Part shown: one piece after another, positions 1 through 64,000 of the stretch
How the letters are laid out: the number at the start of each line of letters is the position of its first letter
Position numbering within the stretch: position 1 is the stretch's first letter
The notes under the pieces: model-generated
Told to the model about the DNA's origin: nothing
Databases searched by the model: none
What the model saw: only the letters and a program-made list of their open reading frames with translations
Position numbers and translations under genes: made by a program
Assembly: GCA_963744145.1 (NCBI GenBank)
Contig: CAVUSO010000001.1
Coordinates: forward strand, 2,240,001 to 2,304,000
DNA length: 64,000 nucleotides
From: an uncultured cyanobacterium
GTDB lineage: Bacteria > Cyanobacteriota > Cyanobacteriia > Cyanobacteriales > CAWUOF01
Direction: 5' to 3'

Positions 1-725
1 CAAAATTTGAGCAAATTAGAGTTAGTATTGCTTCGGTCAGGACCAATACAGTTACCGTAAAATTAGCCGAAACTTTAGCCAAACGTGATACGCGATCGCT
101 GACGATCGCGATTGAGAGCGGTTCAGAAAGAATCAGACAGATTATTAATAAGAAGCTCGATAATAATGAGATTATTCAAGCAGCGATTAATGCAAAAATT
201 GGAGGAATAAGTAATTTAAAGTTTTATGGGATGGTAGGAATTCCGGGAGAAAAAATAGAGGATTTAGAGCAAACTGTAGATATCATCAAAGCTTGTAAAA
301 AAGCAGCATCTGGGTTACACTTAACTTTGGGTTGTAGTACCTTTGTACCCAAAGCACACACTCCTTTTCAATGGTTGGGAGTTAATCCAGAATCAGCAAA
401 AAGGTTAAAATTTTTAGAAAAACAATTGCGATCGCAGGGAATTGATTTTCGTCCAGAAAGCTATAATTGGTCAGTCATTCAAACCCTAATTTCTCGGGGT
501 GATCGTCGTCTATCATCTCTGTTAGAATTAACTCGACATTATGGTGATACATTAGGAAGTTACCGTCGTGCTTTCAAAGAAATGCGTGGTAAATTACCTG
601 AATTAGATTATTATGTTCATGCTGATTGGAAATTAGACCAAATTTTACCCTGGAATCATTTACAAGGACCATTACCTCAAGCAACTTTGCAAAAACATTT
701 AGCAACTGCTACAGCTCTATTTTGA
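1..725 (+). CDS. B12-binding radical SAM protein, C-terminal part (5' end lies outside the window)
   Basis: Frame is open upstream of the ORF-track start at 231 (..LSIASVRTNTVT..SLTIAIESGSERIR..); YGMVGIPGE and STFVPKAHTPFQW motifs are typical of this radical SAM family. Confidence 0.8.
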   Translation, partial: KFEQIRVSIASVRTNTVTVKLAETLAKRDTRSLTIAIESGSERIRQIINKKLDNNEIIQAAINAKIGGISNLKFYGMVGIPGEKIEDLEQTVDIIKACKKAASGLHLTLGCSTFVPKAHTPFQWLGVNPESAKRLKFLEKQLRSQGIDFRPESYNWSVIQTLISRGDRRLSSLLELTRHYGDTLGSYRRAFKEMRGKLPELDYYVHADWKLDQILPWNHLQGPLPQATLQKHLATATALF

Positions 726-770
726 TTATTTGTTAAAATATCGGGATGTCGCGATCGAGCAATAACTTAT

Positions 771-1217
771 ATGCTGTATTTTCAATATTCCTCGTTAATT
801 AATGCACCAGTAGAAGTAGTTTGGAATTTTCACACTAGACCTGATATCTTACAATTACTCACCCCACCTTGGCAACCTGTACAAATTATACGTCACGAAG
901 GTGGTCTGGAGATTGGTGCAATTTCTGAATTTCGTTTGTGGTTAGGAATATTACCAATCCGATGGGTTTGTGTCCACACTCAATATGAAGAAAACCGTTT
1001 ATTTACAGATGAACAAAGAGAAGGACCAATGTTAAATTGGACTCATCAGCACCAATTTAGTCAGGAAAATGGAAAAACTAGATTAACTGACGCGATCGCT
1101 TTTTCCTTACCAGGTGGTTCGATCGCAGAATTTTGTCTGGGTTGGTGGGTAAAAATGCGATTAGAAGATATGTTTCGCTATCGTCACCAATTGACTCAAC
1201 GGTATTGTGAACTTTAG
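771..1217 (+). CDS. SRPBCC (polyketide cyclase/ligand-binding) family protein
   Basis: INAPVEVVWNFH..LTPPW and FTDEQREGP..W.H.H.F motifs. Confidence 0.85.
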   Translation: MLYFQYSSLINAPVEVVWNFHTRPDILQLLTPPWQPVQIIRHEGGLEIGAISEFRLWLGILPIRWVCVHTQYEENRLFTDEQREGPMLNWTHQHQFSQENGKTRLTDAIAFSLPGGSIAEFCLGWWVKMRLEDMFRYRHQLTQRYCEL

Positions 1218-1311
1218 GTTTTGATGGGGAAAATATTTAATTAGTTATGATCGCGATCGCTAATTGGTTGAATTGATTGGTAGATGCGATCGCTAACATT
1301 CCAAATTTTTA

Positions 1312-1764
1312 TTACTGATTGAAAAAATTAGACTTCAAAGTTTCTTCTAGAGTAAAAGGTGATTCTTTGGGGAAAAAGTTTAATTTAATCCCTGTTTCCT
1401 CAGATGCTTTCACACAAGCTTTTTGATAACAACCATCAAATACTTCTAAAATTACAGCTTTTAAGCTAGGACTATCCTCTAACAATTCTTCGATATCAAT
1501 CCGCTGTTCAGTGATTGTACTACGCCAACTTTCACTACGTTTCTCTGGCTGATATTGCCATTTTAATAGGTGCATTAAAAGTACAATCAAACGACTTCTT
1601 AATTCTCGTCTTTCACTTCGGCCCATAGATTCAATTTCTTCAATTAAATTAGGAATATCTATCTCATTAAATTTACCATCTTTTAAAGATTGAGCTGTTG
1701 TTTGCAACCATAAATAAAAATCTTGCTCATAAATACTTTTTGGAATTGCGCTCGGCCATTTCAT
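1312..1764 (-). CDS. DUF29 family protein
   Basis: YEQDFYLW, NLIEEIESMGRSERREL..L..LL.HLLKWQYQP, DSPSLK motifs. Confidence 0.9.
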   Translation of the reverse strand: MKWPSAIPKSIYEQDFYLWLQTTAQSLKDGKFNEIDIPNLIEEIESMGRSERRELRSRLIVLLMHLLKWQYQPEKRSESWRSTITEQRIDIEELLEDSPSLKAVILEVFDGCYQKACVKASEETGIKLNFFPKESPFTLEETLKSNFFNQ

Positions 1765-1930
1765 ATTTAATCTCCAATATTGATTGATTAACAGAGCAAA
1801 AGCTTACTCTAGTATCATTATATTTAATCACAATTTAGAATAGATATATATTTCTAATTTAATAGCGATCGCGACCAATTAGCCATAAAAATAGTTAAAA
1901 TTCTAGTCACAACCTTACCAGATATTTTCT

Positions 1931-2893
1931 ATGAATAATCCTACCCGCTTGCCACCTCACTTCGATCTACCACTCTTATCACAGCAAAACTTGCCGACCA
2001 TGTATGATTTACCAAGCGAAGATCCAGAGGAGCCAGGGTTGCCAGATACTTTTCACCTCGACCAACCGCTATTTTTAGATTTGACTTTCAAACCTGAGAA
2101 CTACGACCCAGAACAAGTTTTCAGCGCGATCGATCTCTATCTTTACTACGATATCAACCACCTCAACTGGCATAAGCGCCCTGATTGGTTCGCGGTTGTG
2201 GGTGTGCCACGTTCCTACGATGGTTGGGATATGCGTTTAAGCTATGTAATGTGGCAAGAACTTGTTAGCCCCATTGTGGTGGTGGAGTTATTATCTCCTG
2301 GTACAGAAAAAGAAGATTTAGGACAGAGGGTTAGTTTACCAGGCGAACCACCAACGAAGTGGGAAGTTTACCAGGAAATCCTCATGGTGCCCTACTATGT
2401 AGTTTTTAGCCGCTACACCAACGAGATGCAAGCTTTTCAATTGATTGATGGTAATTATCAACCTGCTAATTTGACTGATGGACGTTTGGTAATTCCTCAA
2501 ATCGGATTAAGTTTAGGTTTGTGGGAGGGGGCTTTTAAAAATCAAGCGCGATTATGGTTGCGCTGGTTTACGGCTGAAGGAAATTTGATTCTTACGACCG
2601 AAGAGAAATTAGTCGAAGTCGAACTCGAAGCGATCGCCGCTCAACGACAAGCCGAACAGCAAATAGCTCAAGCTCAACAACAAGCCAAACAGCAAATAGC
2701 TCAAGCTCAACAACAAGCCAAACAGCAAATAGCTCAAGCTCAACAACAAATAGCCCAAGTCCAACAACAAGCTGATGAAGCCCAACGACAAGCTAACCAA
2801 GCTCAACTTGAAGCGATCGCCGCTCAACAACAAGCGGAAAGACTAGCGGCAAAACTCCGAGAGTTGGGTGTTGATCCAAATACATTGGCTTGA
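1931..2893 (+). CDS. Uma2 (DUF820) family PD-(D/E)XK endonuclease with Gln/Ala-rich coiled-coil tail
   Basis: LPTMYDLPSEDPEEPGLPD, RPDWFAVVGV, VVELLSPGT motifs; C-terminal AERLAAKLRELGVDP. Confidence 0.9.
   Translation: MNNPTRLPPHFDLPLLSQQNLPTMYDLPSEDPEEPGLPDTFHLDQPLFLDLTFKPENYDPEQVFSAIDLYLYYDINHLNWHKRPDWFAVVGVPRSYDGWDMRLSYVMWQELVSPIVVVELLSPGTEKEDLGQRVSLPGEPPTKWEVYQEILMVPYYVVFSRYTNEMQAFQLIDGNYQPANLTDGRLVIPQIGLSLGLWEGAFKNQARLWLRWFTAEGNLILTTEEKLVEVELEAIAAQRQAEQQIAQAQQQAKQQIAQAQQQAKQQIAQAQQQIAQVQQQADEAQRQANQAQLEAIAAQQQAERLAAKLRELGVDPNTLA
2638..2835 (+). repeat. Coding tandem repeat (33-bp unit, QQIAQAQQQAK)
   Basis: caaatagctcaagctcaacaacaagccaaacag is repeated about 3 times; the paralog at 4254-5145 has fewer units. 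Confidence 0.85.
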
Positions 2894-3187
2894 AATTGAC
2901 AATAGTCCGGCAATAGACAAGAAAGCAAAAGTCCTTATTGATCTATTTATTGACAGGCAAGATGCCTGTCCCACCAGAAAAAATCCCTTTTGTGGGACAG
3001 GCATCTTGCCTGTCCTATTTATTTTTGCAAGAGGTCTAATTAGTACCAAACTGGTTACGAATAAAGTCGCGATCGCACCTTGAAAAATATAACGTCTTTG
3101 TTGCTCTGGGGATGGGTATTGGGCGTAATACATTTGAGGCTCAGTGGCGTAGTTGTTGAGGATGCCTTCTTCATTGGTGGTATACAT
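2843..3187 (-). CDS. psb34: Psb34 (Ssl1498-like) PSII assembly protein; native ~50 aa at 3038-3187, extended by read-through of the MITE
   Basis: MYTTNEEGILNNYATEPQMYYAQYPSPEQQRRY..QGAIATLFVTSLVLI matches the Ssl1498 family. Confidence 0.8.
   Translation of the reverse strand: MYTTNEEGILNNYATEPQMYYAQYPSPEQQRRYIFQGAIATLFVTSLVLIRPLAKINRTGKMPVPQKGFFLVGQASCLSINRSIRTFAFLSIAGLLSISSQCIWINTQLSEFCR
2915..3037. mobile_element. MITE-like insertion with internal 23-bp perfect inverted repeat, inserted in frame at the 3' end of psb34
   Basis: Arms gacaggcaagatgcctgtcccac (2952-2974) and its exact reverse complement (2992-3014); termini agac...gtct flanked by AAT/AAT. Confidence 0.7.
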
Positions 3188-3218
3188 TTGGGTTACTCCT
3201 GGTTAGCATTGATTTCCT

Positions 3219-3236
3219 TATGTAAATAAATGTAAC
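3219..3236 (-). promoter_or_regulatory. HLR1 (RpaB-binding) direct repeat upstream of psb34
   Basis: Minus strand GTTACATT-TA-TTTACATA fits (G/T)TTACA(T/A)(T/A)-N2-(G/T)TTACA(T/A)(T/A); 31 bp upstream of the ATG. Confidence 0.75.
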
Positions 3237-3643
3237 AGATTGTTAAGAAAGATTGCTGTGACTTGACAAGGGAATTGGTGTGATGTTGAACACAAGGAAT
3301 TTGCTCCAATCAGTAAGAAATACCCAAAAAGTTTTCAGCATAGGGAATTCTGGAGGTTTTAGGCTGGTAAGATTTTTTTAGTAGGAAACTGGTAGTGAGT
3401 GAATTTTGTTTAAATTATCTCAATTAATGAAAATATTGTTAAATAACTAAAGGGTTGTGTTTTTGTCCTTAGTTTCTTAGTTCTAGTAGCGATCGCTCTA
3501 TCAGGTTAAAATCCACCCAAACTCTTAACATTGGACTGCATCTATATTAGTACCAGACTGGTTCGCGATCGCACTTTGACCGCAAAAGCGATGGGATTAG
3601 AAGATGTGTTTCGCGATCGTCAGTTTTCGTTAATCTGTTATCA

Positions 3644-3742
3644 GTGAGTGCTGCGATCGCCCAAATAGTTCCTGATGCAACTTTACCAGTCAATTCTCTA
3701 GTTACTAATAGTAATAATACCATTACTATCACTGGTGGGACT
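3644..3742 (+). pseudogene. Remnant N-terminus of a filamentous-haemagglutinin (TpsA-like) protein
   Basis: AIAQIVPDATLPVNSLVT...ITITGGT, then the similarity stops abruptly at repeat DNA. Confidence 0.7.
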
Positions 3743-4128
3743 AATACCAGTTTCATAAATTTGTACTACATAAGATTGCTTGATCGCGAACAGAAAGGAA
3801 ACATCAACAGAACCCTTCGACTACGCTCAGGGCAAGTTTTGTCCAGATTTGTAGGGGCAAAGCATTTCGGCAGATCAATAATTGCTTAGAGCGAGAGAAC
3901 TATAACCGAAATGCTTTGCCCAGCCATTGATGAATCAAATCGATTGACTATATAGATGATCTGTAGTCAGAATTTCCCTAATTGCTATAAATTGGATTTT
4001 CATAGCTTTAGTTGATCTGTTGGCTGCATAGATGGTGAGGGCAAAGCATTTCGGTAATATTATTCTGAGTTGAAGCCATCATTGATTTGCCGAAATGCTT
4101 TGCCCCTACAGTTAACTGAACCATATTG
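3743..4128. repeat. Composite MITE/REP cluster: two inverted long hairpins plus a 24-nt element
   Basis: gtaggggcaaagcatttcgg..ccgaaatgctttgccc (3851-3921) and gggcaaagcatttcgg..ccgaaatgctttgcccctac (4038-4108); cccttcgactacgctcagggcaag at ~3813-3836; aactgaaccatattg end. Confidence 0.75.
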
Positions 4129-4253
4129 ATCTCTAGTCAGAATTTCAATAATTGGTATAAGGTTGGAGGGAATTTATTTCATAGTTTTAAAGATTTTTCA
4201 GTGCCGACTAAAGGCACTAAAAATAGTTAAAATTCTAGTCACAACCTTATTGG

Positions 4254-5145
4254 ATGTTTTTTTTTATGAATAATCCTACAGGCTTGCGACCGAACTTCGA
4301 TCTACCACTCTTATCACGGCAAAACTTGCCGACCATGTATGATTTACCAAGCGAAGATCCAGAGGAGCCAGGGTTGCCAGATATTTTTCACCTCTACCAA
4401 CTGCAATTTTTAGATTTAACTTTCAAACCTGAGAACTACGACCCAGAACAAGTTTTCAGCGCGATCGATCTCTATCTTTACTACGATATTAACCACCTCA
4501 ACTGGCATAAGCGCCCTGATTGGTTCGCGGTTGTGGGTGTGCCACGTTCCTACGATGGTTGGGATATGCGTTTAAGCTATGTGATGTGGCAAGAACAAGT
4601 TAGCCCCATTGTGGTGGTGGAGTTATTATCTCCTGGTACAGAAAAAGAAGATTTAGGACAGACGGTTAGTTTACCAGGCGAGCCACCAACGAAGTGGGAA
4701 GTTTACCAGGAAATCCTCATGGTGCCCTACTATGTAGTTTTTAGCCGCTACACCAACGAGATGCAAGCTTTTCAATTGATTAATGGTAATTATCAACCTG
4801 CTAATTTGACTGATGGACGTTTGGTAATTCCCCAAATAGGGTGAAGGGGCGTATTGCAATACGCCCGTACTGTGGCAGGGGGCTTTTAAAAATCGAGCGC
4901 GGTTATGGTTACGATGGTTTACTGCTGAAGGAAATTTGATTCTTACTGCTGATGAGAAATTAGTCGAAATCGAACAAGCGATCGCCGCTCAACGACAAGC
5001 TGAACAAAAAATCGCCCAAGTCCAACAACAAGCCGAACAGCAAATAGCTCAAGCTCAACTCGAAGCGATCGCCACTCAACAACAAGCGGAAAGACTAGCG
5101 GCAAAACTACGGGAATTGGGTGTTGATCCAAATACATTGGTTTGA
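4254..5145 (+). pseudogene. Second Uma2 endonuclease copy, disrupted by a REP hairpin (stop plus frameshift at 4842-4870)
   Basis: Near-identical to 1931-2893, including the upstream taaaaatagttaaaattctagtcacaacctta; ttaagtttaggtt is replaced by tgaaggggcgtattgcaatacgcccgtac. Confidence 0.85.
4842..4870. repeat. GTAG-type REP-like hairpin
   Basis: Palindrome gggcgtattgcaatacgccc; same family at 5226, 13258, 33299, 43691. Confidence 0.85.
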
Positions 5146-5202
5146 AATTGCTAGGGTGAACTAAATAGCGGGAAGTCCCAGGATAGATTCAGAGGGGATT
5201 TC

Positions 5203-5249
5203 TGGGAGAGCGTATGGGCCTGGGAGGGCGTATGGCCATACGCCCCTAC
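5203..5249. repeat. REP-like hairpin with partial tandem duplication
   Basis: tgggagagcgtatgggcc followed by tgggagggcgtatggccatacgcccctac. Confidence 0.75.
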
Positions 5250-5325
5250 GAAAATTAGAGATGATCTGATCGACCTATAACTAAACTAAGATTTGAAATG
5301 GTGAGAGTGAAGTAAGGGTCAGGTC

Positions 5326-6180
5326 ATGGACGCGATCGAGTTAAAATTTCTCCTGAAGTTACTGGAATTTCCGGATTATCGGGCTTCTATAACTGAGGTT
5401 AAACCAACTCCTAATCTCAATGCAGCAGAAAGAGATGTAATTTGTCGTCAATTAGCCGATCGCGGTTTAGTGGACTTGTCTATAGAAGTAATAAAATTTA
5501 AAATTGCGCCCCCTGGTAAAGTGCTACTGAAACTAGACACGGGGAAATTACCTATTACTAAACAAGAACTCAAAGTCCTCCAAGCTAGTGCTGAAGGTGT
5601 CATTACTCCCGCAGAAAGTGGAATTACTGGGGAAAATCGGCAAATCCTGATCCAAGGTTTAGTCGAAAGGGGTCTAATTAAAGCCGAAAAAGTCCAAATT
5701 AAAGAAGTATGGTTGACCGAAGGAGGACAGCAATATCTCCTCCATGAATATAATCCCAGTGGTAATGCACCGATGATTAGTTTGGATCTGCTTGGTAGTT
5801 ATTTACGATTAATGCGTAAATACTGGAAGAGTCTAGAACAAATTAATCCAGTAACATCTATACCACCAATTGTACCTGAAGAAAAAATTCAGGTTACCAT
5901 CACACCTACCAGTAAACCTAATGATGAAGAAATTTTGGCACTCATTCAAGATTTAGATCGACAAACGGGTTCGGACAATTATTTGCCAATTTTCCAGCTA
6001 CGAGAAAAATTAACCTTTATGTCTCGGGAAGAATTAGATCAGATACTCTATCGACTCCAACGGAATGACCAGATCGAACTCAGTTCCCTACAAGAAGCGA
6101 TCGCTTATACCCCGGAACAGATTGAATCTGGAATTCCCCAAAATGTCGGTGGTCCGCTCTTTTTTATTATAGTGACATGA
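5326..6180 (+). CDS. rcaD: RcaD-like putative DNA-binding (winged-helix) protein
   Basis: MD..ELKFLLKLL..P.YR N-terminus and DLDR..G..NYLPIF.LR.KL..SREELDQ.LYRLQRNDQIELSSLQE..YTPEQI..GIPQ..GGPLFFI C-terminus resemble proteins annotated RcaD (from recall); 284 aa. Confidence 0.65.
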   Translation: MDAIELKFLLKLLEFPDYRASITEVKPTPNLNAAERDVICRQLADRGLVDLSIEVIKFKIAPPGKVLLKLDTGKLPITKQELKVLQASAEGVITPAESGITGENRQILIQGLVERGLIKAEKVQIKEVWLTEGGQQYLLHEYNPSGNAPMISLDLLGSYLRLMRKYWKSLEQINPVTSIPPIVPEEKIQVTITPTSKPNDEEILALIQDLDRQTGSDNYLPIFQLREKLTFMSREELDQILYRLQRNDQIELSSLQEAIAYTPEQIESGIPQNVGGPLFFIIVT

Positions 6181-6308
6181 TAAAATAAATCCTGGACGGC
6201 GGATCGCGATCGCTGGACAACTAGCCATCCAACTCGATTAGCTGTTTACTGTCATTTTTCCTACTGGACTCTGTATTTGCCAAACACTTATCCATTTTTA
6301 TTGTAATT

Positions 6309-8330
6309 ATGCTATCTATCGATCAGATTATTCAACGAGATCCCAATCCTTTTGATGCTGAGACCTTTTGGTCGGGTAATTTTTGGCAAGAAAAACAAGA
6401 TCCAGCACTGACCGTTGTCTCCATTCATCGAGACTTAGTAGTTGATATTCAAAATATTCTCAATCAAGTAGCGATTGATCATCGGACTCGAACACTTCTC
6501 CTCGAAGGTGAAACTGGTTCGGGCAAAACTTATCTCTTGGGTAGACTTAAACGTCTGTTTAATTGCAAAGCTTTTTTTGTTTATATAGAACCATTTACTG
6601 CTAGTGATTATATTTGGCGGCATATTTTACGTTATACTGTTGATAGTTTACTAGAAATTCCTGCTGAACAAAAAGAATCCCAATTATTGCTCTGGCTCAA
6701 AGGATTATCTGCATTTGGTAAACGCAACTTGCGAGATTTATTCCAAGGTGAACGACAGGTTTTTATTCGCAATATTAGTGATTCCTATCCAGCGGGTATT
6801 TATAACGCTGGAGAGTTTTTTGGTGTTCTCTATGACTTGACTAATCCCAAATTATCTCGGTTAGCTTGTGAATGGTTACGTGGAGATGATTTAGATGAAG
6901 ACAGTTTAAAGACGCTGCGAGTCCAAAATTCAATTGAAACCGAAGATGCAGCTCAGAAAATGTTAGCTAATTTTGGGAGAATTTCAGCGGAAACTGTACC
7001 AATTGTATTATGTTTTGATCAATTAGATAATATTGCTCGCACCTCAGAAGGACAGATAGATTTGCAAAGTTTGTTTAATGTTAATTCGATTATCCACAAT
7101 CAAAAGCTGAAAAATTTTCTCGTAATTATTAGTATTATAACAGATACTTGGCGACAAAACAAGAATCGCATTCAACCGACAGATAAGGATCGGATTGATA
7201 CAGAGATGCAACTTAAACAAATTACGATCGAACAAGCAGAAGAACTCTGGATCAGTCGTCTCAATCCTTTACATCGACAATCCTATCCCCTACCTAATTC
7301 TCATCTGTTTCCTTTATCTAAGCAAATTTTAGAAGAGAATTTTCCTGGTAGTAAAACTAAACCCCGAAATGTTTTGATGCTAGGAAGACAGGTTTTTCAA
7401 GATTATAAAGTTGGGCTATTTCGCAATTATGATTCATTACAGCTTAATCATAATCATCATCAACCAGTTAATCCAGTTCATACAGTTACAGATTCCTTAG
7501 CAGCATTTAAATTAGTTTGGCGGAAGAAATTTAACCAAACTCAGGAAAGAATTTCACGAATTCGTCAACTAGCTTCACCAGAATTAATTCAAATGTTAGC
7601 TGAAGCATTAGCAGCTCTACAAGTAGCAGGGATTCAACCGCGTCTGTTACCACGAAGCTATGCAAGTTATTCGATTAGCTATCAAAATGTAAATGCTCAA
7701 AGACGCGGATTAGTCTGGACAGAAGATTTGAATATGACTAAGTTTTGCAATTTGATGAAATCTTGTCAAGAGGCGATCGATGAGGAATTGTGCCATAGTT
7801 TATATCTGATTCGCTATGAAGGAATTGGAACGCAAAGTAATATGGGTTATCGACTTTATTCACAAATTTTCAATAATTCCCATCATGCTCATATCATGCC
7901 AGATTTGACTTCTATTCATTATTTAGCAACTTATCATAGTTTGGTAAATGATGCTTATTCCGGTGAATTGGTAGTGGGCGATCGCACTCCTGATTTAAAA
8001 GAATTAGAAAATTTAATTCGGGAGTCAAATATCTTCCAAGATTGCCAACTTTTACAAGATTTAGGGGTAATTCCATCTACTCCTAATATTGACAATAAAG
8101 AAACAGATTGGCGCAGTGTGGAAGATTTGCTGTTAAATCTAATTGTCAATCAAAAATGTATCGCTCGACACCGATTGACTCAAGAAGTCTTAAGCCAGTT
8201 TTCCGAGTTAAATGAATCGGACATAAATCACCTGATTGGTAATTTATGTCAGGAGCATGAAAATATCCAAATTCATAATCCGAATGCCAAACTGGAAGAA
8301 CAACTGGTAGTCATGAAAAGCGAAAAATAA
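6309..8330 (+). CDS. P-loop ATPase (RcaG-like / BrxD-DUF2791-related), paralog 1
   Basis: Walker A GETGSGKT, Walker B-like LCFDQLD, CEWLRGDDL motif. Confidence 0.8.
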   Translation: MLSIDQIIQRDPNPFDAETFWSGNFWQEKQDPALTVVSIHRDLVVDIQNILNQVAIDHRTRTLLLEGETGSGKTYLLGRLKRLFNCKAFFVYIEPFTASDYIWRHILRYTVDSLLEIPAEQKESQLLLWLKGLSAFGKRNLRDLFQGERQVFIRNISDSYPAGIYNAGEFFGVLYDLTNPKLSRLACEWLRGDDLDEDSLKTLRVQNSIETEDAAQKMLANFGRISAETVPIVLCFDQLDNIARTSEGQIDLQSLFNVNSIIHNQKLKNFLVIISIITDTWRQNKNRIQPTDKDRIDTEMQLKQITIEQAEELWISRLNPLHRQSYPLPNSHLFPLSKQILEENFPGSKTKPRNVLMLGRQVFQDYKVGLFRNYDSLQLNHNHHQPVNPVHTVTDSLAAFKLVWRKKFNQTQERISRIRQLASPELIQMLAEALAALQVAGIQPRLLPRSYASYSISYQNVNAQRRGLVWTEDLNMTKFCNLMKSCQEAIDEELCHSLYLIRYEGIGTQSNMGYRLYSQIFNNSHHAHIMPDLTSIHYLATYHSLVNDAYSGELVVGDRTPDLKELENLIRESNIFQDCQLLQDLGVIPSTPNIDNKETDWRSVEDLLLNLIVNQKCIARHRLTQEVLSQFSELNESDINHLIGNLCQEHENIQIHNPNAKLEEQLVVMKSEK

Positions 8331-8368
8331 TTTCCCTAGGAAAAATAGTTAAATCAAAACTTAGTAAT

Positions 8369-10396
8369 TTGTTTATGCCCAATTCTGTAGATATTGATCA
8401 GTTTCTTCGGTGCCAAGTAAATCCTTTTGACTCGACCACTTTTAGACCTGGAAATTTTTGGGAAGAACAGCAGGAAGCTGCTCTCACGGTTGATTCTATT
8501 CATCAAGAGGTAGTCAGCGATATAGAACAATGTTTAGATGGGGTGATTAAAGATCAACGGACAAGGACAATTTTACTAGCTGGAGATTCGGGTTCGGGCA
8601 AAAGTTATCTGTTGGGGAGATTAAAAGGTAATTTTAACCCAAAGGCATTTTTTGCTTATATTGGTCCTTGGCCCGAAAGCGATTTTATTTGGCGTCATAC
8701 TCTGCGGAATACGGTTGATAGTTTAACTTATATTCCAGATGGCAAAAAAGAGTCTCAGTTGTTGTTGTGGCTGAAAAGTTTATTGGAATTTAGCGATCGC
8801 AACATGATGACTATGTTACTGAACGAGCGACAGCTATTTATTCACAATTTAAAAAACGCTTATCCGACGGGAATTTATAATCCGAATGAATTTTTTGGCG
8901 TGCTATATGATCTGACTAATCCTCATTTAAGTCATTTAGCTTGTGAGTGGTTAAAAGGTGATGATTTAGATGAAGAAAGTTTGAAAGCTTTGCATGTAAA
9001 ACGGGCGATCGAAAATGAAGAAACTGCTCAAAAAGTCTTAGCTAATTTTGGCAGAATTTCTGCATCGACTCAACCAATAGTCCTCTGTTTTGACAATTTA
9101 GATAATATCGATCGAGCGTTAGATGGATTTATTAACCTCCAAGCTTTGTTTACACTTAATTCAATTATTCACAATCAGAAATTAAAAAATTTCTTGATTG
9201 TTATTAGTATAGTTACTAATACCTGGAAATTTAATTCTAAACGCATCCAATCTGCTGATGTAGCTCGGATCGATTTACCGATTCAGTTAGAACAAATCAA
9301 TTTAGATCAAGCCGAATTAATTTGGGCAAGTCGTCTTTATCCCTTATATAAAAGGGCAAATTATCAACCAGATACACCAATTTATCCTTTGACTCGGAAA
9401 AATTTAGAAGATAATTTTGAAGGTGGAAAGACTCGTCCTCGTTATGTATTAATGTTGGGACGTCAGTTATTCCAAGAATTCAAAAATGGGACGATGATTA
9501 GGTTAGGAGAAAATGCCCAAGAACAACGTCATGATAATTTAGCTGCATTTCAATTATTATGGATTAAGGAATTTGATAAAACTCAGCAAAAATTAACTCG
9601 AATTCGTCAATTAGCTGGACCGGAATTAATCCAAATCTTGCGAGAAGCATTAGTTGCTTTACAAATTCAAGGAATTCAACCGAAACTATTACCAAGTCCA
9701 ACCTATGCTAGTTATTCTTTCAGTTATCATTTACCAAATCAACTCGGTCGAATTGGAATTTTATGGACAGAAGATCAGAATTTGACTAATTTTTATCATG
9801 TCATGAATGCTTGTCAAAAAGCTCTGAAGCAAAAATTATGTCAACATCTCCAACTAATTCGCGCTGATAACTTGGGAAATCCTAAGAATCAAGGATATAA
9901 GCTTTATGAAAAAATATTTAAGCGATCGCGTCATCATCATGTCATCCCAGATTTAGGATCAGTTCATTATTTAGCGACTTATCATAGTTTAGTGAATGCG
10001 GCTTGTGCTGGAGAGTTAGTAGTGGGCGATCGGACTCCTAGTTTAAATGATTTACAAGTGTTAATTCGTCAATCTAAGATTTTGCACAACTGTGTTTTAT
10101 TGCAAAATTTAGGTATTTTGAGCGGGCATAATTTAGAACAAAAACCTGAAGTTATCCCTAGGGTTGAAGTTAACAAACCGCTCAAAGAGGTAAAAGAGTT
10201 TTTATTAGCTTTAGTCAAAACTCAACAATTAATGGGATATCAAGTTTTGCTGGAAAATGTTTTGGGTCAGTTTCCCATCATGGAACAATCTGAAGTTGAG
10301 AGCTTAATTGCTCAAATTTGTGAAGAAAAACAAATGTGTATTATTGGTACTGATGCAAATCTAGAGTCTCAATTGGTTTGTTGGTTAAATAAGTAG
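8369..10396 (+). CDS. P-loop ATPase, paralog 2 (likely start ATG 8375)
   Basis: Walker A GDSGSGKS, LCFDNLD, CEWLKGDDL; colinear with paralog 1 over its whole length. Confidence 0.8.
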   Translation: MFMPNSVDIDQFLRCQVNPFDSTTFRPGNFWEEQQEAALTVDSIHQEVVSDIEQCLDGVIKDQRTRTILLAGDSGSGKSYLLGRLKGNFNPKAFFAYIGPWPESDFIWRHTLRNTVDSLTYIPDGKKESQLLLWLKSLLEFSDRNMMTMLLNERQLFIHNLKNAYPTGIYNPNEFFGVLYDLTNPHLSHLACEWLKGDDLDEESLKALHVKRAIENEETAQKVLANFGRISASTQPIVLCFDNLDNIDRALDGFINLQALFTLNSIIHNQKLKNFLIVISIVTNTWKFNSKRIQSADVARIDLPIQLEQINLDQAELIWASRLYPLYKRANYQPDTPIYPLTRKNLEDNFEGGKTRPRYVLMLGRQLFQEFKNGTMIRLGENAQEQRHDNLAAFQLLWIKEFDKTQQKLTRIRQLAGPELIQILREALVALQIQGIQPKLLPSPTYASYSFSYHLPNQLGRIGILWTEDQNLTNFYHVMNACQKALKQKLCQHLQLIRADNLGNPKNQGYKLYEKIFKRSRHHHVIPDLGSVHYLATYHSLVNAACAGELVVGDRTPSLNDLQVLIRQSKILHNCVLLQNLGILSGHNLEQKPEVIPRVEVNKPLKEVKEFLLALVKTQQLMGYQVLLENVLGQFPIMEQSEVESLIAQICEEKQMCIIGTDANLESQLVCWLNK

Positions 10397-10489
10397 AACT
10401 TATTGCTCCGAAGCAATGAAAATTAAATAATACCAGATTCACCAAGCACTACTAAACATCCAGATCCCCCTAAATCCCCAGAGGTCTAC

Positions 10490-10801
10490 TTGACACTCCC
10501 CGGTCTAAAGACGCAGAGATTCTTAAGACCAGCCTCAAGAGACGAGCTGAAAGGGATGGTCAAACTCCCCCTAGACGCTCAAAACAACTACCAGTACAAG
10601 AGGTATTGCAATTGCGGTTACTTTTCATCACTTTCAGAATCCATCACAACAGCCAGATCCGGTACGCTCGGCAACCTGCCTTTACTTGCCATCCCTCGTC
10701 ATACGCCATTAGGTTTTCCTAATCCGTTGTTACTCGGTGGCTGGGATTTCTCCGATACTAGGATGCTTTCAACAGGTAGATGGTTTATTATTCTTACTTG
10801 T
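10490..10801 (-). ncRNA. Putative TnpB-type omegaRNA/reRNA scaffold carried by the element
   Basis: ORF-less core ending in a typical TnpB right end (GGGGGAGTTTGACCATCCC...GAAT-hairpin-GTCAA); extended -10 TG-T-TAGCAT at 10808-10816 (minus). RNA status is inferred. Confidence 0.45.
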
Positions 10802-10975
10802 TCTTGTATGCTAACATACTTTTGATTAGTTAGCCAGGTTTTAAAAAGTTTAAGTAAGGGCGCAAGAGCTCTTGCGCCCCTTCACGGCAGCGATATTTTC
10901 TGTGTACGGGCGTATTGTGCGCCCCTTCTGTTTTCATCCCCGGCTTAAAAGCCGGGGTTTTCAACTCTGCTCCTT
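10490..10975 (-). mobile_element. Non-autonomous IS200/IS605-family element (IS608-like ends), no transposase or TnpB ORF
   Basis: Minus strand left end TTAT|aagg..AAAA-CCCCGGCTTTTAAGCCGGGG; right end GAAT-CTCTGCGTCTTTAGACCGGGGAG-TG-TCAA; both guide/cleavage tetramer pairs obey the IS608 pairing rule. Confidence 0.8.
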
Positions 10976-10995
10976 ATAATTTGTAACTATTTCCC

Positions 10996-11358
10996 ATGAA
11001 CCCGACAGATCCGGAAACCAAATCTCAGGATAAAACGCTAGAAGCGATGAGACATTTCGCTGAAACTTATGCCCAACGCACTAACACCTTTTTTTGTGCC
11101 GAACCTTCGGTAACAGCTGTAGTGATCGAAGGATTAGCAAAAAATAAAGAAGAACTAGGTTCACCTCTGTGTCCATGTCGTCACTACGACAATAAACAAG
11201 CTGAAGTGAAAGCTACCTTTTGGAATTGTCCTTGTGTTCCCATGCGAGAACGACAAGAGTGCCATTGTATGTTGTTTCTGACTCCAGATAATGAGTTTGC
11301 TGGAGATCAACAAAAAATTTCTCTCGAAGTCATTAAATCTGTGAGAGACAACATCTAA
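10996..11358 (+). CDS. ftrC: Ferredoxin-thioredoxin reductase catalytic subunit
   Basis: CPCRHY, WNCPC, CHCMLF motifs. Confidence 0.95.
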   Translation: MNPTDPETKSQDKTLEAMRHFAETYAQRTNTFFCAEPSVTAVVIEGLAKNKEELGSPLCPCRHYDNKQAEVKATFWNCPCVPMRERQECHCMLFLTPDNEFAGDQQKISLEVIKSVRDNI

Positions 11359-11772
11359 ATGAATGAGGACCAAATACCTCAAGAGTTCTGGACAGGTGTA
11401 GAGCAGTTTAATCAAAAACAGTTTTATGCTTGTCACGATACTCTAGAAGCTTTGTGGCTGGATGCTGGTCAACCCCAAAAAACTTTTTATCAAGGGATTT
11501 TACAGATTGCTGTAGCCCTCTATCACTTAGATAATCATAACTGGCTGGGTTCAGCTATTTTACTGGGGGAAGGAATCAGTCGGCTTCATCCTTACCAGCC
11601 AAATTACGCAGGGATTAATGTCACTTTACTGTTGCAGCAAAGTAGTCAGTTATTGACTGTGATCCAACAGCTAGGACCAGACAAAGTGGCTGAGGTGGTA
11701 GCACAATTAGGTCAAAGTCCAGAATTAGCCCAGGATAATTGTCGATTACCCGAAATTAAAAAAGCTAATTAG
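11359..11772 (+). CDS. DUF309 family protein
   Basis: GVEQFN..FYACHDTLEALW..FYQGILQIAVALYH. Confidence 0.9.
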   Translation: MNEDQIPQEFWTGVEQFNQKQFYACHDTLEALWLDAGQPQKTFYQGILQIAVALYHLDNHNWLGSAILLGEGISRLHPYQPNYAGINVTLLLQQSSQLLTVIQQLGPDKVAEVVAQLGQSPELAQDNCRLPEIKKAN

Positions 11773-11861
11773 TGATCTAGAGAGGAGCAATATTCCTGAG
11801 CATTGATTTTCCTGGTAGTAACTAGCCATTGAGTTGAACCAGATGTAAACTAAGGAAAGAA

Positions 11862-12404
11862 GTGTTTTCAGTTCTTCCCTTGATGAAGTCTGGAACCACA
11901 AGGAAGTTTTGGCGTTCTGATCTAGCACATAAAACTATGCCTGCTGTTCGATTCCTGCACTCATTTATGCTTCGTCTTCGGGTAGCTGCGATGCTAACAC
12001 CAGTAGCGATCGCGATCGCTACTCCTGCAACGCCCCAATCGGCTCCGAACAGTGATGCTGGTCGAGTCATGACTGTCCGTTCTGATATCCAAGAAGCTGA
12101 TTCTAAAACTGGAATTATCACGGCTCGGGGTAATGTGCAAATCAATTATCCAGCCCGAGAAATTCAAGCTACATCAGCCCAAGCTCAATATTTCAGTCGG
12201 GAACGTCGCATTGTCCTCAGTGGAGATGTGTATGTTTTACAACAAGGAAATAGTATCCGAGGAGAAACAGTCACTTATTTAATTGATCAAGGGATTTTTG
12301 TGGCTACACCCAAGGTGAATCGACAAGTCGAATCTGTTTATATTGTGCCGGAACAAACTACCCCAGTCGCATCACCCGCACCTTTAGCCAGTCCGTCGCT
12401 CTAA
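11862..12404 (+). CDS. lptA: LptA/OstA family LPS transport protein (true start probably a later Met)
   Basis: SDIQEADSKTGIITARGNVQI, VLSGDVYVLQQGNSIRGE; adjacent to lptB. Confidence 0.85.
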   Translation: MFSVLPLMKSGTTRKFWRSDLAHKTMPAVRFLHSFMLRLRVAAMLTPVAIAIATPATPQSAPNSDAGRVMTVRSDIQEADSKTGIITARGNVQINYPAREIQATSAQAQYFSRERRIVLSGDVYVLQQGNSIRGETVTYLIDQGIFVATPKVNRQVESVYIVPEQTTPVASPAPLASPSL

Positions 12405-12409
12405 TTGCT

Positions 12410-13138
12410 ATGAGAATAGTGCTAGAAAATATCCATAAATCCTATGGTAAGCGCGTGGTGGTAAATCGGGTGAATATTTCCGTCAGACAAGGAGAAATTG
12501 TCGGACTGTTAGGACCTAATGGGGCTGGTAAAACCACAACTTTTTATATTGCTACAGGTTTAGAAAAGCCCAATCAAGGCAAAGTTTGGCTTGATGATCT
12601 TGACATTACCACCGTACCCATGCACCAAAGAGCGCTATTGGGTATTGGTTATTTAGCCCAGGAGCCGAGTATTTTTCGGAATTTAAGTGTTCAGGAAAAT
12701 ATTTTATTAGTCTTAGAGCAAACTCATGTACCCCGTCGGGAATGGACGGGACGTTTAGATCATCTGCTCCAAGAGTTTCGGTTGGAAAAAGTCGCCACTA
12801 CTCTAGGAATAAGAGTTTCTGGGGGTGAAAGAAGAAGGACTGAACTAGCGCGAGCTTTAGCCGCAGGACCAGAAGGACCAAGATTTTTATTGTTAGATGA
12901 ACCCTTTGCGGGGGTAGATCCGATCGCTGTGGCAGAAATTCAACAGATTGTTGCGAAATTACGCGATCGCCAGATGGGGATTTTAATTACTGATCATAAC
13001 GTGCGGGAAACCTTAGCAATTACCGATCGAGCATATATTATGCGCGATGGTCAAATTTTAGCCGCAGGTAGTGGGGAAGAACTTTATGAAAATCCCTTAG
13101 TTCGACAATATTATTTAGGTGATAATTTTAAAATCTAA
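12410..13138 (+). CDS. lptB: LPS export ABC transporter ATP-binding protein
   Basis: GPNGAGKTT, SGGERRRTELARAL, LLDEPFAGVDPIAV, GILITDHNVRETL. Confidence 0.95.
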   Translation: MRIVLENIHKSYGKRVVVNRVNISVRQGEIVGLLGPNGAGKTTTFYIATGLEKPNQGKVWLDDLDITTVPMHQRALLGIGYLAQEPSIFRNLSVQENILLVLEQTHVPRREWTGRLDHLLQEFRLEKVATTLGIRVSGGERRRTELARALAAGPEGPRFLLLDEPFAGVDPIAVAEIQQIVAKLRDRQMGILITDHNVRETLAITDRAYIMRDGQILAAGSGEELYENPLVRQYYLGDNFKI

Positions 13139-13214
13139 AATGACAGGGTGGATCATGATCCACCCTAAATCATGAGAACTGAGAGCTAATGGGAGCATCA
13201 CCACTGGAAATCAG

Positions 13215-13338
13215 GGCGTTATTTAATTAGGGGATGAACATAGATAACTCCTGCGTTGTAGGGGCGTATAGCAATACGCCCCTACTAATTTTCCTGCGCT
13301 GGCAGATTCAGTCTTTCATCCCGTAAATCAGCAACGCC
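13215..13338. mobile_element. MITE with GGCGTT..AACGCC terminal inverted repeats, 8-bp target duplication and internal GTAG REP
   Basis: GAAATCAG direct repeat at 13207-13214 and 13339-13346; gtaggggcgtatagcaatacgcccctac at 13258-13285. Confidence 0.85.
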
Positions 13339-13351
13339 GAAATCAGAACCA

Positions 13352-14581
<1,230 letters not shown>

Positions 14582-15062
14582 TTAACTTATAGGGACAATC
14601 TACCCATTACACCATATAACAAAGGTAGTAATTGTTTCAGATTTTTCTCAAAGTAGCTTTAATTCTGGCTGATGCCCAATTACCTCAAGGGGAAAGTTTT
14701 TGCTGAGGATAAGAGGGTAAATTTCTGGCATGATGTCAACAGGGTGTCAGTTTTACATTTTTTTAACAAAAAATGTCCAACAAACCTTAGCATAAATACT
14801 GAGCTAAATAATTCCACTTTCGCACTTACCTAGGAGGGACACTCCCACTGTAGGGTAAGCTTACATGAATAGTGTAAGACTAAATACTTAATCGAAAGTT
14901 TGAGCCTGCCCTAACTGGCAGCAGCCAGACTGCTAGATAGCTTGGTTATTGCTTCGTACTTTGGTACGAAATAGTCTAACTGCTATGGGGAAAATATATG
15001 GCTCATGGAATTAGCTCGTGACCAACCTGGGTGAAGACAATTTTATTCGTTAGAGGGAAGCT

Positions 15063-16067
15063 ATGACCAGTAAGCCGGATCGCGTGGTTATAATTGGCGT
15101 TGCCGGAGACTCCGGATGCGGTAAATCAACGTTTTTGCGTCGCTTAACAGATTTGTTTGGCGAAGATTTGGTGACAGTAATCTGCTTAGACGACTACCAC
15201 TGTCTAGATCGTAAGCAACGCAAAGAAACTGGGATTACTGCGCTTGACCCCAGAGCCAACAACTTTGACCTGATGTCCGAACAAATAAAGGCCCTTAAGC
15301 ATGGTCAGGCGATCAACAAGCCGATCTACAATCACGAAACCGGTATGATTGATCCACCAGAACGGATTGAGCCCAATCATATTATTGTGGTAGAGGGGCT
15401 GCATCCGTTGTATGACGAACGGGTGCGATCGCTGCTGGACTTCAGTGTTTATCTTGATATCAGCGATGATGTCAAGATTGCTTGGAAAATTCAGCGGGAT
15501 ATGGCAGAAAGAGGTCACCGTTATGAAGATGTACTCGCTGCGATTAACGCCCGTCGCCCGGATTTTACCGCTTACATCGAGCCACAGAAAGAGTTTGCTG
15601 ATGTAGTAATTCAAGTGTTACCCACCCAATTAATCAAAGACGACCAAGATCGCAAAGTGTTGCGGGTTCGTCTGCTCCAAAGGTTTGGGGTGGAAGGTTT
15701 TGAACCTGCTTATCTGTTTGATGAAGGGTCAACTATTCACTGGACTCCTTGTGGACGCAAACTCACCTGCTCTTGGCCCGGAATTAAGATGTTTTACGGA
15801 CCTGATAGCTACTATGGTCATGAAGTTTCAGTCCTGGAAGTAGATGGTCAGTTCGACAATCTGGAAGAAGTGATTTACATCGAAAGCCATTTGAGCAAAA
15901 CTGCGACTAAGTACGAGGGTGAGTTAACTCATTTGTTACTACAACATAAAGAATATCCAGGTTCTAATAATGGTACTGGTTTATTCCAAGTGATTACTGG
16001 TCTGAAAATGCGTGCTACTTATGAACGGTTAACCGCGAAAGAAGCCAAAATCGCTGCTAGTGTATAG
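15063..16067 (+). CDS. prk: Phosphoribulokinase
   Basis: GVAGDSGCGKSTF, CLDDYH, KIQRDMAERGH, YPGSNNGTG. Confidence 0.97.
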   Translation: MTSKPDRVVIIGVAGDSGCGKSTFLRRLTDLFGEDLVTVICLDDYHCLDRKQRKETGITALDPRANNFDLMSEQIKALKHGQAINKPIYNHETGMIDPPERIEPNHIIVVEGLHPLYDERVRSLLDFSVYLDISDDVKIAWKIQRDMAERGHRYEDVLAAINARRPDFTAYIEPQKEFADVVIQVLPTQLIKDDQDRKVLRVRLLQRFGVEGFEPAYLFDEGSTIHWTPCGRKLTCSWPGIKMFYGPDSYYGHEVSVLEVDGQFDNLEEVIYIESHLSKTATKYEGELTHLLLQHKEYPGSNNGTGLFQVITGLKMRATYERLTAKEAKIAASV

Positions 16068-16094
16068 AACGATTGAGGTTTAAAGTTACTCCTC

Positions 16095-16130
16095 AACGCG
16101 AGATGCTATCCTTGGCGCTCGCGTTTTTTT
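16095..16130 (+). terminator. Intrinsic terminator after prk
   Basis: aacgcgag..ctcgcgtt stem followed by a T-run. Confidence 0.7.
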
Positions 16131-16326
16131 ATGTGTTAAAAACGACTAGCTATACCCAAAAATAACTTGGGGAGTAACTACTTGCCAAGAGCCATAAAAA
16201 TGTGCTATAATGCCTAGTGGAAAAAAGTAGTTAGATTAGCTATTTAGAGCGTAAGTAATTAGCTCAACTCACAATAAAATTGGAAATTAAAATATAGAGC
16301 CGTCAGGGAGCGGTTAAGGAAAAACT

Positions 16327-18078
16327 TTGAATAACCCGATCGCCAATTCTAACCTCTACCGTCCCATTGCTGAGTGGACTGGACGTTTAATTTTACCATT
16401 GCTGTCAGAAAGACGTAGTGATGGTGGTGTCTATATCGAAGTTCAAAATGCCCCCGACACCTATAATCAACTCAAAGGTAAGAAAATCTGGGTGAATTGG
16501 GACCAAAATTCCATCCATAGAGCTTGGCTCCAACGGGCGACAATTGACATTAAATTTGACGATATTACTCGTCAAAGTATGAAAAATCTTTTTGTGCATC
16601 CAGTTCGATTAGATGGATGGAAACAAGTTAGTCCGTTAGAATCAATTGCAGGATTAAGACCTCAAGATGATGTTCAAGTCCAACTAGATGTTCTCAATGT
16701 AGAGCAAAATGGGGACGCTTGGGTACTCAGGATTGGGGATGAACCGATCCAAATTAGCGGAGTAAAAAAAGCTTTTATTACCTTTGTCGCACCTGCGGGA
16801 GAAAAAAGCTATAGTGTCAAACACTACAACCCAACGAGTGGGATTTTCGATGGTGCTGTAGAAGTAATGGCTTTTCCTGATGTAGGTACAGTTACTCCTG
16901 GAAATAAAGTTGAACAAAGTTCGATTCTAAACATCGAAAAGTCACCTTTAAATGCGGCTGGATGGTATGTCTATGGTGATCAGGATGGAGATGGCACATT
17001 TAAAGTCCAAGCCCTAGAACCAGCAGCAGCACTATTACTTGCTCCGACTAGGATAAAATCAGGAAGAGCAGAAGCTTTGGATTATGTGACGGATAGTCAA
17101 TGGAATCAGATTCCCTTACACCGAATTGAAAGAACCCTAGTAGATAACAACGGTCCAATAATTTCCGATAGCCAAAAAACCCCTGAGTTAATGCAGAAGC
17201 GCACTAGCGAACTTTGGTATCTGGATGATATTGCATTAATAGTTCATACTTTTGGTTGGAGAGGAGGTCCAAGAGGAGATAGCGCTCTCTTAGGGATAGT
17301 TACCACCGGACACTTTGCTTATGGTTTTGCTAAAGTAATTAGCGATGAATTTACTTCCCAACTGCGTTTTGATCTAGTTTATCGCCAAATTTATGGTCAT
17401 GGTCGCGAAGGGATTATCGCTGGAGCGCAAAAATGGCATGCTTATATGGGCAGTTTGAAACGTGGTTGGATGTACACCTTACCTGTTTCTGATGTAGCCA
17501 TCCGCATCCCGGAACTGACTGTTCCTTATCAATTAGGAGATAAAACCTTCGATCCCTTATTAACCATTCTCCAAGAATTGGCCCTGATGGAGGCTCGCTA
17601 TCGGACTGGACCGGGAAATGGTGCTTCTCTAGTTAGTCCATCAACATCATGTGTGAAAGATTCCAGTCAAGCTTTATTTGCAGCAGTGAAACGTCTCAAA
17701 AATGACGCGATCGCCGATCCAACTGTAAAAAGTTGGCTGGATCAGAATCAGGACAACTATGACAAACAGCGTTTTAATCGCATGGAATCCCTGCTAGATG
17801 ACGTAGAAAATAGTATGTTGATTCCGTTGGGATATGTACCAAAAGGTTGGCGTGGAGATAATGAATATGTGGCGGCTCATAGTCAAGGTGGTAATATTAG
17901 TGTTGGGGGAATAGTAGAGGCTCTCAAAGCTTGGAAAACTATGCTTCCTCGTCGTGCTGAAAAGGAACTTTTGAAAATTATGTGCCGACATGGAGGAACT
18001 ATGATCGATTTTCAATCAGCAGCGATCGGTGGAGACATTCCTGGGATTGTCCCTGCACCACCTACGGTAATTTTTTAA
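16327..18078 (+). CDS. Conserved cyanobacterial hypothetical protein, resembling the soluble part of long CAAX/CPBP-associated proteins
   Basis: 583-aa ORF; YRP..W.GRLILP, GHFAYG.A, M.ARYR.G.G.G...V...TSCV.DS motifs recalled from that family. Confidence 0.55.
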   Translation: MNNPIANSNLYRPIAEWTGRLILPLLSERRSDGGVYIEVQNAPDTYNQLKGKKIWVNWDQNSIHRAWLQRATIDIKFDDITRQSMKNLFVHPVRLDGWKQVSPLESIAGLRPQDDVQVQLDVLNVEQNGDAWVLRIGDEPIQISGVKKAFITFVAPAGEKSYSVKHYNPTSGIFDGAVEVMAFPDVGTVTPGNKVEQSSILNIEKSPLNAAGWYVYGDQDGDGTFKVQALEPAAALLLAPTRIKSGRAEALDYVTDSQWNQIPLHRIERTLVDNNGPIISDSQKTPELMQKRTSELWYLDDIALIVHTFGWRGGPRGDSALLGIVTTGHFAYGFAKVISDEFTSQLRFDLVYRQIYGHGREGIIAGAQKWHAYMGSLKRGWMYTLPVSDVAIRIPELTVPYQLGDKTFDPLLTILQELALMEARYRTGPGNGASLVSPSTSCVKDSSQALFAAVKRLKNDAIADPTVKSWLDQNQDNYDKQRFNRMESLLDDVENSMLIPLGYVPKGWRGDNEYVAAHSQGGNISVGGIVEALKAWKTMLPRRAEKELLKIMCRHGGTMIDFQSAAIGGDIPGIVPAPPTVIF

Positions 18079-18247
18079 TTGGTTATTCCTCTAGCCCTTC
18101 ACACTCCAACCTGATTTTACCCCCAGATTGACGAATAAATCGGTAAGAATGTATGGTAGGGGAAGTAATGCTTAGTTTTGTTTTCTCCAAAAATAATGGG
18201 GGAAACAAAACTTAGGCTATGGTTTTTTACCGATTCGATTTAAAATA

Positions 18248-19528
18248 ATGACACAAGCAGCAATAGAAGCTTTACTGAAACAAAAAATAGGCTTAGATGC
18301 TATGTCAATCGGTTCTAGTACAATTACTAGACTGGTACAAAGACGAATGGCAAATCTGGGGATAAAGGATATTAACATTTATTGGCGGCGATTGCAAGCA
18401 TCCAGCCAGGAATTAGAAGAGTTGATCGAAGAAGCAATTGTCCCGGAAACTTGGTTTTTTCGCGATCGAGAACCATTTGTATTTTTAAATCGCTTTGTGA
18501 TTAAAGAATGGTTACCGAAAAATTTCAACCGGATGCTGAGGGTGTTAAGTGTACCTTGTTCAACGGGGGAAGAGCCATATTCGATCGCGATCGCTTTTTT
18601 AGAAGCAGGATTAAACCTCAAAAATTTTATAATCGATGCGGTTGATCTGAGTAAGATATCCTTAGAAAAAGCGCGACAAGGAAACTATACTAAAAATTCT
18701 TTTCGGGGTGAATTACCAAACTTTACCTATAGCAAAGGGGAAAATTTACAACAACGCTATTTTCAGGAGTCAGACAATAAGTATCAAATTAGTGACTTAG
18801 TTCGTCCTAGTGTTAACTTTCTCCATGGCAATTTACTCGATTATCATTTTTGGAGTGATAAGAGAAATTATGACATTATATTTTGTCGGAATGTCTTAAT
18901 TTATTTTGATGATGCGGTGAGAAAACAGACGATCCAGTTATTAGAGCGTTTGCTCACAGATACAGGATTACTATTTTTGGGACACTCAGAAACATTACAG
19001 ATTATCAACTCGGGATTTATCTCAATTCCCCATCCCTTAGCTTTTGCTTACCAAAAAGTACCAAGCAAAGTAGAAATCCGAGTAAATGAAAAGTTAGCAG
19101 TAGGAATAAACCCAGAAGCAAAAATCAATAAATTATCACCTAAACCCATTGTTAATCTGACCAGTACACCGAAACTGCTTACTTCTACCCCATCGACCGA
19201 ACTGAAACTATTGACATCATCAATTCAAAATGCTAGTCAATTAGCAGATCAAGGAAAGTTAACAGAAGCAGCGATGATCTGCGAAAATTATCTGAAAGAA
19301 AACCGTACCAGTGTGGAAGCTTATGTATTATTAGGTCAAGTGAGATTAGCAGAGGGTAATCAAGACCAAGCTGAAGAATGTTTTCAAAAAGCAATTTATC
19401 TAGAACCTCACCATTATGAAGCGCTGATCCATTTAGCTTTAATTAAAGAAAAAAATGGTGATTTAGCGAAAGCAGTCTTGCTCCGACAAAGAATCCAAAG
19501 ATTAGAAAATTTGCGCGATAAACCCTAA
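18248..19528 (+). CDS. cheR: CheR methyltransferase with C-terminal TPR (WspC-like)
   Basis: VPETWFFRD, SVPCSTGEEPYSIA, YDIIFCRNVLIYFD; TPR tail. Confidence 0.92.
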   Translation: MTQAAIEALLKQKIGLDAMSIGSSTITRLVQRRMANLGIKDINIYWRRLQASSQELEELIEEAIVPETWFFRDREPFVFLNRFVIKEWLPKNFNRMLRVLSVPCSTGEEPYSIAIAFLEAGLNLKNFIIDAVDLSKISLEKARQGNYTKNSFRGELPNFTYSKGENLQQRYFQESDNKYQISDLVRPSVNFLHGNLLDYHFWSDKRNYDIIFCRNVLIYFDDAVRKQTIQLLERLLTDTGLLFLGHSETLQIINSGFISIPHPLAFAYQKVPSKVEIRVNEKLAVGINPEAKINKLSPKPIVNLTSTPKLLTSTPSTELKLLTSSIQNASQLADQGKLTEAAMICENYLKENRTSVEAYVLLGQVRLAEGNQDQAEECFQKAIYLEPHHYEALIHLALIKEKNGDLAKAVLLRQRIQRLENLRDKP

Positions 19529-19557
19529 TTAAAAATCAACTAAAAAATTGACTCATT

Positions 19558-21147
19558 ATGTTCAACAATATCACCTTACAAAAATCCTTGATATTTTCGT
19601 TTGTATATATGGTTCTGGGATTATTTTTTATTTCCCTAGTTAGTTGGATTTCTAATTCTGATTTATATGCACAAGTTGATACATTAGGTAATAACAGTTT
19701 ACCCAGTGTGACTGGATTATATAAAGTGTATGACGGACAAACCAAAATAGATGCAGCTGAACAATCCCTACTGAATCCTAAATTGACTAGCGAAGATAGA
19801 AAAGCAGAATTAGGCAAAATTAAACAAGCTTGGACAGAAATAGAAACGGGATTCAAACTGTATGAAACTACACCCCGAAGTGATGAAGAAGATCGAGTCT
19901 ATAAACAATTACAAATTGATTGGCTTAATTGGAAGCAAAATCACGAACAATTTTTAAACTTAAATCAAGAATTTGAGCGATTAGGTATCATCAATCCTGA
20001 TGAGCTACAACTATCATTATTACGTCAGGGAAAAGAAAATTCTTCGGAAATAGCAGCTGCCAAAGCTGCGTCTGAGGCTTTAAATAGACTTTACACTCAA
20101 TCCAAAGACAATCGCGCTACCTATATAGTCGCAGCTAAATTAATTTTAGAAGATATTAAAATTAATGAAGATGCAGGAGAACAGGCAAAAAAAGACGCCA
20201 GCAAGGTTAATACTCAGAGCAAAATTATTGTCATCACTGCCATGATAATTGGGATCGGTAGTGCGATCGGTTTTGGATTTTATTTTATTAAACAAGTTAC
20301 CGAACCTCTGGCTAATCAAATTCAAAGTTCTGGGATAAAAATTACCACATCAACTACAGAAATAGCTGCTTCGGGTAAAGAATTAGAAGCAACAATGACG
20401 GAACAAGTTGCTTCAACTAATGAGGTAGTAGCAACTGCTAGAGAAATTGCTGCTACTGCGAAAAAGCTAGTTCAGACCATGGAAGAAGTAACGATGATGT
20501 CCCAAACAACTGCCCAATCAGCTAGTAATGGACAAAAAAATTTAGTGCAGATGGAAACAAGTATGCGTCACTTAGCAGATGCTACTGCTTCAATTGCGTC
20601 CAGACTGGAAATAATTAGTGAAAAAGCTGATAATATTAATACCATTGTCTCTACCATTACTAAAGTAGCAGATCAGACTAATTTACTCTCACTTAATGCG
20701 GCGATCGAAGCAGAACAAGCAGGAGAATATGGGATGGGTTTTGCTGTAGTTGCTCGAGAGATTCGGCGTTTAGCCGATCAGACAGCGGTAGCTACTTTAG
20801 ATATTGAAAGTATGGTAAAAGAAATGCAATCGGCGGTTTCAAGTGGGGTGATGGAGATGAATAAATTTACCACAGAAGTGAGTCGCAACGTGCAAGAAGT
20901 CCGCAATATTAGTGTGCAACTGTCCAATGTTATTGAAGAGGTACAAAGCTTAACTCCGCGATTTAGGAATGTGAATGAGGGGATGGATGCTCAATCAGAA
21001 GGAGCTAGTCAAATTAGTGAAGCGATGTTGCAATTAAGTGAAGCATCAGGTCAAACAGCTGATGCAATCCGGGAAATTAATCGAGCTTTAGAGGAATTAA
21101 CTGATGCTGCTCAAAACTTAAGGCGATCGACGTTAGCTTTAAAATAG
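19558..21147 (+). CDS. Methyl-accepting chemotaxis protein (WspA-like)
   Basis: Two TM segments around a four-helix sensor; QTNLLSLNAAIEA..GFAVVAREIRRLADQT. Confidence 0.92.
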   Translation: MFNNITLQKSLIFSFVYMVLGLFFISLVSWISNSDLYAQVDTLGNNSLPSVTGLYKVYDGQTKIDAAEQSLLNPKLTSEDRKAELGKIKQAWTEIETGFKLYETTPRSDEEDRVYKQLQIDWLNWKQNHEQFLNLNQEFERLGIINPDELQLSLLRQGKENSSEIAAAKAASEALNRLYTQSKDNRATYIVAAKLILEDIKINEDAGEQAKKDASKVNTQSKIIVITAMIIGIGSAIGFGFYFIKQVTEPLANQIQSSGIKITTSTTEIAASGKELEATMTEQVASTNEVVATAREIAATAKKLVQTMEEVTMMSQTTAQSASNGQKNLVQMETSMRHLADATASIASRLEIISEKADNINTIVSTITKVADQTNLLSLNAAIEAEQAGEYGMGFAVVAREIRRLADQTAVATLDIESMVKEMQSAVSSGVMEMNKFTTEVSRNVQEVRNISVQLSNVIEEVQSLTPRFRNVNEGMDAQSEGASQISEAMLQLSEASGQTADAIREINRALEELTDAAQNLRRSTLALK

Positions 21148-21158
21148 GGTAATCGGTA

Positions 21159-21833
21159 ATGAGCAATGATTGTTGGAAAAAAATTGGTGTTACGGGCGAT
21201 CGCTCCTGTCCAGAACTAAAAAAAGTTATTCATTGTCACAATTGCCCGATTTATGCAGCTGCGGGTCGTAATTTATTAGAGCGGACAGCACCAACAGGAT
21301 ATGTAAATACTTGGACTAATTTGCTTTCTCGTGATAAAGATATTGAGATTACCTATCGAGTTGCTTCAGCAGATACAATTTCGGTGGGGATATTTCGGAT
21401 TGGTGCTGAATGGTTAGCATTACCAGCTAAATTATTCAAAGAAGTGACTGAAAATGCAGTAATTCATATTTTGCCCCAGCGAAGTAACGAAGTTCTCTTA
21501 GGGTTAGTAAATGTGCGGGGTGAAATTCAACTCTGTATCTCATTACAAGCTCTATTAGGAATTGAAACTGCTGTAGTTAATTCTCAGAATATTAATCCTT
21601 TGGTCTATGGAAGAATGGTAGTGATCGAAAAAGCTGGTAGTCGTTGGGTATTTCCTGTCGATGAAATCTATGGGATTCATCGGATCTATGGAAATGAATT
21701 GGGAAATGTCCCAGCAACGGTAAATAAGATTGCTGATAATTATACCAAAGGAATGATTAAATGGCAATCCCAAAATGTGAGTTATTTAGATGATGAATTG
21801 TTATTTTATACGTTAGATAAAAAACTTTTATAG
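21159..21833 (+). CDS. cheW: CheW adaptor (WspD-like, Cys-rich N-terminus)
   Basis: DCW..IGV.GDRSCPEL....HC.NCP.Y N-terminus; LGLVNVRGEI. Confidence 0.9.
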   Translation: MSNDCWKKIGVTGDRSCPELKKVIHCHNCPIYAAAGRNLLERTAPTGYVNTWTNLLSRDKDIEITYRVASADTISVGIFRIGAEWLALPAKLFKEVTENAVIHILPQRSNEVLLGLVNVRGEIQLCISLQALLGIETAVVNSQNINPLVYGRMVVIEKAGSRWVFPVDEIYGIHRIYGNELGNVPATVNKIADNYTKGMIKWQSQNVSYLDDELLFYTLDKKLL

Positions 21834-21843
21834 GTGCTAAATT

Positions 21844-24744
21844 ATGGATGAAAATATGACTAATCATGATCTAAGTAATGTATCCATGCTCGATTTATTT
21901 CGCATGGAAGTAGAAGCACAAGCAACGATTCTCAATGATAATTTGTTAGTGCTGGAGACTAACCCAAAAGCAGCAAACGAATTAGAAGCTTTAATGCGTG
22001 CATCACATTCAATTAAAGGAGCAGCTCGGATCGTATCACTAGATTTAGCAGTCCAAATCGCACATTTAATGGAAGACTGTTTTGTCGCAGCTCAAACAGG
22101 TGCGATCGCGATTGATGCTGCTGACAAAATTGATGTATTATTACAAGGAGTTGATCTGCTGCTGCGGATTTCCCAAACCCCACCGCATGAAATTGAAGCT
22201 TGGACAACCACCCATCAAATCGAGTTTGACAATTTAGTGACAGCGATATCGGCAATTTTAACCACAGAAAAACCAGCAATTAAAACTGAATATTTTGCTC
22301 TAGAAGAGAGAGTTAATGAACCTGATCAACCAGAAAATTTATCTGCTCCCACTCCTGACCATCTACCTGAACAAGAACCAACTTTACTGGAACAATCTCC
22401 CGATCGAGATTTATCAATGCTAGGATTATTTCGGACAGAACTAGTAGCACAGATTACCTTGATCCATAACTGTTTTGTTCAACTTAAAAATCACCAAAAT
22501 GTAGAAGAGATCAAAATTGAATCCTTAATTGCAGCAGTAAACTTAATTAAGGGTGCTGCGATGATCGTTAAACTAACCGGAGTGATCAATATTAGTCGGA
22601 AATTACAAGAGAGATTTCTGACTATTCAAGAAAAAAATATTTCTTTAAGTCTAGCAGAAATTGATGATTTAATTCCCGCTATTGATTTATTATTAAATCT
22701 AGCCGAAGTACCAGAAAATGACCTAGATAATTGGTTATTTGAACATCATAATGAAATTGAGAATATAGTTGCATTGATTAGAAATAAACCTGAAAATAAT
22801 CAAATAAATATAGCCGGAGAAATAACTCCTCATCCACCATCATTAATAATTAATTCAGCTCCTCATGAACAGCAATTATCTAATCTTAATCAAACGCTGC
22901 AATCAACAGCTAAAAGTTTAGTAGAACCAGGATCTACTATCACCAAAAGTGCAATTTCATCTACTCATAAACAACCAGATAAAAATCTAGTAAATCACCA
23001 AGAATCATCTCATCGCGTTGTGCGGGTCAGTGCAGAGAACTTAAATCGTTTAATGGGATTAGCTGGTGAATCTTTATTAGAAGCAAACTGGTTACAACCG
23101 TTTGCTGATTCTTTATTTAAACTGAGAAAACAACAAAGAGAACTGTATAATTTAATTGAAAAATTGCAAGAATCTTTAAGCGGATTACCTTTAAGTTCAC
23201 GAACTGAAAATTATCTTAAAGCGACTAGAAAAAAAGCAAGTGAATGTGGTTATATATTGACCGATCGGCTCAATGAATTAGAACTTTTTTCTCGTCGTTC
23301 TGCTAATCTTTCTGACCGTCTTTACCGAGAAGTTATTGCTAGTCATATGCGTCCTTTTGCTGATGGAGTCCAAGGTTTTCCCCGGATGATGCGAGATTTA
23401 GCTAGACAGTTAGGTAAACAAGTCAAGTTTGAAATTATTGGTAAATCAACGCAAGTTGATCGGGATATTTTAGAAAAATTAGAAGCACCCCTTACTCATA
23501 TTTTGCGGAATGCGATCGATCATGGAATTGAATCTCCCCACGATCGCGTTCTTGCAGAAAAACCTCCAGAAGGTACGGTACGTTTAGAAGCTTTTCATCG
23601 AGCAGGAATGTTATCAATTACAGTTACCGATGATGGAAAAGGAGTGGAATTAGAACGACTCCGTCAAAAAATTATTAGTAAGGGAATGTTAACGATAGAA
23701 ATGGCTAATCGTTTGACGGAACCGGAACTAATGGAGTTTTTATTTTTGCCAGGATTTTCTACAGCTAGTAAGGTTACAGATGTTTCCGGTCGTGGGGTAG
23801 GATTAGATATAGTTCAGAACATGATCCAGGAAGTAGGAGGTCAGTTACGAGCAATATCTAAACCAGGACAAGGAATGATTTTTCATTTACAATTACCCCT
23901 CACTTTATCCGTAATTCGGACACTTTTAGTCGAAATAGCGGGAGAACCTTATGCTTTTCCACTGACAAGGATTGTCCGGATTGTGATGGTGAAACGGACT
24001 GAAATTCAGATGGTGGAAAATCGCCAATATTTTACTCTTGATCAGCAAAATATTGGGTTAGTCGCTGCACATCAAGCTTTGAGATTAACCGAAACTTCCT
24101 TTCCAGGAGAAGTTTTGCCCACCGTGGTAGTTAGCGATCGCGGCTCAAAGTATGGTTTAGTAGTAGATCGACTCCTAGGTGAACGAGATTTAGTAGTTAG
24201 ACCTTTAGATTCGCGGTTAGGAAAATTACCAAACTTTAGTGCGACAGCTTTAATGGAAAATGGTTCTCCCCTGTTAATTATTGATGTTGATGATTTAGTG
24301 CGATCGATTTATAAATTGTTGCATGAAGAAGAATTAACCAAGGTTAGTCAAACTTTGCCGATTTCTGGTAATCGAAAATCGGTTTTAGTTGTGGATGACT
24401 CTATGACTGTGCGGGAAGTGGAACGTAAATTATTGGAAAATTGGGGCTATCAAGTTGAAATTGCTGTGGATGGAATGGATGCTTGGAATGCAGTCCGAAG
24501 TAATAATTATGATTTAGTCATTACTGATGTTGATATGCCCCGCATGAATGGGATTGAGTTAGTGAGGAGGATTAAAAATAGTGATCATCTCAAGGATTTA
24601 CCAGTTATGATTGTTTCTTATAAAGATCGAGAAGAAGATCGGATTCGCGGTTTAGATATGGGTGCTGATTATTATTTAACTAAAAGTAGTTTTCAAGATG
24701 ATAGTTTTTTAAATGCTGTGATTGCTCTAATTGGGGAAAGTTAG
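21844..24744 (+). CDS. cheA: Hybrid CheA kinase (Hpt, degenerate Hpt, HATPase, CheW, REC; WspE-like)
   Basis: RASHSIKGAAR, HILRNAIDHG, DDGKG, SGRGVGLD, C-terminal REC (VVDDS, ITDVDMP). Confidence 0.93.
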   Translation: MDENMTNHDLSNVSMLDLFRMEVEAQATILNDNLLVLETNPKAANELEALMRASHSIKGAARIVSLDLAVQIAHLMEDCFVAAQTGAIAIDAADKIDVLLQGVDLLLRISQTPPHEIEAWTTTHQIEFDNLVTAISAILTTEKPAIKTEYFALEERVNEPDQPENLSAPTPDHLPEQEPTLLEQSPDRDLSMLGLFRTELVAQITLIHNCFVQLKNHQNVEEIKIESLIAAVNLIKGAAMIVKLTGVINISRKLQERFLTIQEKNISLSLAEIDDLIPAIDLLLNLAEVPENDLDNWLFEHHNEIENIVALIRNKPENNQINIAGEITPHPPSLIINSAPHEQQLSNLNQTLQSTAKSLVEPGSTITKSAISSTHKQPDKNLVNHQESSHRVVRVSAENLNRLMGLAGESLLEANWLQPFADSLFKLRKQQRELYNLIEKLQESLSGLPLSSRTENYLKATRKKASECGYILTDRLNELELFSRRSANLSDRLYREVIASHMRPFADGVQGFPRMMRDLARQLGKQVKFEIIGKSTQVDRDILEKLEAPLTHILRNAIDHGIESPHDRVLAEKPPEGTVRLEAFHRAGMLSITVTDDGKGVELERLRQKIISKGMLTIEMANRLTEPELMEFLFLPGFSTASKVTDVSGRGVGLDIVQNMIQEVGGQLRAISKPGQGMIFHLQLPLTLSVIRTLLVEIAGEPYAFPLTRIVRIVMVKRTEIQMVENRQYFTLDQQNIGLVAAHQALRLTETSFPGEVLPTVVVSDRGSKYGLVVDRLLGERDLVVRPLDSRLGKLPNFSATALMENGSPLLIIDVDDLVRSIYKLLHEEELTKVSQTLPISGNRKSVLVVDDSMTVREVERKLLENWGYQVEIAVDGMDAWNAVRSNNYDLVITDVDMPRMNGIELVRRIKNSDHLKDLPVMIVSYKDREEDRIRGLDMGADYYLTKSSFQDDSFLNAVIALIGES

Positions 24745-24827
24745 GCGATAATAGATCAACGGGTAATCATAGATTTGAAAATTTATGATCTACGCCCCAT
24801 CATCCTTGACCCATTCCTAACCAGCCC

Positions 24828-25856
24828 ATGAGAATAGCTATTGTTAATGATATGTTAATCGCTGTAGAAGCTTTACGGCGAATTGTAGTGACAGTCCCAG
24901 ACTATGAAGTTGCTTGGATTGCTCGTGATGGTGCCGAAGCTGTGGTGAAATGTGCTAAAGATACCCCTGACTTGATTTTAATGGATTTGGTAATGCCAGG
25001 GATGGGTGGAGTTGAAGCAACTAAACAAATTATGCGGGATTCTCCCTGTGCTATCCTTATTGTCACTGCGACAGTTAGTGGTAATGCTTCTAAAGTTTTT
25101 GAAGCGATGGGATATGGAGCTTTAGATGCAGTTAATACACCCATTTTAGGTAGTGGGGGAAGTACGGAGGGTGGGGCAACTTTACTAGCCAAAATCGGGA
25201 CGATCGCGAAATTACTAGGGAAATCGAGTGGTAAAAAAAATCAACGGACAATGGATTTAGAACAACGTGGTGCTTTACCCCAAACTACTCCCCGTTTATT
25301 AGTAATTGGGTCTTCCACTGGTGGTCCACAAGCTCTAGCTAAGATTCTCTCTGGTTTTCCTAAAGATTTTAGTGCCGCAGTTGTGATTGTTCAGCATGTA
25401 GATGTGCAATTTGCCGCAGGTTTAGCAGAATGGTTAGATAGTCAAGCATCTTTACCAGTAAAGTTAGCGATCGCTGGTGATCATATCCAATGTGGAAAAG
25501 TTTTAATTGCGGCGAGTAATGACCATCTGGTGTTAACGTCTAATCTGACCCTGAAATATACTCCCGATCCGAGGGATTGTCCTTATCGTCCTTCGGTTGA
25601 TGCTTTTTTTAAAAGTATTGCTGAATATTGATCAAAAAAAGGCGTCGCAGTTTTATTAACTGGGATGGGTAAAGATGGAGCCCAAGGATTACAGACTTTA
25701 CGGGCTCATGGTTGGCACACGATCGCTCAGGATCAAGCTAGTTGCGTAGTTTATGGGATGCCAAAAGCTGCGGTGGAATTGGGAGCTGCGGTGGAAGTCT
25801 TACCGATTAGTGCGATCGCTTCAGCCTGTACTAAAAATATTCTCTCCTTACGTTAG
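24828..25856 (+). pseudogene. cheB: CheB methylesterase (WspF-like) split by an in-frame TGA at 25629-25631
   Basis: REC domain plus GSSTGG and VQH; the frame continues past the stop as [24 protein letters not shown]. Confidence 0.85.
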
Positions 25857-25924
25857 TTATCTGTAATCAGTCATCGGTAGAGTGTAGCATCTTCGGATTA
25901 AACCTGACTTCCTCGGGATGATCC

Positions 25925-27097
25925 TTGAGCTATCTTTACACTACTGAGTATGATATTATGACTAATTTTGATGGTGAATCTACATCGGTTAATTCATCTT
26001 TAACAAATTATCCAATCACTGTACTGCTGATTGATGATCAGCCCATCATTGGTGAGGCGGTCCGACGGATGCTGGCTGAGGAAAAAGATATTACTTTTCA
26101 CTATTGTGATCATCCCGCTAATGCGATTACTAAGGCGATCGAAATCCAACCCACGGTGATTTTACAAGACTTAGTGATGCCAGATATTGATGGGTTGTTG
26201 TTATTGCGTTTTTTTCGGGTTAATGAGCGGACTCGCTATATTCCGATGATTGTGCTTTCGACCAAGGAAGAGCCAAAATTAAAAGCAGAAGCATTTGCTT
26301 TAGGTGCCAATGATTATTTAGTGAAATTACCGGATAAAGTTGAATTAATTGCTCGGATTCGGTATCATTCTAAGGCATATATTAATCTCTTGCAACGCAA
26401 TGAAGCTTATCAAAATATGCAAGATTATTTAGAAAAATTAGAAATTGAACAGGAAAAATCAGAACGGCTATTGCTGAATATTTTACCTAAACCGATCGCG
26501 GAGCGGTTGAAAAAAGGACAAAGTATTATTGCGGAAAGTTTTTCTGATGTGAGTATCCTGTTTGCTGATATTGTGGGGTTTACAGACCTTTCCGCTCGGA
26601 CTTCTCCGATCGCATTAGTGCATTTGCTCAATGAAATATTCTCCCAGTTTGATTTACTAGCTGATCAACATGGGTTAGAAAAAATTAAAACTATTGGTGA
26701 TGCTTATATGGTGGTTGGGGGATTACCAAAACCTCGACCAGATCATGCAGAAGCGATCGCGCAAATGGCAATTGATATTCAAGCGGCTATTCTTAATTTT
26801 CAACAACAGCATGATAACGATATTATGATTCGGATTGGGATTAATTCTGGTCCAGTTGTAGCGGGAATTATTGGGACTAGAAAATTTATTTATGATTTGT
26901 GGGGTGATACGGTCAATACAGCTAGTCGGATGGAATCTCATGGTATACCTAATCAGATTCATGTCACATCGGCAACTTATGAGTTATTGAAAGATAAATA
27001 TTTACTGGAAGAACGAGGTATAATTAAAGTCAAAGGTAAAGGGGAAATGTTAACTTATTTTTTGCATGGCAAGAAATTAAACGGGGAAAGGAGTTGA
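25925..27097 (+). CDS. Response regulator-class III adenylate/guanylate cyclase (likely start ATG 25958)
   Basis: WspR-like REC (LLIDDQ, ILQDLVMPDIDGL) plus LFADIVGFT, KIKTIGDAYM, YDLWGDTVNTASRMES; K and D specificity residues suggest ATP substrate. Confidence 0.9.
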   Translation: MSYLYTTEYDIMTNFDGESTSVNSSLTNYPITVLLIDDQPIIGEAVRRMLAEEKDITFHYCDHPANAITKAIEIQPTVILQDLVMPDIDGLLLLRFFRVNERTRYIPMIVLSTKEEPKLKAEAFALGANDYLVKLPDKVELIARIRYHSKAYINLLQRNEAYQNMQDYLEKLEIEQEKSERLLLNILPKPIAERLKKGQSIIAESFSDVSILFADIVGFTDLSARTSPIALVHLLNEIFSQFDLLADQHGLEKIKTIGDAYMVVGGLPKPRPDHAEAIAQMAIDIQAAILNFQQQHDNDIMIRIGINSGPVVAGIIGTRKFIYDLWGDTVNTASRMESHGIPNQIHVTSATYELLKDKYLLEERGIIKVKGKGEMLTYFLHGKKLNGERS

Positions 27098-27104
27098 AAA
27101 GAAT

Positions 27105-27866
27105 ATGGGGCCATTTATTACGATGTTTTTAGCTTTCTGTTCATATTTATTAATTGCAGGAGTAAAACTGGATAAAGAATATCAACGGGGAGTAATATTT
27201 CGTCTAGGAAGAATCAGTGCCCTTCGTGGGCCAGGTCTCTACTGGATTATTCCCATCATTGATCAAAAAACCCAGATTGATATTCGGACTAAAACCGTCA
27301 GCATTGAACCACAAGAAACCGTAACTGCGGATAGTGTTACGATCAAAGTAAATGCAGTGCTTTACTATCGAATTACTGATCCGACAGCAGCGATCAATAA
27401 AGTAGAAAACTATCAGATGGCTGTTTATCAGACTGCGCTAACTACTCTCCGCAATGTGGTTGGTCAAAATATTTTAGATGATGTGTTGCAAAATCGCACT
27501 AAAATTAATAACCAAGTTCAAGTGATCGTCGATGAAGTAACAGAAAATTGGGGAGTTGTGATTGAAAGGGTAGAAATTAAGGATGTGGAAATACCCCCAT
27601 CGATGCAACGAGCAATGGCTAAAGAAGCTGAAGCAATCCGAGAAAAACGGGCGCGGATTATTAAAGCTTCGGCTGAACAAGAAGCTTCTATGAAATTATC
27701 TCAAGCTGCTCAAACAATTATGGAAAATCCCGCAGCTTTAGAATTACGTCGCTTACAAATGTTAACGGAAATTGGAGCTGAGAATAATACTACAACTGTG
27801 GTAATGTTGCCTTCAGATTTTCTGAGTGTAGCCCGAAAATTTTCTGATTCTTTGCCAGAAAAATAG
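27105..27866 (+). CDS. SPFH/stomatin (band 7) family protein
   Basis: EYQRGVIFRLG, VERVEIKDV, MQRAMAKEAEA.REKRA. Confidence 0.92.
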   Translation: MGPFITMFLAFCSYLLIAGVKLDKEYQRGVIFRLGRISALRGPGLYWIIPIIDQKTQIDIRTKTVSIEPQETVTADSVTIKVNAVLYYRITDPTAAINKVENYQMAVYQTALTTLRNVVGQNILDDVLQNRTKINNQVQVIVDEVTENWGVVIERVEIKDVEIPPSMQRAMAKEAEAIREKRARIIKASAEQEASMKLSQAAQTIMENPAALELRRLQMLTEIGAENNTTTVVMLPSDFLSVARKFSDSLPEK

Positions 27867-27888
27867 GTTGATCAAGTGAAATCCGATC

Positions 27889-29268
27889 GTGAAACAACAA
27901 AAGAAAGAAAAGTCAGAAAAAAATCGCCAGCGCGAGGGTGAAATTAAACCAGAGTCACCCTTAATAAAAACTCTAAATCAAGAGCAAAAGCTAGCTCTAA
28001 CTGCGATGCAGGAATTCCGAGCATCTGAGCAAAGTTTTTTCTTACTTGAGGGTTATGCAGGTACGGGTAAAACAACTACTATTCAAGCATTTATCCATGA
28101 TTTGCAAGCTAAAAATCAGCGAATATTGATAGCTTGCTGTGCCCCTACTAACAAAGCAGTGAAGGTATTACAACGCACAGCAAATAAATGGGGAATCCAT
28201 CGTATCGATTTTGCTACTGTCTATCAATTACTAGGTTTGACATTAGAATTTGATGATGATGGTGGAAAGGTATTGAAGGAAGGAAAAGACTCTAATCTGA
28301 ATAAATATGACTTAATTATTCTCGATGAAGCATCAATGGTTTCGCGCAATCTTTGGGAATTACTTCAGGATGCAGCACCGAGAAGAAAGACGAAGATAAT
28401 TATGTTAGGAGACCCGGCCCAATTACCCCCAGTGAATGAACCAAGTTCTGTGATATTTGATGAGAATATATCTAGAACTAAGTTAACTGAAGTGATGCGA
28501 TGTGCTGGTTCTAATCCCATTATTGATTTAATTGATGCAGCTAGAGAGAAGGTATTTGATCCTAATAAAATTATTAACTTGGAAAGTAATTTTCTGGCTG
28601 ATCAATCCCAAGGAGTTTGGGTATTTAATCGATCGATGTGGTTAGAGAATATGGTCAAAGCTTTCCAATCCCCACGTTGGCAAAAAGATCCTGATTATGT
28701 TAGAGCGATCGCCTGGACTAATAGATGTGTTGATGGATTGAATGCTTATATTCGTAACGCTCTCTATGAAACCAAGGAACCTTTTATTGTGGGGGAAAGA
28801 TTAATAGCTAGGGATACCATATTCAACCCTTTTAGTGAAGATGAGATAATCATGCCTAATAGTACAGAATGTGAAGTAACTAATCTGCGCTATGGTACTG
28901 ATAAAGAGTATAATGTTTGGCATCTTCATGTCCTTGATGAAGAAGGTAATTCCCATCGTTTGATGGTATTAGATGAATCATCTAAACCTGCGTTTGATGC
29001 TACCCTAAAACAACTGGCTCACGAAGCTTATATCAAAAAAGCTATGGGGGAAAAGAAACCCTGGAAAGATTATTGGGCATTACGCAATCGTTATGCTTAT
29101 GTAAGTTATGCTTATGCTCTCACTTCCCATAAATCTCAAGGTTCGACATTTACCAATGTGTTTGTTGCTCAAAACGATATTCTGAGAAATCCCAATCTGG
29201 TTGAGAAATATCAAAGCTTGTATGTAGCGTATTCACGAGCTTCCGATCGGTTGATTGTTAATTATTAA
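27889..29268 (+). CDS. SF1B DNA helicase (Dda/RecD-like)
   Basis: GYAGTGKT, APTNKA, DEASM, GDPAQLPPV, YALTSHKSQGSTF, YVAYSRA. Confidence 0.88.
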   Translation: MKQQKKEKSEKNRQREGEIKPESPLIKTLNQEQKLALTAMQEFRASEQSFFLLEGYAGTGKTTTIQAFIHDLQAKNQRILIACCAPTNKAVKVLQRTANKWGIHRIDFATVYQLLGLTLEFDDDGGKVLKEGKDSNLNKYDLIILDEASMVSRNLWELLQDAAPRRKTKIIMLGDPAQLPPVNEPSSVIFDENISRTKLTEVMRCAGSNPIIDLIDAAREKVFDPNKIINLESNFLADQSQGVWVFNRSMWLENMVKAFQSPRWQKDPDYVRAIAWTNRCVDGLNAYIRNALYETKEPFIVGERLIARDTIFNPFSEDEIIMPNSTECEVTNLRYGTDKEYNVWHLHVLDEEGNSHRLMVLDESSKPAFDATLKQLAHEAYIKKAMGEKKPWKDYWALRNRYAYVSYAYALTSHKSQGSTFTNVFVAQNDILRNPNLVEKYQSLYVAYSRASDRLIVNY

Positions 29269-29274
29269 GTAGAA

Positions 29275-29485
29275 GAAGGGTTTACCCTGAGTGTTCCCTG
29301 AGTTTACCCTGAGTTTACCCTGAGCGTAGTCGAAGGGCGTAGTCGAAGGGCGTAGTCGAAGGGCGGAGTCGAAGGGTGAAGCATTCGGATATAATATTAC
29401 TGCCCTTCGGCTACGCTCAGGGTAAAGTTTGATCATTCAATTGTCGCCCGAATGCTTCACCCCTACACTTAACTGAACCGTATTG
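29275..29485. repeat. REP hairpin/MITE remnant hosting the 24-nt elements
   Basis: gaaggg|tgaagcattcgg...ccgaatgcttcacccctac followed by cttaactgaaccgtattg; extra 24-nt copy at 29403-29426. Confidence 0.75.
29281..29376 (+). repeat. 24-nt small dispersed element nested four-deep (A4B4)
   Basis: (tttaccctgag)x4 followed by (cgtagtcgaaggg)x4, with two variant units. Confidence 0.9.
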
Positions 29486-29488
29486 GAT

Positions 29489-32400
29489 TTAAACTAAAAT
29501 AAAATCCGTGGATTTCAAAGTAGTAGCTTGCACTCCTAATAAGGTAGCTAATAACTCATTGGTAGCTTTTACCTTAATTAGGGTATCTTGATTGCTCTGG
29601 ATGAAGGATAACTGGCTAAATTGTAATCCACCTTTCAAGCATAACAAATCTTCGTACTGGGTAAAATCTGTAATTACATCAGCTCCAGAACTTCCTTGGA
29701 TAATAAATTTATCGCGTCCCGGTCCACCAGTTAGGGTATCATTTCCTAGATCACCGCTGAGAACATCATCTCCATCACCACCAATGAGGATATCATCACC
29801 TTTACCACCATAAAGGGTATCATTTCCGCTGTCACCATAGAGAGTATCATTGCCTTCATTACCATAGATTAAATCATTACCATTTCCTCCATATAATAAA
29901 TCTTGTTCATTATTAGAGTCACTCGAAATAGAACTCCCATTACCACCAAATAAAGTATCATTCCCATCGCAACCACAGATGGTATCATTACCTCGATCGC
30001 CATACAGTAAATCATCCCCAGCATCACCTTCAACAATATCATCACCTTGACCAGCATGAATGGTATCATTACCATCACCTCCCGATAGAGAATCATTACC
30101 TTGATTACCAAAAAGTAAGTCATCTCCAGCACCACCATAAATTAAATCGTCTCCCGTCAGATCCGGATTGGTTGGATCGCTCGTACCACCATAAATCGTA
30201 TCGTTCCCCAAATCACCTAATAAAGTATCATTACCAAGATCGCCAAAAATTAAATCATTATCTTTACCACCGTTAACAACATCATTTCCTTGACCCGCGT
30301 AGATCAGATCATTACCTTCACCACCATTAATATAATCATTACCTTGATTACCATAAATCGTATCTTGGTCAAGATTAGAATTAACAGGAGTCAAACTTCC
30401 GACTCCACCATAAATAGCATCATTTCCATCTCCACCGATTAATAAATCATTCCCTTGATAACCCCGAATTTCATCATTACTATTAGTACCAATCAGAGTA
30501 TCATTATTTACCGTACCTAATATTTGATTGTCGGTGGAAATTGTAGGACTTGTACCAATATAGGTACTGATGGAAGCAGAATTATTACTCGTAACTGGAT
30601 CAATTACAGCTAAATTTGTGAGGGAATCAAGAACAGGATTAGGTGCAACGGTGACAGTATTAGTAATATTAATTCCCCCAACAGGTAGCAAGTTCATATC
30701 GCAACCAGTGGGAAAATCTATTGTACCGCTAATGGTTAGTCCTGCTTGGGAACCTGGACCAAGATTAATATCACTCCATTCACCATTTGAATTATTATAA
30801 TTACCGCTAGATGCTGTAAAGGTCGGATCAGGAATTTCGCTCGGTACAATATCTGCAAGATTGATATTTGCGATCGAGTCAGTAGTGCTATAATTAGTAA
30901 CAGTAATTTGATAGGAAATCGGATCACCTAGCATCGCATAAGCAGGGGCGCTAATATTTACCCCTAAATCAATAGTAGGAGGAGTAGAGCTATATTCAAA
31001 AGCACCAATATCTATAGTATTACCAACCTTTCTGGGGAAAGGTAAACCACGCTGATCACTGGTGGGAGAAGTAGCTACAGGATTTTTACCAGTATCGATC
31101 GCTTTTGAACCAGTAACTAATGCTTGAGTTTGGGTTAGTCCACCGTTATTAGCTAAGGGAGAAAGAATCGTGTTAATCGGTCCTGAAAAAGTAATATCGC
31201 TGGCAATTCCTGATGAAAAAATACCCCCATTACTGTTTTGTCCAAACAGGTTATTACCTTGGGATAAAATTAGTCCATTGCTATTAAATTCAGAATTATT
31301 AGTGGCAGTATCACCAGCAATAATACTGCTACTAATACTAAATTTAGCGTTACTGTTTGCATTACTTTTTTGATACAAACCTCCACCATTAATTGCAGAA
31401 TTACCACTAATGGTACTATGATTTATACTGACAGTACCAAATGCCTCATTATAAATACCGCCACCAAAGTTAGCATTATTACCACTAATTGTGCTGTTAA
31501 CTATAGTTGCGGTTGTGAGGTTGTTAATAGCACCAGCAAAGCTAGCGTTATTACCACTGATGGTACTGTTAGTAAGGGTTAGTGTGCCACCGTTGTTGTT
31601 AATTGCACCACCAGTCACTCCTAAATTATTGCTAATAGTGCTGTTATTTATGTTGACTACGCTGTTTGTGGATATCCCACCTCCAAAATGAGCAGAATTG
31701 GCATTAATGGTACTATTATTTAAAGTCAAAGTTCCAGTATTGTTACTGGAAATACCACCACCATTATTTCCAGCCGAATTATTACTTATAGTGCTATTGG
31801 TGAGGCTCAATGTGCCTTGATTGTTATATGCACCAGCACCCTTGCCATTTGTGCCAGTATTATTATGAATAATGCTATTAGTTACAGTTATATTTCCATA
31901 TCTGTTATAAATCCCACCACCATCAGTCTTAACAGAATTGCCACTAATAGTGCTGTTAGTAATATTAAGGGTGCTGCTAGTGTTATAAATCCCACCACCT
32001 TGACTATTATTTCTAGAGCTATTGTTGTTATTAATAGTGCTATTAGTTATAGTCATAGATGCACTATTGCGGTTGGCTATCCCACTACCATAATAACCAG
32101 AATTATCAGTGATGCTGCTATTAGTTATTGTTAATTTACTTGATTTATTGTAAATCCCACCACCGTAATTATTAGATAAATTACCAGAAATTGTGCTATT
32201 AGTAATAGTAGCATTACTATTATTGTCGATCGCAATTCCACCACCGTTAAAAGTACCTGATGCTGTACCATTACTCACCGTACTCTGATTCAAAGTTAAG
32301 GTACTACCACCAGTAACCCAGATATTTGCACCAGTCCCAGCAATCTTACCCTCAGTAATGGTCAGATCACTCAGGTTGACTGTTACTCCTGACCCAGATA

Positions 32401-33157
32401 TATTTAAGACACGATCAGTTTTGTTACCACTAATTTTTAACTCACTTGAACCTGTTCCTGCGATCGTGAGGTTCTGGTTGATTGTCAAATTTGATGCTAA
32501 TGTGATCGTTTGAGGTGTGGCAAATATCCCACTGGTATCAAAAACAATTGTATCTCCTGGTGCTGCTGCGGCAATTTGGTCTCTTAAGGAACCCGTACCA
32601 CTATCATTTGTATTAGTAACTATTAATGTATCCAGTCGATGTTTATATCCTGCTACTGATGGATTGAAGATTCCTAATGGTTGAATTGGTCCGGTGCTAT
32701 ATTCTAAATTCCAGTTACCACCTACCACTTGACCACCAGTTACATCTGTGGAAGCAGCAACATTGGTTTTGGTTAAATTCGCTAATGCTTGTACTAAAGA
32801 TTGACCTGGTTTTGTGGCAGCGATATTACAACCATAGAGTAAAATATCTGCATCTGGTGCTAAATCTTTCTGCCATGCTTGCAATTGTCCAGTATAATTA
32901 CTCAGACTGCTCAAATTTAATTTTGATGAACTAAAATCTAATTCTCCAGCCCGACCGTGAGAGATAATATTTACGCTCTGGATATTGTGATATTGTGCTA
33001 GTGTTTTGGTGATTTGAGCGATCGCATCTGCTTGGGGTTTGAGGATGACAACTGCTGTACTGGGCAATATATCATTTACCAATGTTTCATAGTCTGGTAC
33101 ACTAGGGTCGATGAAAGCGATACTGGTAGGATCTAGATCGGTTTTAAAATTGTTCAT
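29489..33157 (-). CDS. Large secreted surface protein: DUF4347, beta-helix (choice-of-anchor-Q-like), DUF11, RTX Ca-binding repeats
   Basis: FIDPSVPDY..ISHG..LLYGCN..AASTD; NSTISGN..GGGI repeats; PLANNGGLTQT..DQRG..DIGAFE; many GGxGND nonapeptides. Confidence 0.85.
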   Translation of the reverse strand: MNNFKTDLDPTSIAFIDPSVPDYETLVNDILPSTAVVILKPQADAIAQITKTLAQYHNIQSVNIISHGRAGELDFSSSKLNLSSLSNYTGQLQAWQKDLAPDADILLYGCNIAATKPGQSLVQALANLTKTNVAASTDVTGGQVVGGNWNLEYSTGPIQPLGIFNPSVAGYKHRLDTLIVTNTNDSGTGSLRDQIAAAAPGDTIVFDTSGIFATPQTITLASNLTINQNLTIAGTGSSELKISGNKTDRVLNISGSGVTVNLSDLTITEGKIAGTGANIWVTGGSTLTLNQSTVSNGTASGTFNGGGIAIDNNSNATITNSTISGNLSNNYGGGIYNKSSKLTITNSSITDNSGYYGSGIANRNSASMTITNSTINNNNSSRNNSQGGGIYNTSSTLNITNSTISGNSVKTDGGGIYNRYGNITVTNSIIHNNTGTNGKGAGAYNNQGTLSLTNSTISNNSAGNNGGGISSNNTGTLTLNNSTINANSAHFGGGISTNSVVNINNSTISNNLGVTGGAINNNGGTLTLTNSTISGNNASFAGAINNLTTATIVNSTISGNNANFGGGIYNEAFGTVSINHSTISGNSAINGGGLYQKSNANSNAKFSISSSIIAGDTATNNSEFNSNGLILSQGNNLFGQNSNGGIFSSGIASDITFSGPINTILSPLANNGGLTQTQALVTGSKAIDTGKNPVATSPTSDQRGLPFPRKVGNTIDIGAFEYSSTPPTIDLGVNISAPAYAMLGDPISYQITVTNYSTTDSIANINLADIVPSEIPDPTFTASSGNYNNSNGEWSDINLGPGSQAGLTISGTIDFPTGCDMNLLPVGGINITNTVTVAPNPVLDSLTNLAVIDPVTSNNSASISTYIGTSPTISTDNQILGTVNNDTLIGTNSNDEIRGYQGNDLLIGGDGNDAIYGGVGSLTPVNSNLDQDTIYGNQGNDYINGGEGNDLIYAGQGNDVVNGGKDNDLIFGDLGNDTLLGDLGNDTIYGGTSDPTNPDLTGDDLIYGGAGDDLLFGNQGNDSLSGGDGNDTIHAGQGDDIVEGDAGDDLLYGDRGNDTICGCDGNDTLFGGNGSSISSDSNNEQDLLYGGNGNDLIYGNEGNDTLYGDSGNDTLYGGKGDDILIGGDGDDVLSGDLGNDTLTGGPGRDKFIIQGSSGADVITDFTQYEDLLCLKGGLQFSQLSFIQSNQDTLIKVKATNELLATLLGVQATTLKSTDFILV

Positions 33158-33264
33158 GGTTAATAAAGCTATGCTTAATAAATTATTCGGGTTTTATTTC
33201 TCTAGAAAAATCTCTAGAATATAATTGCAATTTTACAATTATTTTCTATAATACAATTAATTTT

Positions 33265-33356
33265 GGCGTTGCTGATTTACGGTATGAATAAAGAATTTGT
33301 AGGGGCGTATGGCCATACGCCCCTACAGGATTTTTATACCCTGATTAAGCAACGCC
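33265..33356. mobile_element. Second copy of the GGCGTT-TIR MITE with internal REP
   Basis: ggcgttgctgatt...ttaagcaacgcc; flanks ttaatttt/ttaacttt (7/8 target duplication); REP at 33299-33326. Confidence 0.8.
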
Positions 33357-33410
33357 TTAACTTTCAGTGAAACTTATTTTTCAATTCTGGAAATATCTCC
33401 CCAAAAAGGA

Positions 33411-35741
33411 TCAAAAATGCTTCTGGGTCTCTTCCCTTAGATATTCTTTTAAGGCAACAATAACACGATTAAATACTCCTTTCCAGTCTCCTGGTTCTGA
33501 TTGACGAAATAATCTCATGGTCGGATACCAAGGAGTATCAACTCGCTCTAACATCCATCTCCAATCTGGATAAGTGGACAACAAAACCCAAACTGGTTTA
33601 CCTAATGCTCCAGCTAAGTGAGCAACAGATGTATCGACACTAATTACTAAATCTAATTGAGCGATCGCATGGGCTGTATCGCTATAATTATTCAAGTAAG
33701 GACTTAAATCGGAGACATTAAATTCCTGTAATTTAGCTAAGTCTCCTGATGAAATTGGTTTTTGCAAACTATAAAAACTGATCTGCTGAGTTTTAACAAT
33801 TGGCTCAAAATCTGCAAATTGACAGGAACGATGATGATTATCGCGATGAGTAGAACTACCTGCCCAAACAATACCAACTTTAAACTTTTTCACGGATTTA
33901 ATGAACGAGAAGATCGAAAAATTTTCTGGTACTTTTAAATAGGGTATTTGAGCAGGAATTGTAGCTAAAGTTGTCTGAAAAATATAGGGTAAGCTCATTA
34001 AGGGAATATAAACATCAAAATCAGAAATAAGAATATCACCAGGAGGAATAATTCGCTCAATCTCAGGAATAGTAGTAAAGAGAGATATTAAATCGGGTAT
34101 GCAAACTAAAATAATCCGGCAATCGGACTGTGCAACTAAAGGAATATAGCGAATAAATTGAATTGCATCTCCTGCACCTTGTTCAGTATGAATGAGAATA
34201 GTTTTTCCGCTAAGATCATGACCATCCCATAAAGGTTGAGGACAAATAAAAGGTTTAAAATTATTAGTTTTCCAGCGCCACTCACTTTCAGCAAAACCAT
34301 TCAGTAAGTCTCCCATTTGTAAGAATGCTAGACCTAAATTAAAGTGAGCATCGGGGAAATCAGCTTGAATACTAATTGCTCTTTGATAATAACCGATCGC
34401 TAAGGATAAAAGATGTTGACGCTGATAAGCTATTCCTAAATTATGATAAGCTTGAGCATAGTTTGGATCGGTATCAATTACTTGTTGGAGTTGAGCGATC
34501 GCCTCTGTCCAGTCTTCTTGTTCAATATAAACAACACCTAAGTTATACCGAGCGATTAAATAGTCTGGGTTTAAATTTAAACATTGTTGATATTGCAGTG
34601 CTGCTTGTGGTAAGTTGCGTTGATGATAAAAATCATTGCCTAAATTTAGAAAATATTCAGCATCATCAGCTTCAGAAATTCTTTCAGTTAATACTAATTC
34701 TTGTAATACTTCATCAGGTAATACATAAGAACTTCCTAATAATTTTTCATCCCAGTCAATCACTTCGGGAAAATAATAACCAGGGAGAATGCTAATGGCA
34801 AAAATTTCCTGAACAGCATCTTCAAATTTCAAGAAAGCGATAATTTCCCCAGTATGAATATGTACAACCCAGATACCACAATTGGGTTCGGTTAATCTTT
34901 CTGTAATTGGAAGACCACTAAAAATCGCCGTTTCGCGAACTTGGGAAAGACCAATAAAAGCTAAGTTTCCATAAAAATCTATTCCACGAGTAAAACCAGG
35001 AAGTTGAGTAACTGTGATTAACTTACCAGAATTGAGATCGACTTTGGCTAGACTACCATTACCTGATTCTAAAATCCAAACTTGCTCTTGATACCAACGA
35101 GGTGAATGGGGCATTGATAAACCCTGACAGATAATTTCATGACTAGGAATATCGATTAAAATACCACCATTAACTTTATTTTTTCTCCATCCAACTGCTG
35201 TATCGGTTTCTCCTAAAGCTGTAACATATTGTGCTTGATCATCTCGAACCGCAAAACCATTGAGATGACAGCGATCGCTTAAATCATAAGCACTGATAAA
35301 TTTCGGTTTCCATTGAGGTCTAAAATTATGGATCTGATCAAGAGTACATAAACAAGAAAACTTAGTATTAACAAACCATAATTCATCTTGAATATAAGCC
35401 ATTTCATGAATATCAATATCGCCCGTAATATGAGTACGACGGGGTAGATAACAAGCATCATGTTTACCCAGAGGTTCAAGCTTTTCTGCTACTGCTGGAA
35501 TATTGCGAAGTTCCCAAATTTGATAAGTCGTACCGATCGCTAACTTTTCCCGATTTGCGGCTATTCCCATCGGGCGATCGAACATCCGAAAATGAGTATT
35601 AATTTTATCTCCATCTGCCCGAATCACAATTAGTTTTCCCGCTTGATAAGTAGAAACAACTAAAGAGATCCCTAACTGGGAGAGGAGATTCGGAAGGTTC
35701 GTAGTGTGAACACTTTGTAAAGATAAATTTGGGTCATTCAT
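33411..35741 (-). CDS. TIGR03032 (DUF4915) domain, TPR, GT9-like glycosyltransferase fusion
   Basis: SLVVSTYQAGKL, HITGDIDIHE, DRCHLNG, GLSMPHSPRW; TPRs; EQGAGDAIQF.RY, DLVISVDTSVAHLAGALG, WYPTMRLFRQ. Confidence 0.88.
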   Translation of the reverse strand: MNDPNLSLQSVHTTNLPNLLSQLGISLVVSTYQAGKLIVIRADGDKINTHFRMFDRPMGIAANREKLAIGTTYQIWELRNIPAVAEKLEPLGKHDACYLPRRTHITGDIDIHEMAYIQDELWFVNTKFSCLCTLDQIHNFRPQWKPKFISAYDLSDRCHLNGFAVRDDQAQYVTALGETDTAVGWRKNKVNGGILIDIPSHEIICQGLSMPHSPRWYQEQVWILESGNGSLAKVDLNSGKLITVTQLPGFTRGIDFYGNLAFIGLSQVRETAIFSGLPITERLTEPNCGIWVVHIHTGEIIAFLKFEDAVQEIFAISILPGYYFPEVIDWDEKLLGSSYVLPDEVLQELVLTERISEADDAEYFLNLGNDFYHQRNLPQAALQYQQCLNLNPDYLIARYNLGVVYIEQEDWTEAIAQLQQVIDTDPNYAQAYHNLGIAYQRQHLLSLAIGYYQRAISIQADFPDAHFNLGLAFLQMGDLLNGFAESEWRWKTNNFKPFICPQPLWDGHDLSGKTILIHTEQGAGDAIQFIRYIPLVAQSDCRIILVCIPDLISLFTTIPEIERIIPPGDILISDFDVYIPLMSLPYIFQTTLATIPAQIPYLKVPENFSIFSFIKSVKKFKVGIVWAGSSTHRDNHHRSCQFADFEPIVKTQQISFYSLQKPISSGDLAKLQEFNVSDLSPYLNNYSDTAHAIAQLDLVISVDTSVAHLAGALGKPVWVLLSTYPDWRWMLERVDTPWYPTMRLFRQSEPGDWKGVFNRVIVALKEYLREETQKHF

Positions 35742-35902
35742 GCGAGCAAAAAGACTCTGTCAGTAGGGAAAATACTATCCTATTTTAGTTAAAAACCAGA
35801 TCCTCTACCCAGAAAATAAATCTTTCTAATTATGGCGATCGGCAACCAGAAGCGATACGGCGGATGACCTATTGATGAAGTACAGTCAGTTATCTCGTTT
35901 GG

Positions 35903-36166
35903 TTGGGCGGGTTTATGATGGGGATCGATTTGGATCAGAATTATTGGTGAACCCGCCCCTACAAATCCTGGTTAATTCTGAAACCGAGCAGATTTGATTA
36001 ATCTGACGGGCAGAAAATCTGTTTAAACATCGGAAATTCGATCACCTGTAGGGGCGGGTTCACCGATGAATCTGTCACACACAAATAACCCTTGTGCCGA
36101 GCGCTTGCCCTGAGTGTAGTCGAAGGGTAGTCGAGGTATTAATGAACCCGCCCCACCCCACAGATC
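35903..36166. repeat. Paired gtaggggcgggttcacc-type REP hairpins with nested small elements
   Basis: gggcgggttt..ggtgaacccgcccctac and gtaggggcgggttcacc..gaacccgcccc; 24-nt element cttgccctgagtgtagtcgaaggg at 36104-36127. Confidence 0.75.
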
Positions 36167-36258
36167 ACCTGAATGAACTCCTCAAATACATCCCATCGCA
36201 TTAATCTCAACCAGAAGAATAGGGAGTTGCATAAGTGCAACTCCCCATAATTTTTGAG

Positions 36259-37707
36259 TTAATTGTGTGATCCTAAAAGTTGAAATTGTTGTTCATTTAA
36301 ACGACCTGATTCATATAAAGTTTGGGCAATTTCCGACATAGTTAAAACGGAATGACTACAATAACCATTTTGTTCAAGTTTACCTTTCACTCCTTTTTCG
36401 TGATCAATAAATACCACAATATCGCGCACATTTAAACCCACAGATTTAATTTTTTCAGCTCCTTCCATCACACTGTTACCGCTGATCATAATATCATCAA
36501 CAACTACCACTGTTTCTCCAGCATGAAAATGACCTTCGATCGCGCGACGAGTCCCGTGAGCTTTAATTTCTTTGCGGGGAAAAATCATCGGACGATCTAA
36601 ACGTAGAGCTAAACCAGTTGCGGTTGGTAAAGCTCCATAGGGAATACCCGCAATGCGATCGAATTCTAAATTTTTGAGAATTTCTGCATAAGCACTGACT
36701 ACTTGATGGAAAATTTGGGGATGGGAGATAATTTTGCGGAGATCTATATAATAAGGAAAGATCGCTCCCGATGCTTGCACGTAACTACCAAACATAATAC
36801 AGCCGAGATCATAAAGCTGTAAAATTAAGTCTAAATGTGGGGAGCCATTTAATAAGCATAGATCTGGTAACCACAGATCACAACTAGATCCCTCAACTGC
36901 TAAACGAGTTCTTTCTTGATTAATTTCATCCCGGAGCAACTCGATCTCTTTTCCCGAGCGATCGCTAGTTAATAAATATTGGGGTATAGGAATAATCAAA
37001 CCATCACCTTGGGAATTTAACCCAGCTTCTAAGGTTTTGGATAAATCTCCACCTTTGTTCCAAATTCCACGGACTAAAATTAGTCGTTCTGGAGCGATCG
37101 CGCGAATCCGAGCTAGAATTTCCGGTTTAGTCGTTCCTACTTCTAATCCTAACTCTTCAGGTGGTGCCAAAGTTTTCGCTTCTTTTACCACTTGTAAATA
37201 AACAGGTGCTGTGGTGGTGGGATATTCTTGGAAAACCGCACCAGAAGGATTAGCGGTACAACAGACAATAAAAACCGCTTTATTAGGATAGACCAAAAAC
37301 GGTGCTACTAATTCCTGTCCTGCATAAATATTCAGAGTAACAGCATCTACCCCCCAATCAGCAAAAATTGTTTCTGCAAAAACACTACTACTGGCAAGAT
37401 CGCTATGCTTTGCATCTAAAATGATCGGAATGTGATCAGGGATGAGGGATAAAGTTTTTTGCAGTAATTCTAATCCGGGCGCACCTAATGCCTGGTAAAA
37501 TCCTAAAGTTGGCTTATAGGCACATACCAAATTAACAGTTTGAGCGATTTGGAATTTCCACCAGTCCCAGAGATCGTTAATCAGTTTACTTTTGTCCCCT
37601 TCTTCATAGTTATAGTTGGGAAGGGTTTCGGGATCGGGATCGAGTCCTAAGCACAAAAGACTGCGATTACGGTCAATTGCGGCATTTAGTTTATCAAAAA
37701 AGTTCAT
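36259..37707 (-). CDS. pyrFE: Bifunctional orotidine-5'-phosphate decarboxylase / orotate phosphoribosyltransferase
   Basis: LCLGLDP, AYKPTLGFY, ILDAKHSD; YYIDLR, GIPYGALP, RKEIKAHGT, VVVDD. Confidence 0.93.
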   Translation of the reverse strand: MNFFDKLNAAIDRNRSLLCLGLDPDPETLPNYNYEEGDKSKLINDLWDWWKFQIAQTVNLVCAYKPTLGFYQALGAPGLELLQKTLSLIPDHIPIILDAKHSDLASSSVFAETIFADWGVDAVTLNIYAGQELVAPFLVYPNKAVFIVCCTANPSGAVFQEYPTTTAPVYLQVVKEAKTLAPPEELGLEVGTTKPEILARIRAIAPERLILVRGIWNKGGDLSKTLEAGLNSQGDGLIIPIPQYLLTSDRSGKEIELLRDEINQERTRLAVEGSSCDLWLPDLCLLNGSPHLDLILQLYDLGCIMFGSYVQASGAIFPYYIDLRKIISHPQIFHQVVSAYAEILKNLEFDRIAGIPYGALPTATGLALRLDRPMIFPRKEIKAHGTRRAIEGHFHAGETVVVVDDIMISGNSVMEGAEKIKSVGLNVRDIVVFIDHEKGVKGKLEQNGYCSHSVLTMSEIAQTLYESGRLNEQQFQLLGSHN

Positions 37708-38416
37708 TTTTTATTTACAGGATTGTCTGTAATAACTATTTTATGACTGAAGGCACCCACAAATATCACCAATCTGACTGGATGTCCTGCTCTAGCTCCC
37801 CCGACCAGATCATGACCCCAACTTGGTAAAAGTAGCTGTCCATCCGACATCAAGCTAATCCCGACGTTGGTACTGTCTACTTTTTCTGCGATCGTCACAT
37901 ATTTATTTGCGATCGCACCAAAGGGTATGGTTTTGAGTTCTTCAGCACCAGATTGAGAACGTGATCCTTCAATCTGATTGGTACGTGGATATTTATAAAT
38001 TTCCGCGATCATTGATCCAAGTGATCGGGGAGCTGCTCTAGTTGGTATATAATTTAACATCCTCACATCTCCGGGATAAAATCAGGATGCTGAACGTCTG
38101 ATTTTGGTTTCCCCGATCGCTCAAACCCTGAACCACTCAGCTCATTGGTGCGATCGCGATTGACCAGCAGAAAACTAGACAACTGACAGATCATGCTATC
38201 TATCTTTACAATTTGATTCTGGTTAAACTAAACTTCTTTAGTATCAACAGACGATCAGTAGGTGAATAACATTTACCTGATTTTTCAGGTGAGGCGTTGG
38301 CTAAACTTGCTGCTATAGTAGACAAGATTAGGATTGACTCCATCTTTGCCAAAATTACCCTACTGTTGAGTAAACCCAAAAATGTCTCTAGTTTTAATTG
38401 TCATAAGTAATCGCGT

Positions 38417-39160
38417 ATGATCAGGAAAAATAGTCAGATCCATAGGTCAATGTCAACAAAATCAATTACATTGAGATTCTCCGCAGAATTAATAAGTGCG
38501 ATCGATGCACAAGTCCGGTCTACCGGTAGTAACCGCAATGAAGTAGTAGTTAACGCTCTCCAACAAGCTTTCCAACAAGCTGAGGAAATAGATCTCCTTA
38601 CCGATGACGATGATGATCTGAGCAATCGTTTAGACCTACTTGCTCAACAAGTAGCGGATCTAGAAGAAAGACTAGATGAGGATGTTCTGGAAAGTCTGAT
38701 CAAAAGAATTACTATTCTCGAAAAAATCGTGGATTCTCAAAAAGATCCGATCGACCCAGTACCAGCAATTGCAGCAAGTCAGTCAAAATCCCAGAAAAAA
38801 AATCCACCAGCTGCTGAACGTAGTCGTCAGGGGAAAACCTTAACTACTACTTCAACCAAATCAACCCAAACCAAAACTAAACCGGAATCAAAGTCATCAG
38901 CTAAAACAGCTAAAACTGTTTCAAATTCGACTCCAACTCCGGCAAAAATTGATGAATGGTTGAGCGTTAAAGAAGCATTTACCTGGTTGGGTGGTAATCC
39001 CAATCAAAGTAATTCCACCGTCAGCAGTCGAGATGGTTCTCGCTCGATCACATTTAATCGTTTCCGAGTATTAAATGCTTCTGATTATAAGTTGTTTGGG
39101 TTAGAATTCAAACAAGATCGTCGTCAACGCAAACTACCCTGTTTAAGACCAATGGGGTAG
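38417..39160 (+). CDS. Ribbon-helix-helix (CopG-like) N-terminal protein with coiled coil and low-complexity linker (start may be 38450)
   Basis: KSITLRFSAELISAIDAQ..STGSNRNEVVVNAL is an RHH pattern. Confidence 0.65.
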   Translation: MIRKNSQIHRSMSTKSITLRFSAELISAIDAQVRSTGSNRNEVVVNALQQAFQQAEEIDLLTDDDDDLSNRLDLLAQQVADLEERLDEDVLESLIKRITILEKIVDSQKDPIDPVPAIAASQSKSQKKNPPAAERSRQGKTLTTTSTKSTQTKTKPESKSSAKTAKTVSNSTPTPAKIDEWLSVKEAFTWLGGNPNQSNSTVSSRDGSRSITFNRFRVLNASDYKLFGLEFKQDRRQRKLPCLRPMG

Positions 39161-40555
39161 TTTAAGCACACTCTTTTTCGGGTCAGGAATCCAAGTAGCG
39201 TGAAAACCGTATGGTACTCTTTGGGGAATCAGCACTCGCGCTACAGGTTCATTGGTAATATTTTTAGCACTGACTACTACCAATTCAGAAGTTTTCTGAT
39301 TTTGATCATAAACAAAAGTCATCAACCAACCATCATCTTCGCTTTGGGCTCCTAAAGCGGAAACAAATACAGATTCACCACCATAACGTCCCTCACCAAA
39401 TAGATGAGTTTGAGATTGATTGGTATGGAAATCATGCTTAATTATCCCCTTAAATAAAGGTACATCACTAGACTCCTCCTGTGCAGTATAGCCGTAGCGA
39501 TTACTTCTACCTAAAAATTTCTCGTTAATGCGGGGAAATTCCGAGGGAAGATCATCTAATTGTTCCTCCTTTACATGACCCGTATTGAGGTTAAACCTCC
39601 AACGATATAAGTAAGGTATATCGTAATCTCCTACCCTTGATATTGATGTATCTAACACATTAGTACCCTTCATCCGACAAGCGATTAAAATGATTTCATC
39701 ACCTAGTTCATACGCGTTTAAAGTATGAAAAATATAGCAAGCTGGTGTTTCAAACCAACGAATACTGCTGTTATTTTCATACCTGGGTAAAATCCCAAAT
39801 CGACTAGCGCGATCGCTGACAAATATTAATCCTGGTTCACCTTTTTGCATCCGTTCACCGCTAAAAATTAACGGTAAATCCATAAAAATAGTATAATGTT
39901 CAGTGATCGCAAAATCGTGCATCATCACTCCCATCGGTAAGTCAATGGGTACGGTTTGTAATAGCTTTCCCGTCGGGGAAACTATGCCATAATATAGATA
40001 AGGAGGTTGAAAAACAGAGTAACCAAAAAAGATCATTTCCCCAGTTTCAGGATCAACTTTGGGATGAGCTGTAAATGGTGATGTTAATTGACCTTGATAA
40101 TTGTAAAGACCAACGGTTTCTAGTTCTGGTACTTTGATCTCATAAGGTGCACCTCCTTCCCAAAGAGCTAACAGCCGATCAGCATGATATACTAAGGCGG
40201 TATTAGCGGTATTTTTTACTGGACCATAAGGATGATCATTGACAAACGGTTCTAATATTCCTGTCCAAATCCCTCGATGAGCTTGATGCTCAATTTGAAA
40301 ACCTTGGGTTTGCACATAGCGGTTACGATAGGATGCTTTACCATTACTCAATAACACTCCATGTAACATTCCATCTCCATCAAACCAATGGTATTTCCCT
40401 TGGGGTGGAAATTGGGGATTAGGTCCGTTCCGGATGAACATTCCTGACAATTCGGTCGGTAATGTACCAATCACTTGCAGTTCAGGAGTGCTAATTTCCT
40501 CTGATACTGGAGCAAAGTTACCCGTGAGAAAGGGATTGACTGTGGTAGGGGTCAT
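39143..40555 (-). CDS. Carotenoid cleavage oxygenase (RPE65 family)
   Basis: FIRNGPNPQF, HWFDGDGMLH, FTAHPKVDP, MMHDF, YIFH, RVPYGFH (four Fe-ligand His). Confidence 0.93.
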   Translation of the reverse strand: MTPTTVNPFLTGNFAPVSEEISTPELQVIGTLPTELSGMFIRNGPNPQFPPQGKYHWFDGDGMLHGVLLSNGKASYRNRYVQTQGFQIEHQAHRGIWTGILEPFVNDHPYGPVKNTANTALVYHADRLLALWEGGAPYEIKVPELETVGLYNYQGQLTSPFTAHPKVDPETGEMIFFGYSVFQPPYLYYGIVSPTGKLLQTVPIDLPMGVMMHDFAITEHYTIFMDLPLIFSGERMQKGEPGLIFVSDRASRFGILPRYENNSSIRWFETPACYIFHTLNAYELGDEIILIACRMKGTNVLDTSISRVGDYDIPYLYRWRFNLNTGHVKEEQLDDLPSEFPRINEKFLGRSNRYGYTAQEESSDVPLFKGIIKHDFHTNQSQTHLFGEGRYGGESVFVSALGAQSEDDGWLMTFVYDQNQKTSELVVVSAKNITNEPVARVLIPQRVPYGFHATWIPDPKKSVLKLPHWS

Positions 40556-40945
40556 TTTTTGTTAGTGGAGAGTAAATAGAGTTACTTTTGTAACAAAACT
40601 TTACTTTTTTTAGCCATATTAGTCAAGTGTCTAGTAACTATGACTGGTTTTTTTCAGGAAAATTGGGTCATGAACTAGGACGAGCAGTCGGACATTCAAA
40701 ACTAGATAAATTTACGGATATTAGCTTTTTTTGCAGGAAAGATATTAATTTTTTTTACAAAAAAGGACTAATTTTCAATAGTTACGTCAGAATTAGATAA
40801 TGATCAATTTCCTAGTTAAATAAGAAAGAACCTTTTCCCAATTAATTATTCTCCAGCAGCGATCGCGGGTACGATTTTTTAAGCAGAAGAAGGGTGAAGC
40901 ATTGACCTTTAGAAAAAAGCTTTTGGCAAAAACAGGAGAAAGAAG

Positions 40946-41341
40946 ATGAAAAGTGCAAATGAGATAGACAGTCATAGATCATTAGCTCCAATTGGTTGTA
41001 AACAACTAGCTGTATATTTGCTAGAGTCGGGTTTATTAACAGAAGCGCAAATGATGGTAGCAACCTATGACAAAAAAGCAACGGGAATGAGCTTGTCAGA
41101 AATTGTCGTAGCTAGGGGGTGGATTCAGCAAGAAATGCTTGATGATTTGTATGAAAAAGTGATCATCCCCGAGCGGATGAACCTTCAAAAAGGAGTGACT
41201 TATTATCAATTAGATCGGGGGTATCATCGAATGTCATTACCAGATTGGTTAAAGAGTAAGGGATTATTGAGGGAAACCAACAAAGAAGAACTAACAGTAG
41301 CTGGACGATCGAACGATCTAGTGGAATGGACTATAGATTAA
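40946..41341 (+). CDS. Hypothetical protein with GSPII/MshEN-like N-terminal motif
   Basis: L..YLLESGLLTEAQ..VA.YD...TGM.L.EI.V.RGWI. Confidence 0.6.
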   Translation: MKSANEIDSHRSLAPIGCKQLAVYLLESGLLTEAQMMVATYDKKATGMSLSEIVVARGWIQQEMLDDLYEKVIIPERMNLQKGVTYYQLDRGYHRMSLPDWLKSKGLLRETNKEELTVAGRSNDLVEWTID

Positions 41342-41405
41342 GAGGAAATCGTCGATCGTTGCTTGTCAATTCTCAAATATTGACCAAATCCAGGTGAATT
41401 TTCTC

Positions 41406-42689
41406 CTACAAATCTGGACGTTCTAGGAGAGGAACGAGGATAGCTCCTAAACCTTGTTTTCCATGAGATCCACCCCCAAATCCAGATAACCGTCGGTGAG
41501 GTTCTTGAGGTAAGTAACCAGCTGGACATTCGTATCGATCGACCCTGAAGTTGACATTGACCGAATCCCACCGATACCATCCTACTCTTTCGCGGAAGCT
41601 ATCTTCATTAGCACTAACACTTTGCCAGATTTGCTTTTGGACACTTAAAGCATAATGTCCATATGAGTATTTTAACCACAGATTGTCAATTATCGTTAAA
41701 TCAGAACTGGGAAATTGGGCAATTTCTTCTGGTTGCAATTCTTCCCCACCATAGTCAGTTGCTTTACCAGCGGCTAAAAACATGACTCTAGCTGTTTCAG
41801 CATCAGCTTCTTGCCACTTTCTTGCTACTAATAAATCCCGTAATATTGTATAATCTATGCCAGCCGGAGACAGAAAAGGATTGTATTTTTGCAAAGCTTG
41901 CTTGGCTTTGGGATCAGCTCTTTCGGCAATTAGCTCATAAGCTACACATTGAATCGCCCAAGATTCATTTTTTAAAGCATGAATTACCAATTTTAATCCT
42001 TCTTTTCCATATTTTATTGCTTCTTGAAGAGCTGCAATCTTTAGCTCTTCAGATTCATGATCTAGACGCAATTTAATCTCTTCTAATCCTCCCCAATCTT
42101 GACGTTCAGCCAAAAGATTTTCATCAGTTACTTGAGCATCATCGGACAAATGTAGGTCATGTTTTTTAGACAGTTCAAATTTGGGCGTCAAAGCCTCATT
42201 AATTAGGGATACTTGATGTTCTTGTAACTCTTCAAACACCGGTTCTACATCCAACATGATTTGGTTATTGGCATCTTCTTCTACTACACCAGCAGACTCA
42301 GACAGTTGATCCAAAAGAGCTTGGAGAACATCAAAGACCTTGAGAAATAGTAACTCTAGCTTTTGGTCAACCCTAACTGACTGAAAAGTATCTTGAAAAA
42401 CTATGAAACAGTCTTCTAATCGATGGGCTGTTTTTTGAATGCTGTTGAAACCGAGCATGGCAGCCCCTCCTTTAATTGAGTGTGCTGCCCGGAAAAGCTC
42501 ATACAACATTTCTGGGTCTTCAATTGTGCTTTGCAGATTCAGCAAACCCTGCTCAATAGTTTCGAGGTGATCTTTAGCCTCTTGAAGGAAGTATCCTATG
42601 ATTCGCTGTTCTTGATCCGCCGTCATAGCTTTGTCCCTGGTAAATGCGCTGTTCTCATCTTTCTCTTTCCCAAAACCAGGTAAAATCAC
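41406..42689 (-). CDS. Hpt, HEAT-like, GUN4 domain fusion protein (likely start ATG 42626)
   Basis: YFLQEAKDHL..LFRAAHSIKGGAAMLGF; IAALQEAIKYGKEGL; GIDY..LRDLL..KWQEADAET..FP..DL..IDNLW.KYS.G. Confidence 0.8.
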   Translation of the reverse strand: MILPGFGKEKDENSAFTRDKAMTADQEQRIIGYFLQEAKDHLETIEQGLLNLQSTIEDPEMLYELFRAAHSIKGGAAMLGFNSIQKTAHRLEDCFIVFQDTFQSVRVDQKLELLFLKVFDVLQALLDQLSESAGVVEEDANNQIMLDVEPVFEELQEHQVSLINEALTPKFELSKKHDLHLSDDAQVTDENLLAERQDWGGLEEIKLRLDHESEELKIAALQEAIKYGKEGLKLVIHALKNESWAIQCVAYELIAERADPKAKQALQKYNPFLSPAGIDYTILRDLLVARKWQEADAETARVMFLAAGKATDYGGEELQPEEIAQFPSSDLTIIDNLWLKYSYGHYALSVQKQIWQSVSANEDSFRERVGWYRWDSVNVNFRVDRYECPAGYLPQEPHRRLSGFGGGSHGKQGLGAILVPLLERPDL

Positions 42690-43624
42690 TGGTTGGTTCT
42701 ACTCTGTGGGTCGGTCAGGATCGCCCAGACAATTCGACCCACCTGGTTAGAGCTTTGCCAAAATGCGATCGCCAAACTGTTTCCACTGAGATTTATTTTT
42801 TTAATTAGCATTGGTAGTAATTTAATTGTTGGCATAATGCAAATTAATTCTGGTTGATTGTTGTCAAAATCTAACTGTTAAAATTGGCAGTTTTTGCTAT
42901 CCTTTATTTACAGGTATTTATTTTTAATCTCCTTTCCAGTAATAATTTAAACACATTTAATATTTCTAGTAAGTAGAAATTGGCTCGACTGGGTGATCAC
43001 TCCAGATTTTTCAGTCTCCCCAAGTCAGATTAACCGATTTATTTAGATATCGATCTTACCACCAGAGATGAGGGATAAAGACATTTTTCCCCAGTTTGAC
43101 CCAAATCTTTCTGGGCTATAAGGTGGGCAACTGCGCGAGAATTTTGATGCAGTTGGTTAGATCCCATCATCTTTTTGCCCTAGTCAGACTTGTGCCTGAG
43201 ATAATTTTCCCTCACTGATAGCTATTTGACCCCTAGCAGGCTTGCTGAAAAATCCTCCCCAGACTAAAGGCATAATAATCTCTTTTACTGTGTTAGTCGT
43301 AAACTTGTCTGGATCAACCCAATGATCATTTAATTTATCGGGGGTATGCCTCCTTAAATCTCAAAATATAGCCTATGTTCAAACTTAATGTAATTAGGCG
43401 ATGATAGAAAAATTTCAACAAAAATCTTTATTCCCAAGTAGTTGAGCCATTTTTCACTGGATAATAGCCAATGACGATCCGAAATGTGCATCTGACTAAC
43501 TATTCCTACCCCTCCTTTCGTCCCATGATGCTGGGGAAAAGGGGGGCGGTTGCTACCAGTCAACCTTTAGCGAGTTTAGCTGGGATGGAAATGCTGCACC
43601 AGGGAGGAAATGCAGTCGATGCGG

Positions 43625-43880
43625 CTATCCGCTAAACACGCTTTCAGATCTGGACAACCAGTACATAAAGTGTAGAGATGGCCAGTCTCAGTAGGGGCGT
43701 ATTGCAATACGCCCCTGCTACGTTACTTGGGTCATGGCACCCTTCGACTCCGCTCAGGGTAAACCTGCGAGTGCTTTCCAGCTTGTAGCTCTGCCGTTCA
43801 ACTTTAAACATCCCTATAAAGCTCAAGGAAGTGAGTTGAGCCGAACAAGCCTAAGTAACATTGACGAGGAAACAATTACC
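43625..43880 (+). ncRNA. HEARO / IscB omegaRNA-like structured RNA (interrupted by a REP and a 24-nt element)
   Basis: ctacgtta..ggtcatggcacc..gtgc..ccagc..gctctg..tttaaaca..ggaagtg..acaagcct..taacattgacgaggaaacaattacc matches the recalled HEARO consensus order. Confidence 0.7.
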
Positions 43881-44093
43881 ATTCGACTACGCTCACGGTC
43901 AGCCTGAGCAATCAGAGTTTTAAACGCCCCAAGCGAGGCGGGTCTGAAAAGAACAATATCGTAGCTTCTATCTGTAATGCCAGCAGATATGCCAGAGAGA
44001 ATCACCACTTTTGAGGCGCAAAGGTGTTCTTTTTTTTTGATTAAGATCGCAAGAGTCCACATTTGTCCACATATTCGGCGATTAGAGGTGATC
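43625..44093 (+). mobile_element. ORF-less insertion element carrying a HEARO/IscB omegaRNA-like scaffold
   Basis: Precise removal restores the ggt frame (D-A-A-I-A-M) and a HIP1 site, with no target duplication. Confidence 0.8.
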
Positions 44094-44383
44094 CGATCGC
44101 GATGGCAATTACCCTAACAGTAGTAGAGCCTACCTGCAATGGGATTGGCTCCGATGCTTTTGCTTTATTTTGGGATAGTCAATTACATGGGCTCAATGCT
44201 GCGGGCAAAAGTCCGCAAAATTTGACAAAAAACTATGGTTCTGATCTGAAAGAATTACCCATCTATGGGTGGACAACAGTAACCGTACCTGGAGCAGTTT
44301 CTGCTTGGCGATCGCTGTGGCAAAAATGGGCTGCATCTGAATCCCGTGCTGATGGAATTGCTTTAGCTTGGTAGGTTGAACAT

Positions 44384-44411
44384 AAAAAAACCCCCCACAG
44401 CGGTGGGAGGG
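44384..44411 (-). terminator. Intrinsic terminator downstream of psb35
   Basis: Minus strand ccctcccaccgctgtgggggg plus T7. Confidence 0.65.
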
Positions 44412-44439
44412 GAGCCAGTAAGCGACTATTTAATTATTT

Positions 44440-44670
44440 TTACGAGTTTTGTAAAGTGCTGCTAGCGTAAGCATCCATCCCATAAGCAGGCACCCGCTCG
44501 TTATAATCCATTTTGCTACCAGTAATAGACTCAGATAGTCGTTCAAAAGATGCAGAGCGCCAATTGCGTTCGTGGATAGGTTTAGTTTGTTCACCCCGGA
44601 AATAAGCTTGAGTACCCAGTAATGCTGCTGCTACCCAACCAATGATAAATAAGGCGATTAGAAGTGTCAT
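44440..44670 (-). CDS. psb35: Photosystem II assembly protein Psb35 (Ssl2148-like)
   Basis: IGWVAA..LGTQAYFRGEQTKPIHERNWRS..FE.L..SITG. Confidence 0.75.
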   Translation of the reverse strand: MTLLIALFIIGWVAAALLGTQAYFRGEQTKPIHERNWRSASFERLSESITGSKMDYNERVPAYGMDAYASSTLQNS

Positions 44671-44698
44671 TTGTTTAATCCTTTAACTTTTATTGCTT

Positions 44699-44716
44699 TA
44701 TGTAAATAAATATAAC
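44699..44716 (-). promoter_or_regulatory. HLR1 (RpaB) motif upstream of psb35
   Basis: Minus strand GTTATATT-TA-TTTACATA (one mismatch), 28 bp upstream of the ATG. Confidence 0.65.
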
Positions 44717-44898
44717 AAACTATTTTCAAAAATGACAAGATGGGTTATAGGGTATTAACCTCCTCTGGAGATAGGGTAATCCACACTGTTCATCCTTGGG
44801 AAAAAACAAGTAAGACCAAACCAGAAACCATGGGTTTAGCTCTAGACAATCGTTGGCAAATTTTTTAAGCTAGATGTGAACTTGTTGAGGATAGATGT

Positions 44899-45084
44899 AT
44901 GATGTTCGTAAATCTAAAATTAGTTAAAGCCAAAAAACTCCTCTCCTTTGTGCCATCTGTAGTAGGAATATTGCTGATTTTTGGGTTTATATTTACTATA
45001 TTATTGCCGGATTTTTTAGCTCAACCAGCAAAAAATAAGCAAGCTCACTTCCCAGCTAATGAGATAAAATCCAAGTGCGACTAA
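44899..45084 (+). CDS. Small membrane protein, hypothetical
   Basis: RBS-like gagga upstream; one hydrophobic segment. Confidence 0.4.
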   Translation: MMFVNLKLVKAKKLLSFVPSVVGILLIFGFIFTILLPDFLAQPAKNKQAHFPANEIKSKCD

Positions 45085-45256
45085 CTGAATAGTTCATTAA
45101 TATTTTTATCCGATCGCGATTCAATTGGTTAAAAATTAAGCGAGTTGAGGATATCAAACATTTAGATAATCTGGTGGATTGGCGATCGCATTGTCAATGG
45201 GTGAGTTCTGGGCAAAAATTGTTTCACAATGAAGATATATTAATTAAGATTGATCT

Positions 45257-45323
45257 GTAGGTGGGGGTGGGTTTTTATGATTAGTGGGTAAGTCTCAAAA
45301 ATCTGGGTGAACCCACCCCTACA
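45257..45323. repeat. REP hairpin (same family as 51866-52030)
   Basis: gggtgggttt..ctgggtgaacccacccctac. Confidence 0.7.
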
Positions 45324-45397
45324 AAAATCCGCAAATTGAGGATAAAATATGTGATTCAATTGGTATGGACAGTTTCACCAATTAAGTCCTGTAGGTA

Positions 45398-46306
45398 CTA
45401 ATTTACTGTCTCGGTTATCCTTTGAGTCACTTCCAGATAAATATGTTCTAATCGGACTGGTTGACGAGCGATCGCATCGATTTTAATCCCCGGAAACTGA
45501 GCAATGATTTCTGATAATTCTAAAGCTGTTGGTAACCAAAAAGCCAAATCACTACCATAACGACGATAGGTAAAACCACAAGTTTCACCCCGAGCGATCG
45601 CACCTGGTTCATCGGGAGTATTGATGACGACAATTTCTTCAGCGGGAATTAGTTGTCGTAATTGTGCTAAACTACCTTCAGCTAAAATTTTCCCATGTTT
45701 AAGAATCCCAATGCGATCGCAAAGTCGTTCAGCTTCATCTAATAAATGAGTGGTAAGTAAAACCGTAGTTCCTTGTGCTTTTAATTGTCGAATTAACTCC
45801 CAAATTTCATAACGTGCTTCAATATCTAACCCGGTTGTCGGTTCATCTAAAATTACTAATTTAGGTTGATGAACTAACGCAACAGCAATATTTAACCGTC
45901 GTTTCATTCCACTACTGAGAGTTTCGACCGGAGATTGAGCGCGATCGGTTAAATTAACAGCATTTAAACAAATTTTAATGCGTTCTCGTCTCTGCTGATG
46001 ATTTAGACCATAGATTTGAGCATAAAAATTCAAATTCTCGGTACAAGTTAGAGTTTGATAGAGTAAATTTTCCTGGGGAGCAACTCCGAGTAAATATTTA
46101 GTTTTTTGGGAAATCGGTTGATCATTAATCCCGATCGTCCCCCGATCGGGTTGAAGTAAATTACAAATAATATTAATGGTCGTAGTTTTTCCAGCTCCAT
46201 TCGGTCCTAATAATCCATAAATTTCTCCAGGAGCAATCTGTAAAGATAAATTATCTAAAACCGAGACTTTACCATAAGCTTTACTAAGCTGATTGATTTG
46301 CAGCAT
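45398..46306 (-). CDS. ABC transporter ATP-binding protein (ABC-2 type)
   Basis: GPNGAGKTT, LSSGMKRR, LDEPTTGLD, LTTH. Confidence 0.92.
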   Translation of the reverse strand: MLQINQLSKAYGKVSVLDNLSLQIAPGEIYGLLGPNGAGKTTTINIICNLLQPDRGTIGINDQPISQKTKYLLGVAPQENLLYQTLTCTENLNFYAQIYGLNHQQRRERIKICLNAVNLTDRAQSPVETLSSGMKRRLNIAVALVHQPKLVILDEPTTGLDIEARYEIWELIRQLKAQGTTVLLTTHLLDEAERLCDRIGILKHGKILAEGSLAQLRQLIPAEEIVVINTPDEPGAIARGETCGFTYRRYGSDLAFWLPTALELSEIIAQFPGIKIDAIARQPVRLEHIYLEVTQRITETVN

Positions 46307-46323
46307 CCTGAACTTACCTAAAA

Positions 46324-47097
46324 TTATAATCTACTTTCTCGTCGCAACATTCGTTGATAAGACAACCACCCACAAACTACCATAAAAACAGCAAATCCAC
46401 AGAGAAACCAAAAATGCTCAGTCACATCAGCAAATTCATCCCCATTAGCAGAAATTTTCACCAATGCTTCATTCATATGATAGATTGGATTAAATTTGGC
46501 AATTTCTCGTAAAACTTTCGGAAACAAAAATGTCGGGATAAAAGCACCTCCAAGAATTAGTAAAGGAACACCAAAAGCAGCTACTAAAGCATTAACATCC
46601 TCAGTTCGACGAGCTAACTGAGTACCCAAAACAAACCCAACCCCCACATAAGAAATAATACTAAGGAAAATAATCAAGACGACTAACCACAGAGAACCAT
46701 GAAACTCAGCACCTAAAAAAACCGCTAGGGTATAAACTAGGAGAGTTTGACCTATCCCAATCCAACTGTGGGCTAAAAAAATGCCCAAAAAATAGGAAGT
46801 TCCACTTAAAGGAGAAATAAATAGACGTTTAAGAGTTTGTTGCTCTCTTTCTGCTACCACTGTAGCTACACTACCACCCAAACAGCTAAAAAACAGAGCA
46901 GCACCAACTAAACTAGAGGGTGCAGCACGTTGAAAAGCTTGAGCAGTTGACAATTGAGCGCGTTCTGCAAAAATTAATCCGTTGAGTAACAAGACAAAGA
47001 TCGGAAAAATCACCCAAAAAATCAAACTACGTCGTCTTCGTAACAATTCCAGCAGAATTCGTTGTGCTACTGCTATCGTTTCGTACCAATATTTCAT
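46324..47097 (-). CDS. ABC-2 type permease
   Basis: Six hydrophobic helices; EREQQTLKRL..SP; NPIYHM. Confidence 0.9.
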   Translation of the reverse strand: MKYWYETIAVAQRILLELLRRRRSLIFWVIFPIFVLLLNGLIFAERAQLSTAQAFQRAAPSSLVGAALFFSCLGGSVATVVAEREQQTLKRLFISPLSGTSYFLGIFLAHSWIGIGQTLLVYTLAVFLGAEFHGSLWLVVLIIFLSIISYVGVGFVLGTQLARRTEDVNALVAAFGVPLLILGGAFIPTFLFPKVLREIAKFNPIYHMNEALVKISANGDEFADVTEHFWFLCGFAVFMVVCGWLSYQRMLRRESRL

Positions 47098-47121
47098 CTT
47101 GAGAAATTAGCTAAACTACAA

Positions 47122-49065
47122 ATGAGTCAATTACCACAATATACTTTTTCCCACCCCATCTCACGACGGACATTATTAAAATTCTTCGGAGTTGGTACAA
47201 TTGGTGGTTTAATCGGATATTCCCGTTTAGTCAAACCCCAACCAACAATTTTTCAGCAGGATCGGTTTGATTTACCCAAATTATTAAATAAATCTCTAAG
47301 TGTCGTCGTGGTGGGAGGGGGACTAGCTGGGTTAGCAGCTGCGTATGAACTGAGTCAAAGGGGTTTTAACGTTACTCTGTTAGAAAAAGCACCTCAATTA
47401 GGAGGAAAAATTGCCAGTTGGTTGATCCAAATGGACAATGAGACTTTTATGATGGAGCATGGTTTTCATGGCTTTTTTCCCCAATATTATAATCTGAATA
47501 ACTTAGTCAAAGAACTCAATATCGTTGATAATTTTCTGGATTTAAAATTCTATTCCGTTGTGTTCCGCAATCACCAATATCAGCCCGAAGTATTTCGTCC
47601 GACTCATTCAGCATTTCCTTGGAATATAATTGATTTAGCGATCGCATCTCCTAATCGTTTAGATTGGGGAATTAATCTGACCAAATGGGACCATTGGCAA
47701 GTTTTTCGAGCTATTACTGGTTTTCAAATTCAAAAAACTTTCCAACGTCTCGATCATCTATCTGTTGCTGAATGGGTAAAAACGGATTTCCCCAAGGGAT
47801 TATATGATTTGTATTTTCTTCCTTTTGCTAGATCAAGTCTGAATGCACCAGATTTAATGAGTGTAGGAGAATTAATGCAATTTTTCCACTTCTACTTTTT
47901 TGGAAATCCGGAAGGATTAGCTTTTCATGGTACTAAACAAGACATGGGTACTTCCCTAGTCCAACCGATAGTCAAAGCGATCGAAAATCAAGGTGGGAGA
48001 ATTATTACTGGAGCTAATATCAGTGCTATTAATACGACTAATGGTAAAATTGATTCTCTCAATTATTACCAAGGAAATGCTAGTAATAGAGTACCTTTTT
48101 GGGTCCAGCGTCAGACACTAACTAATAGTAACCAGATGGAATATTTTGGTGCTGGGGATGAAGTTTTTGCGGTTGAAGCTGGAGCAAAAGAAGCTATTTC
48201 TCTGACTTGTACTCATCAAGGATGTACTGTACAATTTCAAGATGATGGTAAATTTCACTGTCCTTGTCATGGTGCTGTTTTTGATGCTCAAGGTAAAGTA
48301 TTAACAGGTCCAGCTCAACGAGATTTATTACGGTTTAATATTAAAGAGCGTCAAAACAATCAAGTCCAATTAGTTGCAGAAATTAATCATGCTTCTGAGC
48401 AACCGGAAATAATTCAAGCTGACTATTATGTGTTTGCGACTGATGTTCCCGGAGTAAAAAGATTGTTTAATTTAATTAATGGTGAAATTAATCAACAAGT
48501 GCGATCGCAGGTAGAAAAATTAGCAGTTGCTGATCCTTTTGCGGTTGTCCGGTTTTGGTTTGATCGGGATTTTGAATGGAAACATAGTTGGTTTACTTCT
48601 TTATCTGGGTATCGTTTGACCGATAGCATCACCCTCTATCACCGGATTCAGGATCAGTTTATCAAATGGCATGAAAAAACTGGCGGTAGTGTGGTAGAAT
48701 TACACGCATACTGTTATAAAGAGCAAGAATTCCCTAACCAAGCAGTTTTGCTCACAACCTTTGAGCAGGAATTGTATGAAATTGTACCAGAATTACAGCA
48801 AGCAAAAATCCTCCATCGGGAATTAGTCAATCAAAAGAATTTTGCTGGATATCCACCCGGAAGTTATCGCGATCGACCTGAAACTAGCACGGGTATTCCA
48901 AATTTATTATTTGCTGGTGATTGGGTGAAAATGCCTTTTCCTTGTGGTTTAATGGAAAGAGCAATTAGTAGTGGATTATTAGCAGCTAATGAAATTTTAC
49001 ATCGTCAAGGATTACAGAGACGATCTCTTTTTTCGGTCAATCCAGAAGGGGTACTAAAAATTTGA
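47122..49065 (+). CDS. cruE: FAD-dependent carotenoid ring desaturase/methyltransferase with Rieske insert (CruE/CrtU-like)
   Basis: Tat-like SRRTLLK; GGGLAGLAAA..LLEK; EHGFHGFFPQYYN; Rieske CTHQGC..CPCHG; AGDWV..LMERA. Confidence 0.75.
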   Translation: MSQLPQYTFSHPISRRTLLKFFGVGTIGGLIGYSRLVKPQPTIFQQDRFDLPKLLNKSLSVVVVGGGLAGLAAAYELSQRGFNVTLLEKAPQLGGKIASWLIQMDNETFMMEHGFHGFFPQYYNLNNLVKELNIVDNFLDLKFYSVVFRNHQYQPEVFRPTHSAFPWNIIDLAIASPNRLDWGINLTKWDHWQVFRAITGFQIQKTFQRLDHLSVAEWVKTDFPKGLYDLYFLPFARSSLNAPDLMSVGELMQFFHFYFFGNPEGLAFHGTKQDMGTSLVQPIVKAIENQGGRIITGANISAINTTNGKIDSLNYYQGNASNRVPFWVQRQTLTNSNQMEYFGAGDEVFAVEAGAKEAISLTCTHQGCTVQFQDDGKFHCPCHGAVFDAQGKVLTGPAQRDLLRFNIKERQNNQVQLVAEINHASEQPEIIQADYYVFATDVPGVKRLFNLINGEINQQVRSQVEKLAVADPFAVVRFWFDRDFEWKHSWFTSLSGYRLTDSITLYHRIQDQFIKWHEKTGGSVVELHAYCYKEQEFPNQAVLLTTFEQELYEIVPELQQAKILHRELVNQKNFAGYPPGSYRDRPETSTGIPNLLFAGDWVKMPFPCGLMERAISSGLLAANEILHRQGLQRRSLFSVNPEGVLKI

Positions 49066-49094
49066 TCTGATCCTCATTATCACTAGAAATAATC

Positions 49095-49808
49095 ATGAAT
49101 AGATGGCTAAATCGAAAAAATCTCGCGATCGCGACGATAATTGCAGTATTCATTTTTCTGGGTATCGCGATTATTAATCATGAGGAAAATGGCTGTTTAC
49201 TATCATCATCTCCCTTATGTCAATCCATGGCAAAAATTCCGACTACTGGTAAAGAAGCATCAGCGATCGGCACCAATTATACTAAACTAGCCCAGTTATT
49301 AACTAGACAGCAATTTGTCTTAGCGGATCAAGAAACAACTGATAAATTGGTATGGATCTACGATCCCAAATCAGTGGAACTGGGAAGAATCGATAATGTT
49401 AATCAATTACCTTGTCAGGACTTAAAAACTATTGATAAATTATGGACTACTGCTAGTGGTGGGAAGTATGGATTTACTATTCAAACTAAAATCTATCAAG
49501 AAATTATTCAGAAAGAAAAAAATAAACCACCATATCAAGACATTGACAAAATTTACCAAACTTTTGCCAAACAAGTAGGATGGAAAGTTGGAAAAGATTT
49601 ACAGCATTTAGAAGAATTAAGTTTTGATCCAGGAGCAGGAAAGGGACATCTACCTATGACCTATGTTACATTAGGAGTAGCAAGTTGCTGTCGAGACTTC
49701 ACTTTAAAAAATATATTTAAATTATGCTTCATGTGTTCACCATGGCAATCTGCTGCACCTGGTTTTTTGCCATCAATGTTAAATAGAATTAAATTATGTA
49801 AAATATAA
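49095..49808 (+). CDS. Membrane-anchored GUN4 domain protein
   Basis: N-terminal TM; NYTKL..LL..ADQET; PCQDLKTIDKLW...SGGKYGF.IQ; GHLP. Confidence 0.8.
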   Translation: MNRWLNRKNLAIATIIAVFIFLGIAIINHEENGCLLSSSPLCQSMAKIPTTGKEASAIGTNYTKLAQLLTRQQFVLADQETTDKLVWIYDPKSVELGRIDNVNQLPCQDLKTIDKLWTTASGGKYGFTIQTKIYQEIIQKEKNKPPYQDIDKIYQTFAKQVGWKVGKDLQHLEELSFDPGAGKGHLPMTYVTLGVASCCRDFTLKNIFKLCFMCSPWQSAAPGFLPSMLNRIKLCKI

Positions 49809-49831
49809 CTCTTGGAATCAGACAATTAATT

Positions 49832-50905
49832 ATGTCCAACCAAACGATTGCTAATTTATCGATCAATACAGAAATTAACAATATTCGTCAACTGGGAATT
49901 AACCCCCATCACTGGTATGTAGTTGCTCGTAGTTCGGAGGTACAAACTGAGCCATTAGGAATTGTATTGTGGGATCAGCCCATCGTATTATATCGCGATC
50001 GCACTGGAAAAATCTATGCTTTAGAAGATAGATGTCCCCACCGTCAAGTTAAATTAAGTCATGGTAAAATCATCCTTGATCAACTAGAATGTGCTTATCA
50101 TGGCTGGCGATTTAAGTCAAGTGGAGAATGTGCAGAAGTACCTTATTTAGCGACTAATCAAAAACTACCTAATTGTCAAATTCGGGTATATCCAGTGAGA
50201 GAACAAGACGGATTTATCTGGATCTTTCCTGGAAATGAGCATTTATCAACCAAGGTTTCTCCTCTGAGCATTCCCGAATGGGAACATCTTAATTATATTG
50301 CCACCGTAGCAATCATTGAATGTCAAGCTCATTATTCTTATTTAATCGAAAACTTGATGGATATGTATCACGGGCACTTACATCAAAATTGGCAAGCTTG
50401 GGCAGATGCAAAATTAGAAAATTTAGTGGAAAATGAAAATCAAGTTGATGCTTATTATCAAGCCCAAAGTTATTATAAAATTGATCAAATCTGGTCAATC
50501 TCTCAATTATTTTTTCCCGGATTGCGCCAACTCCATCCTGAACCTTTAAAGGTAAGTTATATTTATCCTCATTGGTGTTCAACTTTAGGTCAAGACTTTA
50601 AAATTTACTGTCTGCTAGCTCCCATAAATGAAACTGCAACCCGTGCTTATTTAATTCACTTTACCTCTTTAAATGCCTTTTCGCGCTTGCACAAATTACC
50701 AATAGCATTCAGAAGATTTATCAAAAATAGCCTATTTGGCTCTGCTCAAAAATTACTAAATGGTTTAGTCAGTCAAGATGTGCAAATGATTGAAGAAGAA
50801 CAACAAGCTTATCTCAAAAATCCGCAAATTAGTAATTATGAATTAAACCGAGCTTTAGTAAGTGTGCAAAGATTAATGAAAATTCAATCCCAGAGCAAAA
50901 TTTAG
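49832..50905 (+). CDS. Rieske non-heme iron oxygenase (CruH-like candidate)
   Basis: CPHR..CAYHGW Rieske motif; ENLMDMYHGHLH mononuclear Fe motif; next to cruE. Confidence 0.8.
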   Translation: MSNQTIANLSINTEINNIRQLGINPHHWYVVARSSEVQTEPLGIVLWDQPIVLYRDRTGKIYALEDRCPHRQVKLSHGKIILDQLECAYHGWRFKSSGECAEVPYLATNQKLPNCQIRVYPVREQDGFIWIFPGNEHLSTKVSPLSIPEWEHLNYIATVAIIECQAHYSYLIENLMDMYHGHLHQNWQAWADAKLENLVENENQVDAYYQAQSYYKIDQIWSISQLFFPGLRQLHPEPLKVSYIYPHWCSTLGQDFKIYCLLAPINETATRAYLIHFTSLNAFSRLHKLPIAFRRFIKNSLFGSAQKLLNGLVSQDVQMIEEEQQAYLKNPQISNYELNRALVSVQRLMKIQSQSKI

Positions 50906-51075
50906 CTCCTCTCCAAGGGAACCTGAGAAATTAGTTTTCTGTCTTTATCTAAAAGGAGGTCTGAATCACCATCTATTTCTTGGTCATCCAATCGGGTGAT
51001 CCGAATGATGGTAAATCCAGACTTCAACAAGCTAATCTAGGGTTAAAAACACAGGTTTGGGATTCAGAAAGCAAT

Positions 51076-51615
51076 ATGAAACCTATACTTTTGGGAACTA
51101 CAGCATTAATACTTATTCTGGGTATTGTGACTCCTGTCAAAGCCCAACTTGGTATGACTGGGAATAATGGTACTTTGATCGCTCGGGATGACTCCAGAAA
51201 TGATTACTATCGCGATCGCCAAAATGATCGTTACTATAGCGATCGCGATGATGACAATACTCAAAATGATTACTACTCCGACTCCAGCGATCGCAGTAAT
51301 CAAGAAAACCATTACAATGATATTGATCAAGTTTTTCGTGCAGTTATCGGTCGAAATGCTGATCGCAGTGGGCTCCGTTTCTATTCCAGACGGATGGACT
51401 CAGGTTGGTCGATCGATCAAGTCCGTGAACATCTTGCTTATAGTCCAGCAGCCCAACGAGCAATTAACGAAATTTATCGGGAAATACTCGGTCGAAATGC
51501 TGAACCTGAAGGGCTAGATTTATATAGTAGACGTTTAGCTAGAGATTGGTCACTCAGACAAGTTCGTCACGAAATTGCTGATAGTAAAGAAGCTAAAAAT
51601 AGAAGACATCATTGA
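51076..51615 (+). CDS. Secreted protein with DUF4214-like repeats
   Basis: Signal peptide ending VKA; two I...YR.ILGR.A...GL..YSRRL...WS..QVR repeats. Confidence 0.65.
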   Translation: MKPILLGTTALILILGIVTPVKAQLGMTGNNGTLIARDDSRNDYYRDRQNDRYYSDRDDDNTQNDYYSDSSDRSNQENHYNDIDQVFRAVIGRNADRSGLRFYSRRMDSGWSIDQVREHLAYSPAAQRAINEIYREILGRNAEPEGLDLYSRRLARDWSLRQVRHEIADSKEAKNRRHH

Positions 51616-51865
51616 GCAACTAGATCCCCTTAAATCAGCAAGATTTAGGGGGAATTAAGAATTTTAGGATTAAGATATATAATTGAGAATCTTTAGATTA
51701 TACCACCAAAATAGTCCTGACTAATACCAATTAACCATGAAATTGCACTTAATCTGAGGTTGATCTGTTAGGTCAGGGCAGGTTTATAATAGTGACCTGT
51801 TGGTGACAGAATTGACTGGTGAACCTGCCCCTACCAATTTTATCTTCTATTTACGGGTTTTTGTA

Positions 51866-52030
51866 GTAGGGGCGGGTTCGCCCAGATTTTTGAAATTTAC
51901 CAATTAATTAGAAAAACCCGCCCGGGTTCGCCCAGATTTTTGAAATTTACCAATTAATTAGAAAAACCCGTCCGGGTTCACCGAGATGTTTGAGATTTAC
52001 CGACTAATCATCAAAACCCACCCTCACCCA
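51866..52030. repeat. REP hairpin expanded to three 50-bp tandem units
   Basis: Units start at 51874, 51924 and 51974; the first two are nearly identical. Confidence 0.85.
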
Positions 52031-52078
52031 CAGATCAATATACATCAATGTATCTTCATGGTGAATTGGGATAATTCA

Positions 52079-53158
52079 CTATTTGCGGATATTTCTGTCA
52101 AGATCAGGTTTTTGATCTGCGTAATTTTTTTTGACTTGCCAAATCTTGATAGTTTCATCAGAGCTAGCACTAGCAAGAGTATTGCCATGAGGATTGAAAG
52201 CAATAGACCAAACTGCTTTACTATGACCGATAAAAGTATTGATTAATTGCCCAGTATTAGTATTCCACAATCTAACTTTTTTGTCGTAACTGCCAGTAGC
52301 AAAAGTTTTTCCATCTGCACTAAAAGAAACAGAAAAAATTGCGTTATTATGTCCTTGAATAGTGCGAATTAACTGATCATTTTGCATATTCCAAAGTCTA
52401 ATTATCCCATCATAGCTACCACTAACTAAAATTTTTCCATTGGGACTAAAAGCAATAGAGCGAACTGCTTTTTCATCTGCTGCTAATGGAACTTTTAACT
52501 TACCTGTATTTAACTGCCAAATATTAATTTCGCCATTTTCAGTACCACTTGCAACCAAACGTCCATCAGGACTAATTGCCACAGTTCTGACTGGATTATT
52601 ATTATGTAAAGTATAAATTTCTAAACCAGTTTGTATATTCCACAATTTTACTGTATTATCCCAACTACCACTAGCTAAAGTTTTACCATCAGAACTAATA
52701 GATATTGACTTAACATCATCTAAATGTCCGTCAAGAGTAAGAATAAGTTTACCAGTTTTAAGATTCCATAGTTTAATTCTTCTATCCCAACTACCACTAG
52801 CAAGAATTTGGTTATTAGGACTTATAGCAAGAGCATCAACAGCTTCAGGATGAGCATTAATACTGTGAATCAATTTATTATTTCTCAGATTATAAATATT
52901 AATCATACCCTGATAATTACCGCTTACTAAAGTTTGACCATCTCGGCTAATTGCTAGAGCAAATATCCAGGCAGAATCTGGTTTAAGAGTAAGATTTTTT
53001 TGAGTGACTAATAAAGAATTTCCAGCGGTAGAATCTAGCTCTTTGTTTGATAAAAACGTTGCTATACTTAATCCAATCCCAATTGCTATAATTGCTAGGG
53101 CACTAATTTTTAAAGCTAAGGAAACTTTTTGATAGAATGGCATAAATTTTATGATCAA
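52079..53158 (-). CDS. WD40 repeat protein with N-terminal TM anchor
   Basis: Seven repeats of GH...V..AISPDG..LASGS.D..IKLW. Confidence 0.92.
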   Translation of the reverse strand: MIIKFMPFYQKVSLALKISALAIIAIGIGLSIATFLSNKELDSTAGNSLLVTQKNLTLKPDSAWIFALAISRDGQTLVSGNYQGMINIYNLRNNKLIHSINAHPEAVDALAISPNNQILASGSWDRRIKLWNLKTGKLILTLDGHLDDVKSISISSDGKTLASGSWDNTVKLWNIQTGLEIYTLHNNNPVRTVAISPDGRLVASGTENGEINIWQLNTGKLKVPLAADEKAVRSIAFSPNGKILVSGSYDGIIRLWNMQNDQLIRTIQGHNNAIFSVSFSADGKTFATGSYDKKVRLWNTNTGQLINTFIGHSKAVWSIAFNPHGNTLASASSDETIKIWQVKKNYADQKPDLDRNIRK

Positions 53159-53172
53159 ATATTTGGGGTTGG

Positions 53173-53700
53173 TTAGTTTAGTTTATTTTGTTTGCTCGCC
53201 CGGGTTTCAATCCAAATTCTGATCATAAAAGAGACTGTCGTGACCAGAATAAATACAATTCCAATCGGTGTCAAATATGTCCAATGACCTAACATTTTGC
53301 CCCAAATATGCCAAGTTAAAAGAAACATCGCCAAATAAGTTAATTTATGTAACTTTTTCCAATCAGCTTTTAGTTTTTTGACACTCCAATCGTTTGAAGT
53401 AGCTGCTAGAATAGTAAAAATTGCGAAGGTGGATAATCCTTGAAAATAGACACTATAAGTTTTAAAATCAAAAAAATCAACATCTCTCTTACTAATTAAC
53501 AGAAAAGCATGACCGATCGTAAAAAAGAAAGCCAATATCCCAATTAAACGACGGTGTTTCAGCAAATTTTGAGGAATTTTAGTTACTTTTGTTACCGGAA
53601 ATACAATTTTCAGAATTGTCGGAAGTACTGTCACTATGTAGCTAATTAATGCCAAAAATCCTAGAAAGTTAGCTAGTACCGGCATATCCATTGTCAGCAT
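53173..53700 (-). CDS. Ferric reductase-like transmembrane (MsrQ-like) protein
   Basis: RR.IGILAFF...H; LAATSNDWSVKKL..WKKLHKLTY. Confidence 0.8.
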   Translation of the reverse strand: MLTMDMPVLANFLGFLALISYIVTVLPTILKIVFPVTKVTKIPQNLLKHRRLIGILAFFFTIGHAFLLISKRDVDFFDFKTYSVYFQGLSTFAIFTILAATSNDWSVKKLKADWKKLHKLTYLAMFLLTWHIWGKMLGHWTYLTPIGIVFILVTTVSFMIRIWIETRASKQNKLN

Positions 53701-53844
53701 ATTTTCAAATCATAAATATGTTTAATCGCAATTTGCGCCAAAATAGACTAACTAGCAGATATCTTCTGTGATTAAGATCACATCCTGATTTTGTGATCAC
53801 AGAAAAACAGCTAGGATACGCCCCGTATTATAACTATAATAGTT

Positions 53845-54133
53845 TTATCGCTCCAAAATTTTGATTAGAATGCGAATTAGACTTTCTAGTTCATTAGGAA
53901 CGCGATAAAGGGTAAGCCCCTGTTGAATTTGCTTTTGCTCTCGGTGTATAATACCAAATTGCCAAATATCACCTGTGGAAACGGCTCCTTGCAGGATTGG
54001 TTGCTCATGATCTGTCCACTGGTCTAAAGCGATTAGCTCCACTGCAAGTTGGGTAAATCCTTTAGCTAAGTCGGCATTTTTTGCTTCAATCACAAGGAGT
54101 TTGTCCGGGTTGGAGAATAGGGCGTTTGGACAT
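53845..54133 (-). pseudogene. Internally deleted PD-(D/E)XK-like hypothetical gene
   Basis: MSKRPILQPGQ N-terminus is joined out of frame to LLVIEAKNADL.KGFTQLAVELIAL..GAVSTGDIWQF. Confidence 0.65.
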
Positions 54134-54166
54134 GGTAGGATGGGATTTATTACAGATCAGCCCAGC

Positions 54167-54540
54167 ATGGTACAAGTATCCTCGAAAATATTAACATTGG
54201 CAGAGTTTCTAGAATTACTAGAAACCAAACCTGCAACTGAATACATTAATGGGCAAATTATCCAGAAACCTATACCACATTTGCGATCGCTCCAGATTGG
54301 ACAATTGAAATATTGTCTCCTGATCAAAGCCAAACAAAAGTCACCAAAAATATTCTTCATTGTCTGAAATATGGTACTGAAATGGGTTGGTTGATCGATC
54401 CAGATGAGCAAACTGTGTTTGTCTATCGTCTCCAAGCAGGAATTGAAGTGTTTGATGCTCCAGATAATCTTATTCCTGTACCATCCTTTGCGAAGGAATT
54501 GCAACTTACAATTAAAGATTTGTTTGCTTGGTTATTATAG
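54167..54540 (+). pseudogene. Uma2 family pseudogene with internal deletion/frameshift
   Basis: LTLAEFLEL.ETKPATEYING.IIQKP joined out of frame to FAIAPDWTIEILSPDQSQTKV. Confidence 0.8.
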
Positions 54541-54542
54541 CA

Positions 54543-54780
54543 CAATACAGTTAAATATACTGTAGGGGCGAAGCATTCGGGCGACAATTTATTGCTCAAG
54601 TCCGTTAATATTGTATCCGAATGCTTCGCCCTTCTTTGCCGATATCTCCCAAAACATCCTTAAATGAACCGTATTGCAATATAGTTTAGCATCAAACAAT
54701 GAAAAAGAAGGGCGAAGCATTCCGGGAATAAATCACTCGTTGTAACCAATAACTGATCTGCCGGAATGCTTCGCCCCTAC
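54543..54780. repeat. MITE/REP cluster (gtaggggcgaagcattc family)
   Basis: caatacagtt..aaccgtattg around hairpin 54562-54633; second inverted hairpin 54707-54780. Confidence 0.75.
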
Positions 54781-54829
54781 AAAAACATTCACATTATGTT
54801 AATTTTGTCAATGAGCAACACAGAAATCT

Positions 54830-55074
54830 TTATTGTGTTTCTTCACTTAGATCAAGCAGTGGTTTTAATAAGTTGCGTTCTTCGATCGGAAGTTCTAATA
54901 AGACACGGCGATCGCTTTTAGTCTCCCGATACCTAACATCCATACAAAAGCACATCAGTGGCTCTCTCAGCTCATAATAAGACTCGCGTCCAATTGCTTC
55001 AGAATAAACATAACCCATATCTCGTAAATTCTTTAATTGACTACTAGTCTGCGGCGTAAGTTCGGATACCCTTT
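54830..55074 (-). pseudogene. Remnant of an HTH/ATP-binding protein gene
   Basis: TPQ.SSQLK.LR..GYV....GRESYYELREPLM joined to LLELPIEER.LL; truncated by the IS fragment. Confidence 0.5.
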
Positions 55075-55422
55075 TTAAGCTGTTAGCGCTTTCCCCTTGT
55101 AAGTCCACTGAAAGGGTTTGGCCATCGTGCGGTTGAAATAATCAATGAACTCAACAATGCGAGTTTTTAAGTCAGCTTGACTGAGAAAATTGCCCCGTCT
55201 GAGTAACTTCCGCATTAAGATCCCGAACCAAATTTCAATTTGATTGAGCCAAGAGCAATGCTTGGGAGTGAAGTGAAAGACGATGCGATGGGTTGGATCT
55301 TTTAGAAACGCCGCTCGGGTTGCCATCGATTGGAGAATGCCACTCTTGCCCTTGATGCCCAGATCCATCTCCAATCCCTCTGCGGTTGCCAAATAGCGCA
55401 CCAGCGATTCCGACTGATGAGT
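55075..55422 (-). mobile_element. IS630-family transposase C-terminal fragment
   Basis: [55 protein letters not shown]. Confidence 0.85.
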
Positions 55423-55650
55423 CGGTTTTAGCATCGGTCGGCGGCGATCGCTTCCATTTTCCTTTATGCTACATTCGCGAATAGCGAATAATCAAAATGT
55501 GGCTCTAATCCTTAAGAAAAACTAATTATTCCTCAGTTCATCTTGACTTACTAATAAAAAATTATGTATTATCTCATTTAAGTAAGAGATTGACTTGGCT
55601 GACCCGATCGCATTTTCAGATTGGGCTGTTCTTCATCAAGTTTTTTAGTC
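55423..55650. repeat. ~230-bp direct repeat, copy 1 (back-to-back promoters plus the first codons of an HTH gene)
   Basis: Aligns by eye with 62668-62898; rightward TTGACT-N18-TATTAT (55543-55572); leftward TTGATT-N18-TAGCAT. Confidence 0.85.
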
Positions 55651-55710
55651 TTTGCTGTGAAAAATTGCGATCGCACGGGTAAATCAACCATATCACCAGG
55701 TTAAGACGCC

Positions 55711-58044
55711 ATGAATTTAGAGTCACTCAAGCCCAACGTTCAAGATCTGCAAGAGGATGTTATTCTTCTGCTCAATAATATCAGTAATTTGATGAGTAGT
55801 GCTAGTACAATACTAGGTTCTGATGCTGGTAAGAAATATAAAGAATTTCAGCAAGACGTTACCAAGGAAGTTAACAAAGTAAAGAATCTAGAATTAAGAA
55901 TGGCCATTGTCGCACCAATGAAAGCAGGTAAATCTACAATCATCAATGCCATTGTCGGACATGATTTTTTGCCTAGTCGCAATACGGCAATGACGACACT
56001 CCCTACAGAGATTATTTTTAATGATCAAAAAACCGATCCAAAGCTAACATTAAGCGACAAAATATGTTCAGCTTTTCAACGAACAATTAAAGCTTTACAA
56101 GACGAAATTAAGAAATTAGGAACTGAGGCAACACAAGAGAAGATAAGTAAACAAGGGAAGCAAGAATATTTAGTAAATCTGGCACAGAAAATACAAGATA
56201 CAGCCAATTTTCCAATAAATGCTGAAACCTATGGATTTAAAGAAATTAAAAATACTCTGACTGATTTAAACGATATTATCCGTTTGTGTAGCTTACTAGA
56301 ACCTTCTAAAGACCCGTTGCGTGAGCTGATCGAGTTTCCCTGTATAGAGACACCATTTTGCAAATTACAAAAAAACGATCATTTACAGATGTTAGGAAAT
56401 TTGGTGATTGTCGATACCCCAGGGCCAAATGAAGCGGGACAAAACCAGATATTAGAGGAAGTGGTTAAAGAACAACTAAAGAACAGTTCCATTGTATTGA
56501 TTGTTTTGAACTTTACAGCACTGAACACAAAAGCTGATGAGGATGTTAAGAAGGAAGTTGACAAGGTTATTAAGCTACGGGGTAAGGACAGCTTATATGT
56601 TCTAGTTAACAAAGTTGATCAGCGTCAAAAAGGTGACATGACCTCTGAAGATGTCAGCGAATTCGTTGCATCTAAATTTAATATAGGTGATTCAGATGAT
56701 ACCGAGCGCGTGTTTGAAATATCGGCGAGACAGGCATTATATGCTACCAAATTTCTGCTGGAATTCCAGCAGAATCAAGATGTTGATATTACTGAAATGG
56801 AAACCGTAGAGGAACTAGCACAGGAAGCACTTGGCCCAAGGTGGAAAGACAAATTGAAAAAGAAAAGTGTAGAAGATATGCAAGAAGAAGCTGAGTATCT
56901 TTGGGAAGAATCAGGTTTTGTACCATTTCTGGAAAAAGCTATTAATGCACTTATGGAAAGTGCTGCACCTCGGTGTATAAAGTCTGCACTAAATCTTAGT
57001 CGTAATTATTTAGAACAGCTAAGTAAAGATGTTGAATTTCGTAGCAATGCCATTGCCAAAGAAGCAACTGGACTACAAGTTCAAGTTGCTGCTTTAGAAG
57101 CTGATTTAGAACATCTTGATTTATGTCGTAGTCGTCTTAATCAAGTGGATAAAATTAAGGCAGACCTTAAAACAAATCTTGAGAAAATATTTAACTTGCT
57201 AAAGAAAAAATCCAAAGTGAGTATTGAAGATTATTTTGAAAAAGAAGAGTTTAATAACGCTAAACTTGCCGAGAAAGTGTTTATTGTAATGACTAAGATT
57301 TTTCAAGGTAAAGATTATAAAAGTTCTGGCATAATTGAATTTAAAAATCTTCAAGATGCAAAAGAGTTTAGTGATCTAGCATTGGCTTACCCAAAAGATA
57401 AAATAAATCGTTTATTAGCGGATAATCGCGAACAAGTTACAAAGCAGATTAAACAATCATGTAAAACATTGCTTAATTCGTTGGAAAGTCAAACTAACGA
57501 AATTATTGAACGTGCGCGTATTCGTTTGAAAGAAAATTTTCATGTAGATCTATCCCCACCACCGATCCCAGACTGGAAACCTGTGGATTTTGTTGGATAT
57601 CAATTTTCGAGCCAGACAAGAGAAACAACTGAATTTCAGACAAGAAAATACAGACCTTGGTGGCTCCTTTGGCTAATTGAGCTAGAAGAAAAAGTCCCAA
57701 TTAACAAAACTGAAGATTACTATACTGTCTCCTTAGAAGAGTTAATTGATAAGATAAATAAATCAATTGATGCTAATTTAAAAAAAATAGATCAAGAGAT
57801 AAATAACTATCTTGATGAAGATTTTCAGCAACGAATTGATATCTTTTTTGAAAATCTTGATCGTTACCTTCGTAACTATAGAGATAGTTTAAGGCAAGCA
57901 CAGGAAGATAAAAAACTATCACTTGATGACAAAAAAAAATTAGAATGTGAACTTAGTTCATTAGTTTTAGATGCCGCTTCACAAATTGAAAAAATAGATA
58001 CCTATCTCCAATGGACAAACTCATTAATACCAGACAAGCGATGA
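55711..58044 (+). CDS. Dynamin-like GTPase, CrfC/YjdA (RdcA) family
   Basis: AIVAPMKAGKSTIINAIVG..LPSRN.AMT.LPT; DTPGPNEAGQ; LYVLVNKVDQ; long helical stalk with hydrophobic WWLLWL tip. Confidence 0.85.
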   Translation: MNLESLKPNVQDLQEDVILLLNNISNLMSSASTILGSDAGKKYKEFQQDVTKEVNKVKNLELRMAIVAPMKAGKSTIINAIVGHDFLPSRNTAMTTLPTEIIFNDQKTDPKLTLSDKICSAFQRTIKALQDEIKKLGTEATQEKISKQGKQEYLVNLAQKIQDTANFPINAETYGFKEIKNTLTDLNDIIRLCSLLEPSKDPLRELIEFPCIETPFCKLQKNDHLQMLGNLVIVDTPGPNEAGQNQILEEVVKEQLKNSSIVLIVLNFTALNTKADEDVKKEVDKVIKLRGKDSLYVLVNKVDQRQKGDMTSEDVSEFVASKFNIGDSDDTERVFEISARQALYATKFLLEFQQNQDVDITEMETVEELAQEALGPRWKDKLKKKSVEDMQEEAEYLWEESGFVPFLEKAINALMESAAPRCIKSALNLSRNYLEQLSKDVEFRSNAIAKEATGLQVQVAALEADLEHLDLCRSRLNQVDKIKADLKTNLEKIFNLLKKKSKVSIEDYFEKEEFNNAKLAEKVFIVMTKIFQGKDYKSSGIIEFKNLQDAKEFSDLALAYPKDKINRLLADNREQVTKQIKQSCKTLLNSLESQTNEIIERARIRLKENFHVDLSPPPIPDWKPVDFVGYQFSSQTRETTEFQTRKYRPWWLLWLIELEEKVPINKTEDYYTVSLEELIDKINKSIDANLKKIDQEINNYLDEDFQQRIDIFFENLDRYLRNYRDSLRQAQEDKKLSLDDKKKLECELSSLVLDAASQIEKIDTYLQWTNSLIPDKR

Positions 58045-58150
58045 CTGAGTTTTTATATTAACCATAAATTTAACTGGCTAGGATAAAATTTAGATATTAT
58101 TAGCCAATAAATCTGTGTAGAATAGATAGTAAATAGGATATGCTTATGAT

Positions 58151-59287
58151 ATGATTACAGCCATCACGATTGAAGGATTCAAAAGTTTAGAACAGGTTAA
58201 CTTAAACCTAGGTAACCTTAATCTATTTATTGGTACAAATGCTAGCGGAAAGTCTAACTTCTTTGATGCTTTGCGGGTATTGCAGGGAATTGGTTATGGA
58301 TTTACCATTGATGAAATATTCAATGGTAAACCAAAAAGTGCTAGTAGTGAAGTTTGGGAACAAATTCGCGGTGGAAGCAGTAAAGCAGACTTCGTAAGAC
58401 GCGGTGATTTAAACCCTAACTTAGAAGAACGAGTAATTCGCTTGTCTGTTCACTTGCAATTACGAGATGAATCTACTACTCAGATTCAATATTCTATCAG
58501 TATCTCAGCCCAGTTTAGTTGTGTTCGTAGCGAAAAACTTCAGGTTGGCGATCGCCTAATTTTCGATTCTGAGCCAATTACTAATTTACCAACAAGTCCA
58601 GTTTTAGAAATTCGGTACTACACAGGTAAACCAGGACAACAACCACACCTAAAATTTGAAAACTCTAGACCAATTTTACATCAATTACTGCGCGATCGCC
58701 ATTGTGATCCAGAACACGCTGAATATATAGAAAATTGTATTCATGCACTCAGTAACAGTCAACATCTCGATCCATCTCCTAGTATTTTACGCAATTATTC
58801 TCAGGCAAATATTGTCAAAAGAATGGGAGAAAAAGGCGAGAATTTTGCCGGATTAGTGAAAAATATTATCGCCGATGAAAAAGAAAAAGACGCTTTTGTC
58901 TCTTGGCTGAAAGAATTGACACCTAATGAACTTGATGATATCCGTATTTTGCATGGTGCAGTAGGAGAGGCATTATTTGCATTAAAAGATGGAGAACAAA
59001 TTCATCCAGCCACAATTTTATCAGATGGTACACTAAGATTTTCAGCAATTACCGCCGCATTTTTTCAGCCAGATCTGCCAGATATTATCACTAATGAGGA
59101 TGATTATCAAACAACATTTATTTGCGATCGCGATAAAGAAACAGGTGCGACAAACCTAGTACCACTAATCAAATTACCGCATTTATTAAAGAGTATTCAG
59201 AAACAGTCAATTACCGAATTATTTGCGGAGGGTTGGTTTGAGCGTCTGTCCTCAAGGATTTACAAAACCGCATTCAAAATTTATTAA
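58151..59287 (+). pseudogene. AAA_21/RecF-like ABC ATPase, apparently lacking Walker B and H-loop
   Basis: IEGFKS, IGTNASGKSN, LSDGTLRF are present; PDIIT runs straight into NEDD with no EEPE/E.E.G.HP or TTHSP. Confidence 0.6.
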
Positions 59288-59308
59288 AATCTGAATAATA
59301 TTAAACTT

Positions 59309-60346
59309 ATGAATTTTCTCAGTCCCTCTACTCGTCGTCTTCAAGAACTACAACGCCAAGTTCCTATTGTTGGCGATCGAGCCTTAATTGATCTAGTTAA
59401 CGGTATTCAGGTTAGTAAAGACATTATTAGATTTCGCAAAAATCGTGGTTTCTTCGGACAATTACTAGATACATTAGACGGTAGTAATCAGCAACGTCAA
59501 CTCTTATTAGATGGTAACTTACTGGCTGGACAAGAAGCTTTATATCAATGGGTATTAGAGATAACCGATTCACTCCGTATTAGTCAAGTTGCTTTAGAAA
59601 TTACTCAACAATCTTTATTAGAAGCAAGGGCAGCTATTCGCCATCAAAAAGAAAGATTACAAAATCAAGAAACTGCTTTTTTACGGCTAATTGAAGTTGT
59701 ATCTAATCTGGAACGAGAAGTTAATCATAGAATTGATTTATTAGAAGCACGGGTACGGAATTTAGAAATTCGGGTAGCTGCTAATGAAGATTTAGATAGA
59801 ATTATAACTGCCTGGACCGCAGCACAAACCTATAATAATCTTCCTTGGGTTTTTCAAGTTGCCTTACTTACTAGGGAGGCATTTACTAGCTCTGTCGCAA
59901 TTTATGAACTCGCAACAGGGGATCTCAATAAATTTCGTAACCTACTGGTAAATAAAATCCTATCTCATAGTCATTCAATCCCTAAAAGCTTTTTTGGATT
60001 TGCTGATTTGCTCGATCGCTCTTGTGCAGAAATGAAAGCAAACGATTCATTTGCTCGCGATCGCTTCTCTTTACAAGAATTAACCACAGCTTTACTCGAA
60101 GTTCGTTCCATCCCGCTTCAACGTCTGCAAAATACACCTGTACTATTTACCATTGGGACAAGTTTAGAACTAGCGATCTTACCGGAAAATGCTAAACCAA
60201 GCAAAATAGGTGAATGCGCGATCGCTCTTTGTTGTTCACAAATTTATCCGATATACCGCACTACTGACGCAAGAGAATTAGTCACTGCTATAGTAACAGA
60301 AACCGCCAATGATTGTTTAGAAACACTTAGTAGGAGTTCGCGCTAA
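59309..60346 (+). CDS. YjcZ (RdcB)-like protein
   Basis: LIDLVNGI..V, GFF..LLD...G....RQ, central coiled coil, W.A..TY..L; recalled similarity to the YjcZ family; neighbour of a YjdA-like GTPase. Confidence 0.6.
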   Translation: MNFLSPSTRRLQELQRQVPIVGDRALIDLVNGIQVSKDIIRFRKNRGFFGQLLDTLDGSNQQRQLLLDGNLLAGQEALYQWVLEITDSLRISQVALEITQQSLLEARAAIRHQKERLQNQETAFLRLIEVVSNLEREVNHRIDLLEARVRNLEIRVAANEDLDRIITAWTAAQTYNNLPWVFQVALLTREAFTSSVAIYELATGDLNKFRNLLVNKILSHSHSIPKSFFGFADLLDRSCAEMKANDSFARDRFSLQELTTALLEVRSIPLQRLQNTPVLFTIGTSLELAILPENAKPSKIGECAIALCCSQIYPIYRTTDARELVTAIVTETANDCLETLSRSSR

Positions 60347-61353
60347 TGAAATCTAGTCATCCCCAATTTGGACTGGTGCTAACGGGCGGTGGTGCAAAAG
60401 GAGCTTATCAAGCTGGTGCTTTGCAGTATCTCGCTGAATTAGGATTAGAACCACAAATAATTGCTGGTACAAGTATTGGCGCTTTGAACGGTGCTGTTTT
60501 ATCATCCTATCAGCCTTTTTCCTACGCTGTCCATCGTTTAAATGAACTTTGGGAGGAATTAGGTGATGCACCAATCCTACGGTCAAATCCTAATGGATTA
60601 CTACCAATTATTAGTTATGCTACCCAAACTTTCGTGCCTACTTTCAGAGAGTGGATGCTAGATTTCTTGATTAACCAAGGACTATTGAAAAACCGTAAAG
60701 CTATATATGACCCAACCGCAATTGAACAGTTGTTAAGAGAAAAAGTTAATCCCTCAGCACTGCGACAAGGTATCGAATTATGGGTGACAGTCTTTCCCTC
60801 TCTCAAAATTCCTGGTTTAGATTGTGACTGGTTGATTGATTTTATTCGCGCTAAGACTGGAACGGGCGCACATTGGCTTTGCGCTCAAGATATTACTAAT
60901 GATGCTAATCTGTACAATGTACTCCTAGCTAGTGCAGCCATTCCTTTATTATTTCCCAGCCGAGAAGTTAATGGGCAGTTTTATGTAGATGGAGCTTTAG
61001 CTGATAATGTACCTCTAAGGGCACTGGCAAAGTGTGGGTGTCGTTATGTTATAGTTATTCATCTGCAAAATGGATCTGTTTGGAATCGTCATAATTTTCC
61101 AGAGCAAACCATTATTGAAATTAGACCTGAAACAGCAATTAATAAGTCTGATACACCGTTACTAGGTCAAATTAGTAGTTTACTAGATTTTAGTGCTGAA
61201 CGAATTGCCGAACTTAAACAGTGTGGTTATGAAGATGCTAGACGGTGTTTAGAACCAATTATCCAAACCTTTAGCACTGTTTATGAGCAACGGCGATCGC
61301 AAAACTCACTACTTGAATCAACATGGGAACTTATGAACGATCCAAAGCTATAA
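60346..61353 (+). CDS. Patatin-like phospholipase
   Basis: LTGGGAKGAYQAG, GTSIG nucleophile motif, ASAAIP..F, YVDGAL.DN.P; start overlaps the upstream stop (TAATG). Confidence 0.9.
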   Translation: MKSSHPQFGLVLTGGGAKGAYQAGALQYLAELGLEPQIIAGTSIGALNGAVLSSYQPFSYAVHRLNELWEELGDAPILRSNPNGLLPIISYATQTFVPTFREWMLDFLINQGLLKNRKAIYDPTAIEQLLREKVNPSALRQGIELWVTVFPSLKIPGLDCDWLIDFIRAKTGTGAHWLCAQDITNDANLYNVLLASAAIPLLFPSREVNGQFYVDGALADNVPLRALAKCGCRYVIVIHLQNGSVWNRHNFPEQTIIEIRPETAINKSDTPLLGQISSLLDFSAERIAELKQCGYEDARRCLEPIIQTFSTVYEQRRSQNSLLESTWELMNDPKL

Positions 61354-61423
61354 TATCAACCACATCATGTTAGATGTAGAAGATTTTCAATCCGATGTTA
61401 AAACACTAGAATCACTGGCATTG

Positions 61424-61726
61424 CTATTGTTTGTCGTCTAAATCTAGTGGGTAAGGAAGCGGTTTCCCACGTCCCTGCAACTGATAACGCACAAGCACAT
61501 TAAAGGAACGCTTTGGTGGTATGGGGTGATAGCTAGTTTCAGTAATATCTTCGGGAGATTCTAGTGATTGTTCAACAGATGTCAAGTGCTGCCATATAGT
61601 ATCTGTTAATTCAGCCAGTTTCTGTCTCTCTAAACTTCTTGGTTGAGTTGCAACTGTTGATTCTCGCACCAATAATTTTGATGAGGTGGTGATGCTGTTA
61701 AGACTTTGTGAGTAAATAGTAGCCAT
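61424..61726 (-). CDS. Hypothetical protein coupled to the TIGR04255 gene
   Basis: Start overlaps the upstream stop at 61726. Confidence 0.55.
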   Translation of the reverse strand: MATIYSQSLNSITTSSKLLVRESTVATQPRSLERQKLAELTDTIWQHLTSVEQSLESPEDITETSYHPIPPKRSFNVLVRYQLQGRGKPLPYPLDLDDKQ

Positions 61727-62472
61727 TAGTCGATTAACTCCCTAGTGCGATCGGTAATACAAGCTTCAAAGACTTGATCTATGCAGGTGTGTAGTTGTTC
61801 TAGAATATACCAGAGTGCTGAATCATCATCGGGGAGATCGATGTCTCGAACTAGCTCAATATCCAAAAGGATAGAAACTACATCTGGGCTAGGTGGTGGA
61901 ATAATTGCCTGATTGAGAATCAACTGGGATCTTAAATCCTCTTGGGGAATTTGTAATTGCATGAAGTAACCACTTAGACCTTGCGGTAAGTCAGATGAAA
62001 CTTCAGGTACTGTCCGTAGGTAGTCTTTGAAGTCTTCAAAAGGAAAAGGTAGATCGAGTCGGTTAATATATCGCAAAGCCAATCGAATAATGCGCTTTGG
62101 GTTGATAGTTGATTGATAAATCTTCCAGAGTCGCTGTGCTTCATCTCGGAATGTCTCCCATCGATCATAGGGAGCAAGTCTACTGAAGGTAAAACCATCC
62201 AATCGAGACTGAAAAATCTGCTTTTGATCACTGCTTGAGAAGATGTAGCCTACTTGATTTTGACTGATTGTACTCCCTAAACTAGCACCAACTACCATTT
62301 GACTCTGAAAAATCATGATTTCCTGACGGTTTGGGTAGTCTGTTTTAATATTTGAATGTATATCCAATATGGTGGCAAGTGTCACTTCTTCAGACAGTTC
62401 AGTCCGGAGGTCAATTATAGCTTCGGTGAGCGGTGCGTGTGAGTAGTGTTTCGATAATGGCATAGCAATCAT
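61726..62472 (-). CDS. TIGR04255 family protein
   Basis: HY..APLTEAIIDLR, DGFTFSRLAPY..WE.F, RLALRYINRL, FE.CITD..REL. Confidence 0.8.
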   Translation of the reverse strand: MIAMPLSKHYSHAPLTEAIIDLRTELSEEVTLATILDIHSNIKTDYPNRQEIMIFQSQMVVGASLGSTISQNQVGYIFSSSDQKQIFQSRLDGFTFSRLAPYDRWETFRDEAQRLWKIYQSTINPKRIIRLALRYINRLDLPFPFEDFKDYLRTVPEVSSDLPQGLSGYFMQLQIPQEDLRSQLILNQAIIPPPSPDVVSILLDIELVRDIDLPDDDSALWYILEQLHTCIDQVFEACITDRTRELID

Positions 62473-62530
62473 TATATTTCTAGTCCCATCATAAACCTGT
62501 TAACACCGCCAATATTAAATTCCTAAGTAT

Positions 62531-62679
62531 TCAGCCTGCTGCTTCACATCTAGCCAGAGCAGGATGAACTTCTGATGTACTCATGTCCAATCTTTGAGCG
62601 AGGGTACTGTAAGTCCACCTTGGCTGAAACGCCAACTGTGGACTTTGAGGATGGCAACGATATCTTGCGGTTTTAGTAT
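62531..62679 (-). pseudogene. Decayed winged-HTH gene (AbiEi-like antitoxin/regulator N-terminus)
   Basis: (ATA)LKPQDIVAILKVH, frameshift, WTYSTLAQRLDMSTSEVH.AL.RC..AG, stop. Confidence 0.6.
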
Positions 62680-62898
62680 CGGTCAGCAGCGATCGCTTTT
62701 ATTTTCCTTTATTCTACATTCGCGAATAGGGAATAATCAAAATATGGCTCTAATCCTTAAGAAAAACTAATTATTTCTCAGCTTATCTTGACTTATTGAT
62801 AAAAAACAGGTATTATCTCATTTAAGTAAGTGAAAGATTTACTTGGCTGACCCGATCGCCTTTTCAGATGGGGCTTTTCTCAAACAAGTTTCTTAGTC
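62668..62898. repeat. ~230-bp direct repeat, copy 2
   Basis: TTGACT-N17-TATTAT at 62788-62816; ATTCGCGAAT palindrome at 62718-62727. Confidence 0.85.
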
Positions 62899-63106
62899 AC
62901 TCTGGTTTCGATCACGGGGATGAGGGGGACTTATGTCTGTAGGATATCAGCAGAGAAATAATCTCAGTTTGGGACATCAGTAATGTTACTGATTCTGGCT
63001 GATTTGCATAATTTTCTGATTTTGGTCTGGTTAATGTTAATAGTCAAACACTAAACAAAAACTGGGGAAATTCAACTAGCGAGGTTATTTAAGAAAAAAA
63101 CAGAAA

Positions 63107-63257
63107 CAAAAAGAAGAAGCGATCGCCGATTTTCAGCAAGCAATTAAACTCTTTTATAAAGAATCAATGCTTAAGGAAATTCGTAGTCTTCAGAGAGAGA
63201 TTAAAACCCTAAAATCTGAAATTAAGAATACTCATTGGTGGCAGATACGACTCTGAT
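63107..63257 (+). pseudogene. TPR-protein C-terminal fragment
   Basis: QKEEAIADFQQAIKLF..; no intact 5' part. Confidence 0.4.
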
Positions 63258-63455
63258 AGAGTATGATTAAATTCATTATCTTCGCGTCTGTAAGCTTTTT
63301 GGCTGCACCCTTGATGGTTTGTTTGATTTTTTCGGTTAAGATTTGCTATATTGCTATAGAATGAGGGAGTTTAGTTTAACGATTCACCCCATTGGTTGAG
63401 GAGTTGCCTGATCAACTAAATGGAATTTTACTTATTTTACAGGATCATAAAAATC

Positions 63456-64000
63456 ATGAGATTAACAAAAGAACAAAAAGAACTTTTTGATTTATTGTAT
63501 GAAGATCGCCAAGAAACTGCAAAAGTTTTAGAAAAGCAATCAATGAGAGGAGTAAAGATCAGTGCCACCGAGAAATATTCAGAACAGGCTCATTTTATCT
63601 ATGAATTATTACAAAATGCCGATGACGTAAAAGCTACAAATGCAAAATTTATCTTAGAAGAAAATAGATTAATCTATATACATAATGGTTCAATTGGTTT
63701 TACGATTAGTGACGTAAGAACGGAGAAACAAGATACCGATAATCATTGTTTAGGTCATATAAATTCAATCACATCTATTGGTAATTCAAATAAATATGGC
63801 GCTCAAATAGGTAAATTTGGTGTTGGGTTTAAAGCCATTTTTCAATATACAGAAACTCCTCATATATACGATGATGTGTTTTCATTTAAAATAGAGAAAT
63901 TTATAGTACCTATATTACTTAATCAAGACTTTCAAGACAGAAATAAAGGAGAAACTGTATTTTACTTTCCTTTTGATAAATTAGAAAAAAAGCCAGATGA
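63456..64000 (+). CDS. Sacsin-like GHKL ATPase, N-terminus (runs off the window; absent from the ORF track)
   Basis: MRLTKEQ..EKYSEQAHFIYELLQNADD..HNG..SITSIGNS.K...IGKFGVGFKAIFQYTETPHIY. Confidence 0.85.
   Translation, partial: MRLTKEQKELFDLLYEDRQETAKVLEKQSMRGVKISATEKYSEQAHFIYELLQNADDVKATNAKFILEENRLIYIHNGSIGFTISDVRTEKQDTDNHCLGHINSITSIGNSNKYGAQIGKFGVGFKAIFQYTETPHIYDDVFSFKIEKFIVPILLNQDFQDRNKGETVFYFPFDKLEKKPD

Follow-up and report, generated by a model that had tools for sequence, protein, structure and literature searches.

A probable protein-free member of an IscB transposon family, inserted into a HIP1 octamer of a cyanobacterial ggt gene

Protein-free guide-RNA derivatives of IS200/IS605 elements, duplication-free insertion of ISC transposons into short targets, and HEARO RNA are all already known. 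HEARO RNA is reportedly from a 2009 study by Weinberg and colleagues, and many of its cyanobacterial copies are said to be devoid of an ORF. No other repeat is as abundant in cyanobacterial genomes as HIP1.

According to the portions of Kapitonov et al. 2016 (PMC4810608) used here, the insertion points of ISC elements lie within short, specific targets and no duplication arises; the section of Table 1 considered lists GT|GG, GT|GA, GT|GT, GT|AA, TT|GG, TT|GA, AA|GG?, N|ATGA and CC|CG. The family described below resembles the elements portrayed in those portions in several respects: there is no terminal duplication, insertion occurs in the middle of a short specific target, the 5' bases of the target become the first bases of the RNA stem, most members have no transposase gene of their own, and the iscB-bearing relatives, in which the RNA end lies on the 5' side of iscB, are about 1.55 kb long. 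None of the listed targets is G|CGATCG, whereas the target here fixes at least 7 of the 8 bases of a palindrome; moreover, unlike ISC elements, the 469-bp copy under study contains no iscB, and its far end has no clear subterminal hairpin. The PATE-like derivatives of IS200/IS605, in the passages devoted to them by Meers et al. 2023 (10.1101/2023.03.14.532601), are short elements with both ends and a guide-RNA gene, no protein, and a reliance on a nuclease and a transposase encoded elsewhere, as would be the case for the present copy. Those described, which differ from the element reported here, are related to ISGst1 and ISGst5 of Geobacillus; their ends form hairpins, TTCAT is one of their TAMs, and neither a dedicated conserved 3' RNA domain nor HIP1 is mentioned in these passages.

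The window, i.e. the whole stretch of 64,000 nucleotides analysed, contains the 469-bp element at positions 43625..44093, on the + strand and in the same direction as the ggt gene which it interrupts. The left junction, GATGCGG|CTATCC or, at greater length, GATGCGG|CTATCCGCTAAAC, lies at 43624|43625, and the right one, GGTGATC|CGATCGCGATGG, at 44093|44094. When the 469 bases are taken out, the host codons become GAT GCG GCG ATC GCG ATG, in frame, GCGATCGC is rebuilt, and the target duplication amounts to 0 bases. Positions 43625 and 44094 are both C, so that the cut point is ambiguous by 1 nt (G^C or GC^G) and the element may equally be placed at 43626-44094. Its limits are based on these junctions, on a sister copy, H14, and on the empty site of the latter.

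In order to define the uninterrupted gene, ggt orthologues were compared. Twelve loci were fetched, and nine of them, all from other genomes (L017-L025), were examined; L026 and L027 were left out, and L016 is the genome of the window itself. All nine run without a break across the insertion point and read GAT GCN GCN (D-A-A), followed by I/V/L and A/G. The in-frame rejoining without duplication that the first-pass annotation had read from the junctions is therefore borne out by the orthologues. Because the nine are colinear there, G43624, the first base of the split HIP1 on the + strand, is a base of the host gene (the first of an alanine codon) and lies outside the element. The best ggt match among 40 relatives is 77% identical, and only colinearity at codon level can consequently be used for the 469-bp copy.

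The 5' fragment of ggt, an ORF colinear with the orthologues, covers 43471..43624 (+), and its last 16-20 nt, at about 43605-43624 (+), are the putative natural guide of an omegaRNA. The second fragment, at 44094..44374 (+), corresponds to positions 15-98 of the 512 of PF01019. Its short terminal piece aligns to the extreme 3' end of the orthologues, which indicates that about 1.2 kb have been lost internally near 44311-44330; ggt is thus also truncated. The genome has no G_glu_transpept match other than this one, and the gene is dead. The host half of HIP1, CGATCGC at 44094..44100 (no strand assigned), belongs to the target site and is the presumed TAM.

The Rfam HEARO model (RF02033) matches the unedited sequence at 43624-43879, on the + strand, over model positions 1-211, i.e. 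in full, with 86.8 bits against a curated gathering score of 83 (E 3.8e-16); no other Rfam match is found in 43400-44300 at E<=1. The HEARO-like scaffold, previously suggested by inspection of the letters, is therefore a full-length HEARO / IscB omegaRNA scaffold. Model position 1 falls on the host base G43624 and the element starts at 43625, so that the scaffold abuts the transposon end. Over aligned columns it is 88-91% identical to the scaffolds of three intact IscB elements. Four ORFs of 46-79 aa are found inside the insert, none with a Pfam match at E<=0.01, and no IscB remnant was detected in the short copies by tblastn with IscB at E<=10, in agreement with the earlier statement that the insert holds no credible ORF. 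There is no iscB ORF directly downstream of the scaffold of the 469-bp copy, and the intact iscB genes, three in number, lie elsewhere in the genome.

The score exceeds the HEARO cut-off by only 3.8 bits because three small repeats are nested in this copy. The first, a dispersed palindromic mini-repeat at 43691..43716 (no strand assigned), takes the place of a hairpin tip in the scaffold, where the HEARO model has a hairpin loop; it has 47 exact matches in the genome and 260 with at most 2 mismatches, on both strands, and occurs in H09 too, whose IscB is intact. The second, a 24-nt dispersed repeat at 43739..43762 (+), is a clean insertion in a junction of the scaffold, between model positions 88 and 89, and is missing from 7 of 10 aligned copies; 131 genome matches to 43740-43764 were counted at <=2 mismatches. 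The third, also of 24 nt and with a core related to that of the second, was recognised from the alignment of the copies at about 43881..43904 (+), in addition to the two stretches singled out in the first-pass annotation. It is present in the 469-bp copy, H14, H12 and H07, is absent from H10, H11 and the intact IscB copies, and has only 5 genome matches at <=2 mismatches. All three inserts are carried by H14 as well. Natural relatives without nested repeats reach 100-135 HEARO bits. Two of them, H11 (100.8 bits) and H10 (101.1 bits), served as natural stand-ins for excision of the repeats, which the first-pass annotation had put forward as a check on the scaffold, and both agree with its assignment to HEARO.

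Beyond 43879, where RF02033 ends, the protein-free copies continue with a domain of 125-145 nt that the Rfam model does not include. In the 469-bp copy this structured 3' RNA domain is matched by a dedicated model, R1, at 43903..44028 (+), with 135.5 bits, and it is found in protein-free HEARO elements only. A terminator-like hairpin with a T-run lies at its end, at 44006..44036 (+); the T-run is not retained in every foreign copy. Two GTCCAC repeats, about 10 nt apart, follow at 44055..44070 (+); they are conserved in the HIP1 clade described below and are the inverse of CTGGACA, located at 43650-43656 near the opposite end. The element closes with a terminal stretch of 16 nt, GCGATTAGAGGTGATC, at 44078..44093 (+). 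It forms the transposon end away from the RNA, which is the left one from the point of view of a transposase, and is common to 10 copies of the family, a single IS607-like remnant and a solo end.

The genome contains 15 HEARO matches, 13 of them above the cut-off. A family starting G-CTATCCGCTAAAC comprises 11 HEARO matches and one further partial copy. Both ends are present in ten copies, five short (403-469 bp) and five long. The short ones (the 469-bp copy, H14, H11, H12 and H10) share one common build and lie at unrelated loci, with different flanks. Among the long ones, H04, H06 and H09 measure 1,551-1,564 bp and encode an intact 424-aa IscB each, with RRXRR and HNH domains and matches to solved IscB structures, while in H07 and H08 iscB is disrupted by other insertions. 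The cognate RRXRR/IscB gene that the first-pass annotation had proposed to look for is thus present in the same genome in three intact copies.

The short form tracks the long form to about 3 bases before the iscB start codon, then carries about 125 nt of other sequence in place of the iscB ORF; over the last 40 nt or so up to the far terminus both forms run together again. H14 is 95.8% identical to the 469-bp copy over 477 nt. It is also the only one of ten copies with a candidate paralogous empty site, which lies 3.6 kb away and reads ...TTTTTACTG|CGATCGCCAGTG, i.e. ACTG|CGATCGCC, with 31 identical nt on each side; the flanks of H14 and of the paralogous site are 96-97% identical. From the five unrelated loci and the paralogous empty site it is clear that the short form transposed as such. 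Together with the conserved 3' domain, these data uphold the earlier reading of a non-autonomous element, and 43625-44093 probably belongs to an IscB (ISC/OMEGA) transposon family, as a non-autonomous member that encodes no protein.

The sequences found immediately beyond the far end were tabulated for all copies starting CTATCCGCTAAAC. For the ten copies of this genome they are CGATCGC in five cases, CGATCGT or CGATCGA in two, and CGATCA, TGATCGC and TGAACAG in one case each. CGATCG-type far flanks are thus found in 9 of 10 own copies, as well as in all 17 foreign copies tabulated. In 27 pooled far flanks, from this genome and other cyanobacteria, the base counts are C23/T4 at +1, G27 at +2, A27 at +3, T26 at +4, C27 at +5, G25 at +6 and C18 at +7. 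On the near side, position -1 is G in 28 of 28 cases, not all of them independent copies, and positions further out are variable. The site rebuilt by joining the flanks is the full octamer GCGATCGC in 15 of 26 cases.

In the 7.70 Mb of the genome HIP1 occurs 7,852 times, against about 41 expected from composition, and CGATCG 14,860 times, preceded by G in 71% of cases; the probability of finding CGATCG at one fixed offset is about 0.002. The flank motif is far beyond chance, and the invariant G at -1 exceeds, for copies that are partly dependent, what would be expected from the abundance of HIP1 alone. The target is G^CGATCG(C), where the G is derived from the target, and the empty site of H14 is a second, direct proof of it. 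The pattern of this site matches the account of GT|GG-type ISC targets in the consulted portions of Kapitonov et al. 2016 (PMC4810608). The overlap of the family target with HIP1, which the first-pass annotation had raised as a possibility, is therefore supported by the pooled flanks, by the empty site and by the IscB clade described in the next paragraph. We consider the anatomy of the element and its targeting of HIP1 to be very likely correct as given.

A search of public genomes gave 80 IscB loci. In 15 of them (14 distinct sites) the same type of end is followed by [C/T]GATCG, and all 15 start G-CTAT. At 14 foreign IscB loci the start of the flank was at first placed by means of the motif itself, which is circular; this circularity was removed by using an independent anchor, ATTAGA or ATTAAA, present 20-40 nt after iscB in 20 of the 80 loci. 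[C/T]GATCG lies exactly 7 nt past the anchor in 14 of these 20, the remaining six having other flanks. A quick maximum likelihood tree of the 80 IscBs was obtained by IQ-TREE, after dropping the rows L086 (partial), L089 and L099 (stop codon in the match). In this tree, 18 HIP1-flanked IscBs make up one side of a branch with SH-aLRT 99; judging from record titles, they come from Microcoleaceae, Aerosakkonemataceae, Coleofasciculaceae, Scytonemataceae, Rhizonemataceae and Oscillatoriaceae. The whole IscB clade to which the 469-bp element belongs lands in [G]^CGATCG. An IscB clade targeting the HIP1 core was not found in the literature searched; Weinberg 2009 and Altae-Tran 2021 may touch on related data.

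The region replacing iscB (about 43904-44093) gives BLAST matches, 76-85% identical, in other genera; 19 of 401 genomes of the order, including that of the window, contain them. At eight foreign loci the region directly follows a HEARO match, and the element as a whole measures about 0.4 kb. GCTATCC starts and CGATCG flanks are seen at three of the eight; the other five have GTCAAC or GTAAAC starts and hairpin-type ends finishing in GATGA. A covariance model (R1) was built from 13 sequences, for a domain of about 125-145 nt. In the own genome R1 identifies the five short copies, and nothing else; in the 80 IscB loci (517 kb) it has no match at E<=0.01. With filters off, scores of 9-10 bits appear beside the IscB-linked scaffolds of the own genome, and correspond to one common hairpin. 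R1 matches were found in 10 of 151 genomes of the order, in at most 11 copies per genome. HEARO is directly upstream (E<=0.001) in 15 of 20 foreign R1 loci, the other five being the weakest R1 matches, and no IscB was found within 1.5 kb of R1 at any of 30 loci.

In an alignment of 35 R1 matches, 94.7% of the cells are paired and both partners have changed in 16 of 26 pairs, figures which lean towards structure, since the alignment was fitted to the model. None of 500 shuffles scored as high, and slid controls were 35-52% paired. Compensatory changes in two helices are already seen in an unfitted MAFFT alignment. G-U pairs occur on the + strand only, which points to a structure in the omegaRNA sense and not in the strand targeted by a transposase. 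When folded alone, the 214 nt following HEARO gave a z of 0.12, and the structure emerged only from the comparative alignment.

The conserved and covarying R1 domain of the protein-free copies is a new finding. A dedicated 3' domain marking stand-alone omegaRNA elements was not found in the literature searched; Weinberg 2009 and Altae-Tran 2021 may cover ORF-less HEARO or trans-acting RNAs. In the relevant section of Meers et al. 2023 (10.1101/2023.03.14.532601), RF02033 is said to be without downstream elements and a 'second stem loop' is added to it. This stem loop is probably the first hairpin of the R1 domain, and that section holds no description of the remaining ~110 nt. Given the conservation of the 3' domain, the stand-alone omegaRNA genes form a lineage that evolves, and not a set of random deletion products. 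The existence of such a lineage bears on how guide RNA and nuclease came to be separable on the way to CRISPR.

A possible way of working follows the OMEGA homing model, as presented in the sections of Meers et al. 2023 (10.1101/2023.03.14.532601) used here. By analogy with this published model, read-through transcription from ggt would produce an RNA with a 5' guide of 16-20 nt derived from ggt, and one of the three 424-aa IscBs encoded elsewhere could bind the short-form RNA in trans. The complex would cut the allele free of the element, at a match to the guide followed by CGATCG as TAM, and repair from the occupied chromosome copy would restore the element. To move to new sites, the element would depend on a transposase provided in trans. 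Neither the 16-nt nor the 20-nt guide of the 469-bp copy has any other match next to CGATCG in the genome. The 16-nt guide of H14 has one perfect match, followed by CGATCGCC, at C1:3189419: this is its paralogous empty site, which is intact. An intact perfect self-target argues against present activity. It may mean that the RNA or IscB is inactive, that cleavage is repaired without conversion, or that the site is protected.

Present-day activity of the 469-bp copy is accordingly regarded as doubtful. The strongest alternative, to which we give somewhat less than an even chance, is that a real former transposon is now an inert relic, with an RNA that is either not made or non-guiding. The HEARO score of 86.8 bits, compared with 100-135 in relatives lacking the nested repeats, would fit with this, as would the three repeats themselves, one of them in a junction of the scaffold, the second lesion by which ggt is already dead, and the uncut target of the sister guide. 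However, a version with all three repeats was still able to transpose, as these are shared by the 469-bp copy and H14, and H14 has a young empty site, judging from the similarity of the paralogous flanks; furthermore, the hairpin-tip repeat is tolerated in H09, which keeps an intact IscB, and both scaffold and R1 are conserved, with covariation, across genera.

A wider picture can be drawn, although we hold it to be unlikely. An old lineage of protein-free OMEGA RNAs (HEARO plus the 3' domain) would parasitise IscB transposons in filamentous cyanobacteria; the HIP1 core, present about once per kb, would be both landing site and TAM for one IscB clade, and HIP1, with two orphan methylases, would be in contact with an RNA-guided nuclease. 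According to the abstracts of papers on HIP1, its function is still debated after three decades, and its GATC and CGATCG parts are recognition sites of orphan methylases. Purely as a hypothesis, methylation might protect the self-target of H14. If the wider picture were true, the cutting or invasion of a site could depend on methylation of CGATCG or GATC, such gating would explain the survival of the self-target, and the long-unexplained HIP1 would gain a testable partner. Apart from this picture, an IscB clade landing exactly in HIP1, and presumably reading HIP1 as TAM, offers a concrete molecular partner to the debate on HIP1, and a palindromic, methylated motif is a natural system in which to ask whether methylation gates an RNA-guided nuclease. 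For genome editing, a 424-aa IscB that works with a trans-acting RNA and has a palindromic TAM of 6 bases would make a compact, well-defined tool to characterise.

Textbook IS200/IS605 ends carry subterminal hairpins. In the family described here, the folds of the far end, compared with shuffles, gave z values of 0.65 and 0.28 for the two strands, neither better than shuffled sequence, and the RNA end showed small hairpins, with a z of -1.32. The genome contains 17 Y1_Tnp matches. Ends were read for three multi-copy Y1 families, T1, T2 and T3, and none of the three has matching ends or CGATCG flanks; the comparison covers these families only, the single-copy matches T8, T10 and T13 lying outside it. 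The IS200/IS605 label given in the first-pass annotation is not secured: the three families yielded no Y1 element whose ends match, and of other elements just an IS607-like remnant has this terminus, a degenerate Resolvase plus TnpB element where the terminal 16 nt are next to CGATCGC.

This remnant raises the question whether the family owes its mobility to a serine recombinase of IS607 type, which would act on double-stranded ends, in place of the Y1 transposase (TnpA) of IS200/IS605. In addition to being the only other transposon of the genome with the same terminal 16 nt at CGATCGC, it belongs to a group, IS607, whose elements have neither inverted terminal repeats nor duplications, according to the part of a review used here, and in this the present family is similar. 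The absence of a significant hairpin at the far end, the lack of an end-matching Y1 element in the families examined, and the TGGAC/GTCCA doublets, which occur at both ends in inverted orientation, can all be read in the same sense. On the other side, no serine recombinase gene is found in or beside any family copy, and own-genome junctions, with GC versus CC dinucleotides, have no common 2-nt crossover core, unlike IS607; the IS607-like element is single-copy and broken, and ends were read for only 3 of the Y1 families behind the 17 matches. Kapitonov et al. 2016 (PMC4810608), in the portions used, place ISC elements with Y1 transposases, and in the sections used of Meers et al. 2023 (10.1101/2023.03.14.532601) iscB is reported not to be found with serine resolvases. 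On balance, the serine route seems unlikely.

Slightly less probable again is that the HEARO plus R1 RNA of protein-free elements has a role other than homing, as a decoy or regulator of IscB, or simply as a stabilised RNA. R1 is absent from 80 of 80 IscB-linked loci and from the IscB-linked copies of this genome, its strong conservation extends over elements whose ends are of two different kinds, and the surviving self-target is in line with an RNA that does not license cutting. However, the full scaffold is kept, and so is its placement beside the flank, which a guide requires; a 3' domain bearing a terminator is the simplest replacement for the downstream mRNA, and direct support for any other role is nil.

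That CGATCGC is part of the element and not of its target, with no HIP1 targeting at all, can be practically discarded: the motif does follow the conserved terminus in nearly every copy, but ggt, continuous in the nine orthologues, needs the ATC GCG codons, the empty site of H14 has the whole octamer without any element, and the bases just inside the terminus vary across genomes while the motif is constant. Under the preferred reading, in which HIP1 is the target, the T variants at +1 could be later C-to-T changes. A solo copy of the terminal 16 nt, also followed by CGATCGC, lies beside a tRNA-Trp gene.

A repeat of about 163 nt, located outside the window at G000:C1:3189344-3189506 (G000:C1 being the sequence of the window's own 7.7-Mb genome) and 3.6 kb from H14, a short, protein-free copy of the same IscB family, was found by comparison with the H14 locus (L014) to contain the empty site of that copy. 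Since the repeat holds this site, the H14 guide has there a perfect 16-nt match plus CGATCGCC. The empty site is a natural self-target of the H14 guide, and it is uncut. A tRNA-His gene lies beside H14.

In H10 (locus L010), another of the short, protein-free copies, a palindromic mini-repeat is found twice in tandem at the tip of a hairpin, and about 15 nt at the start of the copy have diverged. A single copy of the same mini-repeat is present in H09 (locus L009), which encodes an intact IscB.

The 16-nt terminus of the family, which is the far transposon end, opposite the RNA end, was also observed outside IscB elements. It forms the start, adjoining CGATCG, of a degenerate, single-copy IS607-like element (L118, G000:C1:2347560-2350600), in which the Resolvase-domain ORF is truncated and TnpB is frameshifted; close to its end, this element is interrupted by another small repeat. 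A solo terminus, followed by CGATCGCG, is located at positions 3048-3072 of locus L119; a tRNA-Trp gene lies about 100 nt upstream of it, and the vicinity contains no transposon genes.

The ATTAGA-type far end is shared by IscB elements of another clade (L087, L090, L095, L096 and L097), where it is followed by other flanks, e.g. ...TG|GC; one end type is therefore associated with different targets. G000:C1 also contains five near-identical IS605-type elements of 1.9 kb, at five loci (e.g. 205874-206218), each carrying genes for a Y1 TnpA and TnpB. On the TnpA side they end in ...GAGTTTCCCACTTACCGAG...TATGA, which is similar to the far ends seen in other cyanobacteria on IscB elements that are not of the HIP1 type, e.g. 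L051, L057, L063 and L069.

The ggt remnant (window 43471-44374), the single G_glu_transpept match in a profile search of the whole 7.7-Mb genome, shows two lesions: the element insertion and an interior loss of about 1.2 kb, the latter deduced because, in an alignment with an orthologue, window 44330-44373 falls at the very 3' end of the orthologous gene. Beyond it, the minus strand of window 44391-44670 is occupied by a 76-aa ORF (44440-44670), hydrophobic by eye and without Pfam match, and, 3' of it, by a strong terminator-like hairpin (44410-44391), which directly adjoins the end of the remnant.

Follow-up and report, generated by a model that had tools for sequence, protein, structure and literature searches.

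A mobile dynamin-YjcZ-patatin gene module as a candidate GTP-controlled phospholipase switch

The window analyzed in this study is a 64,000-nucleotide stretch of DNA from an uncultured cyanobacterium. As the initial annotation had described, it carries a run of four co-oriented ORFs, all on the + strand. They encode an intact dynamin-like GTPase of the CrfC/RdcA type (55711-58044, 777 aa), a degenerate PDC-M07A-like ABC/AAA_21 ATPase (58151-59287, 378 aa), an all-helical YjcZ/RdcB-like protein (59309-60346, 345 aa), and a patatin-like phospholipase (60346-61353, 335 aa) with a C-terminal extension at about residues 242-335. The overlap of the patatin start with the YjcZ stop was also found as described, in the TAATG at 60344-60348. 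A promoter-like site (TTGACT-18-TATTAT, + strand) was located upstream of the dynamin gene at 55543-55572; it is a consensus match only, and since the search returned 18 sites versus 20.0 expected in shuffles, the site is not evidence by itself. Among the neighboring genes, the IS630 fragment, the TIGR04255 gene, and the sacsin-like P-loop gene were confirmed, but the AbiEi-like remnant was not, as ORF 54830-55108 had just a weak ArsR-type HTH match (6.4e-5) and no Pfam family.

The dynamin translation contained the G1 (APMKAGKST), DTPG, and NKVD motifs that had been attributed to it, and profile searches matched Dynamin_N (4e-16) and the NCBIfam CrfC model (9.6e-65, 219 bits, span 44-733). 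G1, the G2 Thr, DTPG, and NKxD were conserved in 33-34 of 34 dynamin orthologues, and identity to E. coli RdcA was 32% over 404 aa. The best Foldseek matches of the AlphaFold2 model (pLDDT 79) were SynDLP, BDLP, and IniA, with E about 1e-12. A beta-hairpin in the model spanned residues 633-674 and carried PWWLLWLIEL (649-658) at its tip, and no transmembrane helix was found in the dynamin, YjcZ, or patatin when all three proteins were checked. We propose that the dynamin is a nucleotide-state switch. A match to YjcZ was absent from 6 of 19 dynamin-positive genomes, and the source genome itself encodes a solo dynamin paralogue (44% identical) that adjoins neither YjcZ nor patatin. The surroundings of this paralogue are ordinary chromosomal ones, with a gene for a D-Ala-D-Ala carboxypeptidase as its neighbor.

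The ATPase gene had been recorded as damaged and as a member of the gene run; the damage was confirmed and the membership had to be corrected. Up to residue 305 the protein, of the AAA_15/AAA_21 families, could be aligned to a 425-aa paralogue encoded in the same genome, and it kept Walker A and the signature motif; the stretch that carries Walker B and the H-loop in the paralogue was lost in frame. Its gene is co-oriented and inside the operon, and its family, PADLOC PDC-M07A (1.3e-42), is listed among candidate defence ATPases, both of which favor a four-component system with the ABC ATPase between dynamin and YjcZ. However, no ATPase homologue was found in the 47 + 8 = 55 related loci. In most intact loci, the YjcZ start overlaps or abuts the dynamin stop (gaps of -10 to +14 bp), and the ATGA at the dynamin stop of the window (58041-58044, + strand) is probably what remains of an earlier YjcZ start that overlapped the dynamin gene. 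The insertion of ~1.26 kb that follows (58045-59308, + strand), consisting of an AT-rich leader and the ATPase gene, is peculiar to the source genome and had no convincing terminal repeats. In other genomes the same intergenic gaps hold unrelated cassettes (RelE-type, XisH/XisI, HicB-like, nucleotidyltransferase/HEPN-like, IS630, and DDE transposase), and are therefore simply insertion sites. Because it is absent from 55 of 55 related loci and lacks Walker B and the H-loop, the ATPase is, judged from sequence, an unrelated dead gene inserted in the source genome alone and no module component. The four-component reading is already close to refuted, and we give it hardly any credence.

The YjcZ call was upheld by a PF13990 match (1.7e-8, 34.6 bits, above the cut-off of 27) that covered profile positions 1-146 of 272 only, and YjcZ relatives carry the source name 'RdcB family'. 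With E. coli RdcB itself, the family shares a distant similarity (hhalign probability 16%, E 0.0016). AlphaFold2 predicted a protein made of helices throughout (pLDDT 76) with a conserved C-terminal bundle, and residues 14-58 were of low confidence when YjcZ was folded alone. The patatin matched PF01734 (4.7e-42) with the annotated GGGAKG, GTSIG, and DGA motifs all present; GGGxKG, Ser43, and Asp215 were conserved in 32-33 of 33 orthologues. The two proteins are also found as natural fusions, with YjcZ at the N-terminus and patatin at the C-terminus in all nine family representatives of 646-728 aa. Named fusions come from Nostoc and Streptomyces. When the YjcZ-patatin complex was modeled, the score was 0.69 (median of three runs) versus 0.00 for the best of three controls, so that the prediction passed its controls; the same mark had been attained by 116 of the 157 solved complexes and 2 of the 215 mismatched pairs. 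The runs agreed in at least 91% of contacts, with partner pLDDT of at least 74. The predicted interface consisted of YjcZ residues 21-103 and patatin residues 242-329. Conserved columns were enriched among the YjcZ interface residues (21/36 versus 122/345), and conservation on the patatin side was not above the rest of that protein (9/30 versus 89/335). No solved structural relative of YjcZ was found, and the score is therefore not the recall of a known complex. The model makes it likely that the complex forms, with YjcZ as the proposed patatin-binding adaptor and patatin as the proposed effector.

We further determined how often the genes occur together. Of 46 loci with room for it, 44 had a patatin gene downstream of YjcZ, and a dynamin gene was upstream in 49 of 50 loci. 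Where both flanks were available, the trio was complete in 40 of 42 loci and intact in 31. On the basis of these counts, the gene order (dynamin, YjcZ, patatin) is far beyond chance. In a sample of the phylum covering 401 genomes and 156 genera, YjcZ was present in 17 and 14 of them, respectively; a strong patatin match (E <= 7e-70) was obtained in 16 genomes, all among these 17, and the 17th had a patatin fragment. The trio was kept in divergent subfamilies, to 32% YjcZ identity, and on enterobacterial plasmids (patatin 33% and dynamin 27% identical over full length), and the scores of the three genes fell together (Spearman 0.80, 0.81, and 0.67 for 30 intact loci, whose kin are not independent). 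Four metagenome loci matched along the whole YjcZ-patatin query, three of them with the trio, and the other 76 of 80 were generic patatins. By these counts, the shared genomes, the fusions, and the complex model, the three genes almost certainly constitute a real functional module, in agreement with the three-component unit of the initial annotation. The trio had not been recognized there as a described system, and we likewise found no description of it in the literature.

The module is borne by Nostoc plasmids and by IS-flanked enterobacterial plasmids; carriers include small mobilizable plasmids, and copies also lie between IS elements. Among complete E. coli genomes it was present in 5 of 5,426, in every case on a plasmid. 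Flanking genes were not conserved beyond close kin, and the module is by all appearances self-contained and horizontally mobile. Carriers include plasmids of gut bacteria, and plasmid copies are found beside ParDE-type and VapC genes. The module was decayed in 11 of 42 loci. An intact patatin gene remained beside a broken or missing dynamin gene in five loci (L021, L037, L041, L052, and L069), and in L069 YjcZ was also broken, leaving a 145-aa fragment. In L047 and L096, a DO-GTPase1/DO-GTPase2 pair and two paralogous ~400-aa proteins were encoded directly upstream of YjcZ-patatin, in the usual place of the dynamin; the ~400-aa proteins had no Pfam match, GAP1 domains included.

The argument that the module lies in a defence island has so far not been borne out. 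Using PADLOC matches at E <= 1e-12 and, as the control, 20 random regions of cyanobacterial genomes carrying the module, we found no enrichment by ORFs (18/210 near the module versus 15/118) or by loci (15/44 versus 11/20). The Fisher p values were 0.25 and 0.11 (the second test with 45 loci), and both comparisons leaned to fewer matches near the module. Counted post hoc, specific matches of at least 100 bits occurred at 10/44 loci versus 2/20 controls (p 0.32). Searches of 50,697 phage records and of IMG/VR yielded no copy of the module. The system is not included in PADLOC v2, which has no YjcZ model and gave just a weak LeoBC match to the dynamin. A role of the module in phage defence is unproven. 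The patchy spread, plasmid and IS carriage, decay, and DO-GTPase variant are hints of conflict-type features, and a conditional self-damaging effector of conflict or defence on mobile elements is a possibility to which we give somewhat less than even odds.

Our main reading, with a probability of roughly 0.55, is that activation of the patatin is gated by the GTPase. It starts from the observed gene association, mobility, catalytic-residue conservation, and natural fusions, with the YjcZ-patatin contact as its modeled part. The patatin-like phospholipase would be the output enzyme, and the YjcZ/RdcB-like protein would be a bound adaptor, its conserved N-terminal region placed by the model against the patatin C-terminal extension. 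The CrfC/RdcA-type dynamin would be the nucleotide-state switch, presumably set by GTP, which through YjcZ licenses the lipase for membrane phospholipids. The dynamin probably engages the membrane first, which it may reach via the Trp/Leu-rich hairpin tip. The module would work as E. coli RdcA/RdcB does. In that pair, the dynamin-like GTPase responds to GTP/(p)ppGpp and, jointly with its partner, switches on a membrane enzyme through direct contact; here the enzyme would be the operon-encoded phospholipase. Since intact patatin genes were kept beside broken or missing dynamin or YjcZ genes, the lipase alone is apparently tolerated. It is because of this pattern of decay and the RdcA/RdcB precedent that we infer activation rather than inhibition, in line with the sensor-activates-effector proposal of the initial annotation. 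Inhibition would be expected of a toxin-antitoxin or plasmid-addiction pair, in which YjcZ holds a patatin toxin inactive and the dynamin modulates its release. The antitoxin-like gene does come first and is translationally coupled, a complex is predicted, and plasmid copies neighbor ParDE-type and VapC genes. However, the patatin of L069 is intact though its YjcZ is a fragment, the common covalent fusions do not fit a labile antitoxin, and YjcZ, whose 345 aa include a conserved C-terminal bundle, is large for one; we hold such a pair to be very improbable.

Improbable as well is membrane repair, by which the dynamin would seal or fuse damaged membrane like B. subtilis DynA and the patatin would clear damaged lipids from the lesion, protecting from phage or antibiotics by repair instead of suicide. 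The modeled fold is that of membrane-remodeling bacterial dynamins (SynDLP, BDLP, and IniA), its hairpin tip is hydrophobic, and DynA delays phage lysis according to PMC8844932. However, the closest sequence relative, RdcA, is a soluble signaling GTPase without a membrane-binding domain according to its authors (PMC13463826), and both the fusions and the close coupling of YjcZ to the patatin speak for enzyme control and not for a scaffold. A physiological regulator, which we judge somewhat unlikely, would have the GTPase, like that of E. coli, read the cellular GTP/(p)ppGpp state and the patatin remodel or recycle lipids of the thylakoid or cytoplasmic membrane at entry into starvation or stress, and the cell would survive. 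The lack of enrichment of known defence genes, the failure to find phage-borne copies in the phage records and IMG/VR, and the ordinary chromosomal setting of the solo dynamin paralogue would all suit this role. Yet the module occurs in just 17/401 genomes and 14/156 genera, in unrelated genomic contexts, with copies between IS elements and on small mobilizable plasmids, and it has decayed in 11/42 loci. A housekeeping stress response would seldom show this pattern, which would nonetheless suit an accessory niche trait.

The proposed GTPase-gated phospholipase has counterparts among known systems. Legionella VipD is a patatin-family lipase whose activity is switched on by a GTPase binding its C-terminal domain, and it is a secreted effector using a host Rab GTPase. 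The VipD structures 4kyi and 4akf were among the solved patatins nearest to the window patatin by sequence (E about 3e-7), with the likeness confined to residues 7-61, the N-terminal patatin motif. In contrast to VipD, the C-terminal extension of the window patatin is predicted to be contacted by YjcZ, and a dynamin takes the part of the GTPase. The CBASS patatin CapV is likewise a latent effector requiring an activating input (PMC12480259). However, the window operon encodes neither a CD-NTase nor another generator of a nucleotide signal, its patatin weakly matches CapV models (NCBIfam 33 bits versus a cut-off of 200; PADLOC 1.9e-8), and its proposed activator is a protein complex. The DO-GTPase/GAP1 conflict systems, predicted near the membrane, join a GTPase switch to variable effectors (Kaur et al. 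2020, eLife; PMC7159879), and L047 and L096 put the DO-GTPase pair in the place of the dynamin before YjcZ-patatin. The window system uses a dynamin instead, and the words patatin, dynamin, and YjcZ are absent from PMC7159879. Eleos ('dynamins', LeoA and LeoBC) is also a bacterial dynamin-like GTPase system in a sporadically distributed operon, and its protection against jumbo phages depends on the P-loop (bioRxiv 10.1101/2022.05.11.491447). It has two consecutive dynamins and no lipase, whereas the window has one dynamin with YjcZ and patatin; the window dynamin matched PADLOC LeoBC partially (4e-9, 34 bits) and LeoA not at all. According to the same preprint, 60% of Eleos systems adjoin defence systems, whereas the window module shows no such enrichment.

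In E. coli, RdcA (YjdA/CrfC) and RdcB (YjcZ) switch on the diguanylate cyclase DgcE through direct contact, and GTP/(p)ppGpp controls this (PMC6510439, PMC13463826). The module is built alike, with a dynamin-like GTPase gene followed by an overlapping YjcZ-family gene, 32% identity between the dynamins over 404 aa, a CrfC model match along the length of the protein, and a YjcZ above the PF13990 threshold. However, the window dynamin misses the CrfC equivalog cut-off (219 versus 1146 bits), the similarity of the window YjcZ to RdcB itself is marginal, and the window module is mobile and patchy whereas the E. coli pair is a chromosomal flagellar-regulon operon. No patatin adjoins the E. coli operon, and neither PMC6510439 nor PMC13463826 uses the word patatin or phospholipase, while the output of the window module would be an operon-encoded patatin that is often fused to YjcZ. 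Together, the association points to a GTP-controlled phospholipase switch for which we found no description, and we read it as an RdcA/RdcB-type GTPase switch that may have a phospholipase as its output instead of a diguanylate cyclase.

The dynamin-like GTPase gene (55711-58044, + strand, 777 aa) is the first of four co-oriented ORFs, all of which were found with their motifs as described in the initial annotation. Its product matched the Pfam Dynamin_N family (4e-16), and the GTPase motifs (G1 GKS, G2 Thr99, DTPG, and NKxD) were kept in 33-34 of 34 dynamin orthologues. With a large GTPase domain and the G1-G4 motifs, the protein belongs to the dynamin superfamily. E. coli RdcA was 32% identical to it over 404 residues, and the NCBIfam CrfC model NF007368 matched residues 44-733 (9.6e-65) at 219 bits, the equivalog cut-off of 1146 bits not being reached. 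Judged by these matches, the window dynamin is a homologue, but not an equivalog, of RdcA/CrfC. The AlphaFold2 model (pLDDT 79) consisted of a GTPase domain, a helical stalk, and a beta-hairpin with a Trp/Leu-rich tip (PWWLLWLIEL, residues 649-658). Foldseek placed the model next to SynDLP (7zw6), BDLP (2j68), and IniA (6j72), with E values of 2e-12 to 4e-12 and a probability of 1.0 at low TM-scores (0.34-0.47), and mitofusins were also among the neighbours (low TM-scores, E about 1e-12). The predicted structure thus has the helical stalk and the overall fold of solved BDLPs, and BDLP was the sole PDB relative detectable by sequence. Transmembrane helices were found in none of the dynamin, YjcZ, and patatin proteins; the modelled hairpin tip is the sole pointer to possible membrane binding and GTP-dependent remodelling by the dynamin. 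Of the 19 dynamin-positive genomes in the 401-genome sample of the phylum, 6 lacked a YjcZ match, their dynamin copies standing alone, so that the dynamin family appears to be somewhat wider than the trio. The window's own genome carries a second, solo dynamin of the same family (L175:5576-7963, or G000:C1:4455575-4457962 on the genome's contig; 795 aa, 44% identical), with a D-Ala-D-Ala carboxypeptidase gene on one side, a convergent histidine kinase gene on the other, and a hairpin with a T-run 3' of it.

The YjcZ/RdcB-like protein (59309-60346, + strand, 345 aa) matched Pfam PF13990 (YjcZ) at 34.6 bits (E 1.7e-8; gathering threshold 27) over profile positions 1-146 of 272 only, and six relatives from related loci scored 30-43 bits. 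The YjcZ call made in the initial annotation thus stood, over part of the profile, while its CrfC call stood as homology and fell as equivalence. Among the cyanobacterial relatives, many carry the source annotation 'YjcZ-like' or 'diguanylate cyclase regulator RdcB family', and a profile comparison of the window's YjcZ family with E. coli RdcB itself was weak (probability 16%). Only 379 of 1.84 billion representatives matched it at E <= 0.001, so that the family as a whole is small. Foldseek returned no match to the YjcZ fold in the PDB at E <= 0.001, VIA-align over 48,161 chains returned only generic coiled coils or helical bundles (Z <= 8.1), and a profile search of PDB sequences gave coiled-coil noise only (best E 1.3e-4, residues 103-161). 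We know of no biochemical role for the YjcZ family. The patatin-like phospholipase gene (60346-61353, + strand, 335 aa) overlaps the YjcZ stop with its ATG, and the TAATG first reported there was read in the sequence. The protein matched the full PF01734 profile (4.7e-42), and the GGGxK/RG oxyanion motif, the GxSxG serine, and the DGA/G aspartate of the Ser-Asp dyad were kept in 32-33 of 33 orthologues. It is thus a member of the Pfam patatin family, as the YjcZ-like protein is of the YjcZ family, and a predicted lipid acyl hydrolase. One YjcZ and one patatin of the module type were present in the window's own genome.

Co-occurrence was counted on 55 loci anchored on YjcZ. Where at least 1.1 kb was available 3' of YjcZ (46 loci), a co-oriented patatin homologue was present in all but L014 and L020 (44 loci). 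Where at least 2.5 kb was available 5' of YjcZ (50 loci), a dynamin homologue was present in all but L047 (49 loci). Both flanks were available at 42 loci, and 40 of these had all three genes. The trio was intact in 31 of these 42 loci, tightly packed (gaps <=120 bp) in 21, and visibly decayed in 11. In most intact orthologous loci the dynamin stop overlapped or abutted the YjcZ start (-10 to +14 bp). When the phylum was sampled evenly, YjcZ occurred in 17 of 401 genomes and 14 of 156 genera, and strong patatin matches (E <= 7e-70) occurred in 16 genomes, all within those 17. The 17th genome had a patatin fragment, and the remaining 8 patatin matches in the sample were short and weak. Divergent subfamilies, with YjcZ proteins 32-42% identical to that of the window, retained all three genes, and the similarity scores of the three genes dropped jointly across 30 intact loci (Spearman 0.80, 0.81, and 0.67, kin not being independent). 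Clustering of flanking ORFs found flanking genes common to close kin only, with no fourth conserved gene recurring beyond them. These counts argue that the dynamin, YjcZ, and patatin genes form a real, self-contained module, in line with the co-occurrence expected in the initial annotation.

In the window, a 1.26-kb insertion parts the dynamin from YjcZ, and the ATGA at the dynamin stop looks like a relic of an overlapped YjcZ start. The inserted ABC-type ATPase gene (58151-59287, + strand, 378 aa) matched AAA_15/AAA_21 and, with PADLOC, PDC-M07A (1.3e-42, positions 1-306 of about 435). Its residues 1 to 305 aligned with a paralogue of 425 aa from the same genome; the stretch that bears the Walker B motif and the H-loop in the paralogue was then missing, and the alignment resumed in frame with the C-terminal tail; the damage first noted in this gene was therefore real. 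No ATPase homologue was present in 47 related reference-genome loci or in 8 loci of divergent subfamilies. Other operon gaps hold RelE-type, XisH/XisI, HicB-like, and nucleotidyltransferase/HEPN-like genes, IS630, and a DDE transposase; cassettes or inserts lay inside the operon at L040, L052, L063, L062, L026, L044, and L041, and at L041 the dynamin gene was interrupted by ~5 kb of inserted DNA bearing several ORFs. Given such varied cassettes in the same gaps of other genomes, the gaps attract insertions and the ATPase is one more, a dead remnant and an intruder in the operon. A fourth component was rejected on the absence from these 55 loci and the missing Walker B motif and H-loop. An intact PDC-M07 system was likewise rejected, since the match was partial, the Walker B and H-loop stretch was gone, and no PDC-M07B partner was matched among the 14 window ORFs scanned with PADLOC (47062-62472). 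The only terminal repeats found for the insertion were short and weak, one example being an inverted pair of 15 nt with 80% identity. A scan for promoters and terminators gave results at chance level. Palindromes of the GCGATCGC type, which we take to be the cyanobacterial HIP1 repeat, recur at window 57800-59600, several of them within the ATPase insert, which makes the composition of the insert native-like.

Nine of the best 150 family representatives measured 646-728 aa, and each of the nine was a natural fusion in which a complete YjcZ is joined to a complete patatin; two of them are named (Nostoc and Streptomyces). A metagenome scan with the alignment of the nine fusions picked up generic patatin motifs, with 4 of 80 loci relevant and no fusion among them. 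The YjcZ-patatin complex proposed for modelling in the initial annotation was predicted when each protein was supplied with an alignment, at 0.69 (median of three runs) versus 0.00 for the best of three controls. Of 157 solved complexes 116 attain this mark, as do 2 of 215 mismatched pairs. At least 91% of contacts were common to the runs, with a partner pLDDT of at least 74. Since YjcZ has no solved relative, this result is not recall of a known complex. In the model the C-terminal extension of the patatin (242-329) would lie against YjcZ 21-103, a part predicted with low confidence when YjcZ was folded alone. Conserved columns were enriched at the YjcZ side of the interface (21/36 vs 122/345) and not at the patatin side (9/30 vs 89/335). 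The fusions and the modelling suggest that YjcZ and the patatin physically belong together, which would give the YjcZ family a concrete, predicted binding partner whatever the role of the module.

A tblastn search of 72,556 plasmids with YjcZ returned 23 records, 2 from mobilizable Nostoc plasmids and 21 from enterobacterial plasmids (Klebsiella 10, Enterobacter 8, and Escherichia 3). On the four plasmids inspected, the genes were ordered as 'dynamin family protein', 'RdcB family'/'YjcZ-like', and 'patatin-like phospholipase', with stop/start overlaps in both enterobacterial plasmids and partly in both Nostoc plasmids. The trio of the IncF plasmids lies between IS5- and IS30-family transposase genes (L091:3279-10579 in E. 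coli NZ_CP072541.1, and L093 in K. pneumoniae NZ_CP084844.1), arranged like the cargo of a composite element. Its DNA was 100% identical among E. coli plasmids of unrelated sources, and the whole trio was found in 5 of 5,426 complete E. coli genomes, plasmid-borne each time. Homology between the E. coli plasmid proteins and those of the window extended from end to end, with 33% identity for the patatin and, over 750 residues, 27% for the dynamin. Candidatus Moduliflexus was the source of two loci, and a metagenome locus with the trio had 56% G+C. The module is thus mobile and cross-phylum. YjcZ had no tblastn match in 50,697 phage records, and no relative was found among IMG/VR viral contigs. 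The three-component system proposed in the initial annotation is well supported, and it is extended by its carriage across phyla and on plasmids, its fused forms, and a modelled contact.

At two loci the dynamin is replaced. L047:4165-11047 (a Scytonematopsis MAG) and L096:2317-9018 (a metagenome contig) share the order of a ~400-aa protein, DO-GTPase1, DO-GTPase2, a paralogue of the 400-aa protein, YjcZ, and patatin, and are 38-69% identical per gene; the ~400-aa proteins matched no Pfam family. Three cyanobacterial loci have a DUF1232-domain gene between YjcZ and the patatin (L020:3844-4575, L030:10131-10649, and L032:10038-10766), which may be an optional fourth, membrane-associated component; at L020 its start overlaps the YjcZ stop. 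A Clp_N domain is fused N-terminally to YjcZ at L054:1465-3006 and in the YjcZ-family protein P0137 (513 and 519 aa), and L054 has a patatin after the fusion and no dynamin in the 1.4 kb available upstream. In one genome, L064:5818-13907 carries a dynamin, YjcZ, a second dynamin of 818 aa that is nearer to the window dynamin than the first, three small genes, and a patatin. Around the module in the 7.7-Mb cyanobacterial host genome are GUN4 and WD40 genes, an IS630 fragment, a TIGR04255-family gene (61424-62472, - strand, 5.1e-46), and a sacsin-like P-loop/SACS-domain gene (63420-63998) that continues past the window end, the last three as first annotated. The 'AbiEi-like remnant' of that description was not recovered. 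A 100-aa ORF abutting the TIGR04255 gene (common base 61726) had no match, and two adjoining short ORFs at 54101-54540 matched Uma2, a putative restriction endonuclease, at profile positions 2-47 and 104-171, and look like a frameshifted Uma2 gene.

The E. coli pair RdcA and RdcB switches on DgcE, a membrane-bound cyclase, through direct interaction with it, and the authors of that work argue that GTP holds RdcA off and (p)ppGpp relieves this (PMC6510439, PMC13463826). By analogy, the module may be a switch of the RdcA/RdcB kind with a phospholipase as its output. YjcZ would hold the patatin through the patatin C-terminal extension, and the nucleotide state of the dynamin would license the complex, or not, to cut membrane phospholipids. 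Intact patatins stood beside a broken or missing dynamin at L021, L037, L041, L052, and L069, and beside a broken YjcZ at L069. Since an intact patatin persists without working partners, the lipase alone seems harmless, and this pattern of decay suggests that the partners activate the patatin rather than restrain it.

What such a switch would serve was weighed between two roles. We put the probability of a defence or conflict role at about 0.4. It is favoured by the patchy distribution of the module, its carriage on plasmids and between IS elements, and its frequent decay, and also by the patatins of CBASS, which are known as latent suicide effectors (PMC12480259). The variant at L047 and L096 points the same way, DO-GTPases being the core of predicted conflict systems in the paper that describes them (PMC7159879). 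A more specific form, on which we would bet only tentatively, is a cross-phylum immune or abortive-infection family in which the dynamin senses an infection-linked change and, via YjcZ, unleashes the phospholipase on the cell's own membrane, YjcZ and patatin being a portable effector joined to various GTPase switches (dynamin, DO-GTPases). Its cue would be falling GTP or rising (p)ppGpp levels, like those read by RdcA, or else membrane damage. If the lipase is an infection-triggered suicide effector, the module would be a patatin defence activated by protein, with no need of cyclic nucleotides, and would join Eleos as a second form of immunity built on dynamins.

Against a defence role stand the lack of enrichment of defence genes near the module, the failure to find a copy in the phage records and viral contigs searched, and the lack of a YjcZ model in PADLOC v2. 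PADLOC matches at E <= 1e-12 within three ORFs on each side were found for 18 of 210 ORFs and at 15 of 44 loci, compared with 15 of 118 ORFs and 11 of 20 control regions placed at random with the same geometry in seven module-bearing genomes. The matches were rarer near the module by both counts, neither difference being significant; the test was run with 45 loci in place of 44 by mistake, the samples were small, and many matches were generic (TnpB, kinases, and ABC ATPases). Specific matches of at least 100 bits (Type I and III methyltransferases, Drt8, RmrA, and PDC families), a post hoc class, were found at 10 of 44 loci versus 2 of 20 controls, which was also not significant. Enrichment beside known defence genes was thus not seen with PADLOC, and the defence label of the initial annotation was left unsupported by this test. 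A GUN4-domain protein (49095-49808) gave a strong 'PD-T4-6' match (1.7e-28) on its GUN4 part, indicating that some PADLOC matches are generic in cyanobacteria. The other role, physiological lipid remodelling, we regard as possible but rather doubtful. Were the lipase no suicide effector, the module would be the first example we know in which the GTP state governs the turnover of bacterial membrane lipids.

A search of ~8.4 million papers and preprints found no description of the trio, a listing in a supplementary table being still possible. Neither RdcA/RdcB paper mentions a patatin or phospholipase, and the DO-GTPase paper mentions no dynamin, patatin, or YjcZ; a 2026 domain-centric defence screen mentions patatin within CBASS only. 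CBASS was rejected, since neither PADLOC nor Pfam revealed a cyclase (CD-NTase) in the scanned window ORFs and the CBASS_lipase (CapV) model scored 33 bits against the window patatin (cut-off 200). Eleos, according to its description, has two dynamins and no lipase (bioRxiv 10.1101/2022.05.11.491447), whereas the module has one dynamin. Of its two or three consecutive dynamins (LeoA and LeoBC), LeoA had no match and LeoBC matched the window dynamin weakly and partially (4e-9, 34 bits), and Eleos was rejected for a module of a single dynamin with a lipase. The closest likeness was to CrfC/RdcA, in that a dynamin is followed by an overlapping YjcZ/RdcB-family gene in the module's orthologous loci, but the in-operon partner of the module is a patatin. 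What we rate as new is an RdcA/RdcB GTPase switch apparently wired to a phospholipase. To our knowledge, RdcA/RdcB has so far been a one-species story, in which a dynamin-like GTPase controls c-di-GMP synthesis in E. coli. The module suggests that this pair is one member of a broader group of switches, each a GTPase with an adaptor, that can control different enzymes, with a natural test bed in partners that are encoded together, often fused, and carried on E. coli plasmids with easy genetics.
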